Below the pieces are notes generated by a model that saw only the letters and a program-made list of their open reading frames with translations, had not been told where the DNA came from and did not search any database. This document shows positions 1-64,000 of a DNA stretch of 64,000 bases, piece by piece. Origin of the DNA: a bacterium (lineage in GTDB: Bacteria > Vulcanimicrobiota > Vulcanimicrobiia > Vulcanimicrobiales > SCRA01); NCBI GenBank assembly GCA_004298675.1, contig SCRI01000025.1:1332-65331 (forward strand), written 5' to 3'. The first letter of the stretch is position 1. Each line of letters opens with the position of its first letter. The translations under genes were made by a program, and so were the position numbers.

Positions 1-1149
1 GCCGCCACCAGCGTTCTCTCTCTCGGTTTACTTGCACCCCTCGCCTTGGGGGCCGCCCACGCCCACGCGGGCACGCTCGTCGTCGACGGTGCCTCCCGCA
101 CGTACGCCATCCGCGGCGAAGCCGCGACGGTGGACGAGCTCCTCCGCACGGAAGGCGTGAGCGTCACCAAGGCAGATAGCATCTCCGCCCCGCTGGACTC
201 GCGGCTCGGCTCGCTCGACCGGATCGTCGTGCGGCACGCCGTCCCCGTGCGGCTGGCTACACCCTCGGGGAGCGAATCCGTCGACACGGCCGCCGCGACG
301 GTCGGCGACGTCCTCGCGCAACAGGGCATCCATCCGGCTAGGGAAGACCTGGTCGCGCCAGCGCCTTCGAGCGCGGTGAGCCCGGACCTGACCATTGAGT
401 ACCGGCCCGCCGTCGACGTGACGCTGGTCAGCGGCAGCATCCACCTGCTGGTCCATACGCCCGGACCGACCGTGGGCGACGTGCTACGCCGAGAAGGCGT
501 TGCGCTCGGTGCCTACGATCGCGTATCGCCCAACCCCACCGCGGCGATCCACGACGGCGAGCAGATTACGATCGAGCGCATAACCGAGTGGACCGAGACC
601 TCGACGCGGCGGCTCGTGCCGCCGGTCACGCACCGCATCAGCTATACGATGCGGCCCGGCGTAAGCAAAGTGCTTGCCGCCGGGAAACCCGGTCAAGAGC
701 GGATCACGATGCGCTATATCCAACGCCAAGATGCCCCCATGCAGAAGCGCGTCGTCAAGCGTGTCGTTCTCGTCAAGGCGTCGCCGAAGGTCGTGGCTGA
801 GGGCGTCGGCGACTGGTCGCGCTTCCGCGACTTGGCTTCGCGCGGCGGCTCCTTCGCCGGCACCATCGCCTACACCGCGCTTCAGATGGTGGCTACGGCC
901 TACACGCCCTTCTGTGCAGGTTGCAACGGCTACACGGCTCTGGGAGAGCACGCCGGCTACGGCATCGTCGCTGTCGACCCGCGCGTAATCCCGCTGGGCA
1001 CCAAACTCTTCATCCCCGGTTACGGTCCGGCGATCGCCGGCGATACCGGCAGCGCCATCCGCGGCGACCGCATCGACTTGGGCTTCGAATCCAATGGCGA
1101 GGCGATAGCCTTCGGGCGCCGGCAGATCACCGTCTACGTGCTGCGGTAG
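1..1149 (+). CDS. YabE-like cell-wall protein (DUF348 repeats + G5 + 3D domain), 5'-truncated by the window
   Basis: Frame is open from position 1 (AATSVLSLGLLAPLA...). Repeated TVxxLL...GI/V units, G5-like GKPG...V region, and C-terminal 3D motifs ATAYT, IVAVDPRVIPLGT, AGDTGSAIRGDRIDL. Confidence 0.9.
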   Translation, partial: AATSVLSLGLLAPLALGAAHAHAGTLVVDGASRTYAIRGEAATVDELLRTEGVSVTKADSISAPLDSRLGSLDRIVVRHAVPVRLATPSGSESVDTAAATVGDVLAQQGIHPAREDLVAPAPSSAVSPDLTIEYRPAVDVTLVSGSIHLLVHTPGPTVGDVLRREGVALGAYDRVSPNPTAAIHDGEQITIERITEWTETSTRRLVPPVTHRISYTMRPGVSKVLAAGKPGQERITMRYIQRQDAPMQKRVVKRVVLVKASPKVVAEGVGDWSRFRDLASRGGSFAGTIAYTALQMVATAYTPFCAGCNGYTALGEHAGYGIVAVDPRVIPLGTKLFIPGYGPAIAGDTGSAIRGDRIDLGFESNGEAIAFGRRQITVYVLR

Positions 1150-1164
1150 AGCGGCCGCAGTCCA

Positions 1165-1986
1165 TTGCACCCACGCCAACTGCTGCAGGCTCGGGGGCTG
1201 GCCGCCCGCAAACGTTTCGGCCAGAATTTCCTGCTCGACAACACCGCCGCCGATCGCATTGCGCAGGCGGCAGTTGCCGGGGAGTCCGAATTGCGAGTCC
1301 TCGAGATCGGGCCGGGCACCGGGGTGCTGACGGCGGCTCTGCTACGCGCCGGCGCGCGCCTAACGGCCGTCGAGATCGATCGCGGGCTGGCGGCCATCTT
1401 GCGCGAGCGCGAGGACCTCGCCGCCGCTACGATCGTCGAGAGCGACATCCTCACCTATGACCTGCACAACTTCGCCGCCGCGGGACGCTGGGCCGCGTGC
1501 GGCAACCTTCCCTACTATATTACGACGCCGGTGCTCTTCGCGCTCTTGGAGTGTGAGCCCCAGCCCGTGCGCATCGTCGTCATGGTTCAGCGCGAGGTTG
1601 CGGAGCGCCTCAGCGCGGGTCCGGGCAGTGCCGCTTACGGCGCACTCTCGCTGCTCGTGGCCTATCGCGCACGCGCCACGCGCCTCCTGACCCTACGCCC
1701 GGCGGCGTTCTACCCGCGTCCGCAGGTAGACTCGACCGTCGTGGTGTTGGAACGCCATGAGCACCCACCGGTACAGCCGCGCGATCCAGGTGCCATGCTC
1801 GGCCTTATTCGTGCCGCCTTCGCATACCGGCGCAAGACGCTGGTAAACGCCCTCGAACTGGGAGCTTCCCCGGTGCCGCGCGAGCGCACGGCGGCGGCGC
1901 TGGAAGCTATCGGCAAGCCTATCGGCGTGCGCGGCGAAACGCTCTCCCTCGATGACTTCTCACGACTCGCCGACCAGCTCTACTGA
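1165..1986 (+). CDS. rsmA: 16S rRNA adenine dimethyltransferase RsmA/KsgA
   Basis: KRFGQNFL, VLEIGPGTG, GNLPYYITTP, MVQREVAERL, FYPRPQVDS, RRKTL motifs. Confidence 0.96.
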   Translation: MHPRQLLQARGLAARKRFGQNFLLDNTAADRIAQAAVAGESELRVLEIGPGTGVLTAALLRAGARLTAVEIDRGLAAILREREDLAAATIVESDILTYDLHNFAAAGRWAACGNLPYYITTPVLFALLECEPQPVRIVVMVQREVAERLSAGPGSAAYGALSLLVAYRARATRLLTLRPAAFYPRPQVDSTVVVLERHEHPPVQPRDPGAMLGLIRAAFAYRRKTLVNALELGASPVPRERTAAALEAIGKPIGVRGETLSLDDFSRLADQLY

Positions 1987-2668
1987 GGCTTTCGCCCCCA
2001 CGGCGTCCCTGGCGCTGGTGGCTGCGGCGGTGTGCGCCGGCTTCCTCGTCGCTATCCTCACCGCCCTGGCCAGCGGAACGCGCGTCCATCACATCGCGCC
2101 CTGGCAGGTCAATCTGATCCAGCTGTCCTTCTACGCCGGCATCGGCACCGTGTTGATTCCGGCTCTGCCGCGCGTAGCGGGACGTTCGCTGCGGCAATTG
2201 GGGCTGGCGCCACCGCAATTCCGGCAGATCCTGTGGGGGCTCTGGGGCGCTCCGGCGATGCTGGTGCTGAGCTCGATTGCCGGCGTCCTCGTGACGCTCC
2301 GCTATGGGGAGCACGAGCAGGCGGCACTGCGCATGCTCCCGGCGTTCAACACCACCGGCCTCTTCCTTACCTTTGCCTTCATCGCCGCCGTCGCGGCACC
2401 GTTCTTCGAAGAGCTCTTCTTCCGCGGCCTGATCTTTAACGCGCTCTCCGAACGGCTCTCGTTCTGGCCGGCCGCGGCGCTCTCGGGGCTGGCCTTTGCC
2501 TTCGCCCACGCCGACGTCTGGGCGCTGCTGCCGCTGTGGGTCGTGGGACTCTCTCTGGCGTACATCTACTCACGCTCGCAGAGCCTGTGGTCGTCGATGA
2601 TCGCGCACGGCCTCTTCAATACCATCTCGCTCGTCGCATTCGTCTGGAAGGATCATCTGCACCCATGA
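1952..2668 (+). CDS. CPBP (CAAX/Abi) intramembrane metalloprotease
   Basis: Multiple TM segments; APFFEELFFRG, FAFAH and AHGLFN motifs. Start codon uncertain. Confidence 0.88.
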   Translation: MTSHDSPTSSTEAFAPTASLALVAAAVCAGFLVAILTALASGTRVHHIAPWQVNLIQLSFYAGIGTVLIPALPRVAGRSLRQLGLAPPQFRQILWGLWGAPAMLVLSSIAGVLVTLRYGEHEQAALRMLPAFNTTGLFLTFAFIAAVAAPFFEELFFRGLIFNALSERLSFWPAAALSGLAFAFAHADVWALLPLWVVGLSLAYIYSRSQSLWSSMIAHGLFNTISLVAFVWKDHLHP

Positions 2669-3675
2669 TCGTCGCCGTCGACGCTACCAACCTCCTGCGT
2701 GACGACCGCGGCATGGGGCGGTACGTCCGCGAAGTGCTGCGCCGTCTGCGCTCGCAGGTGGAACTGCGCTTGGTGACTCAGCACCGCGACGCGGAGTCGC
2801 GCCGCGGTTACGCGCACGCCCTAGGCTATTACGATGCACCGCTCGTCTCCGCGCGCGCCAGCGGGGCCAACGTGCTCTGGTACCCTTGGAACCTCACCCA
2901 CTTTCCACCGCAGCTACCCTACGCCGTCACCATCTACGATCTGGCCCCGTTGCGCTTCCCCCACCGCTCGCCGTGGGTGCGCTGGCGTGAGGAGCGGCGC
3001 CTGCGCCGCGCGGCCGCGCGCGCGCGCACGGTGATCACCGCCTCCGAGTTCACGCGTAGCGAGATCGTGGAACGCCTGGGCGTGGAAGCCGCGCGGATAC
3101 GCGTCGCGTCCGGCGCCCCCGCCGCTCTCTTCCAACCGGGCGAGCCGGAGCGGCTCCCCGAGTATCTGCTCGAGCGCCCCTACCTGCTCTACGTCGGAGC
3201 CGTCGAGCCGCGCAAGAATCTCTCGACGCTCCTGCGCGCGCAGGCACGCCTCTTCGAGCGCTCGGGCGTACCGCTGGTCTGCGCCGGCGGTGCCGTGCCG
3301 GAGAGCCCCGGCGTTCACAGCATGGGCTACGTCGACGAGCCGTTGCTGCTCTCGCTCTATCGCGGCGCCACCGCACTCGTCGTGCCGTCGCTGTACGAAG
3401 GCTTCGGCCTGCCGGTATTGGAGGCGATGGCTTGCGGCACCGCGGTGGTAGCCTCGCGACGCAGCGCGTTGCCGGAGGTTGCGGGCGATGCCGCCTACTA
3501 CGTCGATCAGCCCGGCGACGTAGAAGCTTGGTGCGATGCGCTTGGGCGGATCGAAAACGATCCGGAGCTGACCGCCACGTTGCGCGTGCGCGGACGCGCG
3601 CGGGCGGCCTCGTTCTCTTGGGACCGGACGGCGGAGGTGACGCTCGAGGCGCTGCAAGCCGCCGCCGCCGGCTAG
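2665..3675 (+). CDS. GT4 family glycosyltransferase
   Basis: ATG at 2665 overlaps the upstream stop (ATGA). VGAVEPRKN and PSLYEGFGLPVLEAMACG motifs. Confidence 0.92.
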   Translation: MIVAVDATNLLRDDRGMGRYVREVLRRLRSQVELRLVTQHRDAESRRGYAHALGYYDAPLVSARASGANVLWYPWNLTHFPPQLPYAVTIYDLAPLRFPHRSPWVRWREERRLRRAAARARTVITASEFTRSEIVERLGVEAARIRVASGAPAALFQPGEPERLPEYLLERPYLLYVGAVEPRKNLSTLLRAQARLFERSGVPLVCAGGAVPESPGVHSMGYVDEPLLLSLYRGATALVVPSLYEGFGLPVLEAMACGTAVVASRRSALPEVAGDAAYYVDQPGDVEAWCDALGRIENDPELTATLRVRGRARAASFSWDRTAEVTLEALQAAAAG

Positions 3676-3681
3676 CACAGC

Positions 3682-4587
3682 GTGGCCCGCATCGTCGCGC
3701 ACTTGATCGTCGGCGCACGCCCCGAACCGTTCCTCGACGCACTCCTGCGGAGCCTAGCGCCCGCAGTCGAGCACCTCTGCGTCAACGACAACTCGGGTCT
3801 AGGCGACGCGAGCCCGCACGCCCAGACGCTCGCACGCAGCGCGTTCGCGCGCCAAGGGCGGCTAAGCGTGGCGCGCACCCGTTTCCAGGACTTCTCCAGC
3901 GCGCGCAACGCTTGTTTCGAGCTGGACGACGATGCGGACGAGCGGACGTGGGTGGCCTTCGTCGACGCCGATGAAGTTCATGGCGAAGGCTTCGTCAAGA
4001 TCGCCGCACGCCTCGACCGCCTGCCGCGCGAGATCGGTTACGTCGACGGCTACACGTGGCATTTCTTTCAGAGCTTCGATTGGTACGCGTCGATCGAGCG
4101 GCGCATGGCGTTCTTCCGCTGGACGCCCCAGGCGCGCTGGGAGGGCAGCGTGCACGAGCGCCTGATCGGAGTACCCGGCAAACGCTTGGCCCTCCCGTAC
4201 GTCTACGGACATTACGGTCACGTGGTGCCGTTCGAGTGGGAGGCGCAGAAGGAGCGTCTCTATGCCACGCTAGGCTTCCCGGGGCGCAGCGTCGACGACG
4301 CCGCGGCGCGCCGTGCCGACCGCGCGGGCGACTACCAGGCGATCGAGGAGACCTATCGCGACGTCTGGACGCGTATGCTGCGTTTTCGCGGCCGCCACCC
4401 AGCCGCGGCGCGCGACACCATCGCGCGCATCAAGGACGAGCGTGCCGAACACTTCCGCGCCATCGCGGAGATCATCGCGCGCCGCCAAACGCTGCCGGTA
4501 CGCCTGTGCAATCTCGCACACCGCGCCAACTACGCGCAGCGTTGGCGCTTGCGCGTGCTGGAGGGGCTGCGCTATGGCATGCTCTGA
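3682..4587 (+). CDS. GT2-like (GT-A) glycosyltransferase
   Basis: FQDFSSARN, WVAFVDADE (DxD) and RWEGSVHE motifs. Confidence 0.75.
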   Translation: MARIVAHLIVGARPEPFLDALLRSLAPAVEHLCVNDNSGLGDASPHAQTLARSAFARQGRLSVARTRFQDFSSARNACFELDDDADERTWVAFVDADEVHGEGFVKIAARLDRLPREIGYVDGYTWHFFQSFDWYASIERRMAFFRWTPQARWEGSVHERLIGVPGKRLALPYVYGHYGHVVPFEWEAQKERLYATLGFPGRSVDDAAARRADRAGDYQAIEETYRDVWTRMLRFRGRHPAAARDTIARIKDERAEHFRAIAEIIARRQTLPVRLCNLAHRANYAQRWRLRVLEGLRYGML

Positions 4588-5767
4588 GCACCGCGGCGCA
4601 GGCATCGTGACGCTGGCCGCAGGCTGTTTTGCCGCGCTCTACGTGGTGCTCGACTTCAATAAACTGCACGCGCTGCGCTTCGGGGCCGACTCCGGCATCT
4701 TCTTGCAGACGCTGGTGAACTTCGCGCACCACGGCTCGACCTTCAACTGGGCGGAGCAGGCGCCTCATCTGCAAATTCACGACTCCTGGACGCTCTTGGC
4801 CTTCGCGCCGCTGGCGGCGCTTTGGCCGCGCCCGGAGCTGCTGATCGTACTGCAGCTAGCGCTCCTGGCGGGGGCGGCGATCCCGCTGTACCTGCTAGCA
4901 CGTGCCTTCGGACTGAGCCAAACACCCGCCGTGCTGATCGCCGTGGCCTACCTGATCTCGCCTTCCGTTCAAGGCTGGGCGTACTCCGACTTCAGCGAGA
5001 GCCATCTCGTGCCGATCCTGGCTTTCGCGCTGGCACTGGCCGTCAAAAGACGCTCGCTCTGGGGCACGCTGCTGTTCGCGCAGCTCCTGCTAGGAGTGAA
5101 AGAGGACGAAGTATGGTTCGTCGGCTGGTTCGCGCTGGCAGGCGCGCTCTGGTACGATCGGCGTAGCGGTCTGGCCGTGGTGGCGCTCTGTGTCGCTAAC
5201 GGCCTGGCCTACTACGGCATCGACGCCCTGCACGGGCATCTGCCCAACCGGCCGCAGTACGGCCTAGCCGATCCCTTCTGGCGGCAGCAGTTGGCATTTC
5301 TCGCCGAGGTCCTGGCGCCGTTTGCGTTCGCGCCGCTGGCGCTGGGATGGCGTGTGCTGCTCGCGGCACCGCTGCTGGGCGAGCTGTTTCTCACACAGCA
5401 CTGGCACTACCCGCTGGCGCGCGCCGGCGTCCACTATACCGAGCCAATCGTCGCGCTCTTGGCCATCGGCGCCGTCATCGCCATCGCGCGCCGCCCGCGT
5501 TGGGCCGGCTGGGCCTTGGCGTGCTCCGCGATCATGGCCGCATTCTTCAACACGACGGTCCTGCACCTCGGGCGCCACCTTTACGCCCCAGACCCGCGCT
5601 ACGGCGAGCTGCACGCGCTTGCGCAGAGTAACCGCGCCTTCACTTTCTCCATCGACGACGAAGGCGCATGGGTAGTCGCCTCCGGCGACACCAATGCGCG
5701 CCTGCTCGGGTTCGGAGACCCGCTGCGCCACCCGCAACCCGCGTGGCTCGACGCGGCGGGCCATTAG
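4574..5767 (+). CDS. DUF2079-type polytopic membrane protein (putative GT-C glycosyltransferase)
   Basis: N-terminal TM then DSGIFLQ, HLQIHDS, DFSE and VKED motifs; about 10 hydrophobic segments. Start at 4574 or slightly downstream; the ORF-track start at 4313 overlaps the upstream gene. Confidence 0.75.
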   Translation: MACSEHRGAGIVTLAAGCFAALYVVLDFNKLHALRFGADSGIFLQTLVNFAHHGSTFNWAEQAPHLQIHDSWTLLAFAPLAALWPRPELLIVLQLALLAGAAIPLYLLARAFGLSQTPAVLIAVAYLISPSVQGWAYSDFSESHLVPILAFALALAVKRRSLWGTLLFAQLLLGVKEDEVWFVGWFALAGALWYDRRSGLAVVALCVANGLAYYGIDALHGHLPNRPQYGLADPFWRQQLAFLAEVLAPFAFAPLALGWRVLLAAPLLGELFLTQHWHYPLARAGVHYTEPIVALLAIGAVIAIARRPRWAGWALACSAIMAAFFNTTVLHLGRHLYAPDPRYGELHALAQSNRAFTFSIDDEGAWVVASGDTNARLLGFGDPLRHPQPAWLDAAGH

Positions 5768-6858
5768 CCGCGCTGTTTGCGGCGCACCTCTGCGACGATC
5801 TCCCGCAGACGCTCCACGAAGCGCTGCGGAGAGAAGCGCTCGGCCTGCGCCCGCAGCGCAGCTGCATCGTACCGCGCGGGTTCGAAGGCACGCAGCACCG
5901 ACGCCAGCGACTCCGGGACCGGCTCGTGAAAGAACTCACCGGTGACTCCAGGAACGACCGTCTCGAGCGCACCGCCGGCGCCGTAGGCAACGACCGGGCG
6001 CCCCGCAGCGGCCGCCTCCAGCGGCACGAGACCGTAATCTTCCGATCCCGGCAACAGCACGACTCTCGCGTTGCCGAGCAGCTCGCGCAGCGCGCCCTCC
6101 GGCACGTAGCCGAGTAACGTCGTCGTGGATCCCTTCGCAAGCCTCCGTAAACGCTCGTGCGCGGGGCCGCTGCCCGCAACGAGCAACGGCAACCCTACCT
6201 GCCGGCAGGCCTCGATGGCAAGGTCGATACGCTTGTACGGTAAGAGCCGCGAGGCGATCAGCGCATAGTCGCCCAAACCCGGGCCGACGCCGATACGGTC
6301 GAGATCGACGGGCGGATGGAGCACGTACGCTTCGCGCCCATACCACTGCAGGATGCGCTGTGCCGAGTTGCGCGAGTTGGCGATGTACGCCGTCGGCAGA
6401 CGCGCGGCGGCGAGGTCCCAAGCCGCGAGGCGGCGCACCAGCGGACGCACCAGCGGCTCGAACGGCCCTGCGAGTCTGCCGACGTAGGCGTCGTAATCGA
6501 AGAGAAAGCGCGAGACCGAATGACAGTAGCAAACGTGCACCGCATCGGCGCGCGCCCGTACGCCCTTGGCCCAGGCCGTGGTAGAGCTGACGACCGTGTC
6601 GTACGCTGAGAGATCGAAGGCGGCAAACGCGCCGGGATAGAGCGGTGCGAGCGCACGAAAGAGGCGCCGGTGGCCCGGCAGGTGCTGCAGGTACGACGTG
6701 CGCACGCGCGCAGCGTCGAAGAGATCGCCCAAGCGCTCGCGCTCGAAGATCGAGGTATAGATAGGTGCTTCGGGCCAAGCCGCCGCGATATGCGCGAAGA
6801 CACGCTCCGCGCCGCCGCGCTGATTCAGGTAGTCGTGGACGAGCGCGATCGCGGCTAC
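5764..6858 (-). CDS. GT4 family glycosyltransferase with a non-canonical start
   Basis: SRLLPYKRID and EDYGLVPLEA motifs. The conserved N-terminus IALVHDYLNQRGGAERV lies in frame upstream of the ORF-track start (6732), from 6849. Confidence 0.88.
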   Translation of the reverse strand, partial: VAAIALVHDYLNQRGGAERVFAHIAAAWPEAPIYTSIFERERLGDLFDAARVRTSYLQHLPGHRRLFRALAPLYPGAFAAFDLSAYDTVVSSTTAWAKGVRARADAVHVCYCHSVSRFLFDYDAYVGRLAGPFEPLVRPLVRRLAAWDLAAARLPTAYIANSRNSAQRILQWYGREAYVLHPPVDLDRIGVGPGLGDYALIASRLLPYKRIDLAIEACRQVGLPLLVAGSGPAHERLRRLAKGSTTTLLGYVPEGALRELLGNARVVLLPGSEDYGLVPLEAAAAGRPVVAYGAGGALETVVPGVTGEFFHEPVPESLASVLRAFEPARYDAAALRAQAERFSPQRFVERLREIVAEVRRKQRG

Positions 6859-8150
6859 GGACGCGCCCCCCGCGGAAGCACCACTGCCGTCGTGTAGCGG
6901 GTGAAGTAGCGTTTCGCCGCTGCTTGCAGCTGCGCGGGTGTGACGCGGGAGATCGCGGCGAGCAGCCGCTCTTCGTAGTCGGCGCCCGCGCCCTCACGCG
7001 CGAAGTTCCCCGCCAGCCACGAGCGATCGGCTAGCGTCGCACTCTCGAAGAGCAGATTACCGCGAGCCTGCGCCTTCGCCAGGCCCAGCTCCACCTGCGT
7101 CAGGGGCCCTGCCGCCAGCGTATCGACAACCGACGCCACGGTTCGCACCGCCAGCGCCGGATCGCCGCCGGCGCCGTTGGCGTACACGATCACCGCGGAG
7201 GGCACGGTATCGTAAAAATAGAGGCTCCCCACCGGCATCTCCGCGGCCGTCGGCGTCGGCACGAGCGGCGGCGCCAAACCGCGCCCGACGGCGTGGCCGA
7301 TGAGCGACTCCAGAACGAAAACCGGCGCAAAGTCCGGCGCTCCCGGCGCGGGGGCATCGTAACCTAAGACGATCCACGTCGCCGCAATGTCGCGATGGGT
7401 GACGATCTCACGCGAGCTCGCCTTGACCGGAAGCTGACTGGACACCACCACCCAGCCGGCATGGCGATCGGGAAGCGCCGCCGCAACGGTACGCTCCGCC
7501 TCCTGCAGCCCCGGAGCCGCTGCGCCGGCGCCCACGATGATCGCGCCGCCCGCCACGTAGTTCTCGCGAAAAAAATCCGCCGCGTCGACAGGCGTAATCT
7601 GGGCGATGGCGGGGGCGCTGCCCCAGGCGGGGAGAGCGGCGCTGGTCTTGGCCAAATACACGCTTCTGACCATTTGAGCGCCGACACCCAGCCCGTCCCT
7701 GCTGGCCGCCAGCGCGCGCTGCGTAACGTAAGCCGCGGCGCGCTCGAGTGCGGGAGCGCCGAAGTCGGGATGGGTGAGCGCGGAGGCGAAAAGCACGGCG
7801 ACCGCCGCGAAGTTACTGGGCGCGGCCTCGAGATAGAAGTGCGTCTCCTGCCCTTCCACCGTATACGTGATGGAGCCGCCGCTGAGCGCCGCAGCCAACT
7901 CCAGCGGAGTTCCGTGAACGGGTGTCTCGAGCAGCGCTTGAGCCACCACCGCCGCCAAACCAGAGCGATTACGCGGTTGGCGATCCAATCCCGCCGGGAC
8001 GAAGACCTGCATTGCCGTCACCGGAGCGCTCTCCGACGTGAGGTCGATGATGCGCGGCGCCGCAACCGCAAGCGCTGCCGCGGCATCCGCGGGCGGCGCC
8101 GGCAACAGGCCCGCCGCTGCCAACGCGACGGCGAGCAGCCACGCCTTCAT
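6855..8150 (-). CDS. M16 peptidase-like protein lacking HXXEH, with signal peptide
   Basis: Signal peptide MKAWLLAVALAAAG; M16-like FVPAG...SGLA, FFRENY...IIVGAG and ISRVTPAQLQAAAKRYF. Confidence 0.78.
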   Translation of the reverse strand: MKAWLLAVALAAAGLLPAPPADAAAALAVAAPRIIDLTSESAPVTAMQVFVPAGLDRQPRNRSGLAAVVAQALLETPVHGTPLELAAALSGGSITYTVEGQETHFYLEAAPSNFAAVAVLFASALTHPDFGAPALERAAAYVTQRALAASRDGLGVGAQMVRSVYLAKTSAALPAWGSAPAIAQITPVDAADFFRENYVAGGAIIVGAGAAAPGLQEAERTVAAALPDRHAGWVVVSSQLPVKASSREIVTHRDIAATWIVLGYDAPAPGAPDFAPVFVLESLIGHAVGRGLAPPLVPTPTAAEMPVGSLYFYDTVPSAVIVYANGAGGDPALAVRTVASVVDTLAAGPLTQVELGLAKAQARGNLLFESATLADRSWLAGNFAREGAGADYEERLLAAISRVTPAQLQAAAKRYFTRYTTAVVLPRGARP

Positions 8151-9445
8151 CGCGCGCCGGCTCCGCTCGCCTGCGCCGGAGTCTGCGCCGACAGCGTCGC
8201 CACCGCCGGCACCGCGCGCAGATATTTGCGCGCGATCTCTGCCACGTACTCGGGCGTGAGCGAACGGGCCAACGTCAGGTACTCTCCTTGTTCGCCACCG
8301 TTGAGCGGCGCATATTCGGGCGATCCCTCGACAGCGTACCAGCCGAGATTGTCGGCCTGTGCCTGTACGCTCTGCAGATCGCGCAGCACATGGTAGATAT
8401 ACTCCCGGCGCGCCGCTTCGAAGGCCTGCGTCTCCAGCGGCCGCTGCACGGCCGCGAGCGCGTGCTCCACCACGTCCCGAACCGCTGGTGAGGCGTCGCC
8501 CGTGACTTCCAACAGGAGAATCCCCGGGTCATGGAGTGTGATGAACTGACCGACGGCATCGGCATCCGGCACCTGCGCACGCAACGCTCGCGAGATGGAG
8601 CCGTAGCGCCCACCCAGCAGATAGTCCGCGAGAAAATCCATCGCGGTCGCGGCGCGCTGATCCTCGATGGGCGGCCCTGCAAAGGCCATGCCGAAGGCCG
8701 GACCCGCCGCCGACTCCCCCTCGCTGTTGGGCGGCGCGGAGGCAGGGACCGAGATCAGCGCTGCCTCCGCCGGTACTCCCGCGGCCTGGCCTCCGAAGGC
8801 ACGCATCACGGCGTCTCCCGCGGGAGCCCCGGTCACGACCGCAATCGTGTTCTCAGCGCGGAAGGCGCGCTTGGCAAACGCAACCACTTCGGGATAGGTG
8901 ATCGCGTCCAGTTGCTGCACCGCTGGAAGCGCCGCGTAGCGATCCGGGCCGCGCTCGAAGAGCGCACCGAAGAGTCGCGCACGCAGTTGCGCGTCGGGAT
9001 CCGCGCCAGCAGCGGCGGCCTCCACGGCCACCGATTCCCGCGCGCGCTTGAAACCGTCCGGCGTCAGCGTAGGGCGGACGTAATCGTAGAACGCCGCACG
9101 CGCGATCTCCGCCGCCGCCGCTGCCGGCACGACGGCCGTTATCTGCACCGCGTCAGGGAAGGTCGTGATCTGCAGGCGTCCGCCGACGTCTTGAACCAGC
9201 ACCGCCAGAGGCTCGCGCCGGCCGGCGGAGGCGGCTACCGACTCGGCCGTAAGCTGCGCGAGCCCCGCTAGCGGCTCCGCGAAGCCCGCCGACGGTGCAC
9301 GGAACCAGAGCTCGACAGCGCTCAAGCGCGCGGAACTCGCGCTCCGCACGATGGTGCGAGCGGGATGCTCGCCGGCGGCTGCTCCGGCAAGCGGAGCGGC
9401 CGCAACGGCCAACGCGAGTACGGCGGAACACAGGCGGCAGATCAT
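8147..9445 (-). CDS. M16 peptidase-like protein lacking HXXEH, with signal peptide
   Basis: ATG at 9445 (MICRLCSAVLALAV...). VELWFRAPS...GLAQL, LDAITYPEVVAF...FRAENTIAVVTG and SLTPEYVAEIARKYL. Confidence 0.75.
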   Translation of the reverse strand: MICRLCSAVLALAVAAAPLAGAAAGEHPARTIVRSASSARLSAVELWFRAPSAGFAEPLAGLAQLTAESVAASAGRREPLAVLVQDVGGRLQITTFPDAVQITAVVPAAAAAEIARAAFYDYVRPTLTPDGFKRARESVAVEAAAAGADPDAQLRARLFGALFERGPDRYAALPAVQQLDAITYPEVVAFAKRAFRAENTIAVVTGAPAGDAVMRAFGGQAAGVPAEAALISVPASAPPNSEGESAAGPAFGMAFAGPPIEDQRAATAMDFLADYLLGGRYGSISRALRAQVPDADAVGQFITLHDPGILLLEVTGDASPAVRDVVEHALAAVQRPLETQAFEAARREYIYHVLRDLQSVQAQADNLGWYAVEGSPEYAPLNGGEQGEYLTLARSLTPEYVAEIARKYLRAVPAVATLSAQTPAQASGAGAR

Positions 9446-9455
9446 CCTGCCGGCG

Positions 9456-11372
<1,917 letters not shown>

Positions 11373-11474
11373 CGCGTTTAACCATTGGCGGGTCGGCCGA
11401 TGCGCGGCCGGAGCCCGTTCCTTTCTGAGCCGTTCCGGCAGGACACGGGCGTGCCTGCGGGGGACGCTAGCTTC

Positions 11475-12071
11475 CTAATCCCGGTATACCCATGGGTGGA
11501 GTCGAGCGAGGTACGGGAGGTGGCGGTACGATTCCTGGTAATCCAGACCGTACCCTACAACGAATTCATCCGGGGCCTCCATTCCCACGTACTCCACCGG
11601 CACTTCCACGCAACGGTGGTATGGCTTGTCCAGGAGGGCGCAGGCGGCAAGCGATGCCGGTCCCCTGCCGCCGAAGACCGCGCGCAGATAGTGCAGGGTA
11701 TGGCCGTTGTCGACGATGTCCTCCACGATCAAGACGTGGCGCCCCTCCAAGCTCTCCGAGGTGTCTTTCAAGAGCCGGACCTCTCCCGAAGAGCGCCGGG
11801 CGTTGCCGTACGACGAGACGGCGATGAAGTCGAGCGTGATCTGGTCGGGTGCCATGCCGGCCCGCTGGAGCGCTCGCGCCAAGTCGGCGGTGAAGAACAG
11901 CGCGCCCTTGAGCACGCCGACCACCAGAACCTTGCGGTCGCGATAGTCGGTTGCGATGCGCGCGGCCAGACGGTCTGTGGCCATACGAATCGCCTGATCG
12001 TCGAAGACGACCGCCGCGATGCCTTCGGGAAGCGTCGTTTCAGTTTCGGTCCGGTTCACTATCCTCACCAT
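11475..12071 (-). CDS. hpt: Hypoxanthine phosphoribosyltransferase
   Basis: VGVLKGA, VLIVEDIVDNGHTL and EFVVGYGLDY motifs; tilS-hpt-ftsH synteny. Confidence 0.95.
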   Translation of the reverse strand: MVRIVNRTETETTLPEGIAAVVFDDQAIRMATDRLAARIATDYRDRKVLVVGVLKGALFFTADLARALQRAGMAPDQITLDFIAVSSYGNARRSSGEVRLLKDTSESLEGRHVLIVEDIVDNGHTLHYLRAVFGGRGPASLAACALLDKPYHRCVEVPVEYVGMEAPDEFVVGYGLDYQESYRHLPYLARLHPWVYRD

Positions 12072-13020
12072 CGGTCGTGACGCGCCGTTCGAGCATGCCG
12101 GCGCCGATCACCACTTCTTCACCTTTGCGAACGAAGAATCGTCCGCGCCGCCCTTGGGCGGCGGCCTCAGCCAGCCGGTCGAGATGCTCGAAGGCCAGGT
12201 CACGGCCACCCAGCCACAAGCGCAAAACGCGCCGTAGCAACGGGCGTGGAAGCTCGCCGATCCGCTCGTCCAGCCCCCCCTCTTCCGCCGCCGACAGGCT
12301 CAACGCCTCCGCGGCGCGCTCGTCGAGATAGGCGTCCTCCTCACGGGCCAGGTGCGCCAAGCGAGCGATGGCCTGGTCAGCCGAGGGTTCCACCTCACGT
12401 AGATGCTGCAGCAGCACACGGAGGCGGTTGCGCCGGTAGCGGGCGTCGGCGTTGGTCTCGTCCAGTGCGTACGGCAGCCCATGGGCATGGCAATAGGCCC
12501 GCAGCTCGCCGTGCCCACGCCCCAGCAGGGGCCGCAACAGCACCAAGCCGCTACCCATGGGCCGCTGCTGCGGCATCCCGGCCAGGCCGCGCAATCCGGT
12601 ACCGCGCACCAGCGCCAGCAGCACCGTTTCCACCTGATCTTCCAGGGTATGCGCAGTGGCGATCGCCGTACAGCCCCGCGCCAGCGCCATCGTCGCCAGC
12701 GCGTCGTAGCGGCCGGCACGCAGCGTCGCCTCGTCACCAGCCGGCCCTTGCAGCACCGTGCTCTGGAACGGCAGGCCCAAGCGCGAGGCCACGCCCAGGG
12801 CCACCCCTTCGTCCCGCTCCGCCGCCGCCCGCAGCGCGTGGTTCACGTGCAATACCACCAGCGGGAGGCCAGATACACGGGCCGTCGCGGCAGCCGCAGC
12901 CGTCAGCGCCACGGAATCCGGTCCACCGCTGCAGGCCAAGGCGACGCCGCCTGGGGGCGTAGCCGCCAGCGCCTCGGCCAGGCCATGCTCCAACTCCTCG
13001 AACGGCTTGGCTCCCCTCAT
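12040..13020 (-). CDS. tilS: tRNA(Ile)-lysidine synthetase (short form)
   Basis: PP-loop SGGPDS, HVNHALR, TAHTLEDQVET, RPLL, DETN...RNRLR. Confidence 0.94.
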   Translation of the reverse strand: MRGAKPFEELEHGLAEALAATPPGGVALACSGGPDSVALTAAAAATARVSGLPLVVLHVNHALRAAAERDEGVALGVASRLGLPFQSTVLQGPAGDEATLRAGRYDALATMALARGCTAIATAHTLEDQVETVLLALVRGTGLRGLAGMPQQRPMGSGLVLLRPLLGRGHGELRAYCHAHGLPYALDETNADARYRRNRLRVLLQHLREVEPSADQAIARLAHLAREEDAYLDERAAEALSLSAAEEGGLDERIGELPRPLLRRVLRLWLGGRDLAFEHLDRLAEAAAQGRRGRFFVRKGEEVVIGAGMLERRVTTDGEDSEPDRN

Positions 13021-13514
13021 CGCCGGGCCCGCTCCAGCTCCCGGCGCGCCTCGCGCTCCCGCACGCTCTCGCGCTTGTCGTGCAGCTTCTTGCCCCGCGC
13101 CACACCCAGCGCGATCTTCGCCCGCCCGCGCGACCAGAAGAGACGCAACGGGACGATCGTGAGCCCCTTTTCCTGCGTCTTGGCGATCAAACGTTTGATC
13201 TCGGCGGCATGCAGCAGCAGCTTACGCGGCCGCAGCGGCTCGTGCGGCTCGATGCGGCCCGGATCGTACGGCGCGATATGCATCCCTACCAGCCACACCT
13301 CGCCGCTGCGCACCCGCGCGTAGGCTTCAGCCAGCGAGCCGCCGCCGCGGCGCAGGCTCTTGACCTCCGTGCCCTGCAGCACTAAACCGGCATCCACGGT
13401 CTCCAAGATCTCGAATTCATGGCGAGCGCGACGATTGTCGATGGCGGGCGAGCCGGTGCCTTTGGCCTCCGCCTCGGCCTTGGCGGCGAGCCGTTGCTGC
13501 TTGTTCTTCGTCAC
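13017..13514 (-). CDS. smpB: SsrA-binding protein
   Basis: NRRARHEF, AGLVLQGTEVKSLR, RKLLLH and GKKLHDKRE motifs. Confidence 0.97.
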   Translation of the reverse strand: MTKNKQQRLAAKAEAEAKGTGSPAIDNRRARHEFEILETVDAGLVLQGTEVKSLRRGGGSLAEAYARVRSGEVWLVGMHIAPYDPGRIEPHEPLRPRKLLLHAAEIKRLIAKTQEKGLTIVPLRLFWSRGRAKIALGVARGKKLHDKRESVREREARRELERARR

Positions 13515-13520
13515 GTTAGT

Positions 13521-13931
13521 CTACGAAAGACCCTTGTCGACGAACTTGCCGCTGGCCTCGCAGAGCAGCGTGCCTTCGGCATCGCACAGCGTCGACTCGA
13601 CGGTCAGTACGTGACGCCTGCGCTCGGTGATGCGGCCACGCAACTCCAGCGGCGCGTCGACGGGGGCTGGCTTGCGGAAGCGCACGTTGACGCTGGCGGT
13701 CATGCCGCTTGCCCCCGCGCGCAGCGCGGCATGGGCCATAGCCTCGTCCAGCAGGGTCATGACGATGCCGCCGTGCAGGATCCCGCGCCAGCCTTGGAAC
13801 TGCATGGGGATGCTCACGCGCGCGTGCACGCCGTCGTCACCGTCAGGTTCGAAGCGCAGGTGCAGACCGATGGGGTTGTCGGAGCCGCATGCAAAACAGG
13901 TGCCGTCGTCGACCGGCGCTAGATCACTCAT
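13521..13931 (-). CDS. PaaI family (hotdog) thioesterase
   Basis: CFACGSDNPIGL and QGWRGILHGG...LLDEAM motifs; ATG at 13931. Confidence 0.9.
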   Translation of the reverse strand: MSDLAPVDDGTCFACGSDNPIGLHLRFEPDGDDGVHARVSIPMQFQGWRGILHGGIVMTLLDEAMAHAALRAGASGMTASVNVRFRKPAPVDAPLELRGRITERRRHVLTVESTLCDAEGTLLCEASGKFVDKGLS

Positions 13932-14763
13932 TAGCGCCCCCTTCGCGCCGCACCCGGCGCGCATCCTCGACGCGGCCTTGATCCTCCAGCGCGCGCGCCA
14001 GCAGCGCGCGCCCGTAGCGGCCACCCTCACCAACGCCGTGGGGGTCGAGCTCGAGGCAGCGCTCTAAGAAACGCACGGCTGCGGCGCCATGACCGCCCGC
14101 CAGCGCGGCTTCACCCAAAAGGTAATAGGCGTCGGCATAGCCCGGCAAGCTATTGGTCACGTCGATCAAAGCCGCCAGCGCGCGCACGGGCTGACGCAAG
14201 ACCCGCAACTCGAGCTGCGCCAGGTATTCGCCGGCCAACGGATCGCGCGGTTCGATACGCAGGGCCTGCGTCAACTCGCCCTTGGCCTCCGCCGCGCGGT
14301 GGAGGTCGAAGGCGAGTATCGCCAACCCCACGTGGGCAGCGGCCGCATGCGGGTCCAGAGCCGCGGCGCGCAGGAACGCGGCGCGGGCACGCGCCCGCAG
14401 ATCGAGGCCGGCGCGCGTGGGAAGCAGCTCCGCGAATCCCGCCAGGGCGCTGGCGGAGGCATCGGCCGGTACCTGCGCGGCTCGCTGCTCCAGCTCGTCA
14501 ACCAGCGCCGGAACGGCGTGGCCGGCGCGCACCGCGGCGGCCGCGTAGAATGCGTCGGCCAGGGCGTCACCGGGACGCGCGGCGTGGGCGGCGTCAAATT
14601 CGTCCCGCGCCCGTCCAAACGCGCGGGCGTAGAAGTCGTGCAGCCCCGCGTCCATCGCGCTCGTATAGTCGGCAGCGCGATCGGCACCCGCGGCGGCCGC
14701 GCCGGCTGCGCTGCACGCGGCCAGCATCAAGCTCAGCGCGGCGGCGCGCCACGCGGCGCGCAT
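13924..14763 (-). CDS. TPR-repeat protein, probable lipoprotein
   Basis: ATG at 14763 abuts the upstream stop; lipobox-like LMLAAC; TPR-like A...A..LDP repeats. Confidence 0.7.
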   Translation of the reverse strand: MRAAWRAAALSLMLAACSAAGAAAAGADRAADYTSAMDAGLHDFYARAFGRARDEFDAAHAARPGDALADAFYAAAAVRAGHAVPALVDELEQRAAQVPADASASALAGFAELLPTRAGLDLRARARAAFLRAAALDPHAAAAHVGLAILAFDLHRAAEAKGELTQALRIEPRDPLAGEYLAQLELRVLRQPVRALAALIDVTNSLPGYADAYYLLGEAALAGGHGAAAVRFLERCLELDPHGVGEGGRYGRALLARALEDQGRVEDARRVRREGGANE

Positions 14764-15488
14764 CACCGGCCGAGCGTAAGGCGCTGAGCCAACTGCTCCG
14801 GCAAGCTGCAGGCATGGATCTTGCGCTGAACGCGCTCGATCTCGTACGGCACGCGCAGCACGCGCACCAGCCTCAGCTCCGGCTCGTAGAAGCCGAACGA
14901 GGCGGCCGGATTGAAGTCTCTGGGCTGGCCGACGCTGCCCACGTTGACGATGTAGCGGCACTCCGGGTCGAGCACGATCTCGCCGCCCTGCGTGAGCGAT
15001 TGATGCGTGATCCGGCCCTGTGCATTCAGCACGTAGCACTCCGCGATGTGCGAGTGACCGATGAAGATCAGCGGCGCGTCGCTGGCGCCGAAGGCTCGCG
15101 CCGCCGCCGCGTCGTCGAGAATGTATTCGAAATAGCGCTCCGGCGAGCCGTGCACCATGAGAAAGTCGCCGACGCGCATCTCGTAATCGAGCGATCCCAG
15201 CCAACGGCGCGTCTCGTCGTCGATGACGCCTTGCGTCCAAACGATCGCGCGACGCGCGATGGGGTTGAAATACTCGACGCCGAAGTTGTCGATGGCCGCC
15301 ACGTCGTGGTTGCCGAGCACGCAGCGCGTGTCACGTTCGCGCAGCAGCCGCGCGCACTCGTTCGGATTGGGACCATAACCGACGACGTCTCCTAGACAGA
15401 GGACGTCGTCGTCCGCGCGTAACTCGGCGCAACACGCCTCGAGCGCCTCGAGGTTCCCGTGAATGTCCGAGAGGATGGCGTATCGCAC
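14763..15488 (-). CDS. Calcineurin-like metallophosphoesterase
   Basis: SDIHGN, CLGDVVGYG, GNHD, HGSP, GHSH and NVGSVGQPRD motifs. Confidence 0.93.
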   Translation of the reverse strand: MRYAILSDIHGNLEALEACCAELRADDDVLCLGDVVGYGPNPNECARLLRERDTRCVLGNHDVAAIDNFGVEYFNPIARRAIVWTQGVIDDETRRWLGSLDYEMRVGDFLMVHGSPERYFEYILDDAAAARAFGASDAPLIFIGHSHIAECYVLNAQGRITHQSLTQGGEIVLDPECRYIVNVGSVGQPRDFNPAASFGFYEPELRLVRVLRVPYEIERVQRKIHACSLPEQLAQRLTLGR

Positions 15489-15503
15489 CGCGGTGGCCTT
15501 CGC

Positions 15504-16754
15504 TCAGGGCAAGGGGTATACCTCGACGTGCTCCCCCGCAGCCAGCTCTCCGCGCTCTGGGGCCACGCGCACGTAGCCGTCGGCGCGTGCCAGCAGCGCA
15601 ACGTGACTCGACCGCAGACGCAGCGGGCGCGCCACCGTTGCGGCACCGTCGCGCACGAGCGCAACGGGCACGAACCACGTCCAATCGCGCCGTCCGTGAA
15701 TCGCCGTGGCGAGACGCGCGGTCAGCGGCGCCGGCACCGGCGCAGCGGCGCCGCAGAGCGCATCGATCAGCGGGCGCGCGACGGCTAGCAAAATAGTGAC
15801 GGCGGAGGTAGGGTTCCCGGGCAGACCCACGATCGGCTTGCCCCCGGCGAGCGCGAACACGGTCGGCTTTCCGGGCTTCACTTTGATGCCGTGGACGACG
15901 ACGCCGGGCTCGCCCAGCGCCTCGAGCGCTCGCGGTGTGAGATCGCGCACGCCCACGCTCGATCCGCCGGTCAGCACCACGGCGTCGCAACGCGTTAGCG
16001 CCTCACGCAACGCGTGCTCGAGCTCGCGCTCGTCGTCGCGCACGTGCGGCAACTGCAGCGCTCGCGCCCCCATGCGCTCCAACACGGCCCCGATCGCGTA
16101 GCGGTTGGAGTCGCGCACCTGTCCAACGCCCGGCTCGCTCGCCGGCGGGACCAACTCGTCGCCGGTCGAGAGCACGCCGACCGTTGGACGCGTCAGCACC
16201 GCCACACGCTCCCAACCCAGCGTCGCCAGCAGACCCATGTCGACACCGCGCAGACGCCTGCCGCGGCCCAGCACGACCTCTCCGCGCGTGAGGTCCTCAC
16301 CGGGCTGCGTCACGTACTCGCCCGCCCGTACGGACGCGCGCGCTTCGACGGCAGCGTCCCCCGCCGCGCGCGTCTCTTCCTGCGGAATGACGGCATCGCT
16401 ACCCTCGGGCAGCACGCCGCCGGTGGGAATGCGCATCGCCTCGCCGCGTCCCAGCGGTTGCGGCGGCGGCAGGCCCATGCGGATCTCACCGGTCACGCGC
16501 AGGGTCACGGGCGTGCTCGCGAGATCGGCGGCGCGCACGGCGTATCCATCCATCATCGAGCGCGGATCCCGCGGGACGGCAGCCTCCGCGCGCGCATCGC
16601 GCGCCAGGACGCGTCCCACGCCGTCGGCCAAGGGAATCTCCTCGACGGAGCGCAGCGGCGGGCGCCACAGCGAGAGAAATCGCGCTACCGCGGCCTCCGG
16701 CGCCGGCAGGCGCGCCGCGTCGAAACCGCGTTCGGGTAGGAGTGCATCGCTCAT
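15504..16754 (-). CDS. moeA: Molybdopterin molybdotransferase MoeA
   Basis: SMMDGYAVR, STGDEL, DSN, TGGSSVG.RD, VKPGKP and GLPGNP motifs. Confidence 0.95.
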   Translation of the reverse strand: MSDALLPERGFDAARLPAPEAAVARFLSLWRPPLRSVEEIPLADGVGRVLARDARAEAAVPRDPRSMMDGYAVRAADLASTPVTLRVTGEIRMGLPPPQPLGRGEAMRIPTGGVLPEGSDAVIPQEETRAAGDAAVEARASVRAGEYVTQPGEDLTRGEVVLGRGRRLRGVDMGLLATLGWERVAVLTRPTVGVLSTGDELVPPASEPGVGQVRDSNRYAIGAVLERMGARALQLPHVRDDERELEHALREALTRCDAVVLTGGSSVGVRDLTPRALEALGEPGVVVHGIKVKPGKPTVFALAGGKPIVGLPGNPTSAVTILLAVARPLIDALCGAAAPVPAPLTARLATAIHGRRDWTWFVPVALVRDGAATVARPLRLRSSHVALLARADGYVRVAPERGELAAGEHVEVYPLP

Positions 16755-16814
16755 TGACGGTAAGAACGCCCTTTCTACTTCTAGCAGTTTCTTCCGGAAG
16801 GGCTCGATCCGTTC

Positions 16815-18089
16815 ATGCTCGATCGCACGTTACTCCGCCACGACCCCGAGGCGGTCCGCCGCTCGCTGCGCCGTCGCGGCCAGGACGAGAGCAGCGTCGA
16901 CCGCCTCGTCGAGCTGGATCGCGCGGCGCGCGAAGCACAGACACGGTCGGACGCACTGAAAGCGGAGAAGAACGCGCTCTCCGCTACGATTGGAAAGGCC
17001 GCCGACAAGAAGGCGGCCGCCGCCGCGTTGCGGCCGCGGCTTGCGGCGATCGACGCGCAGATCGAAGCCTCCGACGCGGCCTGCGCCGCGGCGGGCGCAG
17101 AGATCGACGAGCGCATCCAACAGCTCCCCAATCTCCTAGCCACCGCCGTTCCCGACGGCTTGGACGAGAGCGCCAACGTTACCGTACGCACGTGGGGGAC
17201 GCCACGCGCCTTCGATTTCGAACCGAAACCACACTGGGATCTCGGCGAGGCGCTGGGTATCCTCGACTTCGAGCGGGCCCGTAAACTGGCCGGCGCGCGC
17301 TTCGCTGTGTTCAGCGGCGACGGCGCGCGGCTGGAGCGCGCCATCACCGCGTTCTTCTTGGACCGCGCCGCCCGGGCCGGCTACCGTGAGATGGCGCCAC
17401 CCATCATCGTCAACCGCGAAACCATGTGGTCGACCGGTCAGCTCACCAAGTTCAGCGATGACATGTTCCATCTCGACGATTGGGATTTCTTCCTGATTCC
17501 AACGGCGGAGGTGCCGCTGACCGCGCTGCATCGCGACGAGATCCTCGACGGCGCGATACTGCCGGCGCGCTACACGGCCTATACGCCCTGCTTCCGCAAA
17601 GAGGCGGGCGCCGCTGGGCGCGACACGCGCGGACTGATCAGGCAACACCAGTTCGACAAGGTGGAACTGGTCTGGCTGACGCTGCCCGAAGCGAGCTTCG
17701 ACGCGCTCGAGCAACTTACCGCGGACGCCGAGCGGCTGCTCCAAGAGTTGGAGCTGCCGTTCCGTACCGTCGCGCTGTGCGGCGGCGACACGGGCTTCAA
17801 CGCGGCGATGACCTACGATCTGGAGGTCTGGCTGCCCAGCCAAGGAGTCTATCGAGAGATCAGCTCTTGCAGCAACTGCACGGACTTTCAAGCGCGGCGC
17901 GCGAGCATCCGCTTCCGGCGCGAGCCCAAAAGCAAGCCCGAGTTCGTGCACACCCTCAATGGCTCGGGTCTGGCGGTGGGGCGAACGCTCATCGCCGTCC
18001 TAGAAAACTACCAGCAAGCCGACGGAAGCATCCGCGTGCCCGCTGCACTGGTTCCTTACCTAGGCGGTCAGCGCACCATCGGGGGCTAG
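16815..18089 (+). CDS. serS: Serine--tRNA ligase
   Basis: N-terminal coiled coil; [39 protein letters not shown] and [12 protein letters not shown]. Confidence 0.98.
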
Positions 18090-18104
18090 CGCAGAGCCCA
18101 CGCC

Positions 18105-18413
18105 TCACGCGAGCAGCTTGACGAACGTCTCCGTGAGGCGCTTGAGCTCGCGCTGGTTCACGCCGCCCTCGGCCTTCGGCCGAATGCACTCGGCCATGCT
18201 GTTGGCCATCAACTGCACGGTCGCACGCTCGAGCGCGGCCCGCGCCGCCGCCATCTGCTGCGCGATGGCGTGGCAGTCCCGCCGCTCCGCAATCATGCGC
18301 TGAATGGCACGGACCTGACCTTCAACGCGCCGCAGGCGCGCCGTCACGTCCTTGACGACCTCCTCCGGCACGCTCAGCGGGGCGCCGTCGTTCTCCCGAC
18401 CTGCTGCAACCAT
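18105..18413 (-). CDS. CsoR/RcnR-family repressor, CstR-like (Cys...Cys, no metal-binding His)
   Basis: RLRRVEGQVRAIQRMI...DC...Q..A..AAL; SMAEC in place of HxxxC. Probably leaderless, ATG 6 nt after TATACT. Confidence 0.88.
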   Translation of the reverse strand: MVAAGRENDGAPLSVPEEVVKDVTARLRRVEGQVRAIQRMIAERRDCHAIAQQMAAARAALERATVQLMANSMAECIRPKAEGGVNQRELKRLTETFVKLLA

Positions 18414-18419
18414 GTCCAC

Positions 18420-18470
18420 AGTATACCCTACCCCGTACCGCTTGACAAGATATACCCTACGGGGTAGTGT
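18420..18470. promoter_or_regulatory. Overlapping divergent sigma70 promoters, each containing a CsoR-family operator
   Basis: Plus strand: TTGACA 18442-18447, 17 nt, TAGTGT 18465-18470. Minus strand: TTGTCA (18448-18443), 17 nt, TATACT (18425-18420). Operators TACCCTACCCCGTA 18424-18437 and TACCCTACGGGGTA 18453-18466. Confidence 0.85.
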
Positions 18471-18506
18471 AATAGCGCGACTACTTCGCGCCGAACGGGA
18501 TGCATC

Positions 18507-18758
18507 ATGAACGAGACTCCACTAAGCCAACACCTCACGCGCGCCGCCTGTGACAACGGCTGGCGGATCGAAGCGCGCGTCCGCTCCATCGCCGGCGCCA
18601 TGATCCTGGCCAGCTTGGCTTTAGCGCTGCTGGATCGGCGCTGGCTGTGGCTGACCGTATTCGTGGGCGCCAACTTGCTGCAGTCCGGACTCAGCGGCTG
18701 GTGTCTGCTCTCCAATCTGCTGGCGCTGCGCTCGCGGCGTACAGGTACCGATGCGTAA
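18507..18758 (+). CDS. DUF2892 (YgaP-like) small membrane protein
   Basis: Two TM segments, R.IAG..IL, FVGANLLQSGLSGWC with the conserved Cys. Confidence 0.85.
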   Translation: MNETPLSQHLTRAACDNGWRIEARVRSIAGAMILASLALALLDRRWLWLTVFVGANLLQSGLSGWCLLSNLLALRSRRTGTDA

Positions 18759-19926
18759 TCTCTCGCTGATCGGACTCGCGGCGGCGCTGCTGCTCTCGGC
18801 GTGCGCTCCGCGCCACGCCCAACCCACGTCTCAACCCGCCGTCGCGGTCGGCGTGGCCAGCGCGCGCCCGGTTCGCAGCGCGGCGCGCTTGGAAGTAACG
18901 GGCACGCTGCGAGCGCGCGAGCTCGCTGTCGTTGCCGCGCAGCAGCCCGGCCGGGTCACCTCGATGCTGGTACGCGAGGGCGACTACGTCGGCGCCGGGC
19001 AGGCGCTAGCGATCATCGATCGCGCGACCTATGCCGCGCAAGCCGGCAGCGCCTCCGCCGCCGGAAGCGCCGCGAAGGCCGCCGTCGACGCCGCAAACTT
19101 CGAGGTTCAAGCCGCCCGCGCCGCGAGCGCGGGCAGCAGCGCTAAGGCCGAGAACGCCCGCCTGCGCGCGCAGCGCTTCGAGTCCCTGTACGCGCAAGGC
19201 GCCGTCTCCCGCCAGGAGCGCGACGACGCGGCGGCGGCGGCCGCTGCCGCCGTGGCGGAACTCGCCTCCGCCCACGCGGCTGAGGCCTCCGCACGTGCCC
19301 ACAGCGCCGTCGCCGCAGGCGAGGCGGCAGCCGCCGGCGACCGCAGCACCTTGGCACAGGTGACGCTGAGGCAGACGACCGTGACGGCACCCTTCGACGG
19401 CATCATCACCAAGCGCTGGCTCGACAGCGGCGCATACGCCAACGCCGGCTCGCCGATCGCCACCGTCGAATCGTCACGCCAACTCGAGCTCGACCTCTCC
19501 ATCCCCGAAGACGCCGCCGCCACGCTGGCGCCCGGTGCAACGGTTCCGGTGCGCATCGATGCGTGGAGGGGCGGTTCATTGACCGGGCGGATGCGCGCAC
19601 TGGTTCCTGACGACGGTTCCGGAACGCACGCGTACACGGCGATTCTCGAGATCGCCTATCGCCCCGGTCTGCTGCCGGGCATGTTCGCGCGCGCCGAGAT
19701 CGCCGGACGCCCGCTCGAGGGCATCGCCATCCCCGTCTCGGCGCTGATCACCCGCGCCGGCCAGAGCGGCGCGTTCTTGGTCGAAGGCCACCGCGCGCGC
19801 TTCCAACCGGTGACGCTGTTGAGCACGGAGGGAACAACGGCGATAGTGAGTGGTTTAGCCGGCGGCACCGCCGTCGTGCGGACGCCGGATGAGCTCAGCG
19901 ACGGGGAAGAGGTGGCGGTTCAGTGA
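18751..19926 (+). CDS. RND efflux periplasmic adaptor (MFP), lipoprotein
   Basis: Lipobox LLSAC; PGRVTSMLVREGDYV..GQ.L, Ala-rich hairpin, VTAPFDG and LLPGMFAR. Confidence 0.92.
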   Translation: MRNLSLIGLAAALLLSACAPRHAQPTSQPAVAVGVASARPVRSAARLEVTGTLRARELAVVAAQQPGRVTSMLVREGDYVGAGQALAIIDRATYAAQAGSASAAGSAAKAAVDAANFEVQAARAASAGSSAKAENARLRAQRFESLYAQGAVSRQERDDAAAAAAAAVAELASAHAAEASARAHSAVAAGEAAAAGDRSTLAQVTLRQTTVTAPFDGIITKRWLDSGAYANAGSPIATVESSRQLELDLSIPEDAAATLAPGATVPVRIDAWRGGSLTGRMRALVPDDGSGTHAYTAILEIAYRPGLLPGMFARAEIAGRPLEGIAIPVSALITRAGQSGAFLVEGHRARFQPVTLLSTEGTTAIVSGLAGGTAVVRTPDELSDGEEVAVQ

Positions 19927-22900
19927 GCGGACACTTCCGCGGTGTTGGGCGTATCGTCCGCTACTTCGTCGACTCCAAGCTGACGGCGCTGCTGGTGCTA
20001 GCGGCAACGCTCTTCGGAATCTTCGCCGTATTGGCTACCCCGCGCGAGGAGAATCCGCAGATCACCGCGCCCGCGGCGGTCGTGACGGTCTCCGACCCCG
20101 GTATCGGCCGCGCTCAAATCGAACAGAACGTCACCAAGCCCATCGAGCGCGTCCTGCAAGAGATTCCCGGCGTCGAGCATCTCTATTCGACCTCCAGCGA
20201 AGGGCTGGCCACGGTCATCGTGCGCTATTACGTCGGCGAGGACAAAACCCGCTCCTACGTCGATCTGTACAACCAGTTGATGGCCAACCGCGCGGTGCTT
20301 CCGCCGGGTGCCCAGGATCCGGCCGTCACGCCGCTCGATGTCGACGACGTCCCCATCGTCGTACTCACCCTCTCCGGCAGCCGCTACGACGACGTCACGT
20401 TGCGTGCGCTGGCGCACCGCCTCGCGGATGCGGTCCAGCCGGTCCCCGGCGCGAGCGTGATCTCCATGAGCGGCGGGCGCGAACAGGCTGTGGACGTCGC
20501 GCTCGATCCGGCTAAGCTCGCCGGCTATGAAATCTCCCCGCAAGACATCGAGCGGGCACTGGGCGTGACCAACGTGGAGCAGGCGACGGGTTACGTGGCA
20601 GGCGGCGGCCACCGCCTGCTGCTGCACGCGGGTACGCCGCTGAGCACTCCCGCGCAAGTAGCCTCGCAGATCGTCGCCGTTCGCGCAGGCGTGCCGATCG
20701 CGTTGGGGGACGTGGCGGGCATCAAGCTCGCTGCGCCGCCCCTGGAGCACATTACCACGTTTGCCGACCGCGCCAACCCGCAGCCGGCGACGGCCATCAG
20801 CGTTGCCGTCGCCAAGAAACGGGGCAGCAATGCCGTGACGGTAGCGCGCGGCGTGCTGGCGGCCGCACGGGGCGTGGAGCTGCCGCCGGGTATCGCGCTC
20901 AGCGTCACGCGTGACGATGGCGCCAAGGCCAACGCCGCGGTCAACGAGCTGATTCGCCGGCTGTTGGAGGCCATCGTCATCGTGACGCTCCTGCTGCTGG
21001 TGGCGCTAGGCCGGCGTGAAGCGGTGATCGTAGCGATCGCGATCCCGTTGACGCTCTTCATCACGCTGGGCATCGCGCTGCTGGCCCACCAGACGATCAA
21101 CCGTATCACGCTGTTCGCCCTGATCCTGGCGTTGGGTCTGTTAGTCGACGATGCGATCGTGGTCGTGGAGAACATCCATCGCCATCTGCGTGGAGGCTCT
21201 ACCGACGTCAAAGCGACGATTGCCGCCGCCGTCGAGGAGATCGCCAGCCCCACGATCCTGGCGACGATCGCCGTGATCTTCGCGTTCGTTCCGATGGCAT
21301 TCGTCACCGGCATGATGGGCCCGTACATGCGCCCCATCCCCTTCAACGTCCCGGTCGCGATGGTGGTGTCGCTGGTCGTGGCCATCGTGGTCACGCCGTG
21401 GGCCGCGCAGCGCATGCTGGGCACGGGCGCGCACGGCGCGCACCACGGGCGCCGTCCGCAGCGCTGGGAGCCGCTCTACCGGCGTGCCCTGACCGCGCTC
21501 TTGACGCGTCCGCGCGCCCGCGGCATCTTCTTCGTCGCGCTGGCGGCGGCACTGGGCGTGGCGCTGCTGCTGCCGCTGGGTAAGGCCGTGCAGTTCCGCA
21601 TGCTGCCCGACCAAAACGAGAGCACGTTCCTGGTCACGCTCGACGAGCCCGCCGGCACCGACCTACCCACGACCACCCGCGCCGCACAGGCCCTGACCGC
21701 GCGTCTGATGGCCGATCCCAACGTCGCGAACGTGGAGACGTTCGTCGGCCACCACTCCATCCCAGACTTCAACGGACTGCTGCAGGGCGTGATCTTCCGC
21801 GACGCGCCGTGGTACGCCGACCTGCGTGTGAACCTGGTGCCCAAGGATCGGCGCAAGATCGCCTCGGCAGATCTGGTGCGCCAACTGCGCGGGCCGTTGC
21901 AATCGATCGGTGCGGGCTTCGGCGGCCTGGTGAAGATGGTCCAGGAGCCCCCTGGGCCACCGGTGCGCGCCACCGTCATGGCGCGCGTTTTCGGACCCGA
22001 TCCCGAGATCCGCGCTCAGATCGCGCGCGGCTTGCTCCCGCTCTTCCGCCGCGAAGGTGGCGTGGTAGACGTTGATTCAACGCTTCGGGCACAGCCCGTG
22101 CGCGTGCAAGTCTCCGTGGATGCGCGCAAGGCCGCGCTCGCCGGCGTCAGCGCGGCTCAGGTGGCGGAGGATCTTGCGATCGCCTATGGCGGTGCGGTCG
22201 TCAGCACGCTGCACGACACACGCACGCCCGAGCCGGTCTCCATCTACCTGCGTTTCGCGCCGTTCGCACGGGCCGATCTCGGCACGCTGGGCGCAATCGC
22301 CATTCCCACGGCGCACGGCAACGTGCCACTCTCCGCACTGACCACGCTGTCGATGGTCAGCGCTCAACAGCCCTCGTACCGCGAAGACGGCCGGGGCGTG
22401 GACTACGTCACCGCCGAGATGGCCGGGCGCAGCTCGACCTATGCCGTCATCGACATGCTGCTGGCGCGGCTGCACCACCCGCTGCCGGCCGGATACTCCA
22501 TCTCATGGGACGGCGAATGGAAGCTGACGCTGGACGTCTTTCGTGACCTTGGGCGCGCCATGGGTGTGGCCGTCGTGCTGATCTACCTGCTGCTGGTCGC
22601 GCGCTTCCGCTCGTTTTACATTCCAGTCGTCGTCATGGCCGCGATTCCCCTGGGTATCATCGGCGTGATGCCGGGTTTCGCGCTGCTGGCACCACACGGC
22701 GTCTACTTCAGTGCTACCGCGATGATCGGCGTGATCGCACTCTCCGGAATCGTGGTGCGCAACTCGATCGTCTTAGTAGAGTTCATCGAAGACGAACTGC
22801 GCGGCGGCATCGGCCTACACGAAGCCGTGATCCGTGCCGGCACCGTCCGAGCGCGCCCGATTCTACTCACGGCCGCAGCCGGCGTCTTCTCCTCCGCTGT

Positions 22901-23093
22901 CATCGCCGCCGACCCCGTCTGGAGCGGGTTGGCCTGGGCGCTGGTCTTCGGGATGACGGCCAGCGCACTGCTCTCCATCATCGTCGTCCCGCTGTTGTAC
23001 GCACTGGTCGCCAAGACCGATCCCCTCGTTCCCGGCGCGCAGCCCGTGCACGCGCGCAGCGTGGAGCCGGTCACGGCGACCAGCGCATCCTAG
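19923..23093 (+). CDS. RND efflux permease (AcrB/CzcA superfamily)
   Basis: 1056 aa; PREENPQI, ALGLLVDDAIVVVENI, GIVVRNSI and RARPILLT motifs. Confidence 0.95.
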   Translation: MSGHFRGVGRIVRYFVDSKLTALLVLAATLFGIFAVLATPREENPQITAPAAVVTVSDPGIGRAQIEQNVTKPIERVLQEIPGVEHLYSTSSEGLATVIVRYYVGEDKTRSYVDLYNQLMANRAVLPPGAQDPAVTPLDVDDVPIVVLTLSGSRYDDVTLRALAHRLADAVQPVPGASVISMSGGREQAVDVALDPAKLAGYEISPQDIERALGVTNVEQATGYVAGGGHRLLLHAGTPLSTPAQVASQIVAVRAGVPIALGDVAGIKLAAPPLEHITTFADRANPQPATAISVAVAKKRGSNAVTVARGVLAAARGVELPPGIALSVTRDDGAKANAAVNELIRRLLEAIVIVTLLLLVALGRREAVIVAIAIPLTLFITLGIALLAHQTINRITLFALILALGLLVDDAIVVVENIHRHLRGGSTDVKATIAAAVEEIASPTILATIAVIFAFVPMAFVTGMMGPYMRPIPFNVPVAMVVSLVVAIVVTPWAAQRMLGTGAHGAHHGRRPQRWEPLYRRALTALLTRPRARGIFFVALAAALGVALLLPLGKAVQFRMLPDQNESTFLVTLDEPAGTDLPTTTRAAQALTARLMADPNVANVETFVGHHSIPDFNGLLQGVIFRDAPWYADLRVNLVPKDRRKIASADLVRQLRGPLQSIGAGFGGLVKMVQEPPGPPVRATVMARVFGPDPEIRAQIARGLLPLFRREGGVVDVDSTLRAQPVRVQVSVDARKAALAGVSAAQVAEDLAIAYGGAVVSTLHDTRTPEPVSIYLRFAPFARADLGTLGAIAIPTAHGNVPLSALTTLSMVSAQQPSYREDGRGVDYVTAEMAGRSSTYAVIDMLLARLHHPLPAGYSISWDGEWKLTLDVFRDLGRAMGVAVVLIYLLLVARFRSFYIPVVVMAAIPLGIIGVMPGFALLAPHGVYFSATAMIGVIALSGIVVRNSIVLVEFIEDELRGGIGLHEAVIRAGTVRARPILLTAAAGVFSSAVIAADPVWSGLAWALVFGMTASALLSIIVVPLLYALVAKTDPLVPGAQPVHARSVEPVTATSAS

Positions 23094-23118
23094 CCATCAC
23101 TCGAATAAGGAGTCGAAC

Positions 23119-23526
23119 ATGTCCATCACGAGCCTCCGGTACGGCAATGCCGTCACCACCAAACTCTCCTACGCCGACGCCGTCGAGCGCGCCAAGGCCC
23201 TGCTCAAAGACGAGGGCTTCGGCGTTCTCTGCGAGATCGACGTCACCAAGACGCTCAAGGAAAAGATCGGCGCGGAGTTTCGTCCGTACGTGATCCTGGG
23301 TGCCTGCAACCCGCAGTACGCGCACCAGGTGCTCTCCCAGGAGTCGCATGTCGGCTTGCTGCTCCCCTGTAACGTCGTCGTCCAGCAGGGAGCGGAGGGC
23401 ACCGTCGTCTCCGCCGTTGACGCTTCCGCCATGCTCAGCGTGGTTGGAAGGCCGGAGTTGGAGCCGATCGCGCGGGAGGTCAACGCGAGGTTGGGCCGCG
23501 TGCTGGAGCGCATCGCCGCCGCGTAA
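23119..23526 (+). CDS. DUF302 domain protein
   Basis: RBS AAGGAG; GFGVLCEID, ILGACNP and GLLLPCNVVV motifs. Confidence 0.92.
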   Translation: MSITSLRYGNAVTTKLSYADAVERAKALLKDEGFGVLCEIDVTKTLKEKIGAEFRPYVILGACNPQYAHQVLSQESHVGLLLPCNVVVQQGAEGTVVSAVDASAMLSVVGRPELEPIAREVNARLGRVLERIAAA

Positions 23527-23651
23527 ACGTCAAGACTTCTTTACGCCCACTTACGAGTGTGTGACAGCGCTCACGCCGCTCCGTGCCGAAGAGAGGAGGC
23601 GACGGCTCCCCCGGCCGCCGCCTTCAGCTATCTCACCGGGGGAGCTCTATC

Positions 23652-24206
23652 TTGTCTACTTCTTTGCAGGTCGCTTTTGGCAAATTCGTCTCCGTTCGCT
23701 TCGGCGCCGAGGCCTGGTCTAAACTACTTCACGACTCCGCTCTCAACGCGAGCATGGACCTGGCTTCCGCGGGCAATCGCGGCGACGCACTGGCTCTCTT
23801 GCTGATGGCCACGGCGCGCGTTACGAGCGAACAATCCGCGGCCGTGCTTGAAGAGCTCGGAGCTTTTCTCGCAGGTCAGCTGCTGTCGCGGTACCGCGAG
23901 CGCATCGACCCAGCCTGGACGACTATCGATCTCGTGGCGTTCGCCAGCCGCGCGCTTGCGCTTTGGTTCGCGCGCAACGAGACCGCGCATCTACCGGCCA
24001 TGCGCTGCATCCGCACTGGCGAGCGGGCCATGCGGATCGTGTACGCGTCGCGCCGGCGTCTGTGTCCGCTGATTCGCGGCTTGATCTTCGGGGCGGCACA
24101 GCGGCGCGGCGAGACGCTCGTGTGGACGGAAGAGCGTTGTCTGCTCAAGGGCGCGAGCTTCTGCGAGATCCTGGTCGAGTTGCAGGGGCGTGCGCCGGCG
24201 GCGTAG
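23652..24206 (+). CDS. Heme NO-binding (H-NOX)/V4R-like protein, divergent
   Basis: KFV..RFGAEAW N-terminus; YASRR (YxSxR), LC..IRGLI.G and C...GASFC. TTG start at 23652 follows GGGGGAG; start uncertain. Confidence 0.7.
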   Translation: MSTSLQVAFGKFVSVRFGAEAWSKLLHDSALNASMDLASAGNRGDALALLLMATARVTSEQSAAVLEELGAFLAGQLLSRYRERIDPAWTTIDLVAFASRALALWFARNETAHLPAMRCIRTGERAMRIVYASRRRLCPLIRGLIFGAAQRRGETLVWTEERCLLKGASFCEILVELQGRAPAA

Positions 24207-24245
24207 CGCCGCAGGGGATGCGCTACGAGCGCGCAATGGTCTTGC

Positions 24246-25211
24246 ATGCAGACGCGCTTGACCGAGATGCTCGGCATCACCCATCCCATCCTCAATGCCC
24301 CCATGACACCGCAAGCGGGCGGTGTGCTGGCACGCGCGGTCTCTGAAGCGGGCGCGTTCGGCATCGTCGGCCTGAACGAGGACGAGCGGGCGGAGCAGAT
24401 CGCCGAACAGGTCGCACTGATCACGGCTGACGGTTTCAAAAAACCGTTTGGTATCGGCCTCGTCATTTGGGTACTCGAGCGCCGCCCCGATCTGCTGGAC
24501 CTGGCGATCGCGGCCAAGCCCACGCTGGTCAGCATCTCCTTCGGGGACCCCGCGCCCTACGTCGAGCGGCTCCATCGCGCGGGCATCCTCGTCGCCTCGC
24601 AGGTGCAGTCGCGCGACTCCGCCCAGCAGGCTGCGCGGGCCGGAGTTGATGTCGTCGTGGCGCAGGGCACGGAGGCAGGCGGCCACACCGGCGCCGTCGG
24701 GACGCTGCCGCTCTTGCAGATCGTGCTGGATGCCGTCGACGTCCCGGTGGTCGCGGCGGGGGGTATCGCCAGCGGCCGCGGTCTCGCCGCGGTGCTGGCG
24801 GCAGGCGCCGTCGGGGCTTGGATCGGAACGCCGTTCTTGGCGGCGGCGGAGAGCCGCACCCCCGAGCAGGCGCGCGACCGCATCGTGGCCAGCGACGAGA
24901 CCCAGACCGTGCTCACGAGCGTCTTCGATCGCGCGCAGGGGAAGCCGTGGCCCTCGCAGTTCCGCGGGCGCGCGCTGCGCAATCGCTTTACCGAGCAGTG
25001 GCACGGCCGCGAAGAGGAGCTGCTTCAAGCAGCAGGCGCGCTGGACGAGTTCCGCCGCGCCAAAGCCGAGCGCGATTACGGCATCGCCAACGTCTATGCC
25101 GGGCAATCGGTCGGCATGGTATCGACGCGTACGACCGCCCGCGAGATCGTCGAGCGTATCGCTGCAGGTGCGGAGGCACAGTTACGGCGAGCCGCCTCCT
25201 TGGTGCGCTAG
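24246..25211 (+). CDS. Nitronate monooxygenase family flavoprotein
   Basis: HPILNAPM, VAQGTEAGGH, VVAAGGIASGRG, WIGTPFLA and YAGQSVG motifs. Confidence 0.92.
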   Translation: MQTRLTEMLGITHPILNAPMTPQAGGVLARAVSEAGAFGIVGLNEDERAEQIAEQVALITADGFKKPFGIGLVIWVLERRPDLLDLAIAAKPTLVSISFGDPAPYVERLHRAGILVASQVQSRDSAQQAARAGVDVVVAQGTEAGGHTGAVGTLPLLQIVLDAVDVPVVAAGGIASGRGLAAVLAAGAVGAWIGTPFLAAAESRTPEQARDRIVASDETQTVLTSVFDRAQGKPWPSQFRGRALRNRFTEQWHGREEELLQAAGALDEFRRAKAERDYGIANVYAGQSVGMVSTRTTAREIVERIAAGAEAQLRRAASLVR

Positions 25212-25289
25212 CAGCCGTCGATTCAGCGTTTGTTCATCCCAGCGCTCTAGCGTGAAGCGGGTACGAATCGCACCATCGGGAGGTGCTCG

Positions 25290-26489
25290 ATGTCCGCTTC
25301 GACGTCACTGGTGAACGTGCCGATAGGCACCGCAATCCTGTTGGCCCTCGCGTCGTGCTCCGGCTCGGGCGGCATGAGCACCGGCGCCACTCCGGTGGTT
25401 GCCCCCAACGCCATGGTGCCGGCTCCGATGGCCACGGCAGCGCTGCGCACGGCGGCGGATCCGTCGACTCCCGAAGACAACGCAGACGATCCGGTCGACG
25501 GCACCTCGATTCTCAAGCGCCTCAACCATATCACGACGATCGGCTCGACGGTCGATCCGAGTAACGGAGATCAAAATCCGTACGGGCTAGCCGTAGCCTC
25601 CGTCGATGCCGGCGCCATCGAGCCCGGCGATCTCGTGGTCTGCAACTTCAACAATGCCGCCAACGTGCAGGGCACGGGCACCACGATCGTGGCGCTCCAT
25701 CCCAAACCCGGCTCAACGCCGCGGCGGGTAGCGCAAAAGAGTGCGCTCTTGGGCTGCACCGAGGTCGCGCTCGCGCCCAACGGCAACATCTGGGCCTCAG
25801 CCTTCGCCGCCAACGACAACCCCATCGTCGCACCCGACGGTACGCTCCGGACCACGCTGCCGGGCGGACCATGGCACGGCCCGTTCGGGCAAACGTTCGC
25901 ACCGCATCCCGGGAGCTTCGGCAGCGCCGCGTTCTACGAGAGCAATGCGGGTGACGGCACGATCGTACGCATCGGCATCGGCGCCAACTCACACTTCACG
26001 TTCGAAGTGATCGCCAGCGGCTTCGCCGTCAACCACGGCGCCCCCGGCAGCATCCTCGGCCCTTCGGGATTGCAATACGACCGGCGCCACGATCGCCTCT
26101 ACATCGTCGACGGCGCCGACAATACGCTCGTCGCACTGCGCGGCGTCTCGACGATCCCTGCCGGCGGCGTCGTCGTCCACGGTACGTCGTTCAGCGGACC
26201 GTTCGCCAAGCGCGCGCGGCTGATCTTCTCGGGCACACCGCTCAACGGCCCGATTAGTTCGGCCCTGCTGCCCGATGGCCACCTGGTGTTGGGCAACACG
26301 CTCGATTCCAGCGGCTTCAATTTGATGGTGGAGATCGCGCCCAACGGCCGCCTCCTCGACGTCAAGAACGTGGACACCGGCGCGGCTGGGGCGCTCTTCG
26401 GCATGGCCGCGACCGGTCACGACAACGCCGACACCGCGCTCTATTTCAACGACGACAACGACAATACGGTCAAGGAACTCACGCCGTAA
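25290..26489 (+). CDS. Secreted lipoprotein, probable beta-propeller (NHL-like)
   Basis: RBS GGGAGG; lipobox LASC; repeats NPYGLA, GPSGLQYD and GPIS; LYIVDG and LYFNDD. Confidence 0.65.
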   Translation: MSASTSLVNVPIGTAILLALASCSGSGGMSTGATPVVAPNAMVPAPMATAALRTAADPSTPEDNADDPVDGTSILKRLNHITTIGSTVDPSNGDQNPYGLAVASVDAGAIEPGDLVVCNFNNAANVQGTGTTIVALHPKPGSTPRRVAQKSALLGCTEVALAPNGNIWASAFAANDNPIVAPDGTLRTTLPGGPWHGPFGQTFAPHPGSFGSAAFYESNAGDGTIVRIGIGANSHFTFEVIASGFAVNHGAPGSILGPSGLQYDRRHDRLYIVDGADNTLVALRGVSTIPAGGVVVHGTSFSGPFAKRARLIFSGTPLNGPISSALLPDGHLVLGNTLDSSGFNLMVEIAPNGRLLDVKNVDTGAAGALFGMAATGHDNADTALYFNDDNDNTVKELTP

Positions 26490-26544
26490 CGTCCGCAGGC
26501 CTCACGCTCTCAACCGTGAAGTATCGCCCGATCCGCGCCGTCGT

Positions 26545-26634
26545 GGAGGGGTGGCAGAGCGGTTGAATGCAGCGGTCTTGAAAACCGCCGAGCCCGCAAG
26601 GGTTCCGTGAGTTCGAATCTCACCCCCTCCGCCA
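26545..26634 (+). tRNA. tRNA-Ser(TGA)
   Basis: GGAGGGG/CCCCTCC acceptor stem with encoded CCA; anticodon arm GCGGT-CTTGAAA-ACCGC; long variable arm; GTTCGAATC T-loop. Confidence 0.97.
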
Positions 26635-26638
26635 GGAA

Positions 26639-27310
26639 TCAGTCCAGATGTGGGCCCCAGCCTTGGAAGATGGACCGGCAGCGCTCCGCCGTCCGCGACA
26701 GTGAGAGCGTGGGGCGCGACTGATCGAATTGCGCGATCCATTGCTCCGCCAAACGGTCGATCTCGCGCATCTGCGACTCCACTTCGCCGGCCGTGACGTC
26801 GCCGGCAACGACCGGGTATGCCGCCGCTGCATCAAAGAAAACGCGATTCACCCGTACCTGAGTACCGCACAAGAGCTGCAGGGCATACGCCGCGGGCAGT
26901 AGCGCGCCTTGCGGGTCGTTGGATGTCCAAACATAGAGCGTGCGGCGTTCGCGCGAGAGCGCGTCGAGACGTCCGTGCAGCACGTAGCGCCCTCCCGTCG
27001 ACAGCACGCGTTCCAGCGCGAAGGGCTGACAAGCCAGCGTGTCGGATTCGTGGACGCCCTCGTCATGCGCCATCCAGCGCAGCATATTCAGAAGACGCGT
27101 GCGGGCGGCGGCGTCCTCGTCCGTGGAACGCTCCGGGTCGCGCTCCCACGCGCTTTCGAGCACCTGCTCGCCGGCTCGCATCCCGCCGGCTACGCAGGCA
27201 CGCACGGCGGCGTCGAAGGTCTGGACGCGCGCCTCGCGCATGCGCGCCCCGCGCAGATGCGCGAAACTCTCAAGAGACGTGTACGGGATCTCGGTGATGT
27301 GTTCGATCAT
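26639..27310 (-). CDS. Hypothetical protein, possibly a degenerate PD-(D/E)XK nuclease-like fold
   Basis: RBS GGGGGAG. CQPFALE...YVLHGRLD and AAYAL resemble PDDEXK_1 motifs, but there is no (D/E)xK. Confidence 0.5.
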   Translation of the reverse strand: MIEHITEIPYTSLESFAHLRGARMREARVQTFDAAVRACVAGGMRAGEQVLESAWERDPERSTDEDAAARTRLLNMLRWMAHDEGVHESDTLACQPFALERVLSTGGRYVLHGRLDALSRERRTLYVWTSNDPQGALLPAAYALQLLCGTQVRVNRVFFDAAAAYPVVAGDVTAGEVESQMREIDRLAEQWIAQFDQSRPTLSLSRTAERCRSIFQGWGPHLD

Positions 27311-27434
27311 GGCTCCCCCGCGACGTTCGTGCGCCCCGGTACCGCACGTAGACTTGTCTAGGAGAGATGATAGCGAATCCCAATACGCGGCGCATCAGGG
27401 AAAGCACCGAATCTTCCTGCCCGAAATACCTAGG

Positions 27435-28202
27435 TTAGGCGAGAAGTGCCAGCATCTGATCGTGAACCAAGCCGTTGCTTGCCACGATCGCGGCGGCGCC
27501 CAACGCGTACGGCGAGCCGGCACCGTCGCTCACGTGCCCGCCGGCCTCGCGCACGATCAGGCTTCCAGCTGCAACATCCCATGGATGCAGCCCGTACTCC
27601 CAAAATCCGTCAAATGCGCCGCGTGCCACATAGCAGAGATCGAGTGCCGCCGCACCGACGCGGCGCACGGCGTGCGAGCGGTCGCTGAACGCCACGAAGT
27701 TCCCGAGATTGCGGCTCATGCCGGCAGGCCCGGGCTTGAAGCCGGTACACAACAGCGACTCCGAGAGTTGCGCCGTTTCGCTGACGTACAGCGGCGCGCC
27801 ATTGCGTGTTGCACCGCCACCGCGCCTGGCGGCGTAGATCTCATCGAGCGTGGGATTATAGACCACCCCGGCCTCCATGACCCCATCACGCTCGTAGCCG
27901 ATCGACACGCAGAAGAACGGAAAGCCATGCACGAAATTGGTGGTGCCGTCCAGAGGGTCGACGATCCAGCGCTCCGTACCCGTCCCCGGCGTGGCGCCGG
28001 TCTCCTCTCCATAAAACGCCGCCCCCGGCCGCGCGCCCAGCAGCCGCGCCCGCAGCAGCGCCTCGCTCGCGCGGTCGGCCTGCGTCACGAGGTCCGCGCG
28101 CGAGCTCTTGTGACCTAAGTCGAGAGGGCCACCCAGGTAGCCCAAGAGAACGTCCCCCGCGGCGCGCGCCGCTTCGATAGCCAACTCCAGAACGTCGTTC
28201 AC
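27435..28202 (-). CDS. suhB: Inositol monophosphatase family protein SuhB
   Basis: DLVTQAD, GEE, WIVDPLDGTTNF, AALDLCYVA and WDVAAG motifs. Confidence 0.92.
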   Translation of the reverse strand: MNDVLELAIEAARAAGDVLLGYLGGPLDLGHKSSRADLVTQADRASEALLRARLLGARPGAAFYGEETGATPGTGTERWIVDPLDGTTNFVHGFPFFCVSIGYERDGVMEAGVVYNPTLDEIYAARRGGGATRNGAPLYVSETAQLSESLLCTGFKPGPAGMSRNLGNFVAFSDRSHAVRRVGAAALDLCYVARGAFDGFWEYGLHPWDVAAGSLIVREAGGHVSDGAGSPYALGAAAIVASNGLVHDQMLALLA

Positions 28203-28247
28203 AGCGGGCCGCCTTACCAGCCGCCTTCCGGAGGTTCCTCCTCAACG

Positions 28248-28772
28248 ATGGCCGGGATTCCCATTCGAAAGCGTGGCGCGCCGCTGGAGATGTCTCCCGG
28301 ACGACGGATCGCCGTCTTGGTGTTGGAGACGTTTCTCTACATCGTCTGGCTGGGCTCTCTGGCCGGCGTCGCCCTCATCGCCGCGCCGGCGGCGTTTGCC
28401 CACGCACCAGCCGAAGTTGCCGGGGCGATCGTGGGCGCCTCGCTACGCGCGTTGACGGTGGTGGCGTGGATCTGCGGTGGGCTCACGCTCGTCATCTGGC
28501 TGGCGCGCATCCGGCGCGAGGGACGCATGGCGCTCCTGGGCGCGCTGCTGGTCGCGGCCACCGACTACGCCCAGTGGAGCATCGCGCCGCGCATGGACGC
28601 CATCGTTGAAGCCGTGCATGGCCCGCTCGCCTCGCTCCCGCAGGACGACGTCCGCCGCACCACCTTCGACGCTCTGCACCGCCGCAGCACGGGGATTTAC
28701 GGTGCGGTGCTCGTGTTTGGCTTCGCGGCCGCCGCACTCGCGGCGGCACGCCGGCCGGCCGACCGCCGTTGA
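28248..28772 (+). CDS. DUF4149 (TMEM205-like) membrane protein
   Basis: WLG....AAPAAF, AG.IVG, I.P.M and FDALHRRS motifs; four TM segments. Confidence 0.78.
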   Translation: MAGIPIRKRGAPLEMSPGRRIAVLVLETFLYIVWLGSLAGVALIAAPAAFAHAPAEVAGAIVGASLRALTVVAWICGGLTLVIWLARIRREGRMALLGALLVAATDYAQWSIAPRMDAIVEAVHGPLASLPQDDVRRTTFDALHRRSTGIYGAVLVFGFAAAALAAARRPADRR

Positions 28773-28798
28773 CTTCTCCGCAAGTCACCGGCTAGAAT
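28769..28798 (+). promoter_or_regulatory. Sigma70-type promoter for the MgtE-like/NRAMP unit
   Basis: TTGACT 28769-28774, 18 nt, TAGAAT 28793-28798; about 320 nt upstream of the MgtE-like ATG. Confidence 0.6.
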
Positions 28799-28947
28799 GG
28801 TGTGGCTCATTTTCGGCGCGCAAACGCGCCCAGCGAAGGGAGGTGACGTGCTCTCGATGACCAGCGACGGCTCAAGTAGATGCTCCTGCTTCTACGAACC
28901 CGCGATTGCGGATGACCCTCTACCGACGATTCCGGAGGTGTACTCCC

Positions 28948-29127
28948 ATGACAGCGATGTTCGGGCTCCTGCGCCGCTGGGTTGCGAGGCGCGCCGACCT
29001 GTCCTTTTCGCAACCGGTCGATGCAGCGGCGTTGCGCTGCGTCTGTTCGCGCTTCCATAGCCTGTATCTCCGCCCCGGATACCGCGAGCTTGTCCGCCCC
29101 GCACGGGACAAGGCGGAGCGGCCATGA
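28948..29127 (+). CDS. Putative 59-aa leader ORF coupled to the MgtE-like gene
   Basis: GGAGGTG 28934-28940, 7 nt before the ATG; its stop overlaps the next start (ATGA). Confidence 0.45.
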   Translation: MTAMFGLLRRWVARRADLSFSQPVDAAALRCVCSRFHSLYLRPGYRELVRPARDKAERP

Positions 29128-30443
29128 GCTTCACCGCGGGCTTTCTCTCCGAACTCATCGGACGCGAGGTGACGTACGCGGAGGGAACGCGCGAAGTAGC
29201 GGTGGGCCGGGTGGCCGATTTTCTGGTGAACGCGCCGCAGCAGGCCTTCCCGCCGATTGACGGCGTCGTCATCAAGACGGGCGGAAAGAACGATCTCTAC
29301 GCCCCCTTCAGCACCGTTATCGAGATCGGCACGCGCGGCCCGGTACGGTTAGGCACCAAGCCGGAGCTCGCTCCCTTCGCTCACGAAGACGCGCTCTATC
29401 TCGTCGCCGATCTCTTCGATCGCCAAATCGTCGATACCAATGGGCGCAAAGTGGTGCGCATCAACGATCTCGAAGTAGCCAACGTCAACGGCGTGCTGCG
29501 CGTCGTCGCCGCCGACGTCGGGCTGGCTGGGCTGCTGCGCCGGCTGGGGCTGCGCTCGTTCGCGCGCCGCTTCCTGCCGAAGGTGCACGAGAACATCCCA
29601 CGTGCTTTGATCGCCTGGGATGCCGTGGCGCCGATTCAAGACGTCAGTCCAGACCGCGTCCGCCTCAAAGTCGAGAAGAGCCGTCTGGCGAAACTCCATC
29701 CCTCCGATCTGGCGGAGATTATCTCCGATCTCTCCGCCGCCGACCAAACGCGCGTCATCAAATCTCTAGACGACGAGACCGCCGCCGACGCGTTCGAGCA
29801 CCTGGACATCGAGACGCAACAGACGATCCTGGAGGACTTGGGAACCGAGCGCGCCGCGGACATCGTGGAGGAGATGGATGCCGACGACGCCGCCGACCTG
29901 CTGCACGAGTTGGACGAGGAGCGCCGTCAGGAACTGCTGGCGGAGATGGAGCCGGAAACGGCCGGCGAGCTGCGGGAACTGGCCACGTACGACCCCGACA
30001 CCGCGGCCGGGTTGATGACCAAGAACTACCTCTGGATCTATCCGCATCGCACCGCGGCAGCAACGATGGACAAGCTGCGCGAGATGTCGCCCGAGACGGA
30101 CTTCATCTACTATCTGTTCGTCACGGATCAGAGCCGGCGGCTGCTCGGAGTGCTCTCGCTGCGTCAGTTGATCCTGGCCCAGCCGCAGTCAACCATCGAG
30201 TCGATCATGGAGACCGACGTCGTCACCGTACACCCGCAGCAGACCGCCGAGGACGTCGCCCGCACGATCGCACGCTACGATTTGCTAACGGTTCCGGTGG
30301 TGGACGACGACGGCATCATGGTGGGCATCATTACCGTCGACGACGCCATCGATGCCATCCTGCCGGAGAAGATCCGCAAACAGATCCCCCGGTTCACCGC
30401 GCGCCATCACCACGCGGCCGCCGACATTCACGTTCTTTCGTAG
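29124..30443 (+). CDS. MgtE-like cytosolic protein (PRC barrels + MgtE-N + CBS pair) lacking the TM pore
   Basis: QIVDTNGRKVVRINDL, LHPSDLAEII, EEMDADDAADLL, TAAGLMT and YDLLTVPVVD; no TM segments. Confidence 0.88.
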   Translation: MSFTAGFLSELIGREVTYAEGTREVAVGRVADFLVNAPQQAFPPIDGVVIKTGGKNDLYAPFSTVIEIGTRGPVRLGTKPELAPFAHEDALYLVADLFDRQIVDTNGRKVVRINDLEVANVNGVLRVVAADVGLAGLLRRLGLRSFARRFLPKVHENIPRALIAWDAVAPIQDVSPDRVRLKVEKSRLAKLHPSDLAEIISDLSAADQTRVIKSLDDETAADAFEHLDIETQQTILEDLGTERAADIVEEMDADDAADLLHELDEERRQELLAEMEPETAGELRELATYDPDTAAGLMTKNYLWIYPHRTAAATMDKLREMSPETDFIYYLFVTDQSRRLLGVLSLRQLILAQPQSTIESIMETDVVTVHPQQTAEDVARTIARYDLLTVPVVDDDGIMVGIITVDDAIDAILPEKIRKQIPRFTARHHHAAADIHVLS

Positions 30444-30455
30444 ACCGGAGACCAC

Positions 30456-31796
30456 ATGAACCCGCCCGACGCGATCGAAGCCCGTCCGACCGCCACGGCC
30501 TCTGCCGCCGCGCGCCGTCCCGCGCGCTGGCGCTCGCTGCTGATGTTTCTGTCGGTGGTGGGGCCGGGACTGATTACCGCCAACGCAGACAACGACGTAG
30601 GCGGTATCACGACGTATTCGCTAGCCGGAGCGCAGTTCGGCTACGAGCTGCTCTGGCTGCTGATCCCGGTCACGGTAGCGCTGGTGGTGACGCAGGAGAT
30701 GTGCGCGCGCATGGGCGCGGTCACCGGCAAGGGCTTGGCCGATCTCATCCGTGAGAACTTCGGCGTCAAGGTGACGTTCTGGGTGCTGGTCACGTTCGTG
30801 CTGTGCGACCTCGGCAACACCGCGGCGGAGTTCGCCGGCATCGCCTCCGCCGCGCCGATCCTGCACTCCTACATGCCAATCTTCAACAAGTACTGGTTGA
30901 CCATCGCGGGCGCGGCCTTCGTCTTCTTCGTGGTGACGCGCGGCTCGTATCGCGTCGTCGAGAAGATCTTCCTGGTCTTCTGCACGGTCTACCTAGCATA
31001 CATCGTCAGCGGCATCCTGGTTCACCCGCAGTGGCACGAAGTGGCCCGCGCCATGATTGCCCCCCATTTCACGGCCTCGAGCGCTTACATGCTGATGGCG
31101 ATCGGCGTCATCGGCACGACGATCTCGCCGTGGATGCAGTTCTACATTCAGTCGGCGATCGTCGAGAAGGGCGTAAAGATCAAGGAGTACCCATACTCCC
31201 GCATCGATGTCGTCAGCGGTGCCTTCTTCACGGACATCGTGGCCTTCTTCATCATCGTCGCCTGCGCCGCCACCATCTTCGTCTTCAATGCGCACGCTCC
31301 GCACGGCCATCAGATCATCATCAACGACGCCGGCGACGCCGCCGCGGCACTGGCGCCGCTGGCGGGCAAGTACGCCTCCCTGCTCTTCGCGGTCGGCCTG
31401 CTCAACGCGGCACTCTTCACGGCGTCGATCCTTCCGCTTTCGACGGCCTACTACGTGTGCGAAGCCTTCGGCTTCGAGTCGGGCGTGGAGCGCCGCTTTC
31501 GCGAAGCCCCCGTCTTCTACTCGCTCTACCTGGGCTTGATCGTCATCGGCGCCGGCCTCGTGCTGATCCCCGGCGCGCCGCTGCTGCAGATCATCTTCTA
31601 CTCGCAGGTCCTCAACGGGGCGCTGCTCCCGGTGATCCTGATCCTCATGCTGCTGCTCATCAACAACCGGCGCCTCATGGGGACGTACGTCAACGGCCGC
31701 CTGCTCAACACCATCGCCTGGGCCACCGTGGTGATCGTGGGCGTGCTGACCGTGGTCTCGACCATCCAACTGATCTTTCCGCAGTTGGGGAGTTAG
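30456..31796 (+). CDS. NRAMP-family divalent cation transporter (NrmT/Mg2+-type)
   Basis: GPGLITANADNDVGG in place of DPGN; QEMCARMG.VTGKGL; GTTISPWMQF in place of MPH; about 11 TM segments. Confidence 0.88.
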   Translation: MNPPDAIEARPTATASAAARRPARWRSLLMFLSVVGPGLITANADNDVGGITTYSLAGAQFGYELLWLLIPVTVALVVTQEMCARMGAVTGKGLADLIRENFGVKVTFWVLVTFVLCDLGNTAAEFAGIASAAPILHSYMPIFNKYWLTIAGAAFVFFVVTRGSYRVVEKIFLVFCTVYLAYIVSGILVHPQWHEVARAMIAPHFTASSAYMLMAIGVIGTTISPWMQFYIQSAIVEKGVKIKEYPYSRIDVVSGAFFTDIVAFFIIVACAATIFVFNAHAPHGHQIIINDAGDAAAALAPLAGKYASLLFAVGLLNAALFTASILPLSTAYYVCEAFGFESGVERRFREAPVFYSLYLGLIVIGAGLVLIPGAPLLQIIFYSQVLNGALLPVILILMLLLINNRRLMGTYVNGRLLNTIAWATVVIVGVLTVVSTIQLIFPQLGS

Positions 31797-31802
31797 CCGA
31801 TC

Positions 31803-32132
31803 CTAGACGCCTCCGGTCATGCTAGCTTGACCGAGGTGGAACGTAAGGGCGGCGCAGGCCGCGCCCAACGCGACGAGCAGCGTCGGAACGGGGCCACCGG
31901 TGCGCTTCGCGGCAATCGCGCCGGCTTGAATCAGCAGGGCCGCCGCCAGCCAGAGCGCGGGGTGCAGCCAGTGCACGCGCCCACCAGCGGCCATTAGCCA
32001 CACCCCCAACAGCAGTTGAACGGCCAGCGCCCACAGCGCCACACGCCGCCCCAGCGGCTGCCAGATAGCCCACAGCACGGCGACGATGACCACGAAGGCC
32101 CAGACGTAGTGGAGCGCGAGCGGCGTCTGCAT
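31803..32132 (-). CDS. Small hypothetical membrane protein
   Basis: 109 aa, about four hydrophobic segments; fills the intergenic gap. Confidence 0.65.
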   Translation of the reverse strand: MQTPLALHYVWAFVVIVAVLWAIWQPLGRRVALWALAVQLLLGVWLMAAGGRVHWLHPALWLAAALLIQAGAIAAKRTGGPVPTLLVALGAACAALTFHLGQASMTGGV

Positions 32133-32192
32133 GGCGGAGCCTTCGACGTTTGGCCGAAGGAACGCCTTGCCGTCCTGCCTGAAGTAAAAGCA

Positions 32193-33389
32193 ATGACCAC
32201 CGACGAGTTGCTCGCGTTTGCCGAGAGCCTAGCGCGGATCTCGGCCGCCGGCGGCGGTCCCAGAGCCTACGCCTCCCACTTGGCCGCGCGTTGCGGCGGC
32301 GCGGTGTTGGTGGAAGACGCGGAGTGGCATCATCTTGCCCTAGCGGGTTCCGGAGACCGCAGCGTACCCGCCTCGGCGCGCGAGCTCGTGCGCCAGGCCA
32401 AGCACCGTGACGGCGATCTGATCCACTTGAACCTCGCCGACGGCAGCCGGGGCCTGGCATATCCGATGAGTGCCGGCGACTCTGAGGTGGGCTGGCTGGT
32501 CGTGCTGGCGCAAGACAGCACCATGCCCGCCGATCTGGCACCCTTAGTCCGTCTCACCGCGTCGTCGATCGCGGTCGACCTCGTGCGCGAGGCCGGGGGC
32601 GTCAAGGGGCGCCGGCGCTCGTTCTGGGACCGGCTCTTGAGCGGCACCTACGACGATGCCGCGGCCGTCCGCGACGACGCGGCGGCGCGCGGGATCACGA
32701 TCGCACCCTCGTACGTCGCCGTGGCCGTGGAGGCCGAGGGCCTCGACGAGAGCATGGCCGCGCGTCAACTCTCCGACGTCCGCAAGCTCTGCTTGGCACA
32801 CCTGCACCATCAGAGCGCGGAGACGGTCACGATCGACCGCGCCGCCGGCTTCATCTTCCTGGTGCCCTCGCCGCTGCCGATCGACGCCCAGAACATTGCG
32901 CTGGCTGCCTCCATGCTCCCCAAGCACGCGGGTAAGGCCAAACTCGACGCAGCCCTGGTGGGCGGCGTGGGTACGCGTGCCGACGACATCCTCGAGACGG
33001 CGCGCAGCGTCAACGAGGCGCGCGAGGCCCTGGTCATCGTGCGCCGCCTCTTCGGCGTAGGGCGCGTGGGCGCGTGGGAGGATCTTGGACTCTATCCGCT
33101 GCTCCATCGCGGCGCCAGCCGTGACGAGCTGCAGCGCTTCGCGGAGCGTACGCTCGAGCCGCTGCGGGCCTACGACGAGAAGAACCACACCGAGTTACTA
33201 CGGACGCTTGCACTGTACTTCACCGTACGCCAAAACGTGAAGACGGCCTCGGAGAAGCTCAACGTCCATCGCCATACCGTTTTCTACCGGTTGCGGCAGA
33301 TTGCCGAGATCTGCAACCGTGATCTCGACAGCGCCCACGACCAATTGGCCCTGCGCGCAGCGCTGGCCATCGACACGCTCCTGACCTAA
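32193..33389 (+). CDS. PucR/CdaR-family transcriptional regulator
   Basis: EAREAL, EDLGLYPLL, LEPLRAYD....ELLRTL and KLNVHRHTVFYRLRQI (C-terminal HTH). ATG at 32193. Confidence 0.92.
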   Translation: MTTDELLAFAESLARISAAGGGPRAYASHLAARCGGAVLVEDAEWHHLALAGSGDRSVPASARELVRQAKHRDGDLIHLNLADGSRGLAYPMSAGDSEVGWLVVLAQDSTMPADLAPLVRLTASSIAVDLVREAGGVKGRRRSFWDRLLSGTYDDAAAVRDDAAARGITIAPSYVAVAVEAEGLDESMAARQLSDVRKLCLAHLHHQSAETVTIDRAAGFIFLVPSPLPIDAQNIALAASMLPKHAGKAKLDAALVGGVGTRADDILETARSVNEAREALVIVRRLFGVGRVGAWEDLGLYPLLHRGASRDELQRFAERTLEPLRAYDEKNHTELLRTLALYFTVRQNVKTASEKLNVHRHTVFYRLRQIAEICNRDLDSAHDQLALRAALAIDTLLT

Positions 33390-33410
33390 AGAGCCGCCAA
33401 GTAGGACGAC

Positions 33411-34733
33411 ATGAACAAAAGAGATCTCACGCGCTTGATCAAGGAGAGCGGCGTCCGTTTCCTCCGGATGCAGTTCGTCGACATCTTCGGCATCACCAAG
33501 AACGTGGTCATCCCGGCCGGCGAACTGGAGCGCGCGCTCGACGGCCGCGTCACCTTCGACGGCGGCAGTATCGCCGGCTTCGCGCGCTCGGAGGAGGTCG
33601 ACATGATGCTCAAGCCCGACCTCAACACGTTCGCGATCTATCCCTGGACAACCGAACAGGAGACCGAGGCACGACTCATCTGCGACATCGTGCAGTCGGA
33701 CGGCGAACCTTTCGAAGGCTGTCCGCGCACGACGCTCAAGCGCGCCGTAGCGCAGGTACACGAGATGGGGTTCACGCTGGGCAGCTGCGTGGAGGCGGAG
33801 TTCTACGTGTTCCAGCGCGACGAGCAGGGCAATCCGGTCATGAACCCTTCCGAGCGCGGCTCCTACTTCGACTTCTCGCCCTCCGACGTCGGCGAACACG
33901 CGCGCCGGCACATGGTGGCGACGCTCGAGACGATGGGCTTTCACATCGCCTCTGCCCACCACGAGCACGGCCCCGGCCAGCACGAGATCGACTTCAAGAG
34001 CGCCGATGCCCTCACCACCGCCGACAACGTCGTCACGCTGCGCAACGTCGTGCGCCATCTCGCGCTCGAACGCGATCTGCATGCCACGTTCATGGCCAAG
34101 CCGCTAGGTGACGGCGCCGGCAGCGCGCTGCATATCGAAATCGTCCTGCGCGAGGGCGAACGCAACGCCTTTGCCGACGACAGCGGCGAGCGCGGCCTCT
34201 CGCCGACGGCGCTCTACTTCATCGGTGGACTGCTCGCTCACGCCCCCGCCATTACCGCGATCGCCAACCCCACCGTCAACTCCTACAAGCGCTTGGTGCC
34301 GTTCTGGGATGCACCCATCCTCACGGTTTGGAGCGAGCGTAGCGCCAACAGCATGGTGCGCATCCCCTCCGAGCGCGGCGACGACACGCGCATCGAGCTG
34401 CGCAGCCCCGACGCATCATGCAATCCGTACCTGACGCTGGCCGTGATCCTGGCTGCCGGCATGGACGGGATTCGCAATGAGCTGCTGCCGGGGCAGCCGC
34501 TCGCCGGCAGCACCTACGAGCTCAGCGAGCGCATGCGCGCCGAACGCGGCATCCGCGAGCTGCCGCACTCGCTACGCGAGGCGTTGGCCGAGCTGGACCG
34601 CGACCCGGTCATCCGCGGAGCGTTGGGAGACCACATCTACCACGCCTTCCGCGAAGCCAAGGCCGCCGAGTACGAGCGCTACCGCCGTGCCGTGCATCCC
34701 TGGGAGCTGGACGAATACCTTACCCTGCACTAG
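33411..34733 (+). CDS. Glutamine synthetase-like ligase (type I fold, divergent active site)
   Basis: FDGGSIAGF, EAEFY, HHEHGPGQHEI, ATFMAKP, NSYKRLVP and RIELRSPD..NPYL motifs. Confidence 0.88.
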   Translation: MNKRDLTRLIKESGVRFLRMQFVDIFGITKNVVIPAGELERALDGRVTFDGGSIAGFARSEEVDMMLKPDLNTFAIYPWTTEQETEARLICDIVQSDGEPFEGCPRTTLKRAVAQVHEMGFTLGSCVEAEFYVFQRDEQGNPVMNPSERGSYFDFSPSDVGEHARRHMVATLETMGFHIASAHHEHGPGQHEIDFKSADALTTADNVVTLRNVVRHLALERDLHATFMAKPLGDGAGSALHIEIVLREGERNAFADDSGERGLSPTALYFIGGLLAHAPAITAIANPTVNSYKRLVPFWDAPILTVWSERSANSMVRIPSERGDDTRIELRSPDASCNPYLTLAVILAAGMDGIRNELLPGQPLAGSTYELSERMRAERGIRELPHSLREALAELDRDPVIRGALGDHIYHAFREAKAAEYERYRRAVHPWELDEYLTLH

Positions 34734-36672
34734 AACTGTGGCGCGGCGGCGCATCGGCGCACGGGCGCAGCGTGAGACGGAAACACGAACCTGCGCCACC
34801 GCTCTCACGCAAGACGAGCGTTCCGCCGACGGCCTGCGCGAGCTGGCGGGAGATATAGAGCCCGAGGCCCGTCCCCGGGTGCGCGCGGACCTCTCCGTCC
34901 AGCCGCACGAAGCGCTCGAAGATGCGCTCGCGATCGGCGGCTGGAATGCCGGGGCCCGCGTCGACGACGTCGACGGTGACGTCCTCGTCTTCCACGCCTA
35001 TCTCGACGGCGATCTCTCCGCTTCCGCCGGCGTACTTCGCGGCATTCGTCAGCAGATTCGTGAGGATGCGCAGAACGTGGTCCGGGTCCGTATGCGCAGC
35101 CAGGCCCTCTCCGTGCGAGCGCACAACGAAGCGACACTCGGGGTACTCCATCGCCACCGCGGCGATGGCGCGGCGCACGATCCCCTCCACGCTCGCGGTT
35201 CGTAACTGCGCGTGCGGCATCCCCCGTTCGAAGTTGGCGGTGGTCAAGACATCGTCCACGAGCCGAATGAGGCGGTCGGCCTCGCCGTCGACGATCTGTA
35301 GTGCCTCCTCGCGCTGCTGCGCGCTCACGGCATCGCCGCGATGGATCAGCACGCTGATGAAGCCTTTGATGCTGGTCAGTGGCGTACGCAATTCGTGGCT
35401 GACGGTCGAGACGAAATCTGACTTCATCTGCGCGATCTCTTCGAGTTCGCGCAGTTGGCGGATCTCGAGACCGCGAACCTCCGCGCGGGCCACGGCCAGT
35501 CCCGCGAAATTCGCAAAGATTTGCAGTGCGCGCGCGCTCTCGTTCGCGATGTGCCCGCTGCCATGTGGCAGCTCGGGAGCAAGGAACCCGATGATGCGGC
35601 CGGAGGCGTCGACGAATGGAAACGTCAGCGCCTCCGGCGCGGCATAGTAGCCTTCCGCAGTCCGCCGCTCCGCAGCGAGCCGGCGCGCCACCTCGTCCGC
35701 GGCGATGATCGCGCCGACCGGCTCGCTGACGACGCGACCGAGCACGGCGCGGCGCACGAAGAGGCCCCGTTCCTGGTCCAGCAACGCGATCTCGCCGCCC
35801 GACAAGTCGAACGTGCGCAGCGCCGCCCGCAAGATCGCGAGCAGCAAATCGTCCAGGCGCTCCTCGGCCAGCAAGTCAGCGGAGACGCGCAGTACCTCGG
35901 CCATCCGGCGCGCCGCCGTCTCGCGCTGCGTGGCCAGGCGCGCGTTCTCGACCGCCACGCTCGCCAGCGCCGCGAACATCTCGATAGCGCGAATAACTTC
36001 GTCGTTGGGGAAGCGGCGTTCGGCGGGGTCGTCGGGCGTGAGCAGACCGATGATGCGGCCGTGACGATCGAAGAAGGGAAAGGCGATCAGGTCCCGTTCT
36101 TGCCAGGCGCCGGGTTGGCTGCGGGACACGTCGGCCAACTCGGGGTAACGGCGCAGCGCTACCGGCATGGCTAACTCCCGCGCGCGCTCGCCAGGCACGT
36201 AGTAGAACGTGTCGCGCACGCGAAACTCCGGCGCGAGGATCTGTTCGATGAGCCGCGGATCGACCACCGTGCCAAGCAGCGGCCCGATGCGCGCGGGTGG
36301 GAAGCCCACGATCGCCGCGCGCATGAAGGGTTGATCCGGAGAGTCGCGCAGGTAGAATGCTCCGGAACAGAAGCCGAAGCTCTCTAAGGTCGCCGCAAGC
36401 AGCCGATCGAGAACCACGGAGATCGAGTGTTCCCGCAGCAGCGTGGTGCTGATCTCCAAGATCGCGCGCGTCAGCTCGCGGCGGCGCACGACGCGGGCCG
36501 CGCCGGCGTGGATCGTCGATTCGAGCGCGGCCAGCCGCTCGCGGAAGCGGCGCCGCTCGCGCACCCTGCGGCGCCGCTCCAGGGCCCAGAGTGCGCCTGC
36601 AGCTGCCGTCGCAGCAAGCGCGAACGCTAGCGGAGCCAGTTCAACCACGATACCTGCAGTATCGGCCGGCAC
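34720..36672 (-). CDS. Sensor histidine kinase with N-terminal TM and two GAF domains
   Basis: H-box SHELRTPLT, N-box NLLTNAAKY, DAGPGI, IFERF and GTGLGL motifs. Start uncertain (36672 or 36648). Confidence 0.9.
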   Translation of the reverse strand: MPADTAGIVVELAPLAFALAATAAAGALWALERRRRVRERRRFRERLAALESTIHAGAARVVRRRELTRAILEISTTLLREHSISVVLDRLLAATLESFGFCSGAFYLRDSPDQPFMRAAIVGFPPARIGPLLGTVVDPRLIEQILAPEFRVRDTFYYVPGERARELAMPVALRRYPELADVSRSQPGAWQERDLIAFPFFDRHGRIIGLLTPDDPAERRFPNDEVIRAIEMFAALASVAVENARLATQRETAARRMAEVLRVSADLLAEERLDDLLLAILRAALRTFDLSGGEIALLDQERGLFVRRAVLGRVVSEPVGAIIAADEVARRLAAERRTAEGYYAAPEALTFPFVDASGRIIGFLAPELPHGSGHIANESARALQIFANFAGLAVARAEVRGLEIRQLRELEEIAQMKSDFVSTVSHELRTPLTSIKGFISVLIHRGDAVSAQQREEALQIVDGEADRLIRLVDDVLTTANFERGMPHAQLRTASVEGIVRRAIAAVAMEYPECRFVVRSHGEGLAAHTDPDHVLRILTNLLTNAAKYAGGSGEIAVEIGVEDEDVTVDVVDAGPGIPAADRERIFERFVRLDGEVRAHPGTGLGLYISRQLAQAVGGTLVLRESGGAGSCFRLTLRPCADAPPRHSSSAG

Positions 36673-36770
36673 GCGGATGCGTTCCACGCTCGCCGGCCAC
36701 CAGGGCACCCGCACGCCGGCGTGAAAAGCAGACTGCCCGCGACCACGATCCCGCACGGAAGGAGCTCCAC

Positions 36771-37151
36771 GTGCTCGTCGACACCATCGAAACCACCCAC
36801 GCACCACGCCCTATCGGGCCCTATAGCCAGGCTATTCGCGTGGGCGACCTGCTCTTCTGCTCTGGACAGGTTGGGCTCGATCCGGCCTCCGGTAAGCTCG
36901 TGAGCGGGGGCCCAAAGGCCGAAACCGAGCGCGTCATGGAGAACGTGCGCGGCCTACTCTCCGCCGCGGGTATCGGCCTGGAGCACGTCGTGAAGACGAC
37001 CATCTTCCTGGCGGATATGGCCGATTACGCCGACGTCAACACGGTCTACGGCAGTTACTTTAGCGGCGGATACCCCGCGCGCACCACCGTGGCGGTGGCG
37101 GCGCTGCCGGCCGGGGCCAGCGTCGAGATCGACGTCATCGCACGGATCTAG
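36771..37151 (+). CDS. ridA: RidA family reactive intermediate deaminase
   Basis: RBS AAGGAG; APRPIGPYSQA, SGQ, VVKTTIFL, PARTTV and VEID motifs. Confidence 0.92.
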   Translation: MLVDTIETTHAPRPIGPYSQAIRVGDLLFCSGQVGLDPASGKLVSGGPKAETERVMENVRGLLSAAGIGLEHVVKTTIFLADMADYADVNTVYGSYFSGGYPARTTVAVAALPAGASVEIDVIARI

Positions 37152-38325
37152 GCGCCGCCTCCTGCCGCGAGAGCGCTAGTTTCGCCAGCCGCGCCGCCTG
37201 CACGTTGTGCAGCGACGCCGCGGTCCGGTATTCCTTGAGCGCCGCCTCGTGGCGGCCCAGCTCATCCTCGATGACCGCGAGGTTGAAGTGGAGGATGCCG
37301 TCGCCCTCATCGATCGCGAGGCCCTTGAGGGTGACGGCCTCGGCCAATTCGTGCTGCCCCTGGGCATCGTAATCCGCCGCGGTATCGTAGTAGGCCTCGA
37401 GTTGGAAGGGATCATCGGCGATGGCACGATGATAGAATTGCAGCGCGGCCGCCCGGTCGTTGGTCAGGTCCGCCAGCACACCGAGATTCACGAGCACCGA
37501 GGCGTCGCGCGGATCGAGTGCCTCCGCCCGCTCCAAGAACGGACGCGCCGAACGCGTGTCCTTCAAGCCCAGGTAGGCGTCACCGAGATTGTTGAGCGCC
37601 GCGATCAAAGCGGGTTGCAGCGAGAGCGCTTCACGCAGCGGCTGGAGAGCCTCGGAGTAGCGTTCTTTGGAGATGAGGGCGCTGCCGATACCGTTATAGC
37701 CGGCCGCGTCGTTGGGGGCAAGATCGACCGCGTGATGATAGGCCGTCAGCGCCTCATCGGTTAGCCCCGCGGCATCGCAGGCCACCCCGAGGTCAACGGC
37801 ATACCCGGCATCCCGGGGATGGTCTTCCGCGTCCTGCCGCGCGCGAGCGACGAACGCATCCAAATCCCCGTGCATGCGATGCATGGCGACCAAGTGCGCA
37901 AACCCCTCCGGCAATGGCAGACTCGCGCGGAACTCGCGAATCGCATCACCGTAGCGCTGCTCCAGCGCGTAGACGCCGCCGAGGCGATTGTGGATCTCGT
38001 GCGCATCGCCCCGCGCCAGTGCGTCGCGATAGAGCTGCTCCGCGCGCCTGAGATCGCGCGCGCGATAATAGAAGTCACCCAACAGCACCATCGGTCCGCG
38101 TTCCGCAGGGTGGGCCGCGACGTAGATGGACAACTCCGAAATGGCGCCGGCAAGATCTCCGCTATCGGCGCGCTGCTCCTCGCGCGCGATGATCGACGGG
38201 TCGCTGGGCATGCCGTAGATCGTCTCGCCGCTGGGCATCTTCACGACGGTTCCAGCCGACGCGCGCGGTGCCATGGAAACGAGCGCCAGGATGGCGCAGA
38301 CCGCGATCGTGATGGTTGTGCGCAT
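37135..38325 (-). CDS. Secreted TPR-repeat protein
   Basis: Signal peptide (…APRASA) and many TPRs (ALNNLGDAY, VLVNLG, LHFNLA). Confidence 0.85.
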   Translation of the reverse strand: MRTTITIAVCAILALVSMAPRASAGTVVKMPSGETIYGMPSDPSIIAREEQRADSGDLAGAISELSIYVAAHPAERGPMVLLGDFYYRARDLRRAEQLYRDALARGDAHEIHNRLGGVYALEQRYGDAIREFRASLPLPEGFAHLVAMHRMHGDLDAFVARARQDAEDHPRDAGYAVDLGVACDAAGLTDEALTAYHHAVDLAPNDAAGYNGIGSALISKERYSEALQPLREALSLQPALIAALNNLGDAYLGLKDTRSARPFLERAEALDPRDASVLVNLGVLADLTNDRAAALQFYHRAIADDPFQLEAYYDTAADYDAQGQHELAEAVTLKGLAIDEGDGILHFNLAVIEDELGRHEAALKEYRTAASLHNVQAARLAKLALSRQEAAPRSVR

Positions 38326-38388
38326 GGCACACACCTCGGCTGGGGACGCGTCTCGCCCTTAGTATACCGCCGTGACAGGGAAAGACGA

Positions 38389-38425
38389 GGCCCCCGGTGC
38401 GCTCGTTCGAGGCGCTCCGGGGGCC
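38389..38425 (-). terminator. Intrinsic terminator-like hairpin
   Basis: GGCCCCCGG...CCGGGGGCC stem with an inner GCGC/TCG-CGA stem, followed on the minus strand by TCGTCTTT. Confidence 0.6.
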
Positions 38426-38526
38426 ATCACGCATCCCCTTCCAGCGGAGGATGTCCTGGGGGCGGCCCCGTCCAGCGGGGGACGCCCTGGGCCCAGTCGT
38501 GGATCGGGCGTCGACAGCCCTTCCGG

Positions 38527-38643
38527 CTAGACGCCGCGGGAGAGGCCCTCCTCACGTACCAGCGTCCCCTTCTCGCGCAACTCCTCGCGCACGTCTCTCT
38601 CGTACTCGCGGTTTGCTTGCGCCTCGAGCGCCTGGTACTCCAT
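38527..38643 (-). CDS. Unannotated 38-aa charged peptide
   Basis: AAGGAG-AAGGCA-ATG; MEYQALEAQANREYERDVREELREKGTLVREEGLSRGV*; extended -10 TG-T-TAGAAT at 38701-38693. Confidence 0.6.
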   Translation of the reverse strand: MEYQALEAQANREYERDVREELREKGTLVREEGLSRGV

Positions 38644-38758
38644 TGCCTTCTCCTTCATATCATCTCGCAAGAAAATTTCTTCCTCTGGCAAGATTCTAAC
38701 ACGGAGAGAATCGCGCTAACCATCCCCCCAATGGGTGGATTTCGAGAGACGAACGGCC

Positions 38759-39679
38759 CTAAGCGCTCCGGCGGCTCGCCGCACGGCGCGGGGCCTCCTC
38801 CATCTCCCGCTTGGCGATCTCCATGAAGGCCGAGAGAGCCGGCGAAAGCCACTTGTCGCGATGGCGGATGAGTTGGATGTGCTGACGGAAGGCCGGCACC
38901 GCGCAAGCGAGGGCCGCGACTCTGCCCTCCTCCAGCTCGACGCGCACCGACGTCCGCGCCGTCACGGCCAGCCCTACTCCGGCCTCGACGCAACGCTTGA
39001 TGGCCTCCACGCTGCCGAACTCGACCAGGGGCCCCGGCGAGGCGCCGCAGGCCGCCATAGCGGTAAAGAGCGGCTCGAGATACGTGCACGCCAGCCGCGG
39101 CACGACGAAGGTCTCGCCCGCCAATTCCTCCGGCCGCACCCGTTTGCGCGGTGCTAGGCGATGGTCGTGGGGGGCGATCACGATCAGCGACTCGCTCTGC
39201 AGCACCTCGGTCGAGATATCGGCTTGACGCACGCGTTCGTCGGCGAGAAAGGCGACGTCGAGCGTGCCGCCGCTCACAGCCGCCAGCAGACGCGAGCAGG
39301 CGTCGGGACGAATGGTCAGACGCACCTCGGGATAACGCTCGCGCATGCTCTGCAGCGTGCGCGGGAGCAGATCGGCGCAGAGCCATTCGCAGGCCCCCAC
39401 CGTCAACAGACCGGCGGGCTCTCCGCCCTCGGGCACCGAGTTGAGCGCCTCACGCTCGAGGTTCACCAGACGCTCGGCGTAACGGACCAGGCGTCGCCCG
39501 CTCTCCGTCAGCGCGATGCGTTTGCCCAAGCGCTCGAACAGCGGGGATCCAAGCTCGCGCTCGAGCGCCTGGACCTGCGCGGAGAGACTCGACTGTGCGT
39601 AGTTCAACTCCTCTGCGGCGCGCGTGAAACTCAAGGTCTTTGCCACCGTGAGAAAAGTCGAAAGGTTGCGCAGTTCCAT
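38759..39679 (-). CDS. LysR-family transcriptional regulator
   Basis: MELRNL.TF..VA...SFTRAAEELNYAQSSLS.QV..LE.ELG..LFER; RBS GGAG. Confidence 0.95.
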   Translation of the reverse strand: MELRNLSTFLTVAKTLSFTRAAEELNYAQSSLSAQVQALERELGSPLFERLGKRIALTESGRRLVRYAERLVNLEREALNSVPEGGEPAGLLTVGACEWLCADLLPRTLQSMRERYPEVRLTIRPDACSRLLAAVSGGTLDVAFLADERVRQADISTEVLQSESLIVIAPHDHRLAPRKRVRPEELAGETFVVPRLACTYLEPLFTAMAACGASPGPLVEFGSVEAIKRCVEAGVGLAVTARTSVRVELEEGRVAALACAVPAFRQHIQLIRHRDKWLSPALSAFMEIAKREMEEAPRRAASRRSA

Positions 39680-39689
39680 GCTTTTCTCC

Positions 39690-39717
39690 ATCGACGTGTT
39701 CGATGCAAACCATCGAA
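39690..39717. promoter_or_regulatory. LysR-type T-N11-A operator palindromes
   Basis: ATCGA-N5-TCGAT 39690-39704 and TTCGATG-N5-CATCGAA 39699-39717, between the divergent genes. Confidence 0.6.
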
Positions 39718-39786
39718 TCAATCGTGCACAACTATCCTAGCATGAAGGTACAATGGCGCTGAGGACATGCGGTAGAGGTAGCAACG

Positions 39787-40044
39787 ATGATCGAAGCAGC
39801 AAGCATCCTGACGGCGCTCATCGCGCTGGCCTACGCAAGCCAGCGCTGGGGTTACGACAGCAGAGACCGTGTGGAGAGCTCCGAATGGGCACGCCGCGGC
39901 GCGTGGTCCGCACGCACCGCCGCGCCAGCCGTTCAGGCTGCAGGCGCGGGGCGGCAATGCCGGCAGGGCCGGTATTCCGCCAGCGCGGCGGCACGGGCGT
40001 TCGAGAAGGCCACGCGATGGCTGCCGCTGATTCGCCGCGCGTGA
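39787..40044 (+). CDS. Small single-TM protein with RWGYDSRD motif
   Basis: RBS GAGG; hydrophobic N-terminus followed by RWGYDSRD...SEW.RR; divergent from the LysR gene. Confidence 0.55.
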   Translation: MIEAASILTALIALAYASQRWGYDSRDRVESSEWARRGAWSARTAAPAVQAAGAGRQCRQGRYSASAAARAFEKATRWLPLIRRA

Positions 40045-40712
40045 ACGCAACTCGGCAGACAGTAGACGTGGGTCGTGTCGCTGCCGACGAAGCGCTCGCC
40101 ACAGCGTGCCAACCGTTCCAGCTCCAATACGTCGACGCCCTCGCCCTCCAGCAGCAGGCGCTTGGCGGAGGAGCCCAACGCATACTCACCGAGCGATCCG
40201 TCGGTACGAACGACGCGGTGACAGGGCACCAGCAGCGGCACCGGATTGCCACCGAGCGCGGATCCCACCGCGCGCACGGCTTGGGGTCGGCCGATCTCCC
40301 GCGCCACCCAACCGTACGGACGCACCTCACCGAGCGGGATCTCCAGCGCCTTCTCCAAGACCGCGCGCTGGAACTCGCCACAGCCGCGCAGATCAAAACG
40401 CACGCGCGCGCGCCGATCTCCGGCTAGCCTGCGCGCCACCGCCTGCGCCGTCCCGCGGGGCGGCAACCCCGCATACACGCGACGGTGGAAGCGCTCGAAA
40501 TGCTCGCGCTCAAAGGCCGCCTCGCCCCGCAAAGCGGGGACTACGGCGCTGATGCCGCGCTCGCTGAAGGCGACGAAGAGCGGACCGACCGCGCTCTCCT
40601 CGCGCCAGTACCGGTCCGCCAAGCCTACCCGCTCGAGCACTGCGGGCAGCAGCGTTGCAGGCGCAGGGCGTGCGCGCAGGCTCCTCAACTCCGCCACGAT
40701 CCGTTCCTCCAT
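39933..40712 (-). CDS. Methylated-DNA--protein-cysteine methyltransferase with C-terminal Ada Zn-binding domain
   Basis: IPLGEVRPY, RAVGSAL..NP...LVPCHRVV; C-terminal TTHVYCLPSC...YRPCRHC. Confidence 0.92.
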   Translation of the reverse strand: MEERIVAELRSLRARPAPATLLPAVLERVGLADRYWREESAVGPLFVAFSERGISAVVPALRGEAAFEREHFERFHRRVYAGLPPRGTAQAVARRLAGDRRARVRFDLRGCGEFQRAVLEKALEIPLGEVRPYGWVAREIGRPQAVRAVGSALGGNPVPLLVPCHRVVRTDGSLGEYALGSSAKRLLLEGEGVDVLELERLARCGERFVGSDTTHVYCLPSCVHARRISGSHRVAFSNARAAALAEYRPCRHCRPAPAA

Positions 40713-40713
40713 C

Positions 40714-41304
40714 TCACGATACCTCCGCCGCGTTCAACGCTTCGCGCAGCTTGCCCACGCCGCGATGCACGTAGACTTTCACCGTGCCGAGCGGCTGCCG
40801 CAGAATCTCCGCGATCTCCGCGTAGGTCAACCCGTCAATGTGGCGCAGCGTCAGCGGCGAGCGCAGGCGCTCGGGCAGCGCCGCGATCGCTGCGGCCAAC
40901 CCGCGTGCCGCTTCGGCGCGCTCGACGACTGCCTCAGGGCGCTCCCAGGGGCGATCGGCCAACTCCAAGGGCGTGCCGTCATGACGCTCTAGCGGAACGC
41001 GCGGCACGCTCTTCCGGCGCACGCGGTTGCGCACGACGTTGAGCAAAATGCGATAGAGCCACGGCCGTAGCGCCAGCGCGCCTATCCGTTCCGGCCCGTA
41101 ACGCGCCAACGCGCGATAGGCTCGCACGAAGGCGTCCTGGGCGGCCTCCTCGGCGTCTCCGGCGTCGCCCAACAGATGATACGCGCAGCCGAAGAGGCGA
41201 TGTTGGTAGCGGGCTACCAGCGTCTCGAACGCACCGTCTAGATCGGCGGCCAACGCCGCCAATAACGTTCGTTCCCGCTTGCCCGCTTCGACCGAGCCTT
41301 GCAC
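40714..41304 (-). CDS. ECF RNA polymerase sigma factor
   Basis: AFETLVARYQ, DAEEAAQDAFVRAY, PWLYRI and GLTYAEIAEIL..PLGTVK..VHRG. Start uncertain (GTG at 41304 chosen). Confidence 0.92.
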   Translation of the reverse strand: MQGSVEAGKRERTLLAALAADLDGAFETLVARYQHRLFGCAYHLLGDAGDAEEAAQDAFVRAYRALARYGPERIGALALRPWLYRILLNVVRNRVRRKSVPRVPLERHDGTPLELADRPWERPEAVVERAEAARGLAAAIAALPERLRSPLTLRHIDGLTYAEIAEILRQPLGTVKVYVHRGVGKLREALNAAEVS

Positions 41305-41313
41305 GCCAACAGA

Positions 41314-41340
41314 AACACGGAGCGGCTGCAATCCGTTACA
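41314..41340 (-). promoter_or_regulatory. Putative ECF autoregulatory promoter
   Basis: Minus strand TGTAAC-N15-CGTGTT ending 9 nt upstream of GTG 41304; AAC/CGT pattern typical of ECF promoters. Confidence 0.55.
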
Positions 41341-41428
41341 GAGTCCCGCCCCGCAATGGGACCAAAGTCCCATGCGCAAGAGCGCTTCGCCGCAGGGTGG
41401 GCCGCGCGCAAGTCCGCGAAATGCACCT

Positions 41429-42097
41429 GTGATGCATCGCACAGAGGCACTTCCGCCGCCGATCGACCCAGCCTGGCAGGCGTGGGTCACGGAGTGCTGC
41501 GACCCCTACGCTTGGCGCAAGCTCCACGCCGCGGTTGCCGGCATGGCCGCGACCCCACCGACGCTGGCTGACGTGCTCTCATGGCAAGACAGCGGCATCG
41601 TGCCGCCGGCCGATCAGGCCTGGGCGTTGGGCGAGGTCCTCTTCGATGCGGGCATCGCCTGCGCCAGTGGTCTCGCCGCACTATGGTTCGCCGGCCGCCT
41701 GCCGGCGATCGTCTGCATCATGGCATCGCGCGGCGGCCGCTGGCCCCAGATCCTTCACGCGCTGGCCTTGGCAACGGCACCGCGCGCAGTCGTCGATTCA
41801 CAACCCGGCGGCCTCGCGCTCGTTCCCAGCCCCTATCGCGAGATCGTCACGCTCACCGGCACCGAACGCGCCACGTTGCGCGAGCTTTGGCGCACGTGGG
41901 GTGGACGGCCCCGCCTTCCGGCACCGACCTCCGGATACTATCGCGGCCTGCACGAGATCGTCGCCGACGTCGACGCACCTCCGGCGGAGCGCCGGCGCCT
42001 GCTCGATGCGATGCTCTGCGCCGACCTCCCCAGCGGCTGGCCGCACGCGGGTCACGGCGAAAGCGAACCCGCGAATCTGCGCGCTGCCAGCGGCTAA
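41429..42097 (+). CDS. Hypothetical protein
   Basis: ORF fills the gap between the ECF and narI genes; possible degenerate HTH (TLADVLSWQ.SG..P). Confidence 0.45.
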   Translation: MMHRTEALPPPIDPAWQAWVTECCDPYAWRKLHAAVAGMAATPPTLADVLSWQDSGIVPPADQAWALGEVLFDAGIACASGLAALWFAGRLPAIVCIMASRGGRWPQILHALALATAPRAVVDSQPGGLALVPSPYREIVTLTGTERATLRELWRTWGGRPRLPAPTSGYYRGLHEIVADVDAPPAERRRLLDAMLCADLPSGWPHAGHGESEPANLRAASG

Positions 42098-42768
42098 GGG
42101 CGGGCGCCCCGGCGGTACCACATGACGACCTGGTAAGGACGCCAGAGGTAACCCAACGGCAACGACACCAGATGAACCAGGCGCGTGAACGGGAAGAGCA
42201 CTACGAGCAGGAACCCACCGGCCGCGTGGAGCTTCACGAGCATTGGCAGCGGGGTCACGGACTGCAGCGACGGCGAAAGCGTCGCCAGCGACCAGAGCCA
42301 GGCACCCGCGGTTGCCGGATACCAGAGGCCGCCAAAACGCAACGTCACCGCGATCGCGGCACCCAGCACCACCTGCCCCAACAGAACCAGCAGCAGGACC
42401 ACGTCCATCGGCGTCGTCACCGCGCGCACGCGCGGGTTCAGCAGCCGGCGCGTAAACAACGCGACCAGTCCCGCGATCGAGAGCAGACTCAAACCGACAC
42501 CCAGCACCTCGAGCGGGTAGGCGCGCCCGCCTCCGAGCAGATCGATCCACGGTTGCGGTGCCAGCCACGCCAGCGTATGCGCGGCGAGGATGAAGAGGAT
42601 CGCGTAGTGCCACGGCACGGAGCCCCAGAAGAGCCTCGAGCTCTCGAGAAACTGCGAGGAGAGGCTCGAGTACGAGAAGCGGGCGCCGACGAAACGGTAG
42701 ATTCCGACGACGACCGCGAGAGCCACGGCAAGATAAGGGAAGACCGCAAACCAGAAGAGCTCAGACAT
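42094..42768 (-). CDS. narI: Respiratory nitrate reductase gamma subunit (cytochrome b)
   Basis: PYLA, SSLSSQFLE, WHYAI...AH, KLH and FPFTRLVH motifs. Confidence 0.95.
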   Translation of the reverse strand: MSELFWFAVFPYLAVALAVVVGIYRFVGARFSYSSLSSQFLESSRLFWGSVPWHYAILFILAAHTLAWLAPQPWIDLLGGGRAYPLEVLGVGLSLLSIAGLVALFTRRLLNPRVRAVTTPMDVVLLLVLLGQVVLGAAIAVTLRFGGLWYPATAGAWLWSLATLSPSLQSVTPLPMLVKLHAAGGFLLVVLFPFTRLVHLVSLPLGYLWRPYQVVMWYRRGARP

Positions 42769-43297
42769 CGCGTGTCCCTCCCACGGGAACGGCGGCGAAC
42801 AGCGCCTCCAGCGTGGCACCAAGCGCGCGCAGCAGCGCGCCATAGGGGTTGCCACCATCGAGCGCGGCGATCATCGTGCGCAGCGCCGGCGCGATCAGGT
42901 CGATGGCGATCTCCCGGGCCAATTCGTCATCCTCACAGACGGCGGCGAAGCGCACGATCGCGGAGAGATGATCCGGCAGATCCCATTCCGGCAACGTAAA
43001 GGCTTGCGCCGCATAGGTCTGGCGCAGCATCGACATGAGCGCGCCGCGCTTGAAGCTTTCACCGAAGAGATGGTAGCCGACGTACGGACAGCAGACGGGG
43101 CTGAGATCGAACGTCGTCGTGTACCGCTCCTGGACGCGCGCGAGCGGTTCGCCGCCAAGCGCATTCACCGCCCCTTCCACGTCCGGCTCCGGGCCGAACG
43201 TGGAGGACAGCCGCCGCACGCGCTCCTGCAGATCCGCGCCCGGATACTCCAAGAGATCGGCGAAACAGGCGAGACGCGCACGCTGCTCTACACTCAT
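42761..43297 (-). CDS. narJ: Nitrate reductase molybdenum cofactor assembly chaperone
   Basis: LLEYP, QERYTTTFD, YHLFGES.KRG and LPDHL motifs. Confidence 0.93.
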   Translation of the reverse strand: MSVEQRARLACFADLLEYPGADLQERVRRLSSTFGPEPDVEGAVNALGGEPLARVQERYTTTFDLSPVCCPYVGYHLFGESFKRGALMSMLRQTYAAQAFTLPEWDLPDHLSAIVRFAAVCEDDELAREIAIDLIAPALRTMIAALDGGNPYGALLRALGATLEALFAAVPVGGTRDV

Positions 43298-44787
43298 GCT
43301 CCCCGTTTCGGCCTGGCACGGAAGCCAAAGCCGGTCTCGCCTTTCTGCGAGAGCGGATCGTTCCAGAGTTCCTCGATCGCGGCATCCCGTTGATAAGGCG
43401 GGATGACGAATCGCTCGTCGTACGTGGGCAGCGACGTGAGTTTGAAGATTCCGTCGGCCTCATCCGGAGTCAGGCCGACCTCGGCCAGCATCGACCCCGC
43501 CTTCTCCTTGCTGATATCGCCCACACTGACGGAGCGGCGGTGCGCGCGAACGGCGATCAACCGCCGCAGCACGTAACTGACCGGCGCGATGTCGCCCGCC
43601 GAGAAGAGGTTGGCCATGAACTGGAGCGGTACGCGCGCTTTGTCGATCGTGCCGAAGAACTCGGTCTCCTCGATGTCATACGAGCCCTTCTTCATCGAAG
43701 CCATGACCGGCGAGAGCGGCGGAATATAGAACAGCATCGGCAGCGTCCGGAACTCCGGATGCAGCGGGAGAGCGAGATGCCAGCGCTTGACGAACTTGTA
43801 GACGGGGGAACGCTGAGCCGCGTCGATCCACTCGTCGCTGATGCCGTTCTTCTTCGCCGCAGCGATGACGGCGGGATCGAAGGGATCGAGAATCATCTCG
43901 CGCTGCGCCTCGACCAGGCGTTGCTCATCCACCTTGGCGGTCTCCTCGATGCGGTCCGCGTCGTACAGGACTACGCCTAGGTAGCGGATGCGCCCCACAC
44001 ACGAGTGGAAGCACGCCGGCGCCTGACCCGTCTCCAGGCGCGGGAAGCAGAGCACACACTTCTCCGATTTGCCGGTCGACCAGTTGTAGTAGACCTTTTT
44101 ATAGGGGCAGCCGGAGATGCACATGCGCCAGCCGCGGCATTTCTCTTGGCTGACCAGCACGATGCCGTCCTCGCCGCGCTTGTAGATCGCCCCCATGGGG
44201 CAGGCGGCGGAACAGCCGGGATTGGCACAGTGGTTGCAGATGCGCGGGAGATAGAAGAATACCATGCGCTCCAGGTCTGTGAGCTGGCGGCGCTCTTCTT
44301 CATCCAGGCCCTTCAGGTTGGGATCGTTGGCGGCGTAGACCGGCGAGCCACCGAGATCGTCGTCCCAGTTCGGGCCGGCCTCGATGTCCATGTACTCGCC
44401 GCTGACCATCGAGACGGGGCGCGCCGTGGGCTGATCGTCGCCCTCGGGCGCATCGAAGAGATCCTGATACTTGTAGGTCCAGGGCTCGTAGTAGTCGTCG
44501 AGCTGAGGCAGACGCGGATTGTAGAAGATGTTGCCGAGCGCGCCGCCTTTGCGCTGCAGCTTCAGGCGCAGCTCGTTGCCGTCGACCATCCAGCCGCCGC
44601 GGTACTTCTCCTGATCCTCCCAATGCGTGGGGTAGCCCGTTCCGGGCTTCGTCTCCACGTTGTTCCACCACATGTACTCGGCGCCCTTACGATCCGTCCA
44701 TACATTCTTGCAGGCGACGGTGCAGGTGTGGCATCCGATGCACTTGTCCAGATGGAACACCATGGAGATCTGGCGGCGAATGTCCAT
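43294..44787 (-). CDS. narH: Respiratory nitrate reductase beta subunit
   Basis: ATG at 44787; LDKCIGCHTC, RICNHC.NP.C, KCRGWRMC and EKC.LC Fe-S motifs. Confidence 0.97.
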   Translation of the reverse strand: MDIRRQISMVFHLDKCIGCHTCTVACKNVWTDRKGAEYMWWNNVETKPGTGYPTHWEDQEKYRGGWMVDGNELRLKLQRKGGALGNIFYNPRLPQLDDYYEPWTYKYQDLFDAPEGDDQPTARPVSMVSGEYMDIEAGPNWDDDLGGSPVYAANDPNLKGLDEEERRQLTDLERMVFFYLPRICNHCANPGCSAACPMGAIYKRGEDGIVLVSQEKCRGWRMCISGCPYKKVYYNWSTGKSEKCVLCFPRLETGQAPACFHSCVGRIRYLGVVLYDADRIEETAKVDEQRLVEAQREMILDPFDPAVIAAAKKNGISDEWIDAAQRSPVYKFVKRWHLALPLHPEFRTLPMLFYIPPLSPVMASMKKGSYDIEETEFFGTIDKARVPLQFMANLFSAGDIAPVSYVLRRLIAVRAHRRSVSVGDISKEKAGSMLAEVGLTPDEADGIFKLTSLPTYDERFVIPPYQRDAAIEELWNDPLSQKGETGFGFRARPKRGA

Positions 44788-44798
44788 CGTGACTCCCC

Positions 44799-48412
<3,614 letters not shown>

Positions 48413-48416
<4 letters not shown>

Positions 48417-48913
48417 CGAGTGCTCCTACTCACGAGGGCACGCCGCACGCCGGTCAGACGCTTGCGCCAGATGACCGCCATTGCGACGAGCGCGACGATC
48501 GCAAAGAGCAGGCCCAGCAGCGGAAAGCGCGCCGCGTCCCGCTGCGGCGCCGCGCTCGCGACGGCGCCCAGATACGCGATGACGTCGGCTCGCTCCGCCG
48601 CCGTGAGCGGATGCCGCGCGAAGACCGGCTGCATCGACGGAAAAGCGATCGTCGCCAAAACCGGCTCCAGATTCTTCGCGCCGCCGTAACGCGTGAATAC
48701 CGTCGTCAGATCGGGGCCATACGTTCCGCCGGCCGCCCCCGCGCTATGGCATGCGATGCACGGCGTGCCTCCGTTCTGCATGCGAACCGCGCCGCTGAAC
48801 AACCGCGCCCCCAACGCCGCATCTCCGCCCGCAGGCGCCTGCGCCGACACGAGCCCCGGCACGGCGATCGCCAGGAACAGCAGGACCAACATCCATCCCA
48901 CGCGTGCTGCCAT
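48413..48913 (-). CDS. Membrane-anchored monoheme cytochrome c (NarC-like)
   Basis: Signal peptide, CIACH heme motif, GPDLT, distal Met in FPSMQP, C-terminal TM; stop overlaps the narG start. Confidence 0.88.
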
Positions 48914-48919
48914 GGCCAC

Positions 48920-48955
48920 ACCCTAGCCCGCCGCGGTTCCACCCCGGTTCCACCC
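48920..48955 (-). promoter_or_regulatory. nar promoter with 11-bp tandem direct repeat (candidate SARP site) and leaderless -10
   Basis: Minus strand GGGTGGAACCG-GGGTGGAACCG (48955-48934), 8 nt, TAGGGT, 6 nt, ATG 48913. Confidence 0.6.
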
Positions 48956-49008
48956 GCCCCCGTGGCGATCACGCGAGCATCGCGTGCGCAGTCGCAACGT
49001 CAGCGGCG

Positions 49009-49145
49009 GGGCGAGCGACGTCGCCCCTGAGGGGGCTCTGAGGCGCGCGCGGAGCCATGGATGGCGAGAGCGCGCGCGAAGGCAGTAGGAGCGGTGCAGG
49101 ATCGCACCGCGACGCGCGGCCCCTCAGGGGCGATGTCGCTCGCCC
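49009..49145. repeat. 26-bp inverted repeat enclosing a structured spacer
   Basis: GGGCGAGCGACGTCGCCCCTGAGGGG 49009-49034 versus CCCCTCAGGGGCGATGTCGCTCGCCC 49120-49145, one mismatch. Confidence 0.8.
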
Positions 49146-49171
49146 AGACGCGGGCAAGCGCGCACAGGAGC

Positions 49172-50299
49172 CTAGGCGCGCATGGCGTGGTAGAGGGCTT
49201 GGGTTTCCTCGAGCGGGAGGACGCCCAGTTCTTCGTGCAGAGCGCGGGCGCACATCTGGTACTGGCGCAACGCATCGGCGCGGCGGCCGTGGCGCCAGAG
49301 GAGCGCCATGAGATCGCGGTGGACGTCCTCGAGACACGGGTCGACTTCGAGAGTGCGGCGGTAGGCGGCAACGGCAGCCTCGACCTCCCCGCCGTCGTCA
49401 TGGAGGCGTGCGGCCCGGCGCAGCACAGTCATGTACGTCTGACGAAGCTCGCTCCGGCGCTCTCGGCACCAGTCGCTATACGGCTCGTCCTCGAGATAGT
49501 CGCCAACGTAGAGCTGTGCCGCGGCTTCGAAGGCGGCAAGGGCTGGTTCCCGGCAGCCCAGACGCTCCTGGCGCACGCCCTCATTGGAGGCGGCGAGGAA
49601 CTCCTTGGCATCCAGACGGTGGGGCGACGCAACGTCAAAGGCGTAGCCCTCGCCCTCGGTCATGACAAACGCGGCACGCGAGCCGCCGGCAGCCCCGAGG
49701 CCGCGGCGCAAGTAGTGGACCGCCACTTTCAGCATCGTGACGGCGTCCTTAGGTGGCAGTTCCGGCCAGAGCATCTCCACGAGCTCGTCACGGGCGACGA
49801 TCCGGCCATAGTTGGTGAGCAGGATCTTCAGCACCGTCAACGGACGCCGGCGCACGAAGCCGCCGGCAGGCAGGACGGCGCCGCCGCGCGTCGCCGTGAA
49901 GGTGCCCAGACAACGCAGATCGAGGGTCGTGGCGACGGTGCGGCGCTGCTCCAAGAGGATCAAGACGTTGCCCGAGGCCTCATCGGGGCGCATCGCAACC
50001 CCTGCGGAGAGGTGCAGCGGCCGTCCTTGACTGTCGCTGGCGACCAGCCCGCTTGGCCGCGCGGCGCCAGCCGCAGCATCGTTCAGGCTGCGTTTGATCG
50101 GGCAGCGCGCCCCGCTGCAGAGCGGCCGCCCGTCGGCATCCCGGCAGACGACGATCTCGTAGCAGCGGTGCCGTAGCGCCTCGCGAGAACTCCGGCCGAA
50201 GAGCCTACCGGCGGCCGCACTCCAGCCGACGATGCGCCAGCGGCCGTCGATGAGAACGCTCGCGGTACCGGCGCCAAGCGGCGCCCCCGAATCTTCCAT
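49172..50299 (-). CDS. PAS + winged-HTH + BTAD (SARP/DnrI-type) transcriptional activator
   Basis: PAS (LID..WRIVGWS.AA.RLFG) with C-x5-C-x8-C-x4-C; LRCLG.F, RDELVEMLWP, LY.GDYL....YSDW and DP.LED.HR.LM. Confidence 0.88.
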   Translation of the reverse strand: MEDSGAPLGAGTASVLIDGRWRIVGWSAAAGRLFGRSSREALRHRCYEIVVCRDADGRPLCSGARCPIKRSLNDAAAGAARPSGLVASDSQGRPLHLSAGVAMRPDEASGNVLILLEQRRTVATTLDLRCLGTFTATRGGAVLPAGGFVRRRPLTVLKILLTNYGRIVARDELVEMLWPELPPKDAVTMLKVAVHYLRRGLGAAGGSRAAFVMTEGEGYAFDVASPHRLDAKEFLAASNEGVRQERLGCREPALAAFEAAAQLYVGDYLEDEPYSDWCRERRSELRQTYMTVLRRAARLHDDGGEVEAAVAAYRRTLEVDPCLEDVHRDLMALLWRHGRRADALRQYQMCARALHEELGVLPLEETQALYHAMRA

Positions 50300-50391
50300 G
50301 CGCAGACCCTCGCGGGCGGCGGTTACACGACGATCATGGCCGATCGCCCCTGCGGGCGTGGGGAAACTGCCGAGAAGGAACTGAGAACCCG

Positions 50392-51834
50392 CTACTTCAC
50401 GAAGAAGGTGGCGTCACCGGGCATCACGGGGACAAACGTCAAGACGATCACGGCCACGGCGCAGATGGCAACGGCGATCCACGGCAACTGCGACGGCGGG
50501 CGTACCTCGGGATGGCTAAAGCGCTCCACTCTGGCGTACATCGCGCGGATCACCTTGAAGTAGACGTAGAACGAGACGGCCGAACCGATCACGAGCAGTG
50601 CGCCCAGCGGCCAGTAGCCGGTATGGATGGTCGTCGAGAGGATGAAGATCTTGCCGAGGAAACCCGCGGTGATCGGCATCCCAGCCAGCGAGAGCATGAA
50701 GAAGGTCATGGCCGCGGCTAACAGCGGCTGGCGCGCAGCCAAGCCCTCGTACGCCACCAGTTGCGTCCCCTCTTCGCGGTCGCTCGAGAGCAGGGCGGCC
50801 ACCGCGAACGCGCCGAGGTTCATGAACGCATACGCCGCCAAGTAGTACACGGCGCTGCGTATCCCCAACTCCGTCGCGCCGGCAAGCGCGGCGACGATAT
50901 AGCCGGCTTGCGCCACGGCCGAGTAGGCCAACAGCCGCTTGATATCGGTCTGCGCGAGCGCCCCCAAATTTCCCACCAGCATCGACGCGGCCGCAAAGAT
51001 GAAGGTTGGAAGCAACAGCCAGTGGGCGTCCGGCTGGGGAATGGCGGTGTAGATGACGCGTGCCAGCGCCGCCAGGGCCCCCGCCTTGGTGGCCACCGAC
51101 ATGAACGCGGTGACGGGCAACGGTGCCCCTTCGTAGACGTCGGGTGCCCAGATGTGGAACGGCACCAGCGCCAACTTGAAGGCCAGACCGATCAGGAAGA
51201 TGCCCATCCCTAGCGCATAGAGGCCGTGAATCCCGGTAGCCGGGTGGATCAATGCGGAGATGGTCACCGTCCCCGTCGCCCCGAACAGCAGCGCCATACC
51301 GTACAGCAGGAAGCCCGAAGCGGTCGAGGAGAGGACGAGGTACTTGAAGCCGGCCTCTTTCGCAACTTCGCGATCGCGCGCAATGGCGCACAGACAGTAG
51401 AGCGACAACGAGAGGATCTCGAGGCCCAAGAAGAGCGTCATTAGGCTCCCGGCGCCAGCCATGATCATCGCGCCGGTGGAGGACCAGAGCACCAGCGCCA
51501 CATAAGCGGGGCGATCCTCGCTGACGCCGCGGCGATTGAACAGCATCAGCGTTACCAGCGTGGAGAGCAGCACGATCTCCTGGAAGACCACGCTCAGCCC
51601 ATCGAGCACGAAGCCCCCGCCAAACGCGAGATAGTGGACACCGTACGACAGCGAGGCGTAGAGTCCAGCCATGATCGTGGCCATCACACCCAGGAGTATG
51701 GCGGTACCGTTGGCGATGCGGCGGGGCAACAGCAGATCGGCGAGTAGCGCGATCACCGCGGTGCCGCCGACGATCATCGCCGGCAGCAGCGCCTGATAGT
51801 CGAGGGTCTGGACGTATTGAAGGTAACCGCCCAT
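50392..51834 (-). CDS. nuoN: NADH-quinone oxidoreductase subunit N
   Basis: GLEILSL, EAGFKY, FKLALVPFHIWAPDVYEGAP and KRLLAYS motifs. Confidence 0.95.
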   Translation of the reverse strand: MGGYLQYVQTLDYQALLPAMIVGGTAVIALLADLLLPRRIANGTAILLGVMATIMAGLYASLSYGVHYLAFGGGFVLDGLSVVFQEIVLLSTLVTLMLFNRRGVSEDRPAYVALVLWSSTGAMIMAGAGSLMTLFLGLEILSLSLYCLCAIARDREVAKEAGFKYLVLSSTASGFLLYGMALLFGATGTVTISALIHPATGIHGLYALGMGIFLIGLAFKLALVPFHIWAPDVYEGAPLPVTAFMSVATKAGALAALARVIYTAIPQPDAHWLLLPTFIFAAASMLVGNLGALAQTDIKRLLAYSAVAQAGYIVAALAGATELGIRSAVYYLAAYAFMNLGAFAVAALLSSDREEGTQLVAYEGLAARQPLLAAAMTFFMLSLAGMPITAGFLGKIFILSTTIHTGYWPLGALLVIGSAVSFYVYFKVIRAMYARVERFSHPEVRPPSQLPWIAVAICAVAVIVLTFVPVMPGDATFFVK

Positions 51835-53297
51835 CAATGCGAAGCCTCCGAGACGGTAGCCGGAGCGGCGGCTGCAACGCTCGCGGCGACGTTCACCACG
51901 TCATGGGCGGCCGGGGCCGCGAGATTCGGCCAGAGACCGAACAGCAGCAGCGCTGCGGCAAGCGGAGCCACCGCAACGATCTCCCACCACGCCAAATCGG
52001 GGCGGACCGGCAGGTCTTGGACTTCAGGGCCCCAGACCACCTTGAGCAGCACGCGCAGCATGTAGACCGCTGCCAACACGATTGGAATCAGCGCGATCGC
52101 CGCGTACCAGTGCTGCCCCGAGCCCCAGACACCGATCAGGATCAGCAGCTCGCCCGCGAATCCGGCCAGGCCTGGCAGGCCCAGCAGCGCCATCGATCCG
52201 ACCATCATCGCGCCGCCGAGCTTGGGATTGTTGATGCCCAGGCCGCCCAGCCTGCTGATGGCGCGCGTCTCCTCGCGCTGCTCTACGTATCCCACCACCA
52301 AGAACATGACGGCGTTGAACAAGCCATGGGCAACCGCGTAGACCAGCACGCCGACGATCGCCAGCTGGTTGAAGCTTAAGATCCCCAGGAAGAGCAGGCC
52401 CAAGTGGGAGAGCGACGAGTACGCCAGTACACGTTTGGCGTCGTCGTGCCACATCGCCACGAGCGCACCGTAGATCATCGCGATCAGACCCAGCAGCGAG
52501 AGCAGCGGCGCCCAGCGGTGCATCTCCTGCGGAAAGAGTCCGAAGCCGATGACCAGGAATCCGAAGATGCCGCTCTTCGATTGCACCGAAGAGATCACCG
52601 CGGCCAGCGGTGCGGGGCTGGCGGTGTACGTGTCGGGCATCCAGGTGTGGAACGGGAAGAGCGGCGTCTTCACGGCATACGAGAAGGCGAAGCCGACGAA
52701 GATCCACCATGCTGCCCCCGCCGCCAGCGACTGCGCATGGGCGGCACCGATCACGTCGGTGGTTCCGGCGAGGATGCCGTAGGCCGCGGTAGCCAGCAGC
52801 AAGCCCAGACCCGCGGTGCCATTGTAGATCAGGAAACGCCAGGCTGCGGCCGTCCCCTCGCCCCAGTTGACGAGCATGATGAAGACCGGCACGAGCATCG
52901 CGTCCCAGAAGAGCGCGAAGACCAGCAGATCGCGCGCCAGGAACAGGCCCATCATCGTGCCTTCCAGCAGCAGCATCTGCGCCATGAAGTCGCGCTCGCG
53001 CTGCACGTTCGTCACGATCGCAGCCGCCAGCGTGATCAGCGCCAGCATGGCGCAGAACAGCAGCGCGATCTGCGAACTGCCGAAGTGGAAGGCTGCCGTC
53101 CAGGGCGAGTCCGTGAACCACGGATAACTCACCTGATGCCCCACCCTGCCGTACTGCAGCGCCACCAGCAGCAACTCGGCCGCGCTCACCACGATGCCGG
53201 TGCCGCGCGCGATGCCGTCGCCGGCCTTGGGCAGCGCAAACATGGCGAAGCCGAGAACGATGGGCAGCAGCACCACCCAGAGCAACGAATCGGCCAC
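51834..53297 (-). CDS. nuoM: NADH-quinone oxidoreductase subunit M
   Basis: VKTPLFPFHTWMPD, LAYSSLSH, AHGL and GLPGLAGFAGE; GTG at 53297. Confidence 0.95.
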   Translation of the reverse strand: MADSLLWVVLLPIVLGFAMFALPKAGDGIARGTGIVVSAAELLLVALQYGRVGHQVSYPWFTDSPWTAAFHFGSSQIALLFCAMLALITLAAAIVTNVQRERDFMAQMLLLEGTMMGLFLARDLLVFALFWDAMLVPVFIMLVNWGEGTAAAWRFLIYNGTAGLGLLLATAAYGILAGTTDVIGAAHAQSLAAGAAWWIFVGFAFSYAVKTPLFPFHTWMPDTYTASPAPLAAVISSVQSKSGIFGFLVIGFGLFPQEMHRWAPLLSLLGLIAMIYGALVAMWHDDAKRVLAYSSLSHLGLLFLGILSFNQLAIVGVLVYAVAHGLFNAVMFLVVGYVEQREETRAISRLGGLGINNPKLGGAMMVGSMALLGLPGLAGFAGELLILIGVWGSGQHWYAAIALIPIVLAAVYMLRVLLKVVWGPEVQDLPVRPDLAWWEIVAVAPLAAALLLFGLWPNLAAPAAHDVVNVAASVAAAAPATVSEASH

Positions 53298-53299
53298 TT

Positions 53300-55192
53300 C
53301 TACCTCACCACCGCGATATAGACGATGATCGCCGCGGCGCCGCACAGCAGCGTCAAGGCATAGGTGCGAACCAAACCACTCTGCCAGCGCCGGAAGAGCA
53401 GCCCGAGCACTCCGGCGTCGGTAGCCACGTCTCGCACCAGCACGGCGTCGATCAGTTTGGGATCGATGATGCGGGCGCACAGCGCCGCCAAGGCGCGCGC
53501 GGGCGTCACGAAGAGCGCGTCGAGCAGCTCGTTCCAGTAGTAGAGCTTGACCAAAAAGGCCGGCTGTGCCGCCGCCTCGCGCTCCAAGCGCGCAGGCGCT
53601 TGCGCCAGCGCGCCGGCGGTCCCATACTGCAGGTACGCGATTCCGGCACCCACGATCAGCGCGATGAAGAGCGGAATCTGCGTGGAGAGGAACTCACCGC
53701 CCCAAGCCGCGGCCGGCGCGACGTCGGTACCGCCAAAGATCGGCGCGAGGAACTCCGCGAATCCCTCGTGGGGCCAGTTGAGCCAGCCGATGACCACCGA
53801 GCCCGCGCCCAACAACGCTACCGGCAGCCCCATCACCCAGGCGGGAACGTGACCATGTGCATGCGCGCCGTGCTCGTCTCCGCGGAAACTGCCGGCAAAG
53901 GTCACCCACATCATGCGCGACATGTAATAGGCCGTGAGAGCCGCGGCCGCCACGCCTAGCAGCCAGAGCACGGGATGGCCGTGGGCCAAGGTTTGATAGA
54001 CCACGGCATCCTTTGAGACCCAGCCGCTGAAGAGCGGCACGCCGATGATCGCGCACGTGGCCGCCAGCATGCTCCAAAAGGCTACCGGCATGCGCTTGGC
54101 GAGGCCCCCCATCTTGCGCACGTCCTGCTCGCCGGCCAAATTGTGGATGATGACGCCCGATGCCAAGAAGAGGCACGCCTTGAAGAACGCGTGCGTGTAG
54201 AAGTGCAATACGCCGGCGCTGTACGCGCCCACGCCCACGCCCATGATCATGTAGCCGATCTGCGACATGGTGGAGTAGGCCAGGATGCGCTTGATGTCCC
54301 ACTGCACCACGCCCAACACGGCTCCCGCGAGAGCGGTGAGGGCGCCGATCACGCCTACCGTCTCCATCGCGCCGGGCGCATGCTGGTAGATCGGCCAGCA
54401 GCGCGCCACCAAATAGACGCCCGCGGTGACCATCGTCGCGGCATGGATCAAAGCGGAGACGGGAGTCGGTCCCTCCATCGCATCGGGCAACCACGTGTGC
54501 AGCGGCAGCTGCGCCGACTTCGCGCAAGCGCCGGCTAACAGCCCGAGCGCAATCAACGTCATCACCGGACCCGGCCCCTGCGCCGCCTTGGCGAACACGT
54601 CGGCATACGAGAGCGACCCAAACGTGGCGAAGAGCGCGAAGATCGCGAGCATGATGCCGACGTCGCCCACGACGTTCATCACGAACGCCTTGCGCGCCGC
54701 CTCGACCGCGATCGGCCGCTCGATCCAGAAGCCGATCAGCCAGAAGGAGGCGAGGCCCACCAGGCCCCAGCCCACCAGCAGAAAGACGAAGTTATCCGCC
54801 ATGACCAGCGTGAGCATGGCGAAGATGAAGAAATTCAAGTACGCGAAGAAGCGCGCCTCGGCCCGGTCGCCCTCCATGTAACCAATCGCGTAGACGTGGA
54901 TCAAGAAGCCGACGCCCGTGATGATCGTCAGCCAAATGAACGAGAGGCGATCGACGAGCAGGCCTACCGTAATGCCCGGTGCCCAGGTGAACATGGTGAC
55001 GTGGACGCCGGCGGGCTGCGCCGCGACCGCCGGCCACAACGCCAGCGTGCCTACGAAGGCGGCACCGATGACGGCGCAGGCCAAGGGCCCCGCGAAGCGG
55101 CGCAGCAGCGGCCCGCAGGCCCAGATCGCAACCGCCCCCGCAATCGGCAGCAGCCACACGATCAACGGCCAAGAAATAACGCTCGACTCCAC
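53300..55192 (-). CDS. nuoL: NADH-quinone oxidoreductase subunit L
   Basis: KSAQLPLHTWLPDAMEGPTPVSALIHAATMVTAGVY and HAFFKA motifs. Confidence 0.96.
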   Translation of the reverse strand: MESSVISWPLIVWLLPIAGAVAIWACGPLLRRFAGPLACAVIGAAFVGTLALWPAVAAQPAGVHVTMFTWAPGITVGLLVDRLSFIWLTIITGVGFLIHVYAIGYMEGDRAEARFFAYLNFFIFAMLTLVMADNFVFLLVGWGLVGLASFWLIGFWIERPIAVEAARKAFVMNVVGDVGIMLAIFALFATFGSLSYADVFAKAAQGPGPVMTLIALGLLAGACAKSAQLPLHTWLPDAMEGPTPVSALIHAATMVTAGVYLVARCWPIYQHAPGAMETVGVIGALTALAGAVLGVVQWDIKRILAYSTMSQIGYMIMGVGVGAYSAGVLHFYTHAFFKACLFLASGVIIHNLAGEQDVRKMGGLAKRMPVAFWSMLAATCAIIGVPLFSGWVSKDAVVYQTLAHGHPVLWLLGVAAAALTAYYMSRMMWVTFAGSFRGDEHGAHAHGHVPAWVMGLPVALLGAGSVVIGWLNWPHEGFAEFLAPIFGGTDVAPAAAWGGEFLSTQIPLFIALIVGAGIAYLQYGTAGALAQAPARLEREAAAQPAFLVKLYYWNELLDALFVTPARALAALCARIIDPKLIDAVLVRDVATDAGVLGLLFRRWQSGLVRTYALTLLCGAAAIIVYIAVVR

Positions 55193-55199
55193 GATGCGG

Positions 55200-55520
55200 C
55201 TACCCCTTCAACAACATGGCGTCGTCCACGTTGCTCTGGGCGCGCGGACGGAAGAGTATGACGACGATGGCCAACCCGATCGCCGCCTCCGCGGCGGCGA
55301 CGGTGATGACGAGAAACGTGAAAATGTGTCCCGCATTGTTGAGCCAGGCACGGCTGTACGCCATGAACGACAGGTTCGCGGCATTCCACATCAGCTCGAT
55401 CGACATCAGCGTGATCAGAGGATTGCGCCGCAGCACCACCCCCAGCACGCCGATGAAGAACATCAGCGCCGAAAGCGCGGCATACGCGTTGGGGTCGACG
55501 GACATCTGCACCGGAACCAT
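55200..55520 (-). CDS. nuoK: NADH-quinone oxidoreductase subunit K
   Basis: RRN...LMSIELM.NAANL and VAAAEAAIGLAI motifs. Confidence 0.95.
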   Translation of the reverse strand: MVPVQMSVDPNAYAALSALMFFIGVLGVVLRRNPLITLMSIELMWNAANLSFMAYSRAWLNNAGHIFTFLVITVAAAEAAIGLAIVVILFRPRAQSNVDDAMLLKG

Positions 55521-56155
55521 CAGCGCGTCGCCCCCATGGGACGTTCGGGCTTCGCGATCGCCTCGCGCTCGGCGGCTTTGCGCCGCCGCTCCGGGACCGC
55601 CGCCCCCGCCAGTACCACCACGCCAATCACGGCCACCAGCAGTACGAACGCGGTCAACTCGAAGGGCAAGAGATACGTCGTGAAGAGCGCGCGGCCGAAA
55701 TCGGCGACGCTGCCGAAGGCGCCCTCCGCGCCCGGTGTGATGGTCACCGCGGGAATCTCACCGCGTGACACCGGCAGAACCGTCGCGGCCCCGAGCATGC
55801 CGCCGCCCGAGGGAATCTGCGCGCGCAAGAGCCCATAACCCAACGCCACCAGGGCCAACGCCCCGACGATCAGCGCCGGCAGCGTGAGCTTGGTCAAGCG
55901 GTTGGGGCCGGGAGCCTCGATGCTCGTGCCCGCGCCGAGCAAAGCAATGACGAAGATGAACAGGATCAGAATGGCGCCGGAGTAGACGATGATCTGGATC
56001 ATCGCCAGAAACTCCCCTGAGAGCGTCAGGTAGAGCACGGCTAGCGCCGCGAAGTTGGCGAGCAGCGCGACGACGCTGTGCACCGGATTGCGCGCCGAGA
56101 TCACGCCGATGGCCGAGGCAATAAGCGCCACGGCCAGGATCGCGAAGACAGCCAT
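55520..56155 (-). CDS. nuoJ: NADH-quinone oxidoreductase subunit J
   Basis: NPVHS, EFLAMIQIIVYSGAI and LPFEL..LLVA; ATG at 56155. Confidence 0.94.
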   Translation of the reverse strand: MAVFAILAVALIASAIGVISARNPVHSVVALLANFAALAVLYLTLSGEFLAMIQIIVYSGAILILFIFVIALLGAGTSIEAPGPNRLTKLTLPALIVGALALVALGYGLLRAQIPSGGGMLGAATVLPVSRGEIPAVTITPGAEGAFGSVADFGRALFTTYLLPFELTAFVLLVAVIGVVVLAGAAVPERRRKAAEREAIAKPERPMGATR

Positions 56156-56156
56156 A

Positions 56157-56795
56157 TTACTGGCCCCCCTTGAGCTGCTCCGGTTCTCCGACCAGCTCGC
56201 CACCGGCGGGCGTCGGCATATAGGTCTTTCCCTTGGAAGTGAGGATGTCGATGCCGCGCCAGGTCGCCAGATAGCCCTTCTCGGGTTCCATGGTGGACTT
56301 CACGCGCGCGACTTCGCCCAGATCGGCCGGCAGGCCGCCGGGGCGCTCGAGCGGTGACTCTCCCACACCGAACTCCGCCGGCACGAGCAGCTTACTCTTG
56401 TCGTAGATCAAGGAGCTACGCGTGTAGTTCGCCATCTCGAAGCGCGGCGTCAGCGTGATGGCATCGGTCGGACACGCCTCCTCGCACATCCCGCAGAAGA
56501 TACAGCGCAGCTCGTCGATCTCGTAGCGGTAGGCGTAGCGTTCGCCGGGCGAATGGCGATCTTCCGGCGTGTTCTCCGCTCCGACCACGGTGATGGCATT
56601 GGCGGGGCAGGCGATCTGGCAGAGCTCGCAGCCGATACAGCGCTCCATGCCGTCTTCGTAGCGGCGCAGCTCATGCAGGCCGTGGAAGCGCGAGGCATGA
56701 GCACGCTTGACGAACGGATAGTCGATGGTCGCCTTGCGGCGGAACATGTATCCGAACGTGGTGGCGAGCCCCTTGAAAATTGCGATGATGTTCAT
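56157..56795 (-). CDS. nuoI: NADH-quinone oxidoreductase subunit I
   Basis: CIGCELCQIACP and CIFCGMCEEACP motifs. Confidence 0.96.
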   Translation of the reverse strand: MNIIAIFKGLATTFGYMFRRKATIDYPFVKRAHASRFHGLHELRRYEDGMERCIGCELCQIACPANAITVVGAENTPEDRHSPGERYAYRYEIDELRCIFCGMCEEACPTDAITLTPRFEMANYTRSSLIYDKSKLLVPAEFGVGESPLERPGGLPADLGEVARVKSTMEPEKGYLATWRGIDILTSKGKTYMPTPAGGELVGEPEQLKGGQ

Positions 56796-56834
56796 GATGC
56801 CAGTCCTCGGGGAGATCCGGGAGTCCGCAACGTG

Positions 56835-57827
56835 CTAATACCAGAACGCCACGACGATGGCCGTGACCAGAAGATTGAGCGTGGCGAGCGGCAGCAGTAC
56901 CTTCCACCCGAAGGCCATGAGCCGGTCGTAACGCAGGCGCGGCAGCGTGCCACGCAGCCAGATATAGAAGAATAGAAACGCGAACACCTTGAGCACGAAG
57001 TAGAGCAGGCCCAACAGCGGGTGCCCTACCGCGCCCGGCCCGTTCCAGCCGCCCAAGAAGAGCAGCGTGGCCAGGCACGAGACCGTGATCATGTTGATGT
57101 ACTCGGCGATGAAGAACAAGCCGAAACGCAAGCCCGAGTACTCGGTGTGGAAGCCCGCCACGAGTTCGGACTCGGCTTCCACTAAATCAAACGGCACGCG
57201 ATTGGTCTCGGCCACCGCCGTGATGATGTAGATGATGAAGCCGAGTAGCTGCGGGACGATGAACCAGACGCGGCTCTGGGCCTCGACGATCCCCGTCAGC
57301 GAGGTGGTGCTCGCCTGCAGGATGACGCCGATGACCGACATCGTCATCGCCAGCTCGTAGCTGACCATCTGCGCGGTGGCACGCACGCTGCCCAGCAACG
57401 GATACTTCGAACCGGATGCCCAACCCGCCAGCGAAATGCCGTAGACGCCGATCGAGGTAATGGCAAAGACGTACAGGATGCCGGCGTTGACGTTGGCGAT
57501 CGACCACGGACCGTGCTCGCCTTGCGAGAACGGGATCACGGCGTAGGCCAACAGGGCCGTGAAGACGGCGATGAACGGAGCCAAGCGGTAGATCAGCGGG
57601 TCGGCGCTGTTGGGCGTGAGGTCTTCTTTGAAGATCATCTTCAACGCATCGGCGGCCGGCTGGAGCAGCCCCCAGGGGCCAACCTTGTTCGGCCCGACGC
57701 GCAACTGCATGTAGGCGAGCACCTTGCGCTCAGCCAGCATCGTGTACGCGAAGAGCGTGACCACGATGATCAAGAGCACGAGGCTCTTGATCGCGACGAG
57801 CAGCCACAACGGCAAGGCTTCGATCAT
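56835..57827 (-). CDS. nuoH: NADH-quinone oxidoreductase subunit H
   Basis: ERK...Q.RVGPN, AETNRVPFDL.EAESELVAGF.TEYSG and PRLRYD; ATG at 57827. Confidence 0.96.
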   Translation of the reverse strand: MIEALPLWLLVAIKSLVLLIIVVTLFAYTMLAERKVLAYMQLRVGPNKVGPWGLLQPAADALKMIFKEDLTPNSADPLIYRLAPFIAVFTALLAYAVIPFSQGEHGPWSIANVNAGILYVFAITSIGVYGISLAGWASGSKYPLLGSVRATAQMVSYELAMTMSVIGVILQASTTSLTGIVEAQSRVWFIVPQLLGFIIYIITAVAETNRVPFDLVEAESELVAGFHTEYSGLRFGLFFIAEYINMITVSCLATLLFLGGWNGPGAVGHPLLGLLYFVLKVFAFLFFYIWLRGTLPRLRYDRLMAFGWKVLLPLATLNLLVTAIVVAFWY

Positions 57828-60244
57828 TCTCCCTGCGCCCCCGCGAGGTTGAGCGCCTGACGCCCCTTGCGTATCAACACGACATCGGCATGCACGCTGC
57901 CGCAATCATCGGCTAGCACGTTGACCGGCGCCTCGGGCAGCTCGGCGATCACGCCGATCGAGCCCCGCGCCACCTTCTTCGACGTCACCACCGTTAGCCC
58001 GTCGACGGCTCCCAAGCCATTGCGTACCGTCACCGTATCACCGTCCTCCAACCCCAACTCCTCGACGTCGCCGGGATGGAGGTACGCCGTTGGATGCGGG
58101 CGCAGCGGCTCGAACGCCGTGTCGTGCGCCGAGGTGCCGCCGCCGGCGTAGAGCCGTGGAACGGAGTGAACCGTGAAGGCACCCTGCGCGGGCGTCGCGG
58201 CCGGCCTGACCGTGCGCGCAAGCACCGGGCTCGTGAACGAGAACGCCCGCGCCAGTTCCGGTGCCGCGGCCGCGGCAGCCAACTGCTCGAGCTCGGAATC
58301 ACTGGGCATCTGCAAGCCCATGGCATCGCCGAGCAGGGCGAGGACCTCGCGATCGGTGAGCGGCTCACCGGCCTGCGGAGCACAAGAGATCGCCAGCTGT
58401 TTCACCTCGCCGTCCATGGTCGTGGTGGAACCCGTCTTCTCGAACGCGGCCTTGACCGGCAGCACGACATGGCTCTTGACCGCGGTCTGCGTCATGAAGA
58501 GCTCGGTGGTCACGATGAAGGGCACCCGCTCCAGCGCCGCCCGCACCAGCGCGCCGTTGGGATACGCCAGCAGCGGGTTGGCGCCGAAAATCAGCAACGC
58601 CTTCAGCTCACCGCTCGCAGACGCACGCAGCATGCCCTCGGTATCGAGGCCCGCCTGTGGCGCGGGGCGATAGCCGGGCTGCAGCGCGGGGTGCATCCCC
58701 ATGGACTCGGCACCGCGTGCGTTGGCCGCGTAACCGACGACGATCACGCCGGCGCCTTTGTCGGCGTCGCGCAGGAGGCCGATCAGCCGCTCGATGGCCG
58801 CGGCCTCGGAGGCACCACGGCCGTCCCAGATGACCACGACTCGCTCCGCGCCGCGCAGCAGGCGCGCCAATGTCTGCGCCGGCGGCTCGCCGGCGCGCTT
58901 GGGCAAGTCTTCACCGCGCCGTACGTTCTCCGCAGCCTCGTTCAGCATGCTCGCCGCATCGCCCTCGGTGGGGAAGTGGCGGAAGTGGACGGGCCAATTC
59001 GGCTTGACGTCTCCCAGGTGCACCAGCGTTGCACCGCGGCGCTCCACCGCGTAGCGCACGCGCAAATCAAAGACGGGCGCCAGCTCCACTGAATTGGTAC
59101 CAAGCTCGATGATGAGGCTGGCGTCGTCGAGATCGTGGACCTGCGCCGCCAAGCGCCCAGGGGTAGCGGTCAACTCGTCGTGCAGGCGGTAGTCCACGTT
59201 GGCGGAGCCGAGGCCGCGCACGACGTGCTGCAGCAGGTAGGCCTCCTGGTTCGTAAGCCGCCCGCCGCCGATGGCGCCGATGGCCTGCGGCCCGAAGTGC
59301 TCGGCGGCATCCTTGAGCGTCGACGCGGCCAGGTCGATGGCGTCGCTCCAGGCGAGATCCACCCATTGATCCTCGCCGGAGCGGACCATGGGCGTGTTCA
59401 AGCGGCGCTCGTCCGTCAGGTAGGAGATGTTGTAGCGGACGCGATCGCAGATCCAGTCACCCGCCGGGTCGCCGTGGGGATCGATGGTCTCGTGGTCGTA
59501 GCGCGTGCGCTGCAAGACGTCGAAACGCGAGTCGGCGAACGTGGAGCAGCCCACCGGACACTGCGTGCAGACCGTCAGCGTCGGCGTGACGTCCCACGGC
59601 CGTGCCTTGAAGCGATAGGTCTTCGACGTAAGCGCGCCCACCGGGCAGAGCTCGGTGGTATTGCCCGAAAAGTAGGAGTCGTACGGCTGGTCGCCTTCGG
59701 TGGCGATGATCGTGTAGACGCCGCGCGAAGCGGTGACGAGATTGCGCTCCCAGGTGATCTCGTTGTCGAAGCGCACGCAGCGCTGGCAGAGCACGCAACG
59801 CTGCTCGTCCAGCACGATCGTCGGCCCCAGGTCCACCGCCTTGGGCTTGTTCATCTTCGGCATGCCGCTGCGCGAGGCTACGTCGCCGTAGGCCATCGCA
59901 TAATCTTGCAGGACGCATTCGCCGCCCTTGTCGCAGACGGGGCAGTCCAACGGGTGGTTGAGCAGCAAGAACTCCACCTGCGCGCGGCGTCCGGTCTCGA
60001 CGGCTTCGGAGATCGTGTCGATCACCATACCGTCGGTGACGCGCGTGTTGCAGCCCAACTGCAGCTTCGGCTGTCCCTCGATGCGGATCAGACACATGCG
60101 GCATAGCCCAGCCGGCTCGAGTTTGGGATAGTAGCAGAAGTTCGGGACGTGGTGACCGATCCGCTTCGCGGCCTCGATCATCAACTCGCCCTCCGGAGCC
60201 TCCACCTTGACGCCGTCGATCGTGACGGTCACAGTCTTTGCCAT
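57824..60244 (-). CDS. nuoG: NADH-quinone oxidoreductase subunit G
   Basis: FCY...GLCRMC, NHPLDCPVCDKGGEC, CVLCQRC, CPVGAL, and the extra N7-type CTQCPVGC...WICD motif. Confidence 0.94.
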   Translation of the reverse strand: MAKTVTVTIDGVKVEAPEGELMIEAAKRIGHHVPNFCYYPKLEPAGLCRMCLIRIEGQPKLQLGCNTRVTDGMVIDTISEAVETGRRAQVEFLLLNHPLDCPVCDKGGECVLQDYAMAYGDVASRSGMPKMNKPKAVDLGPTIVLDEQRCVLCQRCVRFDNEITWERNLVTASRGVYTIIATEGDQPYDSYFSGNTTELCPVGALTSKTYRFKARPWDVTPTLTVCTQCPVGCSTFADSRFDVLQRTRYDHETIDPHGDPAGDWICDRVRYNISYLTDERRLNTPMVRSGEDQWVDLAWSDAIDLAASTLKDAAEHFGPQAIGAIGGGRLTNQEAYLLQHVVRGLGSANVDYRLHDELTATPGRLAAQVHDLDDASLIIELGTNSVELAPVFDLRVRYAVERRGATLVHLGDVKPNWPVHFRHFPTEGDAASMLNEAAENVRRGEDLPKRAGEPPAQTLARLLRGAERVVVIWDGRGASEAAAIERLIGLLRDADKGAGVIVVGYAANARGAESMGMHPALQPGYRPAPQAGLDTEGMLRASASGELKALLIFGANPLLAYPNGALVRAALERVPFIVTTELFMTQTAVKSHVVLPVKAAFEKTGSTTTMDGEVKQLAISCAPQAGEPLTDREVLALLGDAMGLQMPSDSELEQLAAAAAAPELARAFSFTSPVLARTVRPAATPAQGAFTVHSVPRLYAGGGTSAHDTAFEPLRPHPTAYLHPGDVEELGLEDGDTVTVRNGLGAVDGLTVVTSKKVARGSIGVIAELPEAPVNVLADDCGSVHADVVLIRKGRQALNLAGAQGE

Positions 60245-60264
60245 CTCGCCTCTGTCCTCGCCGC

Positions 60265-61533
60265 TTAGACCTGGATAGCCGCGACGCGCTCAGCGCCCCG
60301 CAAGAACTCTTCGGGGAAGCGCTTCACCACGCTCTGCAGGAACGGTACGCTGGCATCGCCCAGCGCGCACAGGCTATGGCCGGCGATCTTGTCGCCAACC
60401 GTGCCCAGCAAGCTCACGTCCACCTCGCGGCCGTGACCGTGCAGCAGCCGCTCGAGCATCGCCTCCGACCAATGCGTTCCCTCGCGGCACGGGGTGCACT
60501 GCCCGCACGACTCGTGGGCGTAGAAACGCTGTAGCACCCAGGCTGCGTCGAGCATGTCGGTGGTGTCGTCCATGACCACCATCGCGCCGGAGCCCAGCAT
60601 AGAGCCGGCCGCGGCGATCGAGTCGAAGTCGTACGGAAGATCGAGGTGCTCCTCGAACAGGCACGCGGAGGAGCCGCCGCCCGGCTGCAGCGCTTTGAAC
60701 GTGCGGCCTTCGAAGAGGCCGCCGGCAAGCTCGTAGACCAGCTCACGGATGGGCGTACCCAACGGCACTTCGTAGTTACCGGGCTTACGCACGTGGCCCG
60801 AGATGGAGACGATCTTGGGTCCAGGTGACTTCACCGGTCCGATCGACGCGAACCACTCCTCGCCGCGCTGCATGATGTGCACGACGCAGACCAGCGTCTC
60901 GACGTTGTTCACCACCGTCGGCATGTTGTAGAGACCGGAGTTGGCGGGGAACGGCGGCTTGAGGCGCGGCTCGCCGCGCTTGCCCTCTAGCGAATTGAGC
61001 AGCCCGGTCTCCTCGCCGCAGATGTAGGCGCCGGCACCGCGATGGGCCACCAGTTCGCAGGACCAGTCGGAGCCGCAGATCTTCTCGCCCACCAGGTTGG
61101 CGGCGCGCGCCTGCTCCAGCGCACGCATGAAGATCTCGTAGCCCTGCCGCATCTCGCCGCGAATATAGATGAATGCCCGTGCGGCCTTGATCGCGTAGGC
61201 GGAGATCATGATCCCCTCGATGATCTGATGGGGCGTCTGTTCCAACAGCATGCGATCCTTGAACGTGCCGGGCTCGGCCTCGTCGCAGTTACAGACGAGG
61301 TAGCGCGGACGGCCATCCTTGGGGAGGAACGACCACTTGCGTCCGGTGGGAAAACCCGCGCCGCCACGGCCGCGCAGATTCGACTTCATCACCATGCCGA
61401 CGATGGCGTCGGGCTCCATCTCGCGCACCGCACGGCGCAACTGTTCGTAGCCTCCGCGGCTGCGGTAGACGCCGATGTCGGTGAGATCGGCCTCACCGAT
61501 GCCCTTCGTCAGAACCGGCTCGTAGCTCGCCAT
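60265..61533 (-). CDS. nuoF: NADH-quinone oxidoreductase subunit F
   Basis: LRGRGGAGFPTG.KW, GAGAYICGEET and ESCGQCTPCREG; ATG at 61533. Confidence 0.97.
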   Translation of the reverse strand: MASYEPVLTKGIGEADLTDIGVYRSRGGYEQLRRAVREMEPDAIVGMVMKSNLRGRGGAGFPTGRKWSFLPKDGRPRYLVCNCDEAEPGTFKDRMLLEQTPHQIIEGIMISAYAIKAARAFIYIRGEMRQGYEIFMRALEQARAANLVGEKICGSDWSCELVAHRGAGAYICGEETGLLNSLEGKRGEPRLKPPFPANSGLYNMPTVVNNVETLVCVVHIMQRGEEWFASIGPVKSPGPKIVSISGHVRKPGNYEVPLGTPIRELVYELAGGLFEGRTFKALQPGGGSSACLFEEHLDLPYDFDSIAAAGSMLGSGAMVVMDDTTDMLDAAWVLQRFYAHESCGQCTPCREGTHWSEAMLERLLHGHGREVDVSLLGTVGDKIAGHSLCALGDASVPFLQSVVKRFPEEFLRGAERVAAIQV

Positions 61534-62300
61534 TAGTAGTTGTGCTCCATGACCGTGTCGTCGTGCGGGGCCGGCACCATCCCCTCCACCAGCTCGGGAT
61601 CGGCCATGCGTCCGGGCGAGGAGATGGGCATGATGCCGAACTTGCGGAAGCGCTCCGCGATCGTGCGCCCGGTCTGATCGATACCGCCGCCGTTGTTGGC
61701 GTTGGGCACGCCCACGGCGCCCGCGCTCTTGCGGGAGGCGCGCGACCACTCGGGCCCGCGCACCTTGCGCTCGGGCTGCTCGGACTGCGCGAGCGGCGCC
61801 ACGGGATAGGTGCCCGCGATGATGGAGTCGAGGATCTCGTCCACCATCTCCGGCGTCATGTCGTAGACGAAGTTCAGGTTGACTTGCATACACGGGGCGC
61901 GGTCGCAGGCGGCCAGACACTCCACTTCTTCGTAGGTGAAGAGGCCGTCGGCCGTGGTCTCCAGGTGATCGATACCCAGGCGCTCGCGGAAGCGCTCCAT
62001 GATCTGCCGCGCGCCGCGCAGCGAGCACGAGAGATTGCGGCAAACTTGCAGGTTGTACTTGCCGATGGGACGCCGGTAGAACAGCGTATAGAACGAGATC
62101 GTGCTCTGGCACTGCGCGCGCGTCACGTCGCAGACCTCGGAGATGTACTCCACGGCCTCAGGCGTCACGAAGCCGAGGCGTTCCTGGAAGAGATGCACCA
62201 GCGGCAGCAGCGCGCTGCGCTCCTGCGGATACTGCGCGAGGATGGCGTCGATCTGCGGCTCCAACTCCGTCTTCAAGGTTTCGAAATCACTACTCGTCAT
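61533..62300 (-). CDS. nuoE: NADH-quinone oxidoreductase subunit E with C-terminal extension
   Basis: SFYTLF, VCRNLSC.LRG and ECLAACDRAP motifs. Confidence 0.94.
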   Translation of the reverse strand: MTSSDFETLKTELEPQIDAILAQYPQERSALLPLVHLFQERLGFVTPEAVEYISEVCDVTRAQCQSTISFYTLFYRRPIGKYNLQVCRNLSCSLRGARQIMERFRERLGIDHLETTADGLFTYEEVECLAACDRAPCMQVNLNFVYDMTPEMVDEILDSIIAGTYPVAPLAQSEQPERKVRGPEWSRASRKSAGAVGVPNANNGGGIDQTGRTIAERFRKFGIMPISSPGRMADPELVEGMVPAPHDDTVMEHNY

Positions 62301-63577
62301 CACCGATCTACCTCGCCGAAGACCGGGTCAAGGGACCCGATCATCACCACCACGTCCGCAATCAGGTTGCCCGCGGCGATTTTCCGCAGCGCTTGCAAGT
62401 TATAGAACGACGGCGGCCGCGTGCGCACGCGCCACGGCTTGTTCTCACCGCTGCTGACGATGTAGTAGCCGATCTCGCCACGCGGCCCCTCGACGGCGCC
62501 GTAGACGTCGCCGGCCGGGACGCGGAAGCCCTCGCTCACCAGCTTGAAGTGGTAGATCAGCGACTCCATGGAGAGGCCGATCGAGGGCTTGGGCGGCAGC
62601 GCCACCGCCGGTTCGTTGATCATGATCGGGCCCGGCTCCAGTTTCTTGCGCACCTGCGCGATGATGCGCATCGACTCTTCCATCTCGTCCAGACGCACCA
62701 GGAAGCGTGCGTAGCAGTCGCCCTCGGTGCGGGTCGGCACGTCGAACTCGTACTCCTCGTAGGTGGAATACGGCTCGATCTTGCGCAGATCGTAGGCCAC
62801 GCCGCTGGCGCGCAGCGCCGGGCCGGTCAAGCCCCACGCCACCGCATCCTCCGGTGAGATGATCCCAACGCCGATCTCGCGATCGGTCCAGATCGGGTTC
62901 TGCTGCAGTAGATCGCGCAGATCGCGCATGCGCCGCGGAAACTTCGCGATCAGCTCGTCCAGGCGCTCGAGGAAGCCCTCCGGCAGATCGCCGTTGATGC
63001 CGCCGACGCGGAAATAGGTCATGTTCATGCGGGCGCCGGAGGCGGACTCGATCAGATCGAGGATATTCTCGCGCAGATCCACCGTATAGAAGAACGGCGA
63101 GATCGCGCCCAAGTCGATGGCGTGCGTACCTAGCCAGATGCAGTGCGAGGTGATGCGCGTCATCTCCGCCATCATCACGCGAATCTGCTGCGCGCGCCGC
63201 GGCACCTGGTCGGTGATCCCCAGCAGCCGCTCCACGCCCCGCACGAAGGCGAAGTTGTTGGTGAGCGGCGCGAGATAGTCCATACGGTCGATGACCGTCA
63301 AGGACTGATTCCAGAAGAGATTCTCAGCCGACTTTTCGATGCCGGTGTGCAGGTAGCCGATCTCCGGCTCCGCGCGCGTGACCGTCTCGCCGTCGATGCC
63401 GAGCACCACTTGCAGCACGCCGTGCGTCGAGGGGTGCTGCGGCCCCATCGAGAGCACCATCTGGTCATCGTTGCGGGAGACGACTTCGTAGGGTTCGGGC
63501 TCGAGGACTGCAGTGGGATCGCCGAAGTTGTTCGGATTACCCTCGCTGCCGATCCAATCCGGAAGATGATCGCTCAC
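62300..63577 (-). CDS. nuoD: NADH-quinone oxidoreductase subunit D
   Basis: [30 protein letters not shown] and GEVDR motifs. Confidence 0.97.
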
Positions 63578-64000
63578 GCCTTCTCCTCGCCGCTCTTGCC
63601 GTTGCCGTGATGCAGGCGCTCGTTGATCTCCTGGCGCAGGCGCTCGGCGGCCTCGCGGGTGGGCGGTATGCGGGACCCCACGTTCTCCTTGCCCGGAAAC
63701 GGCGGGCGCGGCGTGCGGTCACGCCCGGGGCCGCGCACGGGATAGTCCTTGCGCAGCGGATGCCCCTCCCAGTCGTCGGGCATCTCGATGCGCCGCAGAT
63801 CCGGGTGGCCGCTGAACGGGATGCCGAAGAGATCGAACACCTCGCGCTCGGCCCAGTTGGCGCAGGGCCACAGATCGTAGACCGTGGGCACGCTCTGGCC
63901 TTCGTCCACACCGCAGAGCACGCGCGCGCGCCTCGGTTTCCCGATCTCCGCAATCGTGGCTGCGTGCGTGGGCAGCACCGTGAGCAGGTAGACCACGTCG
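63574..64000 (-). CDS. nuoC: NADH-quinone oxidoreductase subunit C (5'-truncated by the window)
   Basis: [23 protein letters not shown] and GHPLRKDYP motifs. Confidence 0.93.

Follow-up and report, generated by a model that had tools for sequence, protein, structure and literature searches.

A predicted Cys-PAS activator of the DnrS family encoded upstream of a narC-narGHJI operon

The gene lying directly upstream of narC-narGHJI in a 64-kb stretch of bacterial DNA (the window) is predicted to encode a one-component activator of this operon, a regulator of the DnrS family whose activity would be gated by an N-terminal PAS domain holding an Fe-S cluster. We put the probability of this reading at about 0.6. 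New here are the conservation of the regulator's cysteines together with their alignment to those of OrpR, a corresponding Cys motif in DnrS, and a conserved box at the promoter of the nar operon.

The regulator gene and its surroundings

The minus strand at 48413-50299, the span given in the initial annotation, carries two genes, the regulator gene and narC. The regulator gene (49172..50299, minus strand) was delimited by its open reading frame, translation and Pfam matches and encodes a protein of 375 aa with gene-like codon usage (GC3 0.82). Directly downstream, narC (48413..48919, minus strand) opens the nar operon and encodes a membrane-anchored mono-haem cytochrome c (Pfam Cytochrom_C, E 1e-6), with a CIACH motif and a hydrophobic stretch at the C-terminal end of the translation; its true start is probably the ATG at 48913. 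It is followed on the same strand (42094..48416) by narG (44799-48416; Pfam Molybdopterin and Molydop_binding), narH (about 43294-44800, start approximate; Fer4_11 and Nitr_red_bet_C), narJ (42761-43297; Nitrate_red_del) and narI (42094-42858, start approximate; Nitrate_red_gam).

On its other side, the regulator gene is preceded at a distance of 92 nt by the nuo operon. A scan of 48800-50500 detected no terminator-like site between nuoN and the regulator gene, and the two such sites found in this region both lie inside the regulator gene. No Rfam match was obtained for 48700-50500 at E≤1. A MITE-like element of ~150 nt (49003..49151) with 32-nt terminal inverted repeats (49003-49034 and 49120-49151, 91% complementary) is located between the regulator stop codon and the promoter box described below; seven more copies with 96-98% identity are found on other contigs of the same genome.

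The window was reported to lack any Fnr/Crp/Dnr, NarXL or NreBC gene, and this holds for its 58 gene-like ORFs, among which Pfam detected no Crp/Fnr protein and no NarXL or NreBC pair was seen. A single histidine kinase is encoded at 34720-36807, with no adjacent receiver domain according to Pfam. The window also contains an H-NOX (HNOB) gene at 23583-24206.

An arrangement of PAS, winged helix and BTAD had been proposed for the protein encoded upstream of nar, and the layout of the locus, Pfam, and profile and structure matches of the PAS region all agree with it. Both SARP domains score above the Pfam cut-offs: an OmpR-type winged helix-turn-helix at aa 154-221 (49637..49840, minus strand; PF00486 Trans_reg_C, E 2e-9) and a BTAD at aa 229-374 (49178..49615, minus strand; PF03704, E 6e-25), which covers the full length of the profile. 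Four residues, H195, L197, R198 and L201, are invariant in an alignment of 37 family sequences, the first three belonging to the recognition helix. The NCBIfam AfsR model matches aa 119-370 with an E-value of 1e-16, far below the full-length cut-off of this model.

The N-terminal domain (aa 1 to about 118; 49946..50299, minus strand) contains C46, C52, C61 and C66 as well as the acidic residues E48 and D54, and is the proposed Fe-S site. Within the first 125 aa, Pfam PAS (PF00989) reaches only a sub-threshold score (E 0.0025, 18.3 bits vs a cut-off of 22.6), and a word-index search with this region returned only the query. We nevertheless assign it to the PAS domains, since relatives retrieved with the N-terminal region score above the PAS threshold, a 56-sequence profile of the region matches solved PAS domains (DosP, E 5e-11; 6rhg_A, E 1.5e-8), and the Atlas predicted structure of the regulator aligns to PAS domains with TM scores of 0.72-0.80. 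Around aa 119-126 the PAS domain gives way directly to the winged helix. In the 375 aa, Pfam gave no match to GAF, to a cNMP-binding or Crp-type HTH domain, or to Sigma54_activat or a kinase domain.

A direct-repeat box at the narC promoter

Upstream of narC, on the minus strand, we identified two perfect 11-nt direct repeats, GGGTGGAACCG (48934..48955), with GGAACC cores at 48951-48946 and 48940-48935. Tandem Repeats Finder describes this SARP box with a period of 11, 2.0 copies and a match of 100%. A candidate –10 hexamer, TAGGGT (48920..48925, minus strand), follows 8 nt past the 3′ heptamer repeat and ends 6 nt before the narC ATG. For SARP activators, direct repeats with a period of 11 or 22 bp and a distance of 8 bp between the 3′ repeat and the –10 region have been described as the rule in the available part of a report on these proteins (PMC10936776). 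The geometry of the narC promoter, with GGAACCG, a period of 11 nt, a distance of 8 nt and TAGGGT, fits this rule, and TAGGGT may well be the working –10 element. A generic σ70 scan of 48800-50500 detected no promoter.

To judge the box we turned to related loci. In 23 of the 35 loci compared, GGAACC-N5-GGAACC with up to two mismatches lies between –20 and +200 nt relative to where the regulator match ends, against a background of 43 matches in 555 kb, or 0.017 per 220 nt. Its arrangement is likewise conserved: the box is followed after 8-9 nt by TAnnnT, just ahead of the gene that opens the nar operon, and in an alignment of 15 loci (A3) both GGAAC cores as well as the T, A and final T of TAnnnT are invariant. 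This conservation extends to MAGs labelled Eremiobacterota, Chloroflexota and Actinomycetota. The perfect motif occurs only once on both strands of the 3.03-Mb genome, at narC, and since ~0.7 perfect copies would be expected by chance at this size and composition, the weight of the box lies in its position and conservation alone. No second box was found upstream of the regulator gene at up to two mismatches; some relatives (L021, L024) do carry one at this place. A GGAACC tandem considered for the Thermus dnrS-narC intergenic region was rejected, as this region contains a single GGAACC on the opposite strand.

Based on these features, the SARP module, probably dimerised side by side, would bind the pair of GGAACC repeats at 48951-48935, which are spaced by 11 bp. 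The repeats would then stand in for a –35 element 8 bp upstream of the TAGGGT, and the mRNA would begin at the narC ATG or immediately beside it and be leaderless or nearly so. The regulator shares its winged helix, BTAD and 11-bp direct repeats with SARPs such as AfsR, ActII-ORF4 and DnrI, to which EmbR is a structural relative. These proteins act on biosynthetic clusters and carry C-terminal NOD/TPR regions, whereas the regulator precedes a respiratory operon and is distinguished by its N-terminal PAS domain and the GGAACC repeat. The hosts of its family are found both inside and outside the Actinomycetota.

Kinship with Thermus DnrS

BLASTP aligns aa 123-333 of the regulator to DnrS of Thermus thermophilus with 31% identity (E 4e-21). 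The available excerpts of the DnrS papers describe this GAF + BTAD protein as an O2-responsive activator and master regulator of narCGHJIKT, an operon carried by the NCE element, that adopts an O2-sensitive conformation and is needed for nar transcription (PMC5748679; PMC7694296). According to the same excerpts, DnrS has been called an oxygen sensor since 2007 and sensing is attributed to its GAF domain, while the centre responsible is described as unknown, the protein being intractable in vitro. The architecture had not been recognised as described, but the SARP module is homologous to this published activator and the regulator is thus not a new class; by sequence it is a DnrS-family SARP without a GAF domain.

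Both proteins possess a homologous winged helix and BTAD and are encoded beside narC-narGHJI. They differ in that DnrS comprises 601 aa and contains the GAF domain as well as another Cys-rich region in its middle part, whereas the regulator reaches 375 aa and lacks GAF. The Thermus dnrS gene adjoins the Crp/Fnr gene dnrT and is divergent from narC-narGHJI, in contrast to the regulator gene, which is co-directional with nar and has no adjacent CRP gene. In Thermus, DnrS is reported to require the CRP-type DnrT in addition, a general activator (excerpts of PMC5748679 and PMC7694296). In the genome of the regulator, which is 98.5% complete, all seven above-threshold HTH_Crp_2 matches lie on other contigs, and the five ORFs matching DnrT (tblastn E 1e-12 to 6e-5) lack an FNR-like N-terminal Cys cluster; the best of them, on contig C74, is Cys-free and shows 28% identity to DnrT (E 1e-12). 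It is plausible that the regulator takes the place of Fnr, and a Cys-free DnrT-like co-activator encoded elsewhere in the genome may assist it. With FNR the regulator would share its proposed role, to turn on nitrate respiration without O2 through an O2-labile Fe-S cluster, but the two proteins are unrelated in fold, in DNA site and in how they contact RNA polymerase.

The closest homologues share 55-63% identity with the regulator across the SARP module and are of the GAF-SARP or CysPAS-GAF-SARP type, and the GAF domain of these sister proteins shows 34% identity to that of DnrS (E 5e-16). In the tree, the regulator groups with three CysPAS-GAF-SARP proteins (P0002-P0004; clade support 100/99), and its loss of GAF is unique inside this clade. 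The ancestral form would accordingly have been CysPAS-GAF-SARP, from which the regulator lost GAF, and the Cys-PAS would be left as its only sensor.

The proposed synteny of homologues with nar was recovered: nar follows the homologue on the same strand in 26 of 36 loci and lies upstream of it in one more, and narC homologues precede narG in related loci. At E≤1e-100, narG is present in 5 of 61 related genomes, and in four of these (G000, G021, G047 and G049) the regulator adjoins it; no close regulator homologue was found in the narG-less genomes of this set. A genome of the same genus (G001) carries a different narG (52% identity); a search for the regulator gave no homologue there at the threshold used, and the 20 kb examined contain no box at up to one mismatch. 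Most nar-linked family members are GAF-only forms of roughly 440 aa without a Cys-PAS, indicating that the PAS domain is dispensable for nar control across the family as a whole.

Such a history raises the possibility that the regulator is a decayed or signal-blind remnant after GAF loss, constitutive or inactive, and that nar is set by its expression level, for example through read-through from nuo, or by a different factor, for instance a CRP protein resembling DnrT. The uniqueness of the GAF loss in its clade, the MITE inserted between the regulator gene and the nar promoter, the interval between nuoN and the regulator gene without a terminator-like site, and the Cys-free DnrT-like gene on contig C74, given that DnrT is described as a general activator in Thermus, would all be compatible with it. 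Yet the reading frame is intact with a GC3 of 0.82, every family-invariant residue of PAS and SARP is retained, the SARP box is free of mismatches and has the right spacing, and further GAF-less PAS-SARP proteins exist, one of which (L054) has nar downstream. We consider a remnant very improbable.

The cysteine site of the PAS domain

The four cysteines claimed for the PAS domain are all present in RCYEIVVCRDADGRPLCSGARCP (aa 45-67), with the spacing C-x5-C-x8-C-x4-C and with their codons on the minus strand at 50164-50162 (C46), 50146-50144 (C52), 50119-50117 (C61) and 50104-50102 (C66). Their conservation was confirmed for three of them: C46, C61 and C66 are invariant in the 56-sequence alignment, occur in 110 of 148 proteins matched by phmmer, and are also invariant in a 12-sequence alignment (A4) that includes DnrS and OrpR-like proteins. 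The fourth, C52, is clade-specific and found in 22 of the 110 proteins carrying the other three. The regulator contains the sole Cys-PAS of its genome. A search with the PAS domain of a PAS-PP2C member (P0142) gave 1170 matches; among the 120 listed, 117 are PAS-SpoIIE proteins, and none of these 120, all PAS-SpoIIE or PAS-only, is a σ54 protein. A tblastn search of plasmids with a 110-aa Cys-PAS protein gave no match. As defined by these alignments, the Cys-PAS module is a large sensor family, of which apparently one member has been studied so far, as far as our literature search shows.

A multi-Cys site in the GAF domain of the family was also considered and rejected, with one Cys conserved there (67 of 71 sequences). 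DnrS itself carries a Cys motif ahead of GAF, C33...C48-x2-C51-P, which aligns to C46/C61/C66 (hhalign probability 92%, E 5e-7; alignment A4) and is kept in the orthologue of T. parvatiensis. The available excerpts of the two DnrS papers do not mention this motif (PMC5748679; PMC7694296).

OrpR of Desulfovibrio vulgaris Hildenborough is the experimentally characterised relative: in the accessible part of the report, its PAS domain holds a [4Fe-4S]2+ cluster that is redox-sensitive and shows UV-vis and EPR signatures, for which three Cys are required (PMC8359166). Among the retrieved proteins, L086, L088 and L091 (454 aa; PAS + Sigma54_activat + HTH_8) carry Cys at positions 52, 61 and 65 and Glu54, corresponding to the residue numbers reported as essential in OrpR (Cys52/61/65 and an acidic residue 54; same report); they were matched to OrpR by this numbering, architecture and phylum, not by name. 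Sigma54_activat was found in L085, L086 and L095. C52, E54, C61 and C65 of the OrpR-like proteins align with C46, E48, C61 and C66 of the regulator. Equating the residues simply by number, OrpR C52/D-E54/C61 with regulator C52/D54/C61, was rejected, as the alignment gives C46 and E48. The OrpR-type PAS and that of the regulator share about 25-27% identity and differ in loop length: between the first two conserved Cys, the OrpR-like proteins have 7 residues fewer and therefore lack the positions of C52 and D54. OrpR further differs from the regulator in its output, a σ54 AAA+ domain and a Fis-type HTH instead of a SARP module, and in its targets, the orp operons instead of nar. Our Fe-S assignment draws on homology to this PAS type at 25-27% identity and is put forward as probable.

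NreB, which the initial annotation had taken as its model, shares with the regulator the idea of a Cys-ligated Fe-S cluster in a PAS domain, but differs in motif spacing and architecture. As summarised in the available part of PMC13478379, NreB of Staphylococcus carnosus is a sensor kinase with a [4Fe-4S] PAS that responds to O2 and controls nitrate/nitrite respiration, and the motifs are CX2CX11CX2C in Staphylococcus and CX2CX11C in the three-Cys [2Fe-2S] protein of Bacillus licheniformis. This histidine kinase acts via NreC, whereas the regulator is a one-component protein. NreB is absent from the PDB and family matches of the regulator PAS.

The cysteines could instead hold a structural Zn as Zn(Cys)3-4, or act without metal as a thiol/disulfide switch, with the PAS domain sensing oxidants by a disulfide, or sensing another signal such as nitrate, nitrite or a metabolite while Zn stabilises the fold. 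Three or four clustered Cys fit Zn as well as Fe-S, a variable fourth position is tolerable for a simple switch, some PAS domains bind metal in a form other than Fe-S (a Zn-binding PAS is described for WalK), and our literature search retrieved no spectroscopic data on SARP-, LuxR- or PP2C-linked Cys-PAS members. The missing conservation of the fourth ligand (C52 in 22 of 110 proteins; His or Leu in DnrS at the position of E48) likewise counts against an Fe-S site. Sensory Fe-S sites, however, usually show three invariant Cys and a variable fourth ligand, as seen here. Moreover, the aligned Cys triad of OrpR is required for its [4Fe-4S] cluster (available part of PMC8359166), and the module is tied to an operon of anaerobic respiration in a family whose founder DnrS is described as O2-labile. 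We regard Zn or a thiol switch as unlikely.

Lower still is the chance that NO, nitrosative stress or sulfide, rather than O2 or redox potential, is the main signal for the site, be it Fe-S or another, and that the regulator tunes nar to intermediates of denitrification. DnrS, the founder of the family, is tied to O2 and OrpR to redox potential in their descriptions, and the nar promoter is the sole target predicted in the genome, with none at nir or nor genes. Sensory Fe-S clusters do often react with NO, as described for NsrR (PMC5748679, in part), and the H-NOX gene at 23583-24206 suggests NO signalling in this organism. The three-Cys [2Fe-2S] PAS of B. licheniformis NreB is reported to sense sulfide (PMC13478379, in part), but its CX2CX11C motif is unrelated to that of the regulator.

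We thus favor an O2- or redox-labile Fe-S cluster, most likely [4Fe-4S], through which the PAS domain would gate the activity of the regulator. C46, C61 and C66 would ligate it together with a fourth residue, C52 in the clade of the regulator and perhaps E48 or D54 elsewhere. An intact cluster, under anoxia or low redox potential, would leave the SARP module free to activate, and its oxidation or loss would switch activation off. Of the one-component Fe-S-PAS-SARP sensor proposed initially, the Cys-PAS and SARP parts tied to nar hold up and the Fe-S idea gains support from the alignment to OrpR, while we infer the cofactor and the signal, and likewise which way the switch turns, the dimeric state and where transcription begins.

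More tentatively, and at somewhat less than even odds, O2/redox sensing throughout the DnrS lineage, also in Thermus DnrS, could be the task of the Cys-PAS rather than of GAF. This PAS would then be an example of an OrpR-type Fe-S sensor module that is widespread and that evolution has joined to at least six outputs (SARP, LuxR-type HTH, PP2C phosphatase, GGDEF, EAL and σ54 AAA+), with the regulator as its minimal natural form, a two-domain switch that drives a leaderless nar operon via a GGAACC direct-repeat box, and would underlie FNR-independent anaerobic nitrate respiration in many Terrabacteria.

The regulation of nitrate respiration outside Proteobacteria and Firmicutes is poorly understood. 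On the question of how DnrS senses oxygen, the locus offers a small natural version of the DnrS family, which with 375 aa and no GAF may be easier to purify. It also offers a precise predicted operator, GGAACC-N5-GGAACC at 8 bp from a TAnnnT –10 element, and in C46/C61/C66 a specific candidate sensing site that recurs in DnrS and has OrpR as an experimentally characterised relative. Our analysis points to the part of the DnrS family that may do the sensing, and indicates that the conserved functions of SARP activators reach far past antibiotic pathways and include respiration.

The regulator gene and its surroundings

The initial annotation gave the region 48413-50299 for a candidate O2-sensing activator of a nitrate reductase operon. 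Its sequence observation was sound, but the region contains two minus-strand genes. The first (49172-50299) encodes the regulator of 375 amino acids. The second, narC (48413-48919), encodes a 168-aa cytochrome c with a single CIACH motif and overlaps the start of narG (44799-48416, minus strand), which is followed by narH, narJ and narI. Regulator and narC are separated by a spacer of 252 nt, and no Rfam family matches the regulator-narC region. Within the spacer (49003-49151) lies an element of ∼150 nt with 32-nt terminal inverted repeats (91% complementary). Seven other copies with 96-98% identity are found in the genome, on contigs C53, C76 (two copies), C55, C50, C6 and C21, several of them at contig ends. 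The element resembles a recently active MITE whose insertion between regulator and operator left both undamaged.

Upstream of the regulator, a complete nuoC-D-E-F-G-H-I-J-K-L-M-N operon (50392-63996, minus strand) ends after a gap of 92 nt. Both lie on the same strand, no terminator-like site is found between nuoN and the regulator gene, and transcription read-through from nuo into the regulator gene is possible. At the other end of the nar operon, an open frame of 272 codons (41279-42097, plus strand) is convergent on narI and fills 600 nt, without any other assignment, between narI and an ECF σ factor gene (40714-41490). The window also contains a gene for an H-NOX (HNOB, haem-NO-binding) protein (23583-24206, plus strand), possibly an NO-sensing element, followed by a nitronate monooxygenase-like gene (24246-25211).

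A three-cysteine PAS domain

Pfam assigns a Trans_reg_C winged helix (aa 154-221) and a BTAD domain (aa 229-374) to the regulator, which shows both defining features of SARPs. The translation contains RCYEIVVCRDADGRPLCSGARCP, with cysteines at positions 46, 52, 61 and 66, in agreement with the domains and residues described previously. For aa 1-125, the Pfam PAS models gave a sub-threshold match only (E 0.0025). A phmmer search of 1.84 billion representative proteins with this segment returned 170 matches at E≤1e-3. In scanned relatives the PAS domain scores above threshold, and it is fused to LuxR/GerE HTH, SpoIIE (PP2C), GGDEF, EAL, GAF-SARP or SARP outputs. In an alignment of 56 sequences, only the columns of C46, C61 and C66 are invariant. 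All three residues are present in 110 of the 148 phmmer-matched proteins of the local set, and these 110 proteins frequently also share W26 (109), G57 (106), an acidic residue at position 48 (93) and D54 (86), while C52 is found in 22. Compared with solved PAS domains, the Cys-PAS profile matched DosP (E 5e-11) and 6rhg_A (E 1.5e-8); none of the solved structures matched by the profile carries the three-cysteine motif. Residues 1-122 of the ESM Atlas model align to PAS domains with TM scores of 0.72-0.80, and the proteins matched in the Atlas have PAS-LuxR, PAS-SpoIIE, PAS-BTAD, PAS-GGDEF and PAS-sigma54 architectures. Based on the PAS matches of the relatives, the invariant cysteines, the profile matches and the Atlas alignment, we therefore conclude that the N-terminal domain is a real PAS domain of a distinct three-cysteine subfamily. 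Of the four cysteines noted previously, C46, C61 and C66 are conserved, and C52 is a clade-specific addition.

A PAS domain with a comparable motif has been characterized in OrpR, a σ54 activator of Desulfovibrio vulgaris, where it binds a redox-sensitive [4Fe-4S]2+ cluster (PMC8359166). According to the same report, C52, C61 and C65 of OrpR are conserved and required for sensing, and an Asp/Glu at position 54 was proposed as a possible fourth ligand. For the comparison we used a set of OrpR-like proteins from a genome search in place of the named OrpR sequence. The regulator PAS matched at E≤1e-3 in 72 of 301 genomes from the phylum of a Syntrophobacteraceae MAG. Among 30 fetched loci, six ORFs contain the string GAFTGA, a σ54 signature, and three (in loci L085, L086 and L095) show PAS, Sigma54_activat and HTH_8 by Pfam. 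The 454-aa ORFs of L086, L088 and L091 carry cysteines at exactly 52, 61 and 65 and a Glu at 54. By tblastn and MAFFT, these residues align with C46, C61, C66 and E48 of the regulator; the OrpR-like proteins lack seven residues matching positions 51-57, and the identity between the PAS domains is ∼25-27%. D18, G35, C46, C61 and C66 are invariant in an alignment of 12 sequences that includes two N-termini of DnrS, the O2-responsive nar activator of Thermus thermophilus.

Judged by these sequence alignments and the invariant columns, the C46/C61/C66 triad is homologous to that of a PAS domain with an experimentally shown Fe-S cluster. The regulator thus has the sensor motif in common with OrpR, but not the output. 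NreB, previously proposed as the model, shows a different cysteine spacing, CX2CX11CX2C or, in the [2Fe-2S] form of B. licheniformis, CX2CX11C (PMC13478379), and is an analogue rather than a relative. The position of the fourth ligand is not conserved, and it is possible that the cysteine site of the regulator binds Zn or acts as a thiol switch instead of holding a cluster as its OrpR homologue does.

Linkage to nar and a conserved GGAACC box

One scan of species-representative genomes yielded 36 regulator loci. The synteny with nar that the initial annotation proposed to look for among homologues was found in 26 of these 36 loci, a count that is not independent because the genomes are related to each other: narC and/or narG lie at most 3 kb downstream of the regulator, in the same orientation. 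In two of the 26 (L034 and L051), the contig stops with narC alone visible. L035 has nar upstream of the regulator, and of the other nine loci, five offer less than 3 kb of sequence downstream. In several Eremiobacterota loci, moeA is located between the regulator and narC.

Just upstream of narC, we identified a perfect tandem of the 11-mer GGGTGGAACCG (48955-48934, minus strand). The closest relative, L020, whose narG is 84% identical, carries GGAACCG-GAAC-GGAACCG at the same 20-nt distance to the narC ATG. Of 35 external loci, 23 carry a GGAACC-N5-GGAACC motif (≤2 mismatches) in the interval from –20 to +200 nt relative to the end of the regulator match; in 21 of the 23, the best box has no mismatch. 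The rest of the scanned loci contains the motif 43 times in 555 kb, i.e. 0.017 per 220 nt. The box of the window is located 221 nt past the regulator stop codon because the ∼150-nt element is inserted in between.

In an alignment of 15 loci, the two GGAAC cores are invariant, as are the three specified bases of a downstream TAnnnT motif. This motif precedes the start codon of the first operon gene by 6-9 nt in the window (48911-48925) and in 14 aligned relatives. In SARP promoters, the repeats are 11 or 22 bp apart, the 3′ repeat lies 8 bp from the –10 region, and the SARP dimer replaces –35 recognition (PMC10936776); the box-TAnnnT geometry of the nar loci is the same. The short and conserved distance between the –10 region and the ATG points to a leaderless narC mRNA, and to leaderless or near-leaderless nar transcripts across several phyla.

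The 3.03-Mb genome contains a single perfect box, the one at narC. Since ∼0.7 copies are expected by chance from composition, the weight of this argument lies in position and conservation. From its sequence context, the regulator looks like a pathway-specific activator of a single operon. In some relatives, a second GGAACC-N5-GGAACC-like box is found just upstream of the regulator gene (L021:9289 and L024:9354), suggesting autoregulation as reported for DnrS at Pdnr; the window regulator has no upstream box at ≤2 mismatches.

Among 61 related genomes, five contain narG at E≤1e-100, and the regulator adjoins it in four (G000, G021, G047 and G049); owing to the relatedness of the genomes, these counts are not independent either. 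In the fifth, the same-genus genome G001, two ORFs of ∼400-500 aa precede a different narG (52% identity; C40:15278-18823, locus L058). A DnrS-like regulator homologue is missing from this genome at E≤1e-20, and the 20 kb scanned for the GGAACC box contain none at ≤1 mismatch. The genus has therefore gained nitrate reductase at least twice, under different control.

The DnrS family and the control of nar

Of 8000 candidates scored in a search with the whole protein, 89 matched at E≤1e-5. The best matches are GAF-wHTH-BTAD proteins of ∼440 aa with 55-63% identity over the C-terminal two thirds and source labels of Eremiobacterota/Vulcanimicrobiaceae and Chloroflexota. In P0002-P0004, three proteins with lengths of 550-566 aa, the same four-Cys PAS precedes a GAF domain and the SARP module. 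A tblastn search of plasmids matched Thermus thermophilus megaplasmid genes annotated as ‘GAF domain-containing protein’. In one record, a gene for a 601-aa protein followed by a Crp/Fnr gene is divergent from genes for a c-type cytochrome, narG-narH-narJ-narI and a transporter, which is the published layout of dnrS-dnrT and narCGHJIKT (PMC7694296). The regulator and DnrS share 31% identity over aa 123-333 (E 4e-21), and the GAF domain of the Eremiobacterota proteins matches that of DnrS with E 5e-16. BLASTP aligned aa 46-82 of the regulator with aa 33-67 of DnrS, containing C33, C48 and C51-Pro. Profile comparison placed the Cys-PAS alignment on DnrS 9-70 (92% probability, E 5e-7), and the T. 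parvatiensis orthologue (65% identity to DnrS) keeps all three cysteines. By homology and context, the regulator is a member of the DnrS family, but it lacks the GAF domain and the adjacent CRP-type partner DnrT.

Thermus DnrS (P0238, L056:7837-9642) has a second Cys-rich stretch between GAF and winged helix (∼aa 315-350, five Cys including C-x4-C-P). The Deinococcus protein P0239 (L057:8410-10065) has one at this place as well (C-x6-C-P and two more Cys); it is devoid of an N-terminal Cys-PAS and adjoins genes for an assimilatory-type molybdopterin oxidoreductase and NarK. On a T. thermophilus SNM7-6 plasmid (L066, 190580-191041), an unannotated remnant of ∼100 codons directly upstream of the Crp/Fnr (DnrT) gene combines a DnrS-like N-terminus, with a degraded Cys motif, and a C-terminal end resembling that of DnrS, and apparently represents a collapsed dnrS. 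The top match to the regulator PAS by identity (51%) in the phylum of the Syntrophobacteraceae MAG is a 579-aa protein (L069:1447-3183, genome G081) with a Cys-PAS much like the DnrS N-terminus (C-Y-E-L-V-Q-G-R-D-A-F-G-R-P-L-C-G-P-R-C-P) and a GAF domain (aa 322-456); Pfam found no SARP domain in it.

In a maximum-likelihood tree of the SARP module (51 sequences, midpoint-rooted for drawing only), the regulator, P0004 and P0002/P0003 are early branches of a clade supported by 100/99 that otherwise consists of 19 GAF-only proteins. CysPAS-GAF-GAF forms recur in its sister clade, and more Cys-PAS forms, along with DnrS, branch off deeper in the tree. The simplest reading of this tree is that the ancestor would have been a CysPAS-GAF-SARP protein, from which the ∼440-aa group lost the PAS and the regulator the GAF domain. 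Further GAF-less PAS-SARP proteins are L054, L052, P0074 and P0167, and in L054 nar lies downstream of the gene.

Based on the architecture of the regulator, its homology to DnrS and to OrpR-type PAS domains, its linkage to nar and the conserved box, we propose the following mechanism. Under anoxia or at low redox potential, the PAS domain would hold an Fe-S cluster on C46, C61 and C66, with C52 added in the regulator's clade. In this state, a dimer of the SARP module would occupy the two GGAACC repeats and recruit RNA polymerase to a promoter without a –35 element; conversion or destruction of the cluster by O2 or oxidants would turn the regulator off. In OrpR, the PAS exerts negative control, and variants with Cys-to-Ser changes or without the PAS are constitutive (PMC8359166). 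By analogy, the simplest prediction is that the PAS of the regulator is also negative and that the corresponding variants would be constitutive.

None of the seven Crp/Fnr-type HTH matches of the genome (98.5% complete) lies in the window, consistent with the earlier observation that the window has no Fnr/Crp gene. Since the five ORFs of the genome matching DnrT by tblastn show no FNR-like Cys cluster and no other Cys-PAS was found in this genome, the regulator fits the role of the O2/redox input for nar. Alongside it, a helper of the DnrT type or a distinct nitrate sensor may act. Most nar-linked family members lack the Cys-PAS, and therefore the GAF domain, which has a single conserved Cys in 67 of 71 sequences, must also be able to give control.

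Our searches of the main texts of non-subscription papers turned up neither a PAS-SARP nar regulator nor a Cys motif of DnrS nor the GGAACC box. The sensor of DnrS is stated there to be unknown and ‘likely’ its GAF domain (PMC7694296, PMC5748679, PMC6282519); in the accessible text, the word ‘cysteine’ is absent from PMC6282519 and never used of DnrS in PMC5748679. Our finding makes the question of the DnrS sensor testable.
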